Positions 1 through 64,000 of a DNA stretch of 64,000 bases are shown here, in pieces. Location of the stretch: positions 14,942,001-15,006,000 of the forward strand of contig NW_026889765.1 in assembly GCF_033153115.1 (NCBI RefSeq), read 5' to 3'. Within the stretch, counting starts at the first letter, position 1. Every line of letters starts with the position of its first letter. The notes beneath the pieces are model-generated. The model was given only the letters and a program-made list of their open reading frames with translations. It ran no database searches and was not told the DNA's origin. This stretch comes from Saccostrea echinata (Eukaryota). A program made the translations under genes and the position numbers.

Positions 1-10444: not shown

Positions 10445-13400
10445 TCAATGATAAGAACTCCGTTTGGGACCTTTCGGGGGTTTTCGGTCCCAGATCCATA
10501 ACTGTCGATCTGTTCCCAGGCATTTCTCCATGGAGACGGTCTGGCCATCTTCTGATAGTTCTAGACATCGGTCAGTCATAACATGTTGAATTGTGCCGTC
10601 CTCGAAAAAAAAGTTTAATTTACTTACAAAAGAATAAACATAGAAAGACTATATCCAATAGGAAATACTTCCAGGAAATTAAAGGTTATTTCATTTAACT
10701 CACAGAGACATGCACGCAGCATCGGTGGTGGTGGTGGGTGCTTTGGACATATAATGTCTCATTGTTAATTTAGTATAAACAATGTTCATCGAAAGGGTGG
10801 TTGCCTCCCCCTCCACTATTTTGTACTACATGTACATGTATAGTAAAATTCTTCCGTTTTGACGAAAAAAATTTGGAACCTACATCATGTAATCATCTTA
10901 ACCCCCTGCCCCTCCCTTTCGCCTTTGGATAATTTCCTTTTTCTGGCTTGTCAAAATTGTTTCAGTTTGGTTGTGATTTATTTTTCCGGCTTCCCCCATC
11001 CCGGCACTCACTTCCAAAAACGAATGTCTGAGAGAGCATTATGTCTAGATATATTTGTATAGAGTGTCGATCACTATGAGTCTAATGATTCTAAGTTGAA
11101 TAGTAGGAATATATAATGAGTAGGCCCGTAGTAAGCAATTTCAAGGGGGTGGTGGGTTGGGGGGCACAACCAATTATTTTCAGTTGGGGGGGGGGGGACT
11201 ATCAAGTAAAAATTCCTTGATAAGAAAAAAAGAAAGGTCATCAGGCACAAGCATAACGTACGAGGGGTGATCAAAAAGTTCGCGAACTATCTCTATATTT
11301 ACAAAACCACTCTTCAGATCAGAATGAAATTTGGCACACATATAGTCATCAAACTTCCGCCAGAGTTCGTTTGTACCAAACCAAATCTGTGTGCGGAGAC
11401 GCAGAGGACTATGGGTAGTATGATATAGTCATAATCATGTTCTATAAATAGCAGATGTTACGTAATGTTTTGTTGCATGTTTGTGACGTCACAATGTGAA
11501 AAAGACGTCAATATGTAGATGACTTGTGACAAAAAATGGCTGACACAGTCGTACTCGAGCAACGAAAGGCTTTAAAGTTTAACGTATATCTTGGAAATTC
11601 CTTCGCAGTAGCCTATAATAATTTGTACAAGATTTATGGAGAAAAAAGACTTGCCAGAAGTTCAGTCATTAATTGGATTGATTGTTTAAGTGAAGGAAGG
11701 GAAATGGTTAAAAATGATGTTTTTTCTGGTGCCCAGTGAAAGTAAGCTGGGAAAGAGATGTGTCCTTAGTTGAGCAATTGATTTTGAAAGATCGCCAAGT
11801 TACAGTTAGAAATAAAGTTGAATATCTTAAGAATATTATAAGTATTAAATCCATAAAATACCGTTTAGGTTCATACTTCATGTAAGAAGTCACGAAAATC
11901 AAAAGAAATGGGTAGGTGTTTGGTCTTTGTCCAAGATAGAGCTTCTGGTAAAGTCAGGGGCATTGAGCGGTATTTGTCTAAAACAGAGCTTCTGGTAAAG
12001 TCAGCGGCATTGAGCGGCATTTGTCCAAGACAGTGCCTCTAGTAAAGTCAGCGGCATTAAGCGGCATTTGTCCAAGACAGAGCTTCTGATGAAGTCAGCG
12101 GCATTGAGCGGCATTTGTCCAACACAGAGCTTCTGGTTAAGTCAGCGGCATTGAGCGGCATTTGTCCAAGACAGTGCCTCTAGTAAAGTCAGCGGCATTA
12201 AGCGGCATTTGTCCAAGACAAAGTTTTTGGTAAAGTCAGTGGCAGTGAGTTGCATTTGTCCAAGACAGTGCCTCTGTTAAAGTCAGCAGCATTGAGCGGC
12301 ATTTGTCCAAGACAGAGCTTCTGGTCACGTCAGCGGCATTGTGCGGCATTTCTCCAAGACAGAGCTTCTGGTAAAGTCAGCGGCATTGAGCGGCATTTGT
12401 CCAACACAGTGCCTCTGTTAAAGTCAGCGGCATTGAGCGGCATTTGTCCAAGACAGAGCTTCTGGTAAAGTCAGCGGCATTGAACGGCATTTGTCCAAGA
12501 CAGAGCTTCTGGTCACTTCAGCGGCATTGAGCGGCATTTCTCCAAGACAGAGCTTCTGGTAAAGTCAGCGGCATTGAGCGGCATTTGTCCAAGACAGTGC
12601 CTCTGTTAAAGTCAGCGGCATTGAGCGGCATTTGTCCAAGACAGAGCTTCTGGTAAAGTCAGCAGCATTGAGCGGCATTTGTCCAAGGCAGAGTTTCTGG
12701 TGAAGTCAGCGGCATTGAGCGGCATTTGTCCAACACAGAGCTTCTGGTGAAGTCAGCGGCATTGAGCGGCATTGTCCAACACACAGCGTCTAGTTAAGTC
12801 CAACATGGTACTTCTGCTAAAGTTAGTTGCAAAGTTTAAATAAGTTATATGAAAAGTTGAACTTTTCTCAAAAAAAATGTTTTATTCACTTTTGTACAAT
12901 GAAAATTCTTTTGCCTTAAAAAGAGTCACAGAAGGCCTGAAAAATTAATGTGTGCATAAATAATGTTTTGTTTAGACCAAGGACAGAAGAATCTGAAATA
13001 CAATTGATTCTTTTTCTACTGATAGAATTACTTATAATTAAGATAAGGTTTACCATTCTATCTATGAAAGGCACTGTAAAGATATTTGTTTTTCTTAAAT
13101 GGCAAGGATTTGATCATTAATTAGCATTTATGTTTTTTCCCTTTCTTTTGATCATATTTTCATTAGTACATAGATAATACAATAATATTGATTAAATTGA
13201 CTTCACTAAATAGCATAATCCTGTCCGGTTATCACCCAAGAAGCATGCTAATTAAGCATTACAGTAATGGCAGTCAGATACATACTTATCACCAATGTGT
13301 GATTCTGTCCCAAAATCTTAGCAAGTGTTTAAAACCCTAAAATGATTAGGCACATACTGTTAATCATCTGGCTTCAATATTCTAATTTTCTAAGAAATGT

Positions 13401-16400
13401 AATCATTGATATTGCTTGGTTATGACTATTAACTTAAGGGCATCCCATGCATAAGTAGCAAAAATATATCTTTGATCTTTAATTTTAAAATTAGAAAATA
13501 TGTAAAGAGTCCATAAATTGAGGTACATTAGAAAAAGCTTTACAATGAGATTTGTTTCAAAATTATCACAAAATAGATGTCTAACTTAGCGTCTAAGGAC
13601 TAATTAATGTCCCCCATTCAATACAAGTTAAACCACAAGAAAGAATGCCCCTTCCATATAAGGTCACTACATGAAGAATGCTGCTTATTCTGTATAAGGT
13701 CACTACATGAAGAATGCAGCTCATTCCATATAAGGTCACTACATGAAGAATGCTGCTTATTCCATAAAAGGTCACTACATGAAGAATGCTGCTTATTCCT
13801 ATAAGGTCACTACATGAAGAATGCTGCCTATTTCGTATAAGGTCACTACATGAAGAATGCTGCTTATTCGGTATAAGGTCACTACATGAAGAATGCTGCC
13901 TATTTTGTATAAGGTCACAACCTGAAGAATGCTGCTTATTCCGTATAAGGTCACTACATGGACAATGCTACTTATTCCGTATAAGGTCACTACATGAAGA
14001 ATGCTGCTTATTCTGTATATGCTAATTACATGAAAAACTTCCTCATTCTGTTTATGGTCACTACATGAAGAATGCTGCTTATTCAGTATAAGATCTCTAC
14101 TTGATGAATGCTGCTTATTCCGTATATGCTTATTAGATGAAGACTGCTGCTAGTTCTGTGTTGGACTTTACCAGAGGCACTGTGTTGGACAAGTGCTGCT
14201 CAATGCTGCTGACTTTACCAGAGGCACTGTGTTGGACAAATGCCGCTCAATGCTGCTGACCTCACCAGAAACTCTGTCCTGGACAAATGCCGCTCAATGC
14301 CGCTGACTTCACCAGAAGCTCTGTCTTGGACAAATGCCGCTCAATGCCGCTGAAGTGACCAGAAGCTCTGTCTTGGACGGACAAATGCCGTTCAATGCTG
14401 CTGACTTTACCAGAGGCACTGTGTTGGACAAATGCCACTCAATGCCGCTGACTTTACCAGAGGCTCTGTCTTGGACAAATGCCGCTCAATGCCACAGACT
14501 TCACCAGAAACTCTGTCTTGGACAAATGCCGCTCAATGCCGCTGAAGTTACCAGAAGCTCTGTGTGGAACAAATGCCACTCAATACTGCTGACCTCACCA
14601 GAAGCTCTGTGTTGGACAAATGCCGCTCAATGCCGCTGAAGTTATCAAAACTCTGTGTTGGACAAATGCCGCTCAATGCCACTGACTTTACCAGAAGCTC
14701 TGTCTTGGACAAATGCCGCTCAATGCCGCTGACCTCACCAGAAACTCTGTGTTGGACAAATGCCGCTCAATGCCGCTGAAGTTACCAGAAGCTCTGTGTT
14801 GGACAAATGCCGCTCAATGCCGCTGACTTCACCAGAAACTCTGTCTTGGACAGATGCCGCTCAATGCCACTGAAGTTACCAGAAGCACTGTGTTGGACAA
14901 ATGCCGCTCAATGCCGCTGACTTCGCCAGAGGCACTGTCTTGGACAAATGCCGCTCAATGCCGCTGACTTTAACAGAGGCACTGTCTTGGACAAATGTTG
15001 CTCAATGCCGCTGAAGTTACCAGAAGCTCTGTGTGGAACAAATGCCGCTCAATGCCGCTGACTTTACCAGAGGCACTGTCTTGGAAAAATGCCGCTCAAT
15101 GCCGCTGACTTCACCAGAAACTCTGTCTTGGACAAATGCCGCTCAATGCCGCTGAAGTTACCAGAAGCTCTGTCTTGGACAATTGCCGCTCAATGCCGCT
15201 GACTTTACCAGAGGCACAGTGTTGGACAAATGCCGCTCAATGCCGCTGACTTTACCAGAAGCTCTGTTTTGAACAAATGACGCTCAATGCCGCTGACTTT
15301 ATCAGAAGCACTGTGTTGGACAAATACCATGTTTTGACTCTTTAAATAGAAAAGTTTTTTAAAACATCTTACCCATGATATTACTTAGTACTTGTAGTAT
15401 TCTATAAACTAAAAGTAATGTTTCGTGACTTCTTACATGAAGGAATAGCCTACCGTTTATTTAAGACTTTAAATGTATCAGGTATGATAAAAAGAAGGCG
15501 CCAATACCTTATCCACAATGGAAAAACGACGCACCCAAGACCGAGAAGTCGGGTTGTGATGGCCACCATGCTCATTCTGGGAAAAGATACCCTTATCCAA
15601 CTATCCTATTGACGAAATTTGGCCATTTGTGACAAATGGACTCTTCTTGTTTTAAAAAATACTTGCATGGTAAGAAAATCGTTTAGTTTCCGTGAACAGA
15701 ACACTACGGAGCATGTCACTTGACCGCCTGGATCACGTGATTTGCGCATGGGCAGAACGGTGGCAGATGTGCATTAAAATCGGAGAAGACAACTTTAGAA
15801 AATAATAAACAGCGAAATCTAGTTTTATTTCTTTTATGGAAGTTATTCAATTAGTTCGCGAACTTTTTGGTCACCCCTCGTATGTATAGTATACTACATG
15901 TATATATATTTAGGCAAAATTATGGGGGTACCCCCTCTCCTTCCCAGTTCCTACGACCATGATATGATATACTTGTACGATATCATACCTCTCTGTAAGT
16001 CCAGTTTTGGTTTCCACCGTCTCCATGACAACCGTTGACGAAAACTTCCTGTCCTGAATCGTCTATACAACCATGTAAATCATGACGTATCTCGCCCTTT
16101 CGCGTGTATAACCAGTACTGTGTAAGAAAATAGATTATCCCAGACCAGTCAGTATTTCGCGTGTATAACCAGTACTGTGTGAGAAAGTAATTGTATCCCA
16201 GCCCAGTCAGAATTTTGGATTACGATTGATGGCAGATGTTGCATTGTTATACACGTACTTGTATCCATACATTATGTAACGTACAACAACTATTATTGTA
16301 TCAGTTGAACAGAGATAAAGGGTGACTTCATCGAGTCGTCAATTAAATAACTAAGGCGTGCATCTTGCCATGCATGAAATATATGTGAAATCTTCAAGAT

Positions 16401-19400
16401 GCAATTGTATTTGCAGAAATAAAATTAAGCATTGATTTAAATTTTGATTCTGAGCGTAATTTTCACGTATTTTACTCTAATTTATACATCTTTGTTCAAT
16501 ATCACATATGTTTAACTGTTAAGACTTAACTTTTCTAGCCTACAGTAGTAACCATTTACCTGATTCCCCTTTAGTCCGTGACAATAGAAAAGCTTCAGTG
16601 GTTTATTAACGTCACCGTATCTGTGAGGACTTTCTAAACACAGTGGTTGTGTCTTGCTTCTAATCTAAATGCATTAAAATCAACAAATCAAACACGGATG
16701 CAAATGTATAGTGATTATTTACTATAATTGTAAGTTTTCCTTTAAACTGGATTAACGCAAGAAAACTATGGCACGCCGATTGTTTCAAAATTATTTTCTG
16801 CACGACCTTAAACAAAAATTACACGAGTAAGGAAAAACTTACACAAAGTGAGGAAAATATACACGAAGTTATTAAAATTTACACAAACTATAGAAAAACT
16901 GCACAATCAACAAAATATTTACACGATATAGTGAGGAAATTACACAAAAGTAAAAAAGAAAACTGCACGAGTGAGAATACAGCAGTGACATAATATACTA
17001 CGCATCCTCATTGCGCACATTTCATTAATATTCAGTAGAGAACAGGTCAATGTGGCTTGGATGCTTGAAACATAATACAAAAGGTGGAGTAACGAGTATT
17101 CTTTAAAAAAAAAGATTCTTTTAAAATTCTGCTAGACTCTCAAGAATGTACAACGTATATTATACATGTAGATAAATTGACAGACACGCAATCTTAAACT
17201 TGTAGTATATGAACACCCCCGAATAAAAACATTCTACACAGAATACATGTATAGATAACGTAAAAAAGGGGATGCATATTACAAGTTGTGTGTTTAATTG
17301 TTGGATTTTTTAAGTATGTCATTCCTCTATATAGCAATTTCTTTTGAAAGTTTTGAACACTGACATATATGCCTAAATAAAAATAAATAAAAACAACATG
17401 TGATATAATACAGGAGAGTTAACAACAAATCACACTATTCTCCTCCACCTCCCACTATGTGTACTTTTGGTAATAATCAAGCATGTGCATGCGTGGCCAT
17501 TTCATACAGAGATCTCTCCCTGTTGCATGGTTCTGGAACGAAAAACACCTGTACGCTAATCGATTTATAGCTCTTTGACACACCAATAATACCTTTTGAT
17601 TAAAGATTACTAGCAATTTATACAAAGATTTTGAAGCAATGTTGCGATCATCTGGGTTGTGGAATTTGACCGAAAACGTTTTGGAAGTCAACAGTAAAGA
17701 AAATCGAGTAAATAATTGTTCAACTTAAATTTTAATTTTGAAACGCATATCTCACTTTTTGATGTATGTATGTAACAAAGTAGTAAACAGTAAATGTAGT
17801 CTTAACTTTTGAGCAATGTGTGGTGATTTCATAAAACTCCATGAAAATGTAGATAAAATATACAGTCGTTTTACTTATGTGAATTAAAGCTTTATTTATG
17901 TTGTTTTTAATGTACCGGCGGTAGTCTATTTTGAATAGTTAAAATGCATATAAATGAGTTAAGAAAATTTAAAAATGATAAAGTACAGGCACGTATAGTA
18001 CCGTTTTTGAAAGGGGGTGGGCAGCCAGAATTTTTTTTTTGACAACCTACCTGAAAAAAACGTTGACAAGCAAAATCAAAGTACTGTGAGTACTGATAGA
18101 CGGTGGCATGAATGTTGTTTGTTTTAATAAAAACGACCCTCTCGGGAATTTTTCACTCATAATGAGACGCCACTATTGCCATTGGTGGGCTGCAAATTTT
18201 ATATCTATACTCAGCACTTAGGGCCATTGTGCAGTGAGGGATCTTTTTTTCTGGCAAGCACTTACTGCGACACGGGACCTCAGTTTAACGGTCTCATCCG
18301 AAGGACCGGTCTCCACGTCCCGCAGTGGGATTCGAACCCGCGACCTAAGGATCGACTCCTTACTCCTTGACTCTAGAGCACACGCTCTAATTACTGGCCA
18401 CTGGCATGAATGAATTAAATTAAATAAAACGATATGAGAATCTGTAAAATGATATGGAAATTATGACAGTTTGTTGCAATTTTTCACAATACATGTATTT
18501 GATGAGTTATTTTATATTTGCGTCAGTATGATGAGGACATGTATCAATTGAAGTTGTTAAACAATTTATTGCATGAAATTTTCTATATTTATTTAGTTTT
18601 ATTGTAAAATAATGTTTGAAGAAAAAAAATGTGCTGAAATGCCAGAAACGAAAGCTTGATCATTTCAATCTTTTTTTTTTCATTAATTAATCCTTAAAAC
18701 AATTCATTTTACCCTAAATGTTAAATTAAGGGAATCAAAGGTTCTAATATATTCATGTGGTGACCGAACATATCTATTTTAAGATAGCTTTCTATACATG
18801 CATGTGTGGTTCCATTTAGGCTCTCTTCCAAGTTAGAAGTGCATTTATTTATTTATTTTTTTTTTTTAGCAGAAATGTGTTTGAGATATTTGAGGAACAA
18901 TTTAATAAACCTATTGTGAGTTGCAGATATGAGCGAGTATCAGTAAATTCCGAATTCATTGTACTTTCTTCGCATAATTTGAAAATAATCTTATCAGCAT
19001 GCATTTCAGCGATATCAAGTATCAAATGAAAAAGTTAAATTTTACAACAAAAAGTGTCATGAAGTCGTGGTGTTTTGAAGTTAGAAATTGTGATTTTATA
19101 ATTTAAAATCTTATACTCAGTGGTTTATTATCAAATTTTGCTAATCTGGAATAAAATTAAACTCACAATATTTTTTTTTAAACAAAAACTAACTTTTTCT
19201 TAAAATATATGGTAAAAAGGGAAATGATGAATCACTTTTGGCGTTGTACTGTAGATTGTGCGACATAAATCATATGCTGAAAGATAATGAAATAGACTTT
19301 ATCTTTGGATCTCCATTTTTGCCAAATTTCCAGTAATTTACTTATTTCCATAAGGTTGAAAGACTTCGAGAATTGTACAGGAGTTTTACCTTTTTGTTTG

Positions 19401-22400
19401 ATATATATATACTGTTCGAAAAGAAAAAAAAGAAGAAGAACAGAATAACAAAATAATTTTCACTCTCTATTTCTCTTAATATCTTATTATGCACTGACCC
19501 CGCTAGTCATTGCGTAATACGAAGTTTTGAAAACACATGACTTGTACATGTAGGAGAAGACTGCCCTATATTAAGTCAACTGAATTCGCAAGAAAATCCT
19601 AATATTTCATGTACGTGTATTTGTGTAGCTTTTTTCTTACACTTTTTAAAGGGTAAATTTTATTCGAGGCACGATAGTATTTTCAAATACAATTGAAATA
19701 TATGGGTAACTTTTGTTCGTCACAGTCTTATAATTATAGCTTTGATAAATAAGTATCCTTTCAGTAGTTTTTGTGTCCGAGATAATTAGGCAATGACTTT
19801 TGTTTTTAGATAGAACCGTAATAAACTTTGCAAAATGGCATCGTACCTGCCTTCAACAACTCTTTTTTATGTAAACTTTAAGAGGACGTGATTTTTTTTT
19901 TCATTCCGAAAATATATCTTTTTCTAATATAATATCGTCAACAGATACTAGAAATTCAAATAATCAAAAGACACGTAAAATTTCCATAAACTGTATAAGT
20001 ATTATTGTATAAAAATTCCATAAAACATCTCAAATAAAACATTTAAAGGCCGAGGTTTTCAACCGGTCGGTTTTCCTCAGGTATATATAAGTTTGGTGTG
20101 GGGTGGAGCTTAATTGAAACGGCTGTGAAGCCCCGAGGGAACCAAGCTGGCTTGTGTATACCTACCTATATACACAGGGTGTTACCTGTATATTACCTGT
20201 AAATGTTTTCCTAAGACATAGTTTTACTTCGCGTGTTGGTCAATCGAAATGTTGATCGTCAAATTTATGAAAACATGCTAAATTTTTTATGTAGACTGAT
20301 TCCTTTAGTTCAATTCTTTCTTTATGTTTGAATAAAGGAGAAAATTTTAGTTTAATTTTTGCGTTAATAAATTTCATGCAGTTCTGCAACAAGGAATACG
20401 CAGTCCTCGAATCATGTTAACTGAATTTTTGGAAAATAATGGAGAAATTTGGGGTCGACGCTTTCCAAGCATGGAGTATCTCGTAATTAGGGAATACCAT
20501 ATTGGGAACATCTCGTAATAAGCGTTTGTCACACATCCAACAGCGAAGAAACCGCCGAGAGTGTGTTGGCTTAACAATAATTATTTTATTTGCTAAGATG
20601 GTAAGGTGTAATGTGAAACCATTATCCATAAATATTTTCCCCCAGATTTTTTTTTTTTACTTTTAATAAATTTTATTGAAATTTTACATTTACACAACGT
20701 AAAAAAGGCCATGTGTACGAACTGACTTTTTGCATTTGTTTCATGTTCAGCAAATTTTATGTACGAATTGACTTCTGTGGTTTGCATACGAATTGACTCC
20801 TTATATGCGAATCAGTTTTTGTACGAATTAACATTAAGTCGACGTAATTTAATGAATATTCATGAGGCGAGAAATATTATAACGGCAAATATCTGGAATT
20901 AAACTTTGCGCCCATCAACAAAATGTCATTGAAATAACTTAAGAACAATGTACATTTTATTTTCGAACATCGAAACGACCCCACTTTCATTACTTTGTCT
21001 CTGCAAAAATCGCCGCTAGGGTCCCCGTGATTTTACACTGTTGTTTATTCATCGCCCAGACCAGCAGCAATAGCCTGTGGCTATAAATAGCCACCGTCTA
21101 AAAAGGGTAAAGTGTCCAAATCCAAACTCGAAAATCCTATTTCGTGGAGGGGGGGGGGTCCACCTTCCACTTTCTTTTCGAAACACATTATAATACCAAA
21201 TTACTTTGATTTAAACTATCCTACAACAGAAGGGGGGGGGGGCAACCAGCTTTTCAATGGACATTTACAATAGAAGTAGGTTATGTTTGGAAAAAAGTGG
21301 GGGCCCCTCCTGATGCTTCGTGCCTGAAATATTTTTTTAAGAATTTAAGGGTACATATCATAGTCTATCGAAATCTGGATTGCAATTCATCTGAACTGTA
21401 ATGATATTGTAAGACCAAATTCAAGAAGACATACAAGATGAACTTAATTAGCTGGGACTTGGCTACACATGCATATTTATTTTCAATGCAGATTTTGACA
21501 ATAATAAATTTGCACACGGTAATAAAACAAAGATTTCTTGAGGTTTCTATTCGTCATATGTTTTCTTATACATGTATTTATTCGTAGTCATAATCGAATT
21601 AAAACAAGACCTGGTTGATGCCATTGATACACATGTACAATATTGCTATAAAGCAAACTTTTTAATTACTTGTACATGTATACGTAGATTTGGGTAAAAA
21701 AGTGTTTTTACAAAAAATTAGTGTTCGGAAAATAATTAAAATTTTATGCATACGAATTCGAAATGTAAAGAGAATTTGTTTTTTCTTATTTGTAACATTG
21801 TACGTAGATGTATTTAGTAATTCACTATGTTTTAAAATTTCTGATGTGTCGTTATGGTCCAACGATTTGAAACTTTAATAAATACATAGATTCAGATGTT
21901 GCGACTCAATCAATCCACGAACCAGATCCGCCACTAATGATATGTTTTACCGGTGCCAGGATTATTTGAGTATAGAGTTTTGTTATTTCAGTTGGACAAA
22001 TTTTAAGTAACAAAACACAAAACCGCATGTACATAAAGCACATAGAGTATATATGTTTTCCTATATCTGGTCCTTTTTATTAAAAGTGAAAACATTTTTC
22101 AAGTAATCGCCATTACGAATGAGGGTAACGCTTACCCTTAGGAATGTCTTGTTTTTTTATTGAGTAGTTTATGACTGAAAATATGCGATATCATGGAAGG
22201 AATTCATAACAGTGTAGGCTACAGATATCCAACCAAAATTGATATCCTCATATTTTATACTGATAAAAAAGATACATGTATAAATATACATGTATAATAC
22301 ATTGTATAATTATACATGTATAATATTTAAATAAAATATTTTTTATGTTTGAATTTAAAAACATACTGTGTATATCTAAGGTCAGGTAATCCCCACTTTT

Positions 22401-22461
22401 TAATCTTTTTGAAAATAAAAAAAATATATCCAGCCAACTAAATAATTTCCTATTCCTAAAT

Positions 22462-22497
<36 letters not shown>

Positions 22498-25400
22498 CCC
22501 AAAATGAATTCATAATTAGAACAAATGAGAAGTACCAAAATAAATTCTACAATTTAATGATTACAATCAGCAATTCTGCCATCATTTTCATGAAGAATCC
22601 ACTTTATTAATCGTTTTATTACGCATGTGTTAATTTTATTTTATACAAGTACTGCTCGTGCAGTTTTTGATTTTACGTTTGTGCATTTTATACCCCTTAA
22701 TCGTGTGAAAAATTTCGGATTCGTGTATTTTTCGTTATGTTTGTGTTAAAATCTTTCAAACTATGTACAATTTTTACCGATACGTGCATTTTCATTTTAC
22801 TCGTGTATATTTTTCATCATGCTCGTGTATAAAATCGCGATCGTTGTGCAGAAAATAATTTTGAAGCAATCGGCGTGCCATAGAAAACGCTAAAAACAGA
22901 ACTGAAGGTACAAAGTTGTTAAAAACATGCAATTGAAAATGACATTTTTACAAGATTTATACTGCTGACTAAATATATTGACTGGCTTTATAATTTGGCA
23001 ACTAATTATAATGTAAACCCGTTTTAAGTATTAGAACATGATAAAAAAATTATAAATCTGTTAAATAAAAGATTTTGATATATAACGCTTTTTTTCAGTG
23101 ACTAACCTCCCCTGAATATAAGGCTTCAGCAGGAACAATGAGTTCTGGGTATACATTGACAAGGAACCAATCAAAACTTCTACACTTTAGTCTTTCTCGT
23201 AGAGATTTTCGTGATGAGACGTCGCCATAGTCGCCCTTCAATATCAACATGAAACTTCCGGGTTTAATTCACATAATTTAAATTATGTTATTATTTAAAG
23301 TTAATAAACCCTCTGCTCACTCATATTAAATGTTGCTTTAAATCCTATGAATTTCCAAAATAAATGTTTTTTGTAAAGTAAAATACAAACAATTATAGCA
23401 GAGCTTGCGGGGCAAAATTGGACAAAAAAGGATGATTCAACTTGACAAATTTATAAAGGAATAGTAGACATGTATGTCATTAGGAGTTTTCTCTCTTCTC
23501 AGTGTATGAAGAACTTTAATATTTTCATGATTCAATGCTCAACATACTTATTATTTGTTTCTTGAAGCTTAAATTCAACAGTAAAAATATGGAATCAGCG
23601 TTCAACTTACAAGGGTGTAGTTAATATGTTGGTAAAAATATTCTTTAAATTCGTCAAGCCACACTTCCGCCATGCGCACATTATTGTTTCTCACAACATT
23701 GGCCTTTGACCCCCACGAGTATGGCGGAGACTTTCGGAAAACATGACCAATATGAGAACAGGGAGCTGTAAGAAGTGTCCCACCACACATCCAAATCTGA
23801 CACAAAAGTTATCTCAACAGTGATTTCGTGGTACGTTTACTCAGTTAACTACCCACTGTGTGAAATGTGAGGAAAACGAACAGTAAATGATGCTCAATTA
23901 AGTTTAATTAAACGATACAAATTGTGAGCAAAGCAAACATAGTGATGTCACCTTCCTTCAAAATAAAGTGATACGCTAGATTTAAGCATATCGTTTGTGG
24001 AGTAGATCAAAGAGATAACGTGCTTGAAATTTAAGAGACAAAATCGATCATATAATTTAAGTTTATCATCTTCAAAAAGTTTGCAATATTAAATGAACGT
24101 CAGTTCTAATATCCTTTTCTTGTCCCTACAAGCTACTTATGTTTTATCAATACAAATACCCTGAATGAGATTTCTAGGTTCTCTCCTCCCCAGATGTCCA
24201 TGCCTTCATCATAGGTTCCGAGGTACTCAAAGTATTTTCTGCTGATGGCGAATAGTCCCCCTGCCATTGTAGGTGACCTAGAGTATTGGAGAAGAAGTCT
24301 GATGACCAAAATCAACAAACTCCCATGGATCAGAGAGAGTTAACTGAAGGTACTTCGGTGCTTTAGACATAAATAGTCTGACCGGAGAAAGAAAACAAAA
24401 GGCCCATGAACGACCACTTAAGGATCATGAGGAGTAAAGAAGGTTTTCAAACATGTAATGTACTTGTACTTTCAATATGTGGCAAACCACCCAGAGATCT
24501 GAACGCTGTGGCCATGAATCATGAATTTTACAATTTTGGTAAAGGGGTAAGTACTCATTGTAATCATGAGAATAGTTTACTTAATATTTGGGTAAAAAGA
24601 GCTTCAAAGGTGCAATATATCACAAACTTGATGCAATGGGCCAAGGGGTCATGAATTTCAAATCTGAAGAAGGTTTAGAACTTATTCAAATCATGGAAAC
24701 AGTTTGCCTGCTCTATGACCATGAGTAGAAAAGAAGAATTTTTAAAGTCGTAATTCTGTATTTTCAGGTCGATCTCAAAAAACCAACAAACAATACAAAT
24801 CTGTGAACGGGGCATAAAACACGGAACCCTGGTGGGATCAGGTGCCTAGGAGGAGTAAGCATCCCTTGTCGACCTGTCACATCTGCCGTGAGTCCTATGT
24901 GTTGATCAAGTAGACGGAATAATCCGTAGTAAAATTTAATATAAACAAGATACACAGGGGCCACAACGCTCACCTGAGTAACAATGGCCCCTCTGTTCTT
25001 CATCAGCAGATTTTTTCCCTTCAATTTCTTATGTAAAACTTTGTTCACTTTTTATGGCCCCATCCTAACCGAGGGGTCATGATTTGAACAAACTCGAATC
25101 TATACTACCTGAGGATGCTTCCTTATAAATATGACTAATCATGGCTCTGCTGTTCCTGGGGAAAAGATTTTTAAAGACTCCTCCTATATATTCCCATGTT
25201 TAACTTTTTTCTGCCCCACCCTACACATGATTTTGAACAAACTTTAACCTACATGTACACTACCTGAGGATGATTTCATAAAAATGATTGATCATTAGAT
25301 CATCTCCGGAAATAAAGAATACTGTATTATTTTTGATGGATTTTGACTCATTCCTCAGGTCCCAAGGTATAGAGACACCATGAAAATAACAAACTTCGTT

Positions 25401-27833
25401 CCCATCTTCCCATTGATGCAATATACCGACAAAATCCCACACATTATACTTCACCTGACTGGCAGATGGTGCTGATATTTTCGACGTTTTTTCTCAGATT
25501 CAGGAATTCCATGCCATGTAAAAGACAGTGACCAATCAAATCCACCGACACTAGTCGTCTCAGCAGGTAGAAAGGAGTACTGAAATGTATCGCTATCTAT
25601 GACGTCAATAACAGGGGTCATGACTGTAGTCCAGTTCTTGGCTATTGGGTCTATCAGGGGTTCTACCCACCCTGTTAAATATTGACAGTATGAAACATTG
25701 ATAAATCTTTCGTGTCTTTTGGCATCTAGTAGCGAACATTTACGGAGAAAGCCAGAAGTCTCTAATGAGACTACCTCTACTGGTTAGAATTCACGATCGT
25801 TATTCACTTGCACATATTCTTATATCACTTCTTTTTGTGTTTTACATTAAATGAGTTATGTATTCTAATAGTTTCTAAACTTAAACTTACACGTATTAAG
25901 TAGATTAGCATTTTGAGAGAATTTGACATTTACATTCTATTTCAGTAACCGTTGCAATACCATCAAAATCAATTACTTAATACACTCTTCTCTTCCTAAT
26001 GATTTTATTTAAAGGACGAGTAGCTTTTTTATGCTTTTCAAATAATCCTATTTTAGTAGCCATGGCATTCATCGAATTCAAAAAGCAGTCATGAAGGCAC
26101 CTTGATATAGTCTATTGGCTTACAATGTTTTATTGAAATTAGACTAAAAAGTAGTAGAACAAAAAGGTATTCTCTTATAAGTAACCAAGGCAACAGAATT
26201 ATTCAGAATTAAAAGCACATAATTATAACAATTTATATATCTTGGTGTAGTCTATTTAAAATAAAATCGAACCACAGCTTTAGGAGAAGTACAAAGAATT
26301 CATAACATTAGCCATGTACAATGTATCTCAACATCTTTTGTTGATATAAATCAAACAAAAACAATAGCAGGAGGATTTGCATTTTGAAAAATTGTTTACG
26401 GACGAAGAAATGAACATACCTAATTAATACATAAGCTCTTTTGGCCTACGATCAATAGAGTTAAAAAAAAGTGTTTACCTTCTGTGCATTCGATGTGAGA
26501 ATCAAGAAATACGACAATTTCTCCAACTGCTGCTTTATAACCTAAGATACGCCCTCGTGTTAATCCCTGTCGCCTAGGGGCTCGAATTAATTTAACTTTC
26601 TTAAATCTAATCAGAAACTCTTCTAATGGACCCTTAAGATGCTCTATCAAATAAAGAAGCCAAAAAATTAATATGAATACATGTAAGCATTTAGATTATC
26701 TTTGATGGGCTTGAAAGAAAACCCTTTATCCTGGAATTTCATTACTATTTCTTTACTCACCCATAGTTGAAAAATCGTCTACAAGGATAACCTCTTTTAA
26801 TAGAGAAGGGGGTGTTCTATTTAGTATGCTGTAGATACTGCGTAGGAGGACACTCCAAGCCTCGTTATGAAATGTAATCACCACGCTGACTTCCGGTAAA
26901 TTATTACTGTATTTGACTGTGAGGCATCTAAAACCATTAAGACCTTAGCTGGTTTATTTTTTGTCTTGTTTGAGGTTATAGTGATTTTTTTTTATATGTT
27001 CAAGATGTCAAGGTTATCTTTCATTCAGACTTTGTATAACATTTCAGCACTTCAAGGTGTGCTAACAAAAGAGAAACAGAAGTTGTTGAAAAATGTTTTG
27101 TAATATATTCGTTCTCTTAAAGTTATCATCATTGGTTGTCTGAGAGAACTTCTAGACAAGGAAGTTTGCTACAAGAAAGGGCTATCCAATGCATTTACGA
27201 ACTTGTAGAAATTTCCGTGTTTTTAGAATTGCTTTAAAACAAAGATACAATGATCGTAACATACTCACTGTTTGTCTCTGTAATCCAGTAGTGTTCGCTG
27301 TACGGATATTTTGTTGCTTACAAACTCATTGAAATTATTTATTCTCCAACCCTCTTCAAACTCCAACTTTTCTTCTGGCGTTAACAGTGATTTATTTACT
27401 TTAAAAGGTTTACCCAATTCTCCTGTTGCAAGAAGAATTAAATTATCATCATATTTAATAGAGAGGAGGAGTTCCAAATAGCTTTTGAAAAATACTGTAT
27501 TGCTAAAGAAAAAAAATTATTGTATTAATGTTCATTTCTGAATAGTGTACCTGGACCATTTGTATCCATAACAGCTTTATATCTGGGCTCAGAATCATCT
27601 AAATTATCGTCAGTCACTATCCTGCTCCCTCGTCGCTGCTGCCCATGAATTAAAACATGTTGATCACTTGAGAAATTACGTCCAACCAGTCTTTCACTGA
27701 AAATGTCAACTTCCTTCGGAAAATTTGAATTTTGTATTGGAGACGGCAGATAAAAGAATTTAGTTACAAATAAAGTAACCGTTGAAATGATAATTCCCCT
27801 CTTCAAATATCTTTTTATGTAGCGGTAGTTCAT
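10445..27833 (-). CDS. GALNT: Polypeptide N-acetylgalactosaminyltransferase, paralog A (~602 aa; resembles the gly-5/pgant9 group)
   Basis: 11 exons: 27551-27833, 27269-27422, 26761-26927, 26479-26643, 25455-25671, 24160-24277, 23611-23796, 23107-23235, 16560-16664, 15989-16117, 10445-10600 (1809 nt, phases consistent). Type II TM anchor, [15 protein letters not shown] (DxH), [17 protein letters not shown], three ricin-B lectin subdomains. Confidence 0.95.
11536..11850 (+). pseudogene. Mariner transposase N-terminal fragment (frameshifted)
   Basis: ORF 11536-11739 resembles the mariner HTH region and continues after a frameshift. Confidence 0.8.
11927..12805 (+). repeat. 47-bp tandem array (~19 units), left arm
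   Basis: Unit TTGTCCAAGACAGAGCTTCTGGTAAAGTCAGCGGCATTGAGCGGCAT. Confidence 0.97.
13640..14150 (+). repeat. 36-bp tandem array (~14 units)
   Basis: Unit ATAAGGTCACTACATGAAGAATGCTGCTTATTCCGT. Confidence 0.95.
14158..15329 (-). repeat. 47-bp tandem array (~25 units), right arm, inverted
   Basis: Reverse complement of the 11927-12805 unit (ATGCCGCTCAATGCCGCTGACTTTACCAGAAGCTCTGTCTTGGACAA). Confidence 0.97.
16098..16211. repeat. 57-bp tandem duplication spanning the exon 10 splice acceptor of GALNT-A
   Basis: TTTCGCGTGTATAACCAGTACTGTGT..ATCCCAG(A/C)CCAGTCAG occurs twice, 57 bp apart. Confidence 0.9.
16766..22883. mobile_element. 6.1-kb CTATGG-ended element with TIRs and subterminal ~21-bp repeats, in GALNT-A intron 8
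   Basis: ~38-bp TIR CTATGGCACGCCGATTG(T/C)TTCAAAATTATTTTCTGCAC; AAAA TSD on both sides; AAAAATTACACGAG-like repeats at 16810-16975 and inverted at ~22600-22845. Confidence 0.88.
18115..18401 (-). mobile_element. Deu/Nin-domain tRNA SINE
   Basis: Reverse complement of the 5918 family; TSD TGGCATGAATG (18104-18114 / 18402-18412). Confidence 0.9.
24390..25440 (-). mobile_element. HINE-like fragments plus a Naiad/Penelope 3' fragment (~24770-24940) in GALNT-A intron 5
   Basis: AACAAGA..GGGGCCACAACGCTCACCTGAG terminus at ~24945. GGTGGGATCAGGTGCCTAGGAGGAGTAAGCATCCC is the reverse complement of the Naiad 3' end seen at ~63130. Confidence 0.65.
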
Positions 27834-30083
27834 AGTTTGGATTAAAGCCAGTATAAAATCTCTCGTCTTGATTCAAATAGATCCACACGTTGGCATTGAA
27901 ACAGATGTCACAATAAAGTATCAAATTACATCTTAAGTTTGGTCAGATGAAGTTTTACAAAGGATGTACCTGATTAAAACGTCCCAAACTCTTGTACATG
28001 TATCTATGAGTAGATAGCTTAAAAAGTATTATTAAGAAGAAAAAAAGAAAATATTTTTAAAAATTCAATGACTTCAGGCCACAATTTCTTTTTTACAATG
28101 GTCAGCTTTATAAACAATGTAATCGATGAAAGTATGTGCTAAACAACGCAGAAGAGACAAGGCGGCAGCTGATAGCATAATCTCTGTTACCTTATAAAGA
28201 CAATTCATCAATATACAACACTTTGTAAAAGAGGGTAAGCTGTTCTGAGGAAGTCAACCAGTATTTATCAACAGATAATATCTGACAAGGTGTTTTGTTC
28301 TGGATAAAGGTCTTTGTAACCACTACTAGCTGTTATTATGCAATGTAGATTTGTAATAAATACAGGTAAATGTATTTGCAAAACTATTATTATTAAAAAA
28401 AAGTGCCTGAACTATAGACACCCTTATCCATATACAAAAAAATTGTCTTACAAGTCTTTCAATGTCAAATATCTACAGTGGACAGAAATAATACAAGTAG
28501 ATTCATTACCCATATAAATGTTTTGTATATATGCAACTAATGCTGTTTTTTTGATTCCGGAAGTCGACATGGTGGCGATGGCCGAATAATTTCTCGGCTC
28601 CGCCGACTAAGTGGATTAACAGTCGATAAATTCGGCTTTCTGACTAGAAAAAGTTGCACAACTTTCTCTTTGTGAACTGGACCATCTTTCTTGCAACTTT
28701 TTTCTTGTCAGAAAACTGATGTACATATTGAACCGACAGAAGTAGTTGCCATACATCGAATACCCGGTCAGAAAAAACAACCGAAACCGATCTTGATAAA
28801 AATGAGTACAGCCGAGGCAAAATCCAAAATCATGCGAAAGCGATCCGAAGTGAAAGACGAAGAAAAGGGGTGGCGGATCGCGGATAATGTAACCAGAGAA
28901 AATACAGCACTGATTGCTAAGCTGAATGAGCACCACAAAATTTCCGCCACATGGTATTTTAATGGTTTCGTTTATGGGCAGTGCGGAAAGAAAAGAATGA
29001 AATTTGAAAAAATAGTTTTGCGTGGACTCGGTTTCACAGTTGGTGACATGATGAACTTTCCGGTTGTGAAGGACACAGCTCAGGTGAGGAAAAGAACTAC
29101 CTGCAATTGTTTATTGAAATAAAACGTTAAAACCACTTAGTGGTGGGCTAGCAGTGGACAAGGAATTTATCAAAGTTTTCTTTTTTTTCTTTTTTGTATG
29201 TGGATATGTGCTTTGTGTGTGTGTTGATATGTGTCGTTTTCTTTTTGTTTGCATGTATTTGTTGCGACTGGAAGGTTATATTTATACTCATGTATCATCA
29301 GATCATTGTCCCTTTTCTCACCAGATTTTTTCTCTCTTCTGCATTAAACAATGAGCATTAAGATGATGTCCCTCAATTGCAGATGGTTAGGTTCTATGGA
29401 GAAAAGAAGAGATGTATTGAACTTCCTTACACAAAAGCAATATTCAATTTATTTCGTACAAGATACAGATTTTACTGTAAAAGATTATGAACAAATTAGA
29501 GCTTTTTGGGAATTCAACGTTTATTTTTCTCCTGGAAAATCTGATGCCAGAGGCACAGCAATACTCCTAAATAATAATTTTGAACATAATGTTAAAAGTG
29601 AATTGAGAGATAAGAGGAGAGAAACTATATTATACTTGAAATTAATGTGTGTAACAAATATGATTTTTTACTTATTAACATATATGGTCCAAACAAGGAC
29701 TTTCAAGATTTTTTTCAGTCTATTTCTGACATCATTTCAAATTTTGATGGAGAATTTGTTATCACTGCTGGTGACTTTAATCTTGTTCAGGATCCAAATC
29801 AAGACTACTACAATTATAATCAAGTTAACAATAAAAAAATCTAGAGATGTTGTTTTAAACATAAAGGAAGCAAACAATCTTATACAGATCCCTGGAGGGT
29901 GAAATACGAGACACTCCGAAGGTATACATGGTTCAAAAATAATCCAATAAAAAAAGCCAGACTAGATTTTTTCTTAATATCAAATGAATTAATGCCTTTT
30001 GTAGAAAAACCATTCTATGACCATTCTATTGTTGAGCTGTTTATATCTTTTTCAAATTTTGTAAAAGGAAAAGGATTTTGGAA

Positions 30084-30988
30084 AGAGCCATAGCGCATTT
30101 GATAGGCATTTTCGCCTACTCTACTAGTGATTTCTTAAATACATTTTTTAACCAAAATTTTGTCATACAGTCTTAGTTTATACATGTGTAAAACCAAATC
30201 ACACAATAATGATATTTAAATGTTAATAGTTCCCTCATATGATAAATTTGAAAATTATCCAGTTTGTATAGAATATATAGTAAATATTGAGGTATCCACC
30301 TAACGATGACAAACTGTTGTCAAAGACCACCCTTAACCAGAAAAACAACTTTTGAATAATTTTATTTGGATATGTCTGCACTTCATTCCCTTTAGATAAT
30401 TTTGGTTAAAGGTGGTCTTCATATTGAAAATGATGAAAATATATATTAAATTTTTCTTCTCATATAATCGTAAGATTTAGTAATCTGTCTTAAATTTATC
30501 AACTTGTCATCATGGACTTCGTTGGCGCAGCGGTATGATTGCTGGAATGTAAATATGGTGATCGCGAGTTCGAGCCCCACATTTTTCCATGTTTTTTTTT
30601 TATTATTATTTTTTCTTTGTGTATCTTTTCTACGTTTTTCTTTATATGTTTTACAACATACACAATTTCAGAAAGATATAATATACACATTACACTTTGA
30701 AAGTATCTCGGGAAAAGACAGTCCTTATATAACTTTTATTAAAGTTTGCAAATTCATAGCAACTTGTTTTATTTTTATTGATTTTCTGCGTAAATCTTTT
30801 GTCTCAGAATTAGAGTATTGAACAAGTAAAATGATTTTCATTTGACATACTTGCAACACTCGTCCTCAAATCATATTAGATAGTTTGCTCATGAATTGAA
30901 AAGGTACAGTATATCTATAAATAGAAACAGGTGATTTCCTTTTAAATTCTTGAGTCGGCCGTGTCGTCGGTAAGGCAGCTATGGCTCT
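30084..30988. mobile_element. Kolobok-like non-autonomous DNA transposon inserted in LINE ORF2
   Basis: TIR AGAGCCATAGC/GCTATGGCTCT, TTAA on the right flank only; splits the conserved GFWK(F)NxSLL motif. Confidence 0.7.
30514..30586 (+). ncRNA. tRNA-like Pol III promoter unit (not a functional tRNA)
   Basis: A box TGGCGCAGCGG (30523-30533), B box GAGTTCGAGCC (30566-30576), T5 tract at 30582-30586; acceptor stem does not pair well. Confidence 0.5.
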
Positions 30989-33900
30989 TTAAAAATTCCT
31001 TGCTTACAGATAAGAAATATATTGAGCTTGTAAAGGACATAATTATTATACTTAAAAAACAATATATGGCTTCTCCTTACAATCCTATTGCTATATATTA
31101 ATGATATGGAAAATGAAATTATTTCTTTCCAAATTGACGACCAACAATTTTTTGAGCAATTACTTTTAAGCATAAGAGGGGCTACAATTAGTTATTGTAG
31201 CAGAAAGAAAAAAGAAAAAGAAAATAAAGTCAAAAAATTAGAAGAAGAAATATCTCAATTAGAAAGTAATAGAAATACTGATAATTCACCTGAAATTATA
31301 GAAAAGTTGGAACATTCAAAAAGAAAATTGAAAGATATACGAAAAGAATACATTAAAGGTCTGTTTGTGAGAACAAAAGTTAAGTGGATAGAAGAAGGGG
31401 AAAAGCCGACAAAGTATTTTTTAAGTTTGGAAAAAAGAAATTTTATAAACAAAACAGTATAACCAAACTAGTTCAAGATAGTGGTAATATAATAACAGAA
31501 CAACATGTATTTTATAAAAATCTATATGCATGTTGTGATGATAAACTAAATGATATTGACTTGAAAAGCATTTTAAATGTGGAATATGTTAAAATATTAA
31601 ATAAAGAAACATGGTATCAGTTAGAAGGTGTAATAACCAAAGCCGAAGCTTTAACAGCATTGAAAAACATGAAAAATGACAAAAGCCTAGGAAGTGATGG
31701 ATTTACAGCTGAGTTTTACAAAATTTTTTTGGGAAGATATTGGACAGTTCCTTATTAGATCAATTAACTATGGATTTCAAAAGGAAGAATTAATATCTAC
31801 CACTCAGAATCAAGGAATTATATCAATTTTACCAACAGGAGAAAAATCGAGAGAATTTTTAAAAAATTGGCGACCAATATCATTGCTTAATGTTTCATAC
31901 AAAATTGCTTCTGCATTGTTATTATTATTATTATTATGGTGTATTAGATTATCTTATACATGACAATCAAAAAGGTTTTCTTAAGAATAGATTTATTGGT
32001 GAAAATACACGCATAATTTAAGACATAATTCACAGTGCAAAGACAAGAAATATACCAGGAATTATTTTACTTATTGATTTTGAGAAGGCTTTTGACTCAG
32101 TGTCATGGAAACTTATGTACAAAACACTGCAGTTTTTTTAACTTTGGACCTGATCTTATTAGATGGATACATGTATTATTTAATCAAACTCAACTATGTG
32201 TAATCCAAAATGGTATATTTTCATCATTTTTCAAAATAGGGAGGGGTTGTCGCCAAGGAGATCCTGTCTCTCCATATATATTTAACCTGTGTGTAGAGAT
32301 TATGGGATACATGATTAGACAAAATAAAAATATAAAGGGAATAAAAATAGGTGAGGAAAAAATATGTTTACTTCAATATGCAGATGACACAGTAATGTTT
32401 TTAGATGGTTCAGAAAAAAGCCTAAAAAGTGCTTTAGATCTTTTTCAATTTTCAAAATTTTCAGAACTTAAACCAAATATTACTAAAACAAAAGCTATAT
32501 GGATAGGTTCTAAAATAAATTCAAGAAACACATTATGTAATGAAATAGGACTTCAGTGGACAGTGGAACCATTTACAGTCCTCGGCATTACATACACTGC
32601 TGATCTAAAAAATATGGAACAGTTAAACTTTGAGAAATGTTTTCAAAACATTAAAAAGGAAACAATATCATGGTCAAAAAGAAATATATCTCCATTAGGG
32701 AAAGTTACAGTAATAAAGAGTTTATTTTTATCAAAACTTACACATTTGTTTACTGTTCTCCCAAAGCCAAACAAAAAGTGGATTAAAGATTTGGAAAAAC
32801 ATTTTTTATAAATTTATATGGAACAATAAAACAGAAAAAATCTCAAGAAAAACAATGCAACTTTCCAAAGAGAATGGTGGTCTTAAAATGACCAATTATT
32901 GACTGTTTTATTAAATCTTTAAAATTAACTTGGATCAGAAGATTACTATTTACAAAGTCTAGTTGGATCCCACTGTTCACTGAAATAACAAAATGTAATA
33001 TTGTAAACCTGTCCCATTTTGGGCCAGAATATTCAATAGCTAAAGAATACACAAAATAGCTTTTGGAAAGAAGTACTGTATGTATTTTCAGAATTCTTAA
33101 ATCTTATAACATGTAACTCGAACCAAGGAGATATTTTGTTGGAACCTCTGTGGAAATTAATTCATAAAAAATATTATTCAATAACAAAAGACACAAGGCT
33201 TTTATGGTTTAATTTAAGAATCATACATAGGATTCTTGGTACAAATAAGTATTTGTTTTTGTCAAAAATGAGAGAAAATAAAATATGTTCTTTATGTCAG
33301 CAAAATGTTGAATCAATTGTACATATTTTCTTTTATTGTCCTAAAGTTAACCCATTGTGGTCTCTTTTAGAAGATTGGATATTTGAAAAAACTGGAAAAA
33401 TAATAAAATTTGATGTACGCACAGTTATACTTGGTTCTTCTAAAGAAGACACATTTATTAATCTTATATTGCTACTTATTAAACAGTACATTTTTCAACA
33501 ATCAAGAAAAAACCAAAATATAAATATCCAAAATATCATTAAATACTTATATGTGTATTATAAATTTGAAGAAAAATTGTATAAATTTAACAATGAACTT
33601 CATATGTATAAAAGAAGATGGATTAACTGGAACCAGATATTTGAAAACATAAACATATGGATAAATTTATGTCATCTACATTATTATTTTAGTATATCTT
33701 GTGTATTCATTTTTTTTTTTTTATTTCATGTTTATTCCTAAAAATTTGTATGTAAGCTTTCCATCCGTAGTGTGTCTGTGTTTGTGTATGTATGTTTGTT
33801 TATGTCTAAAGTCAATAAATAAATAAATAAATAAAAACTAATGCTGTTTTGCCCCCCCCCCCCCTTTCCAAACACCAGGGTTGTTCAACTCATTTTTCAT

Positions 33901-34849
33901 GATTATTCTTTTGACATAAATTTAAAGAGTTCAATTGGAATGCTAAAAAATGAAACAAACCTTAGACTGGAAGAAAAGGTAGCCACATGCTGTGATTTGA
34001 TACATCTTAAACCTGTGACTAATTGATACCTTATTCTTGTTTTGCATTAGTACATGTAACCCACAACAAAACAGAAGTGTAAATTTCGGGGTGTTCGAAC
34101 AAGGTATGGAAGGTTTTCCTGATGAAGTATTTTCCTGACAAGGAAAATCAAAGACGGGTCAATAGGAAACAAAGATTACTGTCAAGAATATCTAGGCCAC
34201 TTATATTGTACGAAGTGACCTGATAACAGTCGAAAAATTGGGAAAAAACAAACAAGAAACATCTTAGAAAATGGTTCCTACATCCATAAGATTGTTAAGC
34301 AGAAGTAACCACCTTTAACATCAATAGTTGAAGAATTTAAATCGGGCAATGTACTGTCTGTTATGAATTTGGAATATTCTGGAATAGATAGAATAGCAAA
34401 AGCAGCAGGATTAGAAGCAAGAACGGGTCAAAAGTGGTCAGACTCCAAAACTGTTTCAGAAGCAAAGAGTAAACTAAAGTATAAAAACGTAGTTGGAACA
34501 GTGTCAATAGAAAGGCAAGGTCTTTAAACATCAATGAGCTGCTACTGGAAAAATCCTGACACTCGAAAGAGAGGAAGCCGGGGTTCAAGGCGACATAAAA
34601 AAGAGAAAAGAATTAGAAAAAAAAGATGTGCAGGCAATTGAGTAAGATAGCTATGGTGCATGGTTAAGATGGGAATTGGAGCATGAATCCCTTACATGGC
34701 CAGAAGAAATCCAATTTCTTATTACAATTCCTCCTGAGATCGGTTTATGATGAGTTACCAACACCATCAGATCTGCACGCACAGGTGGAGCCTATCAGAA
34801 ACAGACTGCCCCTTATGTAGAAACAGAGGAATGCTACAATACATTCAAA

Positions 34850-36515
34850 CTGAATCTGAATAACCTACTTTTACTGGATTCCAAAACTTCATAAAACAAA
34901 CAAAGCAGGATTTAGTAAATGTTCTTGCTCCTTAATATTTACAGCACCGGAGGAGAACTTCAGCAGTACTGTGCAGTAACATATTCGGGAGTTGGTGTTA
35001 ATCAAATAAAGATACTTAAAACTTCAAAGAACTTTTTAAAAATTTGAAATCACAGAACTTTGCTCAAATCAGTGGACTTAAACATTTCCTTAACAAAAAT
35101 AAACTACTGTTTACTATATTTTATTATAGTTTACTCTATAGTATCAAAGTTTTCTCTATAGTAAATCAAATTATTTTACTATGATTTCAGATAGCTTATT
35201 TTATGTTCTCTTATTCATACATGTATATGTTTTTATATTAAATAGAAATATTACTTGTATATTGACATATCATTTCCAATTTTACATCATTGGTATTGAT
35301 TTTAAGAGATTTTAAGCTTCAAAATCTCAAAAAAGTTCTACTGTAAAGTTTCATACTAAATCAAAGTATTTATTATAGTTAACTTTAGTAAATTTTTGTA
35401 AGGGTTTTACAACCATCCTGCGCGTTAAATTAAACACGAGGCTTTTTGAGACCTTAGATTACTGCTTCTTCAATAAAAAAAAAAAGAACTTACATATTTT
35501 CATATTTGTCATTGGCCATCTATAAGCTTAAATTACTTTGTTAAAAACCATTCTTATTCTACACACAAGTACGCCTCATTGAAAATATGTACGTAGTCTT
35601 TGGAAATCAGGTTTTCACACAATCACTTGGAATTTAAATAAGTATTCATTGTGTCCCGTTATTAGCACACCTGTTTTTGTGTCTTGTTCCAAAACTTCTA
35701 CATGAAAAGAAATCTCTTGTCGCTGTCTTAAATTCGACATTTAGATCTATCAATGATGTTTTACAAACAGTATTTTTTAAACCATACATGTACATTGATT
35801 CGAAATATCCCATTAAACTCAAAATGAAAGACGCAACAGAGTATGACATGTCTATTTCATATTTGGATGTTCTGTAAGAGAAGGTCATTGTTGGCTAATA
35901 ATTAAACTTTATTACAAATGTGATGGCTAACAATTAAACTTTATTACAAATGTGATGGCTAACAATTAACCTTTATTACAAATGTGATGGCTAACAGTTA
36001 AACTTTATTACAAATGTGATGACTAACAATTAACCTTTATTACAAATTTGATAACTTCAACTTCTCTATTGTCTTCTTCCCGATTTTATATAGCAATATA
36101 CCATTTACACTTGCATATGGTTTTTATGTCTCCAATATAATTTGATATGCAAGAGCGTGTTCTATGTACGAACAATTTCTTAGAAAAGTTATTCTCCTGA
36201 AAAACTAGTTGATGATACAAGGGTATCAATAATCCCGTTTAAAGTAAACATTTGGCAAATTAAACATTTGATTCAATGACCTTGTTTGCAAATACAATCT
36301 TTCTTTACATGTAAGTCGAATATTGACTGACATCTTTCATGCAAATTCTTACGCCATTATTTTCATACTGAATTGTCTACGGATTTCTCCATTTACCCAA
36401 TCATAACAATGGGCACGCAGAAGGTTTTTCAGAGGTCCTTGTTTGCTTTGCTCACAATTTGAATCGTTTAATTGGATCTTGAGCATGATTACTATTCTTA
36501 AGGTCTCATTTTACT
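34850..36515 (+). mobile_element. Decayed Naiad-type Penelope-like element
   Basis: Collinear with 61900-63260 (LPTFYWIPKLHK, GVNQ, STFRSINDVL, ISYLDVL, AYGFYVS..RACSMYEQFL); contains a MITE at ~35088-35404. Confidence 0.8.
35893..36052 (+). repeat. 32-bp tandem repeat x5 derived from RT coding sequence
   Basis: GGCTAACAATTAAACTTTATTACAAATGTGAT; corresponds to the KLTTKLYDKRD codons at ~62710. Confidence 0.9.
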
Positions 36516-38937
36516 GTAAATATCATGTTTGTAAAGGAAAACAAATCAAGTGACAAAAGAAAACAAACAATGCGAGGAATATTAAATCCAAATAGAAATA
36601 TGCAGCTAAAGATAGTTTTATAGAAAAGAAACTAACTTCCTGACATTGTTCTAACAAAACAGACCAGGTATGGTTTTCTGTATTTTAAAAACATATGAAG
36701 GTTGCAATAATGGAGTTAACAGTTTCTTGGGATGAGAGATACCGGTATGGCGAAGGCAATGAAACAAAAAATTCGAAATATAAAGATCTGATGGCTTTGT
36801 TCGAGACATAGAATGGCAAACATGGGGCTTTCCTGTCAAGTTTGCCTGCAGCGGCTTCCCTGTACATGTGTGGAGGATGTTCTCTGTGCTAGGCCGTGAA
36901 AGAAGAATGACTGATCAGAAAATAGAAAAAGAAGGCATCCTCCTGGAAGAAGTTTACGTTTTGGTGTATGGGATTGAGTAGTGAGAAGTTATTCAGAATA
37001 ACACATACATTAAAAAGATTATACATCAAAATGTTCCAAGGCACTATAAGTATGCATATGTGAGAATTCTAGAAAACACACGACAGCAACTGTGTTGAAA
37101 TCTGATTGGCTTAGATTGAAGGTATTTCTAACTTTCTAAGTTTTTTAACGCAAGAAGACGAAATTCAGAGTATATGAAAATAAATTATTAATACAAGTCT
37201 CTTCAATATGGAATCATCAGAAATGAGTTCGAGGGCATGCATGCACGTGTGCTGAATTCTGATTAGTTAATATTCAACGTTTTCTAGTGAAATTCTTTGA
37301 AATTTAAAATGTAGCTCTTTATTACGACATACTATGAGATGATGTACATGTAACGTATATGCATGCACGTGTACTTAAATTAAATAGGACTGTGCTCATT
37401 TTATTATATGTGCGTTGTTATTTCCCAAAAATGCTTTAGAAAATAGTTTTCAAAAGTCTATAATACAAAGATTTTGCTTAATTTAATGAAGCTTATAGGG
37501 AATGGGACACCAAAAGGGAGTAGGGGAGCGTTTGGGGAACATCTGTGACGGTCTCCGTTACAATTAGAACTAGTTTTGACTGACATACTTCACACTGATT
37601 GTTAGGCCTTTGTTAGCTTTGCTGTCCGAATCCGTCTGTCTGTCCGTCCTTCTGTAAACAGTTTTTCAACTCGCAACTCCTTCTACAGGTTTGGTTTGAT
37701 TTCAATAAGACTTCGTGCACAATCAGACTTTTAAAGATATATAATTCTAAGTACCGGTTTTTGATTTCGACGAATTGTGTTGCCATGTTTTCTAAAACTG
37801 GAAATGTGTTTGAGATTCTTTCAAAACATTACCCTTTCTACAGTTTTTGGTCTGATCTGAATTAGAATTGGTAAAGTACATAATGTACAAGATATAATAC
37901 ATACTAACATACGTAATTCTAAGTATCGGTTTATGTGAATATTTTTTTCCCAAAACCCTAACTCTTCCTACAGTTTTTGCCCAGTTTCTTGGTACATAGT
38001 TGGTACATAGGTAAACTTTATGGAAATACGTGATTCTATATATGGGTTCTGATTTTCGACAAACTGTGTTGCCTTGGTTACTAAAAATACAAATTCTGTT
38101 AATTTCGTCAAATTGCTATTCTCTTACAGTTTTTGTTTGATTGCAATTAGAATTAGTACACAGGTAGACTATACTAAAATACAAAATTCGGTATATCAAT
38201 TTTTGATTGATGGCAATGTTCCTATGGTTACTAAAAATAGAAATATCTCAATGACACCTCAATACAACTTGGTTAAAGTCGTTTGTCACCGAAAGGCTAA
38301 ATGTGATTGGCTGAGAGAAAAGAAAAGTAAGCCTGATTTATAATTTCCTCTTAAAGAAATAGCTGCATGCTTGGAAAAATGATGAAGTTTGTCGGGGATT
38401 TCAGGGCCACAAGTGGACTCAGGACCCCTGACGTTGTGAAGATATATAGCCCAAAAAGATTTATTCCTCACCAGAAAAATCGCTACACAAATCCAGAAGA
38501 AATGGAACATGAAGCAGAGTATTAAGTTGAAAAGATACTAATAAAATCAAAACTCAAGACAGGCAGATTAATCCTTGGGAAAGAAAATCTGGATCTCCCG
38601 TCACAGGGAACTACAAATTTACACCAGTTTATTACTATCTTTCAGCAGCGTATTGGCGATTGAAGGCCTTTTTTTTAAATAAATAAAACAATAAATGTAA
38701 TAGAATTAACAAAGACATTGACCTTAGAACCTTGCAAACTTAAGTAGAAGTCTGTCTATCAGAGCAGTGGGCAGTTAACACGATTTTGTAATAATGATAT
38801 AAATAATGCTCTTGCAGCTAAATGATCCTAGAATCTCCCACTTATTTCAGGTAATGTAGTTCTATGATTGTAATAGTCACTGTCGCACAGTGGAATATGA
38901 AAGAAAATTAGCTCGATGAAGTGAATGATTGATGAAA

Positions 38938-39739
38938 TCAAAGAGCAAAGGTGCGTTTGGGACCTTTCGGTGGTTTTCGGTTCCAGATCCATAGCTGCCG
39001 ATCTATACCCAGACATTTTTTCATAGAAACATACTTTCCGTCTTCTGATAGTTCTAGACAACGGTCACTTCCAACACGCTGAATTGTATTGTCCTAGAAA
39101 GAAAAAAATACAGAATTATACAGAACACCCCAAAACTCATTTAAAATCAATTTCAAAAGCCAAGATTTAGAAAAAACGACATTGAATCGGAATACATTTG
39201 ACAACTGTAAAATAAAAGAGGAACAATCCAGGCCCTATTGCTGGTAACTCCTGGCGTCATTCGTTTATAGCAATTATGTAAGTTCTACCTTTACCCTTGT
39301 CTCACTTCTACATATGACTTTCCACTTAGCAACGTCACATTTAACAAATAATTAAAAAATATGAGTATAAATCGTTTGTTACGGATGCTAGATATAACCT
39401 CTCGATAAGTCCAGTTTTGATTTTCCCCTTTTCCGTAACAACTGTTGACAAATACTGTCTGAGCAGTGTCGTCCATACAACCATACAAATCATGGCGAAT
39501 CTCACCATTCCGAGTGTACAGCCAATACTTAAATAACAAAAAATCAATCTTATCCAGCAAAAGAAATTATCTAAAATGATGAATTGCAATACTCTACATA
39601 ATATTGTCTATTTATTTGTAGTTTACAATTATGCATACTAATTGTTGAATAACTATGGTTTAGAATTGCTGAAGAATAATTGTATTAGCTAAATACAAAT
39701 TTATATTGTTTTGACTTGCATGTTTGGTTATCACATTCT

Positions 39740-39796
<57 letters not shown>

Positions 39797-42700
39797 TTAT
39801 CCCCCTCGAGAGAAAATGGTAAGCTCAAGATAATTAAGTTTTAACTAAGGCCGAGGATTTACACAACAAAATTAATTTATTTTGTACGGATGTATTTGAG
39901 AGATGAGACACACCACATTCATTTCTTCATAAAAGTACAGCGGAAATGACATTATATAGAACCTTTTATTTACCTGATTTCCTTTTAATCCATGACAGGT
40001 ATAAACTTGCAAAGGTTTATTGACTTCTGCATATCTGTAGGGACTCTCTAAACACAATGGTTGAATCTTGCTTCTTATCTGAAATATTTCCAAATTCCAG
40101 TAAAAACGAATATGACAAAGTATGAGTTCAATGACACTATAAAGCACCATTATGGTTGTTGTTGTATGTATTTCACTGTAACTGAAAAATAATAATGACG
40201 ACTTAAGTTAAAAGAATTGATAGGAATAAAAGATTATTTTTACTTGCAATGTTTCACAACAAAAAAATTCAAAGCAGATAAAAGCAATCAATACATTCAA
40301 ATTCTGTTCTTCTTTGACATCACAAATTATACCCAAGGTAAAGATCTAGTTATCGTTATGGTTCTAATTCGGAGGCCAAGAACTTAGTAATTACTGTTTT
40401 TTTGAGAGACTGTAGGCAATATGGGTTAGTTTCATTTGCCCTATTTTAAAAAAAAAACTCCCATTGTTTTTGTTGTTTATAACAGCATCTAGTTTTTACT
40501 GTTTTTCATCTCTTTTAAATATGAGTTTAAATCATGATTTAAATATTCTTTTTCATTGAGTTTACCTAAAATTATGCCCTAATAATGTAATATATTTATT
40601 TAATCATTTTCTAATCTAGGAAAAGTGTAAGCATCTTCATTTACTAGATCTTTAGTTTAAGGTAACTTTCACAGAACCAAGCGGAAAAGATTTTTTTTTA
40701 AAATGCTTCCAACTCCCAGGCATACTTATGATACACAAGTACACTTACTTGTATCTGCCTTTGGGTAGATAAATGAGACAGACAAATATTTTTCACTATT
40801 CTTATCTTCACCTACATCACGTACATGTATATTTTTGCTTTAAATATTTATTTTTGAGGGTGTAGATGTTTTTAAGCCTAGTCTCTCTTTGGAAATACAT
40901 TTTACAATTAAAAAGGAATTATAAAAGCAGAACATTCGAGTTCGTAGCAAGATTAATCCAACAAAAAATAATTCCACATTTCAAAATGACCAGTTTTCAG
41001 GGCAATGGCATATCCTCTGTTTATATGTGCATTTCTAGCAAGAACATACTTTCAACTTGAACTAATATAAACTAAGAATTCTCATACAAAAGCTTTACGG
41101 TTCATCAACCCTTTAATAAGATAGATAAGATTTTTTTAATGAAATCGTTGAGTGAAAGGGCCACTTTAGTCAAGTTTTGCACTGCAAAGCATGCTAAAAA
41201 TGCAGCACATTTAAGTTACAAATTCAACTTCTTTTAGAGAATCATAAGGGCTAAGGAAGCTCTAAACACCAAACAAAAAACGTTTTTGGACTTTGAGAAA
41301 ATTTAATCATATAAAGATGTATATTATATTGAATTTTTCTAGTTCATTTTCAACATAGGGTACCTGCCATATTTCTCCTGGAAAAATGTTCAAGGACAAT
41401 GAAGTATTTTGAACTGAAATAAATTGTTAACTTAAAAATTTGGAAAATTCGTGCAAATAATGTATTTAATTACTTTATCTTGGTTTGGTAAGAATGCTAT
41501 AACCAATTTTAAATTATCTCATTTACTGTTAGCTATTCTAATTTACATCAAAGATCAGATCACTCTAAATGCATAAAACTATCATGGAATTTGGACAGTG
41601 TTTAGAGCTTCCTTAAAACCAAATTTTCCATGGTCCAACAGAGGGACGATTAATCTTAAATGACCGCTCCCTAGCGTATGAAGTTGAAGTTCCTTTTACC
41701 TCCCCTGAATATAAGGCCTCAGCTGGAACTATGAGTTCCGGGTATACATTGACAAGGAACCAATCAAAACTTCTACACTTTAGTCTTTCTCGTAGAGACT
41801 TTCGTGCTGATACGTCGCCATAGTCGCCCTACAATCAATAAATTTTAGAGTTATCATACATCCATGAGATGTTCTTTGATTCAGGAAGTTTCAGGAGCGG
41901 TAAGTATATATATATATATATATGTATATATGCCTAGAAAGTGATAATTGCATGGTTATTCAATATTTTTATAATCTAATATTTTAACCATTTACTTGTA
42001 AAATACACGTAGTTTGTTGTAAAATTGGCATAATGAAAGAGTTACAATCTGCAAGAAATAATTATGTAACATTGACTTCTAAATCTTACAAGAGTGTATC
42101 CGATATGCTGGTAGTAATATTCTTTAAAATCATCGAGCCAAACTTCCGCCATGCGCACATTATTGCTTCTTACAACATTGGTCTTTGATCCCCACGAGTA
42201 CGGCGGTGACTTCCGGAAAATATGGCCTACATGAGAACAAGGAGCGACTAAAAGAGTTCCGCCGCACATCCAAATCTGAAAAAAAAATCTCTATTGAAAT
42301 TGATTGATTGATTGATTGATAGTATTTAACGCCGAGTCGGCTATATTTCAGCCATATGAAATTGATTAACGCTTTAATAAAGATCCACTTATCACACACT
42401 GCATCTTCTATCGTGATTACGAGGGCCTTTGGATCTTAGATTAAGTTTATGGAATAATATTCAAATAACAGTTGTTTGAAATTAAAAAAAAATATTTAAA
42501 ATTGATCCACTGTAGATTACAAATTCACAACTTCCCTGGATGTGACGAATTACCGTATTATCCCTTGAATCGTACATGTTTTAAATTGATAACCCTTGCA
42601 TGAATAAAAAAGATTATCACAATACCCTGAATGAGATTTCAAGGTTCTCTCCTCCCCAGATGTCCATGCCTTCATCATAGGTCCCGAGGTACTCAAAGTA

Positions 42701-45533
42701 CTTCTTACTGATGGCAAATAGTCCCCCCGCCATTGTCGGCGACCTTTAAATTAGGAAAAGAAATTTTTTGTAGTACAGTGTAAGGAAGATGCTTTGATCT
42801 GCACAATATCGTGACTTTTTTCCCACCCTCCTCAGCGGGTCTGAACATGTAAGGGTCATGTACTCGAACATCAAGATATTAAACAATTGCACTGCAATGT
42901 TAATGAATGTTAGCTAATATTTTGTACATGTGAGAAAGCTTCAACCGGAAAGGGAGTTGATCATAGTAAGATGTTGAGACAGAAATGCAATAAAACTGAC
43001 ATGAAACTTATTTATTTGTAAACTCATACTTAGTATCACACATTTGGTTGTAAAATGCTGTATTTCTCGGTGAAATTTGAAAATGGAAGAAAAACACTGA
43101 CTAAAATTCGACTTTATGCCAGTAAAACATTATTCCTCATGCATTTCTTCACAAGAAAGGAAGGAAAATTAATATTTATTTTTGGGGGGGAGAACATTAA
43201 TTTTATGTCAGGTAACTGGTAAATTTTTCTTGCTATTTTGATGAAAGATTAAATTTTATTACTACTAAGCATCAGTCATCAGGGGAGACAAGTGAAAATT
43301 TTCAAACCTGAAATATATTCTTAAGCTCTATTTATATGATATGTCAAATTCAAACCTAGTAAGGAAGCAAGAAGTCCCTCTTGATTGGTTTCGTCCTAGC
43401 CAATCAAGACCCACCGTAAAATTTTAAAACATGCTTAAAGACATACAGAGGATAAACAACAGACTTGTTTAGAATAGCTCGTACTTGGATAACATTGGCT
43501 ACAAAAACCAGGCATCTGTTCCTCACCTGACTGGAAGATGGTGTTTATATTGTCGACGTTTTTTCTCAGATTCTGGAATGCCATGCCACGTGAAAGACAG
43601 TGACCAATCAAATCCACCAACGTTTGTCGCCTCGGCTCCTTGATAGGAATACTGAAAAGTATCCTTATCTATGACATCAATAACAGGGGTCATGACCGTA
43701 GTCCAGTTCCTGGCTATTGGGTCTAGCAAGGGTTCTATCCACCCTAAATATTGGCAGTAAAATACATTCATAATTTACTGTTATAAAGTACATGACCTAC
43801 AACCAAAAGATTATAAATATACATATTGACTGGGTTCGAGGGCAACATGCTTTTTTTCGGACCCAAGAACCAAACTGTTTGCCTGAGGCCTTTAGGCCGA
43901 AGGCAAACAGTTTGGTTCGAGGGTCGACAAAACGCATTTTGCCCGAGAACAGAGACAATAGATGTTTTGTTACACATTTTATTATTTTTTTAAACATACA
44001 TGTACGTGTATCTTGAGTTGGCTTCAGTGATGCAAATTTCCTTTAAATGCATTAAAAGTCGGTCAATTATGATACTGTCGAACACTTACAAAGTAAGATT
44101 TACCTGGTCACGCCCACAACGTGACGTAAGCGGTCCAAAATCTCATCGACAGATCCAATATCTCTCTCTGCGGTCAAACATAGATTTTTTATGACCGCTC
44201 AGTAAAACATTAGAAATGTAAACCTTTTTAAAGTATAGGTTTATATAGGAACCAAATTTTAAAGGTATAACAATAATTGATTTAAAAAAACATTAAACCT
44301 TCAGTGCATTCGATGTGAGAGTCAAGAAATAGGAGAACTTCTCCAACTGCCGCTTTATATCCTAAAATACGCCCTCGTATTAATCCCTGTCGCCTCGGCG
44401 CTCGAATCAATTTGACTTTCTTAAACTTGATGAGAAATTCTTCTAATGGACCCTTAAGATGCTCTGTCAAAGAAGCACATAGTTATTGAGAAGTCACCAC
44501 TCAAAGTTGATATCTATTAATTGAAATTTCAACACTGTTTAATCTACTTGCCCATAGTTGAACAATCGTCGACGAGTATAATTTCTTTCAAAACAGAGGG
44601 AGGTGTTCTGTTAAGTATGCTGTAGATACTTCGAAGAAGAACACTCCAAGCCTCATTATGAAATGTAATCACAACGCTGACTTCCGGTAGGTTTTGGATG
44701 TATGTAATATCGAGGCATCTAAAACCACAAAGAACGATTTTTCATAACCGTATATTAGCTAAAAGAGGTGCGTTGAATCGATATAATTTTGTAACTCGTT
44801 ATGTTTAATACAGCTATTTAATATTAAACTTGTTTTTATTAACTATTTCGTAATTTCAATTCAAAATTATGATAAAACATGTAAAACAAAGCCAAGTGGA
44901 CCATGGGATGCCTACTCTTTGTCCCGTGGGTCCGGCAGTGTTCGCTGTAGTGATATTCTGTTGCTGACAAACTCATTGAAGTTATTTATTCTCCAACCTT
45001 TTTCATACTCCAACTTTTCTTCTGGCGTTAACTGTGTAATATTTACTTTCACAAGTTTACCCAGTTCTCCTGTTGCAGATAGAATTATTTATTTATTTAT
45101 TTTTTTTTTTTTGAAAAATTATAAGTAAACGTTTCTTTTGTACTTTTAAATAATAAATTCAACAATTATTTTTTCTTTCTTTCTTGCTCATAAAACAAAT
45201 TGTACCTTGAACGTGTTTATCCACCACAACTTTACTGCTTGGTTCAGAATCATCTTGTTCATCCACAAACTTAGACAGTGAGGAGTCTAAAGAATCATCG
45301 ACATAATCGTCAGACAGTTTCACTGTCATTCGTTGCTGATGAACCCGAACATGATCACCCTGGTTAATTGAGTAGTTACTTCCAACCAGTCTATCCCTGA
45401 AAATATCATCTTCCTTCGGAACATTTGAATTGTGTATTGGAACTTGAGTGGAGAAGAATTTGGTAAAAAATAAAGCAATGATAAATATAATAATTCCTCT
45501 CTTCAAATATCGTTTGATATATCGGTGGTTCAT
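38938..45533 (-). CDS. GALNT: Polypeptide N-acetylgalactosaminyltransferase, paralog B (~617 aa)
   Basis: 11 exons: 45206-45533, 44916-45069, 44552-44718 (GC donor), 44299-44463, 43527-43743, 42626-42743, 42090-42275, 41700-41828, 39974-40078, 39399-39527, 38938-39093 (1854 nt). Exons 2-11 match paralog A in length; DSH, WGGENLE and GHIFRK are intact. Confidence 0.95.
39748..39793. repeat. (GA)n microsatellite
   Basis: About 23 GA units. Confidence 0.97.
41255..41612. mobile_element. Kolobok-like MITE in GALNT-B intron 8
   Basis: Perfect 15-bp TIR GGAAGCTCTAAACAC/GTGTTTAGAGCTTCC; flanks CTAA and TTAA. Confidence 0.8.
43812..43970. repeat. Palindromic hairpin element (Crypton-like) in GALNT-B intron 4
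   Basis: GAACCAAACTGTTTGCCT-GAGGCCTTTAGGCCGA-AGGCAAACAGTTTGGTTC core with imperfect outer arms. Confidence 0.75.
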
Positions 45534-46022
45534 TGTGAGAAATAAGCGTCTCGTAATTTAATTCAGTTATAACTCCACGTGTTAAATCTATAAAGAATGT
45601 CACGTGTTAAATTATCTCATATCTTAACTTGCATCTCATTATCAAGGAAACGCTTACATGTATGTAAAGATATAAATACATTCTACATTCACTTTTAGTT
45701 CAAGGAATAGTAATTCATTATTATACTATGAATTTTATAAATTCAACAAACTGAATAAGACATTTTCTTTTACAGTTGTTGACATGTGTGAATAATGTAA
45801 TCAATGGGACACAATACAGGGCAACAGCTGACTGCACGAACCTTCACAAGTCAACATCCGTAAATATCTTTTCTTTAGATCAATGCACAAACGTAGACAT
45901 ATATCATATCGACCGGTATAAAAAAAAATCGTATACAACAGTTTTAGTCTTTGGCACCGCCCTTTTTTCAGCTCTTCATTTTTTTAAATTAAGTATTTCG
46001 GATTTCCAATGTTTCGGCATGA

Positions 46023-46066
46023 GCATCAGTGAAGAGACATAATTTGTCAAAATGCACATCTGGTGC
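46023..46066 (+). ncRNA. Degenerate minimal type I hammerhead ribozyme motif (Penelope pLTR-like fragment ~45950-46085)
   Basis: GCATCA-GTGAAGA-GACA TAATT TGTC-AAAA-TGCACA-TC-TGGTGC: stem I and stem II pair, but the core boxes CUGAnGA and GAAA each carry one substitution. Confidence 0.6.
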
Positions 46067-47242
46067 ATGAAATTGGTACCGTAAAAATTTTACATACATC
46101 GTGCTTACCAATAAAGGCCTTTTCGTCCACCTTAAGAAGAATGTTTTGCTGACAAAGTCTAATCCACGTGAGCGCTCTCACCTCGTCTGTGACGATGTCA
46201 AATGAATTTTGACTAGTCTTGAAAGAGAGAAATAGTAGAAATGAAATACGAAGATAACGAACAGTAATCAAGCTCAAAAGTCCATTGAAACAAAACAAAT
46301 CTAGAGCAGAGCAAACACTTGATAAAAAGTAACGGAGGAGCCCCCCTTCTCCCCCATCAACTGCGTGCCTGTTAATTTAACATATACATGTATATGCAGA
46401 AGGGATGATCTAAAAACCAAAAAAAAAAGTAAATTCTAAAAATTCCATATCTAACGCTATGGTCAAGTTTATCCCAAACATATGTATAAAGTGGTTGAAG
46501 AAACGACACATGAAATATTAAATTATATTCATCAGGATGAAGTATAAAAGATAAAGTATGTACTTACTCTAAATCATTACTCTAGCTGCTTATTGTAAGT
46601 ATAAGAACAAAGGTGAACTGATCATTAGATCAAAATTCAAATAAAATGAAATGTAATGTGATATATTGGTGCGTACATAAGATGGGCCCCAGAGGAGACA
46701 GACCTTATTACCAAGAATTTAATAAGAAATTCTATAAATATCGCCAAATCAATTTTACTTTGGCATCATTCCAGTTTTTTAGCAATCCCCATCTTTATTG
46801 TAAAAACATTGCGATTTTAAGAACGTGGCACAGCTACTATAAAGTGCAATATATGCACCACTGAATAGCACGTGTCAAATTATTCTCTGTTCAACCCGCA
46901 ATTTATCAGATGGTTCAGTTCTGAAATCAAATAGCTATAAAATGTCCATAGGGACATTGATAATAATGCAATCCATTTCAAATCAATAATTAATGTTATA
47001 ATTATAATAATTGAAGTCTGTTTATGTATATAGAGGTTCAGTTGCTTTGAGTCGCATATATTCAACTTTAATTTTGTGAAAATCTAGTTCAGCTAAATTC
47101 TAGTACCATACACACACACCGTTGCTTAAAAGTCATCACCTTTGTAGAATAACCAAAATATTAACTGAGAGAAAATGTGGAATCTTAATTGAGGTCAAAC
47201 TAAGTTGAAATGTGGTCAAAATAGAATGTTGGAAATAGAAAT

Positions 47243-50200
47243 ATGACGTCCAATGGTACACAAAATGTCGGTTATGAGGTGGAGGAACTAGGATATTATA
47301 TTTACTACTATGGAATTATGGGAGTTTTAATGTGTGTGAATATTCCAGGAAACATTCTTGTCATTACGACAATATTTCGTCATCAAGAATTGCACATTTA
47401 CAGTAACTATTTGCTGGTAAATCAAGCGGTTGCAGACCTATTTTATGGGTTACTATATCCGATATACAACTTCGCACAATTCACAATAGTTCCATCTATA
47501 GTGGAGGAATTTGGTGGGTAATATAGACCAGTCACAGGTGTTCCATTTTCTTTTTCCTTCCGTATTAATTTTGTCACCAATTATTTGTGTGACACCCAAT
47601 ATAGAGATACTGAGTAAGTTTGGGGGAGCAGCATTTTGATCACTATCCTAAAGACCTTTGATAAATTTTAATTATTATCAACGAACTATGAAGTTAGCAC
47701 ATTTGTTAAACCCATGTGCATTAAAGTTTAAATAAAACAAAATGCTCTCCTATGGCAGTTTAAGGCTAAGGTTAAAGTTTTTTTTTCAATTGAGGTCAAA
47801 AACCAAGGTCAAGAGTTAAAAAATATTAATACAAAAAAGGTCTTGTCACGAGAAATACACATGTGAGACATAATATCCCTAATACCAACCATTCAGAAAA
47901 TATAGCCAAGGTTTAAGTTTTTCTGAAAGTAGGTCATACTAGTAGGTCAATATCACAAGGTTAAAAAATAATGGTACAAAAGGAAAGGTCTTGTCACAAG
48001 AAATGCATGAGTGAGATATGAAAGCCCTAGCAGCAACCGTTCAAACGTTATAGGCAAGGTTAATTTTTTTTCTTCAAATGTAGGTTAAACACAAAGGTCA
48101 AGGTCAGGAGGCCAAAGAAAGACCTTGCCATAAAAATATACATATGATATATATAAAAGTTCTAGCACCCACAGTTCAAAAGTTATGGCCAAGGACCAAG
48201 GTCCAAGTTTTTTCAAAAGTATGTCAAACTCAAAGATCAAAGTTGAAAGGTCAAAAATGTTGTTACCAAAAGAAAGGTCTGGGCACATGAAATGCACATG
48301 TGAAATATAAAACCCTTCCTCAGACCGTTCAAAAGTTATGGCAAATGTAAAAGTTTGGTATATTTCTGCAAAAGTAGGAAGTCCTAGCACCTACCATTTA
48401 AAAGATCTAGATTGATTAATTGATTGATTGTATGTTGTTTAACGTCCCTCTCGAGAATTTTTCACTCATATGGAGACGCCACCACTTGCGGTGGAGAGCT
48501 GCAAATTTTGTCCTATACTATGCACTTACGGCCATTGAGCAGTGAGGGATTTTTTTCGTGCCAGCACCTACTGCGACACGGGACCTCGGTTTATACGGTC
48601 TCATCCGAGGGACCGGTCTCCGCGTCCCACAATGGGATTCGAACCCGCGACGTAAAGATCAGCTCCTTACTTTGCGACTCTAAAGCAGACGCTCTAACCA
48701 CTGCGCCACGCGGGCGACTAGAAGATCTAGATATGGGCAAGATTAAAGTTTTTGCACCCAAACAAACAGATCAACAAACAAACGGACGGACACACCAAAA
48801 ATTTCATTTTATTCATAATATTCATTATATAAATAATTAGTGTAACAAATGTATTCTTTATTCTTTTAGCAAACTACTGGGGTTGTACTATTTTTATATC
48901 GCACGTCATAACAGTCGTAATAGCTTCACCTTTGAACTTGATGTTGGTTACTACTGACCGTTACATTGCTATTGTGTTCCCGTACCACTACAATACATAC
49001 GTGACGTCAAAGTCAACAGCCATTGTTATAGCCTCACTTTGGATTTTTAGTGAACTATTTTCAATCTGCATCCACGTGATATACTCACCAAGTATGCTTG
49101 TTTAATTTTTCACTATGGATTTAATTCAAGTGATGTTTGTCTTGAAATCGTCGGAGATTTTCTCAAACGTAAAATTGGTTTTGAAGTTTAATTGTTATTA
49201 TGTGCATAAAGAAAAACTAAAGTTAAATTTTATTTGATTTTCCCAAGTATTTACTCATTTTGTTTCTATTCCTGGTTGAAGCTATCTGATGTTTCTATCT
49301 CAGTGGCGATTTCATTAATTCTCATTATTTCTCGAAACTCTTAAAATTTACAATTAATCTCTTCTTCTTTTTAAATATTAAAATAGATGAGGAATTTACA
49401 ATATGTCGATATGAGGACATGTATACATTAGTGCAGACTATATTGATGAACCTAGTGAGTGGGTTAATTCCCTTTGTAGTGATGACAATCTTCTACATAA
49501 AAATTGTCCAAATCGTCAGATCCCAGGTAAAGAACTTAAAAAAAATCAACAAGTTCACATCTTCAGGTCTTGAATACTAGATTATAAAAAAGAATAACTT
49601 CAAAATCCCCACTGATAATAATTCAAAATCCAAATCAAAATTTAGATGGTTTACTTAAGTAATAAATCATTTCTATAACTTCCACCTTGGATTGTTAAAG
49701 TAACTCCATATGCCTCTCACTTTTACCTTATACATGTATTGTTTTATCTTGTTTCTTAAAAGTAGATATTCAAGCTTTTGTTTCATTCTGTAGACCAGAC
49801 GTATCCACGATCAACAAAACGCAGTGGAGAGCACCAATACCAATGGGAATAAACAGAAGGCAAAAAAGACGAAAATCTCTGACAAAAAATCTATAGCACT
49901 AATAAGCTTATTACTAGCCTTCTATCTGTGCGCTTGGACACCAATTCTGGTTTATTTCCTGTATGTGTTCCTGCGTAAAGATCACCCGGGTGCTTACATC
50001 AGGTCAGTAGTCTTTATTCTGAATCCACCTGGGATCGTATATAAAGATGCAAACAAGTATATATGTATATCAAACAATGAAATGTTATTTCTCGGGGATA
50101 TACAATGGTGACTACAAACTAAGCATGTTCGTCTGCGAAGCAGTCTTAATTCAATGGCTACACTTCGAAATATTTGGATTCTGCCAAACACACTTGCTTG

Positions 50201-51628
50201 AATATAGGATAAAAACAAATATTACCATGAGTATTAAAAATTTATGCCTAAAATTTTCTAAATTTTTTCTAAAAGTTATAAGTAACTACAAATTATGCAA
50301 CGGAGTTAAAAAGTATAAATGATTTCAACAAGAAGGTCGAATGTTATTGAAGAATCAAATAAATGTTACCCCGCCTGGTCAGCATTAGGGATGCTGAATA
50401 ATGAAACCTTACTTATTATCACCTGATTGATATTGGTTTACTCTCAGATAACAAACGGTGATCAATCTAAAAAAATCTACAAAAATACAAATCTGTGAAT
50501 AGGACATAAGACACTGACCCTCGGAAATTCATGAGGTGGGATCAGGTGCGAAGAAGGAGTAAGCATCCTTTCCACCTTATGAATTGATCAGGTAGACGGA
50601 ATATTCCGTAGTCAACTTTAGTATAAATTCAAAGGCATAACAATTGGTATAAAATCAGCCAAAATGCGACCCAATTACAATATTTGCTAACAAGGTCATA
50701 AGATTGACAGTATAATTTACGAAATGTGCTGACTTTAAACAAGGTTGTTGTAATCCCTGTAAGATAAAATCATCTGTCAGTAGTCTGCCTCAGTTTAAAA
50801 ATTGATCGTACTCAGAGCATGTTCTTGAGTATCGAATAAATTAAGAGAAGTTAACACCATATGCAGGTGATAGCGAGATGTTACTACATAAATAAGGAAA
50901 ATTGACGATTGAAAAGCTAAAGTCATCTCGTTTGTCATTGATACAATTTAGTTGTCAGTTGGCCCTTTTCGTCTGTATCAGTATAACACCCAAAAATGAA
51001 ACAGATGTGGCAGGCTCTGTGGTTATTTTGAGTTCACTGAGATGTATCGAGTCAACATATGAATGGAAGTAACTATTAATATTGTTAATTGAGGAAACGT
51101 CGTCCATTTATCTAAATTTTGAGTTGATGGCCAAAGCAAGCGTTTTCTTCTTAATAACACTAAAAATCTCCTCTCCTAAAAGTGTGTATATCTTGTATAA
51201 AATTTCTCTATGAAAATATGAAGTCCATCAAATTAAAAAAAGAAGAAGAAATATTTTTCAATAGAAACCAATAATTACAGTAAGATTTTGTAAGATTTTC
51301 AAAACAAGTACATATGTAGTCATCATTTTTTTATTTAGATTGTTCAAAATATCAAATTCATAATGTTTATGAAAATACTCTTTACAGTGCCACTTGTCGG
51401 ATCTTTGTTTTCACCAATTCCTGTGTCAACGTATTTGTGTATTCGTTTCGACTCCAGAATTTTAGAAAGTATATGTTGAAAGATTTACGGCTCTTTTGCC
51501 GATGCATCTGCAGTAGCCAGTGTTTACATGGGAGTGTTCGAACAAACAATGGACATGGCATATCTGTAATTGTCAATGAGGCGACTGGAAGCACAACAAA
51601 CGATTATCAGACTAGAAATAGCTACTGA
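47243..51628 (+). CDS. Rhodopsin-like (class A) GPCR, orphan, ~360 aa
   Basis: Exons 47243-47513, 48870-49091, 49387-49526, 49794-50002, 51388-51628 (1083 nt, phases fit). GN in TM1, QAVAD in TM2, DRY in TM3, W in TM4, ECL2 Cys, CAWTP in TM6, NSCVNVFVY in TM7, helix-8 FRK and C-terminal cysteines. Confidence 0.92.
47735..48800 (-). mobile_element. HINE-like satellite-bearing element in GPCR intron 1
   Basis: Repeated AGGTCAA..GGTCTTGTCACAAGAAATACACATGTGA..CCCTA units ending in an ACAGA/ACGGACGGAC microsatellite. Confidence 0.7.
48413..48718 (-). mobile_element. Full-length Deu/Nin-domain tRNA SINE
   Basis: Reverse complement of the 5918 copy; TSD AAGATCTAGAT (48402-48412 / 48722-48732). Confidence 0.92.
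50430..51165 (-). mobile_element. Naiad-type Penelope-like 3' fragment in GPCR intron 4
   Basis: Reverse strand reads DKRDDFSFSIVNFPYLCSNISLSPAYGV and ends with the GGATGCTTACTCCT..CACCTGATCCCACCTC motif. Confidence 0.8.
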
Positions 51629-52298
51629 GCAATGTCTCTTAAATAGATATAATTTACTTTATTTGCAAACTATTATGCATATACAATCTTAGACTTGTTG
51701 AATATTTTTCAAGAAAATATCATAGATACATAATTTAACTAGATAAACAGTATTTTATCACATACATTTTAATATCTTTCTTCCTCAACGTATTGACTTG
51801 CGGAAAAAGAAATGTATTATATGTAGCGAGATGCAAGGTATGTCGTTTTAAGTCAGTAGCTTTATTGTATAATTCAAGTGTATATACTATTTCAGACCAA
51901 TGAATTTATCATGTATATCCTCCTTTATTGCAATGTATATGATACAAGAAAACGACATGGAACTTTTTTTGACCATATAATTTTCTAAGTCAGGAAATGT
52001 AAGAACGCCATAATTATTTTAAACATTATGAACTCGTATTGTTCTCTACGTAATCTTACCTTAAAGTTGCACTATGCTACATTAACCAATCAGTTGGGAG
52101 ATCCTTAGCTTTTTCAAACTCACATTAATTTTCCTGTCCAAAATATTTTGTAATACATTTACAGTCATTTAGATAATGTAAAAGCCTTAGGACAGTTGTG
52201 ATATATAGTTTTATCAGACTTGCTTTATCATTTGAGAAAAGAAATATTCCATGGATAAGATAACTAGTACATAAACACAGCTGTCAGAAGGAACATGC

Positions 52299-55200
52299 AT
52301 GAAAGCAAACAAAATGGTTTCTGTTCTTCTGTTATTCTGTTTTATATCCTGTATGTTCTATAGCGATGGAAATGGTAAGTATTAGTACTTTATGTATGCT
52401 TTAGTTTTCTTACTATCTATTTTCAAAATACAAACTGTATCCAGGAGCAATTGAAAAATTGAAATTGTTTTCATGATGATCACTCACATTGCTATTTCTG
52501 TATTACTTGTATGTGCAATAGTATTAGAAAAGGGGTGCATCAAGGTCTTCCGATTTGCTGTTCCTTTCTAATGGTTCTTTGTTTATAATTTGGTTAAATA
52601 AGAATATTATATAATCAATTGAAGCATTTTATCACTTAACACAGACACAGGTAAAAACTGTTCAGAATATTTCAACCACAAGGAAAAGATCATATCTAAT
52701 CTGTCCTGGAACATGACGACTTCTAACGAAACCTGCAACTACGAGATTATTGCTCCAACTGGACAGCAAGTAGAAATTTTATTTGATGTTAATTTTCGTT
52801 ATCAAATGCGATGCTCACCACCGTCAACAGCAGATTATGGAATATTCATATCATACTCCCACACCGACCAAACAAGGTATTATGACGTCATTTGTGATAG
52901 CAAGTCGGCTTATCTGGTGCGGTCTGTTGGAAGAAGACTTTACCTGAAGTTTGTTTTAAACTACGTTCCATTTATGTATCGTGGAATATATCGTTTTGGT
53001 ACAATATTTACTTACTTTAAGTACTGTACAATGATTTTTTGTATAGTATAATTGTATTATATTATTTGAAAATAAATTTAGCTTTAAATAAATACAGTAA
53101 AGAATAAACTGATATATTAATGATAATATGCACATGTGCACATGATAATATGAAATAATGATTCATATAAAATTACATACACTTCATGATACAATCATAC
53201 TTATAACACTGCATATTAAAGTCAATTTTATTGATTGTCCTTTTTCTGTTGATACATTCATCATGCAGAATTTGCATTTTGAATCATGCATACTTTTTCA
53301 TTTATCAATCAAATCACCCCATCTTTACAGTTCAGTCAACAAACTGTATACTGTTCGAATGTCTGAATGGAGGAACATGCATTGTAACTAATGGTCAGCG
53401 GTTCTGTATCTGTCCTCCAGGTCTCTCCGGATTTACATGTTCTGAGTGTGCGAATTTCAAATGTTACAATGGCGGTTCTTGTATCATGTCCAAAAATAAC
53501 AAACCACATTGTGTATGCGGAATTAATTTTGAAGGAAGATTTTGTGAGAGGAACAGAAATCCCTGTCTCTCTAATCCATGTCTCTTTGGACGTTGTGAAA
53601 TAATTACTTCAAGTGATACACTGATTTCATCGAAAACAGACAGGAGTAAATATAGAAGAATTACAGCCAATAATAACCTAACTTCCAAACAGATTTTCCA
53701 TGATCAGTTAAGTGAAATTTTGCGAGGAGAGAATCATAACAGTTTTCGGTGTACATGTTACCCAGGCTACAGTGGTGTTCGATGTGATCAAGATACAAAG
53801 CAATGTGAGTCATATACATGTCTTCCCGGTAAAGACAGTAGTCAAGGAGTGGGTAACCCCAAGTGTTACTGTGATGAATGTGTTTTTGGGCTGTGTGTTA
53901 TGGTAAATGACAGCATGCACTGTCGTTGTTTTCCCGGATTTACAGGAGACAACTGTTCACAAAATGTTGATGAGTGCGAGAAAAGTCCCTGTGTCTACGG
54001 AGATTGTGTGGATTTCGTGAATGGATTTGTTTGTTCTTGCAATGAAAATTACACAGGTAAAACGTGCAATGTCTCTGTGAGAGACAAAACTGAACATTGG
54101 AACTCAACTGACGTCTGCACCATACACACTTGTGAAAATGGAGTTTGCATGAAACAAAAGCTGGAAGTAACATGTCATTGTTACAGGGGATTTACAGGTA
54201 AAAGATGTGAAATTCCAGTAACTTTCTTGGTACCTACAAATAACGCATTTTCCTCACGAAAACACAGGTGTTTCGAAAAAAGAGATGTCATTGAAATTTG
54301 CAACTGTATTTCTAAAGTCTGTATGAGTAACAAAACAGCATTTCAGAATACGACATTCTGTAACACTCTAAAATTATTGTCCTTACTGAACGAATTCTGC
54401 TCAGAAGGAAATTTTTCATCTGTATGTGTGTCTTATTTTGAAATGAGTATTGTATTACTCTTGCGTTTTCTATGTGTTCGTAAACAAAAGGACATCCCAA
54501 AAATACCAGACAGAAACAATACAACAAAACTGTTTCCATTTCAAGAGAAGGAATTTCTACACTCCTCCTATTTACTTAGATGTAAATTATCGAACAATCC
54601 AGATATGATTGATGTGTTGTTGCTTCAAGAAGTCACGTCATTTGAGTTCGTCCGTCCAGTTTATGTCTACTCGGAATGTTATATAAATAGTACTGACCAT
54701 TTTGAAGTTCCAAATTGTTTGATCAAAACAATATCATTTCATTTCAATATGACATGGATTTCTAGTTATTTCAAATCTGTATATATTGTAATGACTTTGA
54801 TAGAAAAGTTGAGGTCAGAAAGGCTAGGAACGGGAACTCCAGATACACAAGGAGGTTTTTATAATCATCAAACTCTTCATATGTCATTAGAGATTTTGTT
54901 TTTGTCGTTTGACAATGAAACTCAGTTTTTGAAGACGCACACGTCGGGAAATGTCACGTACATGTGTGAGCAAAAATGTAATGAAAGCTTCTGCTGCAAA
55001 TGGAACAAGATGTCTCCTGAAATTGAATTGAGAACAAAAAGTCATAACAGTGGAAACATTAGCAACGTCTGCACATGTCCATCGAAGGAAAAAGAAAATC
55101 TTTGCCACAACTTAAGGGGTAAAACGAACATGTGTTTTCTTCTTTATATTCATTATCAATTAGATTTCTACCTGCATTGTGCATGATTGAATTTAGAAGT

Positions 55201-55364
55201 TGACAGCATAAAGTAAAAACGAAATGAATTCATACTATTTTTACAGATGATGGTGGGAATCAGAAATCCTACACATTTGTCTACTTGATCATTTCTCTTA
55301 CAATTATTCTGATTATTTTAATACTTGGATCCACCTGCGTCTGCTTCAAACGATCAAGACTAAG
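52299..55364 (+). CDS. Single-pass membrane protein: signal peptide, CUB domain, ~7-8 EGF repeats, Cys-rich region, TM (3' end unresolved)
   Basis: Exons 52299(or 52314)-52374 (signal peptide), 52651(or 52645)-52998 (CUB-like: CNYEIIAPTGQQVEILF..ICDS..VRSVGRRLYLKFV), 53331-55118 (EGFs incl. Ca-binding NVDEC) and 55247-55364 (TM FVYLIISLTIILIILILGSTCVCF, then KRSRL). Phase-1 introns fit. The next exon is either 55620-55638 (stop) or 56052-56204. Confidence 0.85.
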
Positions 55365-56289
55365 GTACTCTTAGATTTCTTTTTAAAGAAAGAAACAATT
55401 GAAAATAGTGTATGAATTTTGTATAAATTGAAATTACATGTAGTTGACAGTATAAATACATCTGTTTGTATTGAGTTGATATTCAAATTGCGTATTTTGA
55501 CAGAATATTAACTCTTAAATTCATAGAGACACTGATATACAGTAGTGTATGTGTGTGTGTGTTTAAAATCCTCCATGTAGGCTTTTAAATGATCATTTTT
55601 TTGTAATTCACGACTTCAGAAATGCCAAGATTGATTAATATCAACTTTAAAAGTAAATTGAAGCAAAGTTAAATAATATGGATATTAGATACTGTTCACT
55701 GCAAATGAGGAAACTGTTCGACAAGGTTAATATTTCAAATTGATTTAGAGAAAATCATTAGACTTTAATGGAAAACATTGTTCAATATCATGATTGTATT
55801 TACATATGGAGCATTATTAATAGGTAAATCATTGATTTTATTAGTTAATAATGTACTCAAACTGCCTCTCATACTAATTCGGATTGATATTAAAATATCA
55901 GACAAAAATATCATATCTCTTACATGAAAATCATTGTCAGTACGTGTCAGTGAATTGACATATTTAAATAATGGAAAGAAACCCCTGCAATGTTAAATCA
56001 AAAGCTCCATGTCGAGTTTTCCAATCCGCTCTTTTTTAAAACTTATTTTAGAGGAAAGGCAGAGTTTCCACAACTGTTATATATTCCTCCGACTCTCGAT
56101 TCTAACGTTCCTTCAAAAACTACAGCAGAAAATTTTCCGGAAGATGTCGAACGGAGTCGACCAAAACTGATGACGTCAAGAGATATCTTCATGGAAAATA
56201 AGAAGTGAGTATTATGAAGTCCTCATTAATTAACAAAAAAGGCGTTAGTCATATTTATTATTCTTAGACAGTAAGAGGGAACAAATATG

Positions 56290-56835
56290 AACAAGATGTG
56301 TTTGTATAACACTGATTCCCCGGTATGACAGCTCATGGCGAAGCTTAACGTGTAACAAACGCAAGTCAAACTCCAAGGTGAAAGTCAGGATACCAAAAAT
56401 GTTGGTACCCAATGAAAAGGCTTGTCACAAGAAAATAACCTGTGAAATATGAAAGCCCTTGCAGCAACCATTCAGAATTTATGGCCAAGGTTAAAGTTTT
56501 TAAAAAAGATAGGTCAAACTTCAAGGTAATGAGGTAAAAATGTTAGTATTTAAGAAAAGATCTTGTCACAAGGAATACACCTGTGAAATATGAAAAATCT
56601 TGCACCAAGCGTTAAAAAGTTATGTCAAAGGTTATTTTTTTCAGAAGTAGCTCAAATTTAGAGGTCAAGAGGTCAAATTGTTCCTACCCAAGAAAAATTC
56701 TTGTCACATGAAATACACCTGTGAAAAATAAATACCCTTTCACCAACCATTCAAAAGTTTTGGCCAAAGTTAAAGTTTTCAAAAGTAGGTCAAACTCCAT
56801 GGTCAAGGTCAAAAGGTCTAAATATTTGTACCCAA
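56290..56835 (-). mobile_element. HINE-like satellite-bearing fragment
   Basis: AACAAGATGTGTTTG terminus and the same CTTGTCACAAGGAATACACCTGTGAAATATGAA units as at 47735-48800. Confidence 0.7.
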
Positions 56836-57748
56836 ATGAGCAGAATGAAACTTTATGAAATGCAAAGCAAAAATCAGTCAAATTTACACAGAGGAGATAA
56901 GAAGCATACAAAACCATTGACTCGTGAACAGTACCAACTGATACAGTACTTAACATTGAAAATGTCTGTTAATCTAATTAAATGTATTCTAGAAAGTTTT
57001 TCAAACACAGCAAATAATATGCTTCCCCGTGCATGTACTTTCAGGCTTTTTCGTGTTAATGGGGCAGAGACAGGTAAAAGCGAAGCGTGACCAAGTCTTG
57101 TCACTGCATTTTGAACATTCAAAGAAAAATTGGGATGTTTAAGCTTCGAAATACAGTGCAACGTAGACGGATGGATACTGGAATTGATTTGGATTAAATG
57201 TTGTAACTATCATTGCAGCGAAGGATTAAAATTTAATGTTAGATTTCTGGTCTGTTCAGTCTTACGCTCAAATTAACTCAAATACTTCTCAGATTCACCT
57301 TTTGAGTTGCTTTGGCTGTGTTTCACCCGTCATCTATAAACTTACAATATTTTCTTTTGTCGAAGTTGAAACTTGGACAATAACGATGCTGTTTACTTTT
57401 GTTTAGAAATTTAAAATTATTCGTCACGAGCAGGTTTAATAACATATTTTGAAATTTCATATTATTAACTACGAAACAAATTAAAGTATAAATTTAGCGA
57501 AATAGACTTTCCGGTGAAATGGAAACTCATTTTTACTACATGCACTTCTTAAGGTAAAAAATAAGAAAGCAACAAAGATTTTATTTTTTTCATTTTTCCT
57601 GATTTCTCCTGAGCGACATAAATCCAAAAAACTTAACGCTTGATTACTGACATTTATAAACATATTTTTAAAATGTAAACTTGCTACATTTTATGAATTC
57701 CTTTTATTTGCTTAAAACTGGCCACTACTACATAATTTCTTTGGAATG

Positions 57749-57782
<34 letters not shown>
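57749..57782. repeat. (CT)n microsatellite
   Basis: Imperfect CT run. Confidence 0.9.
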
Positions 57783-58359
57783 TGGCTTTCATATGAAAGG
57801 AAGTGAATTTTAACTATGTAACCTTCGAACTAATGGTTATTTGCCATTTTAACCGAATTGGAAAATAAATCAATGGATTCTTTATATCTAAGTGAATAAA
57901 CAGTTCAGAATCTATATACACTATATACGCACTACCTTCTGTGTCTTGATTCGAGATTAAAGTTTTATTTCAATATTTTGTTTTGCTATATTTAGTATCC
58001 CTAAGGTTAAATTAGAACACGGCTTTGGTCTATTTAATCAATTCATTTCTGTTTAAATATATATACAGTATGCAGTGTTATAGGCTGTTAATAGATACCC
58101 AACCCCACAAAGAAAAAAAGGCAGAAAGCTCAATTTTTACTGCTGTTTAATGAAATTAAATGCAACTACTCTTGGGTCTTAATATGATAACTTGCATTGA
58201 TTGAAGGTGTAAAAACTGGAAATATGTAGTACAGGGATACTCCTTTTTGTACATGTATCTAAGTTACAAAACCAAATACTGTATGTGCCCGAGGTTCTGC
58301 CACCTATCCTTTTCCCCGGCCGATTTATTTAACACCCCCCAGCTCATTCATTTTTTTGT

Positions 58360-58362
<3 letters not shown>

Positions 58363-58427
<65 letters not shown>
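58363..58427. repeat. (TA)n microsatellite
   Basis: About 32 TA units. Confidence 0.97.
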
Positions 58428-58431
<4 letters not shown>

Positions 58432-60727
58432 CAAAAAACGCCGGTAATCAATATGAAAATAAAATATATATATAAGGTTTCTTATCCTTGGCACATTATT
58501 TTACTAATTAAGGTCTGACGACATGCTCATCGGATATCTGTTTTGTATCTCTTCATAATAAATAGAAAAAATATTCATAGTTATCATTACATGTATCTTG
58601 TAATTTTTAAACTGTTTTCGAATTGTCTTAAAAATACATACACCAAAGATTGTAATTTTGACAATTCTACAGATTTCCAGTTATATAGAAAACACACACC
58701 ATCATTTGGTATCCTGCACAAATGCCTTGTAATGAACCTCAATTTTTGTGAAGAAACTTGTGAAAAAAGCAGTACATCAATCGCAAATTCTTCGGAAAAA
58801 TTATATATTTTTGAGGAACGTATCATATGACCTTAATTAATATCGACTGGGCCCTGTTGGTTTGAAAGTTGGTTTTAAAGTTATTAAAATATTTCAGTGT
58901 CTTTAAATAAAAATCAAATTAAGGAAAATAAATATACACACTTATTTTGAGGTATTTTACTTGTGTATTATGCCTAAAAATTACCAGTATGCGTATTGTC
59001 GTTTACAATGTCGTTTCAATGTAATCCCGAAGAACAATAAAATTCGATATATTAAAAAAAATCACCTCAAATAGGGAAATAAAAAAAATGATTTTAAAAG
59101 TTCGTCACTTGCTATTCAGAGATGTTAAAAATCAACAAGCATTTTGGTCTAAAAGTACATGTACAGTTGTGTACGTTTGTCTTTTCTTTATGTTTCTCAA
59201 AGTTTTCTTTACATGTGCCTTAACAAGCATAGGGAATTTTGAGGGAAAGTATATCAATGTGATTTAATTACAATTTATCTGACAAATAGAATTGTTCAAT
59301 GAACTTGTGATTCTGAAATGTAAAACTTTTCAAATATTTACAAATTTCTAGAGTTCGAAACATTTCCAAACGCAGAATTACTTATATAAAAACCTCTGTT
59401 TGTTTAACAGTTAAACCTCTACTTCCACTACATTTAAACTCATGTACTTATGTATATTAAAAGTTGATCTACAAATATTGTAATGACCTGTCGGTCAACT
59501 TTGGTCAATAAGCATAAATGTATGTCAGAAACTTAAAAGTTTGCAGTACTGAGGTACATGTGCATGTCTTCTTTTTTTTTTAAATTTTATAAATACCTCT
59601 TTCACCTACAGCAAAAATTACTCTAAATTACAGCTTCAAAAGTAAAGCATGACATACTGTTATTTTCTGTCAAGCAATTTTAAAATGAAACACATTGTCC
59701 ATATGTATAGTGCAGATTAATGATAAAATTATTTAATTTATGCATATACACTATTATTATTTTATTATTACATGGATTGTAACTAATGGTCAGCGGTTCT
59801 GTATCTGTCCTCCAGGTCTTTCTAGATTTACATGTTCTGAGAATTTCAAATGTTACAATGGCGGCTCATGTATCGTGTCAAAAAACAAAAACAAAAACAC
59901 ACATTGTGTAAGCAGCATTAATTTTGAAGGAAGATTTTGTGAGAAAAACACAATTCTCTTTCTCTCTGATCTATGTCTCTTTGGACGTTGTGAAATAATT
60001 ACTTCAAGTGATACACTGATTTCTTTTAAAACAGACAAGGAGAAAATATAGAAGAATTACAGTCAATAATAACTTAAATTCCAAACAGATTTTCCATGAT
60101 CAGTTACAGTGGTGTTCAATATGATCAAGATACAAACCAATGTACATCACATTGATGTCTTTCCGGTAAGGAGTGTAATCAAGGAGTGGGTAACCTCTGG
60201 TGTTACTGTAATGAATGTGTGTTTGGGCTGTGTGCCCTGGGAAATGATAGCATGCACTGTCGTTGTTTTCCCGGACTTACAGGAGTAACGAATGTGAGAA
60301 AAAAGATGTAAAATTTCAGTACCATTCTTGGTACCTACAGACAACACATTTCCCGTCACGACAACACAGGTGTTTCGAAAAGAAATATATCGTTGACATT
60401 TACCACTGTATTTCCAAAGTCTGTATGAGTAACAAAACAACATTTGAGGACACGACAGTCTGTAACATTCTAAAATTACTGTCTATACTGAACGAATTCT
60501 GCTCAGAAGGAAAATTTTCATCTGTATGTGTATCTTCTTTTGACATGAGTATTGTATCGCTCTTGCGTTTTCTTTGTGTTTGTAAACAAAAGGACATTCC
60601 AAAAATACCAGACAACGAAACTTTTCCCATTTCCAGAGAAGAAATTTCAACACTCCTCTTATTTACCTACATGTAAATGCAGAAATGATGGATGTTGTAT
60701 TACTTCAAGAGACCAAATCATTTGATG

Positions 60728-63265
60728 TTGATTCCTCGACACCAAAATACAGGCTCGGATCTGTGTTTGTTTGTTTGTATGTTGTTTAACGTCCCTCTCG
60801 AGAATTTTTCACTCATATGGAGACGCCGCCGCTTGCCGATGGAGAGCTGCAAATTTTGTCCTATACTCGGCACTTACGGCCATTGAGCAGTGAGGGATCT
60901 TTTTCGTGCCAGCACCTACTGCGACACGGGACCTCGGCTTATACGGTCTCATCCGAAGGACCGGTCTCCACGTCCCACAGTGGGATTCGAACCCGCGACG
61001 TAAGGATCAACTCCTTACTTCGCGACTCTAGAACAGACGCTCTATCCACTGCGCCACGCGGGCGACCGGATCTGTGGTTATGGATATTGCAAATCATAGG
61101 CTTTTTAAACCGCCACGTTTTACAGAAGAAAATGCAGCTATAACAACTTGTTTTTTCCTTAAACTTTAATATGCCAACAAAGAAATTGACGCGGTTAATA
61201 TAAATAATATTCTTAATCACAAATCCAGTCTTATATTCCATCATATTTCAAGATGAAGACTACACCTTGTATTTCCTACAAATATACATCGACTTTTGCT
61301 TCCAAACTTTTTAATTACAAGAAAACTATACAGAGCCTAGATATCGAATCTCTGAAACATAATCCTCCTTCCTCTTCATGTTCTTCACCCTACAACTATA
61401 GTCCTGCTGGATACGTTATTACTGGTGACGTAAATATAGTTAATAATGAAAACCTTAAATCATTAATTTTAAAATGGTCAAAATTTTGGGAACCCCGATC
61501 TTTTAACTGGCGTCATAATTTCATAAATATTATTGGGATTCTGTGGAAATTTACGCCAGGCGATGGGCCAAACATGAAAAAGAAGACATTGACACGTAGT
61601 CAGAATAGATTAAATGCATTGAGTGTACTTTAAAATCTGTAAAATTGAGGGGCAAAATAAAAACCAACTATCCTTCTGTGTTCAATAATTCAGAAGTGAA
61701 AAAAGAATTAAATAGATTACACGATCAGTATGTATTGGTCCCTGCTGACAAAGCAGCTAACAACATTGTCTTTGTAAGGCTCATAATTTAAATTGTATTT
61801 TAGAGGAACTGGGATTTTTATCCTACAAGTGGTAATCCAACTTATACCCATAGCTCCTTTTCTAAGAGGGATATTCTTCAAAATCAGATGTCAGTTTTGA
61901 ATATTTTTGATATTCCCAACAACCAACATGAATTTGAATTACCATATCTTTATTGGATCCCGAAATCTTCATTACAAACAGATACAGAGCGGGGTTCCAG
62001 TAAATGTTCTTCCAAGCCTCTTTCTTTGATCCTCACTAAAATATTAACAGTAGTGAAGGAGAAATTTCAGGAGTACTGTGCAACAATATATTCGAGAAGT
62101 GGTGTAAATCAGATGTGGATATTTAAGAATTCCAAGGAACTTTTGGAAAATTTGAAATCACAACATAAAAACTTTTCAACTTTATATACAACCATTCACC
62201 TTAATAAATTAAAGTCCAGGCATTTTGATATCATTGACAGCTGCTTTTTCAATAAAAATGGAACTCGTAAATTTTCTTACATTGTCATTGGTCATTTGGA
62301 AAATTATTTTGTTAAAACATTCTGATTGTACACACAAGTACTCTGAAGTTGATATCAAAAAAATGCTTGAGTTTCTGATTGACAATACCTATATGGTTTT
62401 TGGAGACCAGGTCTTCCAACAATCTATTGGAATTCCATTGGGTACCAATTGCGCCAATTGCAATTGCAGATCTATTTTTGTATTAATATGAAGCAAAGTT
62501 TGTCAAAAATCTTATACGTGAAAAGAAGAAAACACTTGCTGTGGCCTTCAACTCGATTTTAGATATATCGATGTATTGTCAATTAACAATGGTTATTTCC
62601 ATTCTTATGTCGATACGATATATCCTGGTGAGCTTGAGATAAAAGATACCACAGAGTCGGACACATCTGTTTCATATTTGGATATTTTACTAGAAAAAGA
62701 CGTTAATGGTAAACTAACAACAAAGCTTTATGATAAACGTGATGACTTTAACTTTTCAATCGTCAACTTTCCTTACTTATGCAGCATGCAATATACCTTC
62801 ATTACCTGCATACGGGGTTTATATCTCTCAGTTGATTCGATATGCAAGAACATGCTCTACGTATGTACAATTTCTAAAACGAGGTAAATTATTGACAAAC
62901 AAGTTGATGAATCAAGAATATCAGCAGTCTCGTTTAAAGTCACCATTTCGTAATTTCTATGGTCGATACAATGACCTTGTCAGCAAGTACAATTTATCAT
63001 TGAGTCAAATGCTGACTGACTTTTTTCATACTAATTGTCAGACCATTATTTACACACTGAATTGTCGACGTATTTTTTCGTTATTTCCCGATCATGACAA
63101 AGAGCACACGGCGGGTGTGACCGGTCGGCAGGGGATGCTCACTCCTCCATGGCACCTGATCCCACCTCTGATGATTTAGAGGTCCGTGTTTGTTCTGCTC
63201 CAAAATTTGTATTGTTTAATGGACTTTTTAGCTTGAATACTCGTTATCTCCATATATTCCATTCT
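60728..63265 (+). mobile_element. 5'-truncated Naiad-type Penelope-like retroelement
   Basis: Frameshifted ORF: decayed CxC linker (PPSSSCSSPYNYSPAGYVITGD), LVPADKAANN, LPYLYWIPK, YSRSGVNQMWI, FSTLYTTI, QQSIGIPLGTNC, RYID, KLYDKRDDF, PAYGVYISQLIRYAR. The ORF ends after the RT/thumb with no C-terminal GIY-YIG. Confidence 0.85.
60766..61066 (-). mobile_element. Full-length Deu/Nin-domain tRNA SINE inserted in the Naiad element
   Basis: Reverse complement of the 5918 copy; TSD CGGATCTGTG (60756-60765 / 61067-61076). Confidence 0.93.
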
Positions 63266-64000
63266 TGCATGCAGTTTATGTCTACTCACAGTTTATGTTA
63301 CATAAATAGTACTCACCATTTTGAAGTTCCAGATTCGATCAAAACAACTGCATTTCATTTCAATATGACATGGATTTCTAGTTATTTCAAATATGTACAA
63401 TATATATTGGAATGACTGTGATAGAAAAGTTAGAGGCAGAAAGGCCGGGAGTAAACGTACTGCTTATATTATATGAGCTTAATATATATAGAAATACATA
63501 CATATACCGAGTCAATAAGTTTCAGATCTAAAGTTTTCAAACAGTAGAATAACGTATCAGTATCTACACTCCCTTGGATTTAATTTTTATAATTTGTATA
63601 CATTAATAATGGCATGTTTTATTATATCAACGGAGTTGTGTTGTACAATAAACACACATCAAGAAAAAATAAGAATATAGACATTACCATTATTTACAAT
63701 GAAAAGTAAGGGAAAAATCAAATAAAATAACATTTGAGGTAACAATCTCAAAATATGCGTTAACAATATGCTTCATAATAAATGTCTATGGAAAGGTTCC
63801 TTCTATCTCTTCATAAAGTGATAAAATGAAAACGAATCATTACTTGTATGTAGTCTAAAGTCATTGACCGTAACGAAATCGACAAGCTTTTTGTAAAAAC
63901 TGAAACCAATCCCGGCCCTGTAGGTCCAAGCTCTATTTATAATGAAGTGATCCTTTTTTGTCACGAGCAGATTTGATAACAGATTTTGAAATTCCGAATC

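Follow-up and report, generated by a model that had tools for sequence, protein, structure and literature searches.

In the 64,000-nucleotide stretch of Saccostrea echinata DNA analysed here (the window), two mutually inverted arrays of a 47-bp satellite lie inside a GALNT gene, and the question is what kind of element they belong to and what has moved it. A first-pass annotation had read them as the arms of a foldback transposon at 11921–15329, with a 4-bp TSD and in no assignable superfamily. Our analysis makes it highly probable that the element is a non-coding 3.6-kb foldback DNA transposon with an 8–9-bp TSD, likely moved in trans by cut-and-paste through a Mutator-type DDE transposase, a broken gene for which survives in a larger relative, the C9 copy.

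The placement in GALNT was upheld: the element lies within the last intron, between ricin-lectin exons, and Glycos_transf_2 exons were found upstream of this intron. The splice sites were read from the sequence, and the contigs of two sequencing runs end at 10603, near the intron edge. The intron also holds a dead mariner, overlooked in the first-pass annotation, into which the foldback is inserted; it shows a Mos1-type HTH_48 match (E 0.003) and has numerous related copies in public contigs.

10601–15989, minus strand: last intron of GALNT (approximate), holding the mariner and the foldback, with ricin-lectin exons on both sides
11256–15885, plus strand: dead mariner that received the foldback, with TIRs at 11256–11289 and 15852–15885
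11868–15450, no strand assigned: whole non-autonomous foldback element, 3583 bp, GG…CC ends; dispersed copies share these ends and differ in their flanks
11859–11867, plus strand: left copy of the TSD, 9 bp, exact match to the right copy
15451–15459, plus strand: right copy of the TSD, 9 bp, exact match to the left copy
11868–11897, plus strand: end A, terminal inverted repeat of 30 bp that agrees with end B at 26/30 positions and is matched exactly at 13 places in the genome
15421–15450, minus strand: end B, terminal inverted repeat of 30 bp, matched exactly at 17 places in the genome

These boundaries replace the earlier ones. When 14 copies were compared, the supposed termini at 11921 and 15329 and the 4-mer beside them, taken for a TSD, proved to be constant internal sequence, a few copies having single-base variants. 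Divergence between copies starts only outside 11868 and 15450, where 8- or 9-bp TSDs sit (at even base use, an exact 8-mer match has a chance of about 1 in 65,000); the true ends lie 53 bp to the left and 121 bp to the right of those proposed. An empty site was also found: in each of the four runs examined, contigs from other copies of the mariner break off at 11867, and the loose end of one contig at this point equals 15460–15489 in 26 of 30 bases, so that the TSD is single-copy at the empty site. The left junction is confirmed by these uninserted copies of the host mariner.

Between the two ends the element is organised as follows.

11898–11925, plus strand: end-A linker, not inverted, constant across copies; contains the formerly proposed left 'end' and 'TSD'
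11926–12800, plus strand: arm A, 47-bp unit ×18.6, each unit with two AGC(G/A)GCATT motifs at a distance of 10 bp
12801–13651, no strand assigned: unique AT-rich spacer, homologous to the part of C9 that separates arm A from the start of the transposase
13652–14151, minus strand: inner 36-bp array ×13.9, whose 9-bp motif is that of the arms, oriented as in arm B
14164–15325, minus strand: arm B, 47-bp unit ×24.7, inverted, reverse complement of the arm A unit
15326–15420, minus strand: end-B linker, not inverted, constant across copies; contains the formerly proposed right 'end' and 'TSD'

The description of the arms as inverted satellites of about 19 and 25 units was accurate (18.6 forward, 24.7 reverse complement, with a complementarity of about 89%), as was the presence of GCGGCATT twice in each 47-bp unit and of the named sub-variants in both arms. 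The spacer indeed codes for no transposase, but 500 bp of what had been described as an ORF-less spacer are the 36-bp array, which had been missed. The suggested higher-order structure was weak, with left-arm lag 3 about 3 SD and right-arm lags 4–5 about 2 SD below shuffles in a periodicity test of 12 non-independent copies, and exchange between arms was borderline (own arm mean rank 4.8 of 12, p about 0.05). Unit number varied from 5 to 18 in arm A and from 1 to 33 in arm B over 13 copies, and the inner array of the other young copies counted held 9–59 units. The 9-bp motif occurs 74 times in the element and twice across the remaining 60 kb, always points inward from the nearer end, and is common to three repeat periods (36, 37, and 47 bp).

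The arms were found at 26 sites at least in the S. echinata genome. The complete layout of end, arm, spacer, arm, and end recurs in 17 two-ended copies at 16 sites, which bears out the reading as a foldback DNA transposon family. An exact TSD flanks 13 of these copies (12 of the 16 sites); six of these sites have a 9-bp TSD and the other six an 8-bp TSD. At three further two-ended sites the TSD has one mismatch, and in the C9 copy it agrees in 6 of 9 bases. The spacers are 92–97% identical in most copies, and the window copy is a young insertion that shares 97% identity with the relative closest to it. Among the candidates scored, in searches that give lower bounds, no intact autonomous copy was present in the assembly. 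The 47- and 36-bp units were absent from the rows up to CgiSat44 of the C. gigas satellitome table, and motif look-ups gave no match in the supplement of that satellitome or in 15 of the 33 supplements of PMC10294476, in which long sequences are shortened and the largest text file lay outside the search. No relative was found in viral contigs.

The first-pass annotation had proposed looking for longer copies with a transposase in the spacer, and one was found. In the 27.5-kb C9 copy, both arms and both exact termini surround a transposase gene with DDE, OTU, and CXC domains, broken by a 1.9-kb interruption and by a frameshift ahead of the catalytic E; a DUF3987 ATPase-like gene lies inside the same copy. 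The window spacer aligned to the region upstream of the C9 gene with 306 of 374 bases identical (score 184; best shuffle 84), and a second arm, on C2, adjoins a piece of the 3' end of the transposase gene. A rearranged hybrid is possible in the case of the C9 element, given that it is without a clean TSD and sits where the two copies of a tandem P450 duplication meet. The other transposase matches were fragments without arms; neither 47-bp arms nor a neighbouring DUF3987 gene accompanied the remnants on C5, C36, and C9. A 120-aa ORF within the C9 copy gave no usable Atlas match. Contigs from the sequencing runs cover small parts of the C9 gene only.

The catalytic residues that bear on the superfamily are those of the enzyme family linked to C9, not of the window copy. 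D278, D352, D374xxH377, W435, and E479 are invariant in 31/31 full-length homologues. PMC5499845 defines MULEs by a DDE triad, (C/D)xxH 15–45 aa after the second D, and a W upstream of E (shared with hAT). The structural model is that of the homologue P0013; its top Foldseek match was ISCth4 (E 7e-6), which was also its top DDE match in VIA (Z 15.7, rmsd 3.1, 263 residues aligned), as compared with Hermes (Z 9.0, rmsd 6.1, 244 aligned) and Transib (8.1). ISCth4 (IS256/Mutator, PDB 6xg8), the nearest solved DDE fold, differs in being bacterial, about 10% identical, and devoid of OTU and CXC. Since the fold of the transposase family is nearest to this Mutator/IS256 member, the element is best described as a non-autonomous Mutator-type foldback. 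Its exact TSDs fall within the 8–11 bp of Mutator, and its 30-bp outer TIR with G/C termini is followed by inverted arms of about 0.9 kb. The apparent lack of a superfamily dissolves because the earlier boundaries and TSD were wrong: the 8/9-bp TSDs, the GG…CC ends, and the DDE/DxxH transposase linked to the element indicate Mutator.

Family members are 813–1062 aa long. OTU matches were present in 20/32 and MSL2-CXC matches in 7/32; for the OTU domain an active deubiquitinase is predicted, and DNA binding is a possible role of CXC. Pfam MULE and Transposase_mut matches were below cut-offs (E about 0.003), and ISL3 scored higher. Conserved C/C/H residues are found near the N-terminus, without a FLYWCH, SWIM, or C2H2 Pfam match, and the N-terminal domain model (pLDDT 88.8) had no match at Z≥2, which bears on neither a new nor a different fold. 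The 32 members contained no FLYWCH (at E≤0.1), PHD finger, THAP, or hAT Pfam domain. The family consequently departs from the Phantom group, with its FLYWCH and MULE transposase of about 500 aa, and from Rehavkus, whose transposase has a PHD finger (PMC6446971). Named homologues include cnidarians, and for the named members annotation goes no further than 'uncharacterised' or 'OTU-domain protein'.

The architecture itself, a Type-2 foldback with modular inverted tandem-repeat arms of variable unit number, is already known from Muta1, Tm1, and Tetris. Muta1 and Muta1NA1 (Aedes aegypti, Phantom MULE; PMC5499845) share the Type-2 foldback form, the 8-/9-bp TSD, the GG…CC motif, subterminal tandem repeats, and the (C/D)xxH and W motifs, and the non-autonomous Muta1NA1 copies have unequal repeat numbers at their two ends. 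The Muta1 TIR is 145 bp of 12-mers, compared with 0.9–1.5 kb of 47-mers here; the unlike linkers and the inner 36-bp array also set the present element apart, and the Muta1 transposase has 504 aa, not about 1000 aa with DUF6729, OTU, and CXC. Tm1 (PMC3169594) and Tetris (PMC4079207) are likewise low-copy foldback families placed in Mutator, with modular repeat TIRs, 8–10-bp TSDs, and copies that are mostly non-coding; their repeat units differ, Tm1 has a FLYWCH Phantom transposase, and no transposase is known for Tetris. The cnidarian MuDR-6_HM (MULE group 14) is listed with an OTU gene and without TIR or TSD in PMC6446971, and by this listing it may or may not share the clade.

In Muta1, more subterminal repeats lead to higher binding and excision, according to PMC5499845. 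By analogy, a C9-type enzyme would cut at the 30-bp ends, and the arrays would serve as banks of putative 9-bp-motif binding sites that raise binding and excision. Slippage or unequal exchange would lengthen and shorten the arrays, and the 47-mer probably derives from the 37-mer through motif duplication.

It is improbable that the same element is moved by another enzyme, of hAT or P/Galileo type, and that the C9 gene is a passenger between the arms. A length of 8 bp, as in hAT, is found in half of the exact TSDs, DxxH also occurs outside MULEs, Galileo is a P-family foldback (PMC3169594), and the missing clean TSD of the C9 element would suit a passenger. Yet hAT has a fixed 8-bp TSD, short TIRs, and a Hermes-like enzyme, and the mixture of 8 and 9 bp found here agrees with Muta1 (PMC5499845). 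For P/Galileo, which has a THAP domain and a P-type transposase, the fold comparison decides neither way; no P-element chain was among the 50 matches listed in it. Against a passenger stand the homology of the non-autonomous spacer to DNA directly upstream of the C9 gene, the C2 arm adjoining a piece of the same gene, and the position of relatives elsewhere, likewise between inverted arrays.

It is very unlikely that the insertion was retained because it serves the host through a dsRNA stem acting on GALNT splicing or editing. The element does lie in the last intron, and its GALNT-sense strand folds in silico with 815 long-range pairs (a fold made without a shuffle control), making a dsRNA stem from the arms possible; but the window copy is young and sits inside another dead transposon, and at the equivalent position the intron of the window's GALNT paralogue is short. 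A cruciform is unlikely for arms 89% identical and 1.35 kb apart.

An ordinary satellite array, locally inverted or misassembled, is more doubtful still: one-armed loci exist, but the full layout at 16 sites, mostly with TSDs, argues against it, as does the finding that every arm match fetched among 150 listed of 275 adjoins a terminus, the spacer, or the 36-bp array. There is next to no probability left for a TG…CA-ended, Ginger-like or other element with a 4-bp TSD, which the 4-mer flanking the arrays in the window copy and the 4-bp TSDs, TGT ends, and OTU domains of Ginger1 (PMC2836005) could suggest, but which is refuted by the finding that copies at unrelated sites carry the same 4-mer in the same context, by the ends at 11868 and 15450, and by the empty site at 11867, the first fold match of the transposase not being of integrase type either.

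Relatives of the little-described transposase in other animals are also often placed between repeat arms. In metagenome contigs, tandem arrays flank the transposase in 15 of 42 clade lineages and are inverted in 4/4 where both sides are visible; a DUF3987 ATPase-like gene adjoins the transposase in 5 of the 42, and one relative, L167, has an apparently uninterrupted 1078-aa ORF between two inverted arms. A PDB sequence search with DUF3987 gave only calbindin matches (E 0.02). No paper on the transposon family was found in the literature searched, nor were DUF6729 and DUF3987 in the literature searched for each. We tentatively propose, as a possibility that we do not favour, an unnamed animal-wide Mutator lineage marked by foldback ends with satellite arms, by a DUF6729-DDE-OTU-CXC transposase and, optionally, by a partner gene for a DUF3987 P-loop ATPase/helicase; the window element would be its non-autonomous form.

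The window copy itself is of an ordinary kind, a non-autonomous Mutator foldback, and the value of the finding is that an anonymous satellite-armed foldback is tied to a specific transposase clade. The less known part is the tandem arrays flanking this clade and the neighbouring DUF3987 gene. The candidate 9-bp binding motif in three repeat periods makes a route from array to satellite directly testable, and apparently uninterrupted relatives such as L167 would allow assays of what the OTU domain and the DUF3987 partner do. If the proposed lineage is real, a cut-and-paste transposon of eukaryotes would carry a deubiquitinase and an ATPase helper of its own and would seed new satellites out of its binding-site arrays.

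Tandem Repeats Finder recovered the inverted 47-bp arrays claimed in the first-pass annotation, with 18.6 units at 11926–12800 and 24.7 units of the reverse complement at 14164–15325. The termini proposed there (TGGT..ACCA with a 4-bp target site duplication, TSD) had to be abandoned, as the 4-mer is internal and copies are still alike beyond those ends; a comparison of dispersed copies showed that their similarity breaks off only past a 30-bp terminal repeat. The window element extends from 11868 to 15450 and is flanked by an exact 9-bp duplication. The foldback element is real, with these corrected ends. It had inserted into a dead mariner, which itself occupies the last intron of a GALNT gene on the minus strand. 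In all four runs compared, contigs from other copies of the mariner stop at 11867, and the loose end of one such contig matches 15460–15489 at 26 of 30 bases. Genes noted in the window are as follows (entries without a strand were judged by eye from exon translations).

2581–3700: ligand-gated ion channel-like exons
10400–27900, minus strand: GALNT paralogue 1, in tandem with paralogue 2; 57-bp duplication at an exon edge (16098–16215)
38800–45600, minus strand: GALNT paralogue 2, with a short last intron without mariner
47200–51600: GPCR-like exons
52600–55200: CUB/EGF protein-like exons

The window has a second foldback at 9284–9948, which is small and AT-rich, with nearly no spacer between its inverted 21/42-bp arrays.

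From left to right, the element has end A (30 bp) joined by a 28-bp linker to arm A, then an 850-bp spacer and a 36-bp array, and finally arm B, which a 95-bp linker joins to end B; the two ends are identical at 26 of 30 positions and the arms are about 89% complementary. Within what the first-pass annotation gave as a spacer with no recognisable ORF, Tandem Repeats Finder detected the 36-bp array (13.9 units) at 13652–14151. The element carries 74 copies of the motif AGC(G/A)GCATT, against two across the remaining 60 kb of the window. Its orientation is forward throughout arm A (30/30) and reverse throughout both arm B and the 36-bp array (44/44), so the 36-mer acts as an inward continuation of arm B. 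Shorter units of 37 bp, which have one motif copy fewer, are common at the inner ends and in one older copy, suggesting a 10-bp duplication as the origin of the 47-mer. The signal was weak both for the variant periodicity, previously taken as higher-order structure, and for the supposed exchange between arms. Over 13 copies, arm A contains 5–18 units and arm B 1–33.

Searches of the 923-Mb genome gave at least 31 matches to the unique spacer and at least 275 to the arms (150 of these listed). Among the fetched matches, 47-bp arms were present at 28 places, which count as 26 sites because the members of two pairs have common flanks. Paired loci with identical flanks on different contigs (L052/L054, L071/L076, C5 and C36 matches) suggest haplotypes retained in the assembly, or segmental duplicates. 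The TSD was exact in 13 of the 17 two-ended copies (12 of 16 sites, half of them with 9 bp and half with 8 bp), had one mismatch in three, and matched at 6 of 9 bases in the copy on contig C9; the family places beyond these 17 are one-ended or truncated. Two-ended non-coding copies range from about 0.6 to 6.1 kb. Spacer identity is 92–97% in most copies, which makes the main burst fairly recent. Among the family members, three are rearranged: a mini copy of ~0.6 kb (L132:3003–3560) with an 8-bp TSD and no spacer, a nested inverted copy that has two B ends (L064:3212–5631), and one with A ends only, as a tandem pair (L133:3774–3866).

The C9 copy comprises 27.5 kb enclosed by both arms and both exact termini, and contains a transposase gene that starts about 1.2 kb inside arm A and reads inward. 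The gene runs from an N-terminal piece through a 1.9-kb interruption (intron or insertion), a DDE piece and a frameshift to a last piece matching OTU (E 1e-8) and MSL2-CXC (E 1e-5). Sequence upstream of the gene shows homology to the window spacer (306/374 identical), and on contig C2 a second arm adjoins a piece of the same gene's 3' end. A search of longer proteins yielded 83 homologues, the named ones being from cnidarians and a sponge. D278, D352, D374xxH377, W435 and E479 are invariant in the 31 full-length homologues, and the OTU Cys and His nearly so. The model of one homologue (pLDDT 80) had the IS256/Mutator transposase ISCth4 as its best DDE-enzyme match. The transposase of this clade is the likely enzyme of the element. 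Three points stand against this: Pfam MULE matches fall below the cut-off, no intact autonomous copy was found among the transposase candidates scored in the genome, and the C9 copy, which has no clean TSD, lies where the two halves of a tandem cytochrome P450 duplication meet.

The C9 copy (G000:C9:35062492–35090046; fetched loci L077–L080, L141, L142) lies ~100 bp and 12 bp from the breakpoints of the P450 duplication, which is roughly 9 kb, 93–95% identical and has palindromic filler on one side; the copy may have caused it. Its cargo includes a LINE reverse-transcriptase fragment (L077:7857–8744), a 3-kb stretch flanked by inverted 21/42-bp arrays (L078:5498–8532) and a 120-aa ORF (L078:9070–9429) with no match in Pfam or Atlas.

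In a metagenome scan, 80 of 122 confirmed loci were kept and grouped at 85% DNA identity into 42 lineages. A tandem array flanks the transposase in 15 of the 42; among the 18 lineages whose flanks are long, 12 have one. Two-sided arrays, found in four lineages (one pieced together from two contigs), are all inverted, with units of 9, 17, 17 and 20 bp. The clade's contigs stop in or near the arms, before a TSD could be read.

At 7 of the 80 loci, in 5 lineages, the transposase has as its neighbour a DUF3987 gene or a fragment matching the C-terminal part of one, a count without a background rate, and the C9 element contains pieces of a homologous gene. The DUF3987 gene keeps motifs like Walker A and Walker B, and its product may be a helicase. 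DUF3987 may be a true partner gene of the clade transposase, but the metagenome relative L167 has both arms and no DUF3987, gene orientations vary between loci, and the genome's two other DUF3987 genes sit between different inverted arrays, with no clade transposase within the fetched 30 kb around them. Another foldback-like family has inverted 8/16-bp arrays around a DUF3987 gene with one internal stop (L231:2100–8360 and L234–L235) and has no transposase of the present clade close by. In the relative L164, the DUF3987 gene reaches with its 3' end into long terminal inverted repeats; L214 seems to be an internally deleted form, with most of that gene gone.

Published work describes foldback MULEs (Tm1, PMC3169594; Tetris, PMC4079207; Muta1, PMC5499845), curated bivalve MULEs that often start with GG and short repeats (PMC10294476), arthropod MULE terminal inverted repeats (TIRs) of up to 1.2 kb (PMC13359780), and a Hydra MULE with OTU and without TIRs (PMC6446971), which could belong to the present clade. 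In a literature search short of Repbase, Dfam and some supplements, we found neither the present family nor the combination of DDE-OTU-CXC, foldback and DUF3987 described.

The best reading is that the element would move by cut-and-paste in trans, with insertion staggered by 8 or 9 bp. The Aedes aegypti element Muta1 (PMC5499845) resembles it in TSD lengths (8/9 bp) and in TIRs built of repeats; there, added subterminal repeats gave stronger binding and higher excision, and the flank was left with a hairpin after cleavage. By analogy, the present element may behave likewise in repeat binding, excision and hairpin formation. For other transposons, OTU domains have been proposed to steer ubiquitin-controlled repair (PMC2836005).
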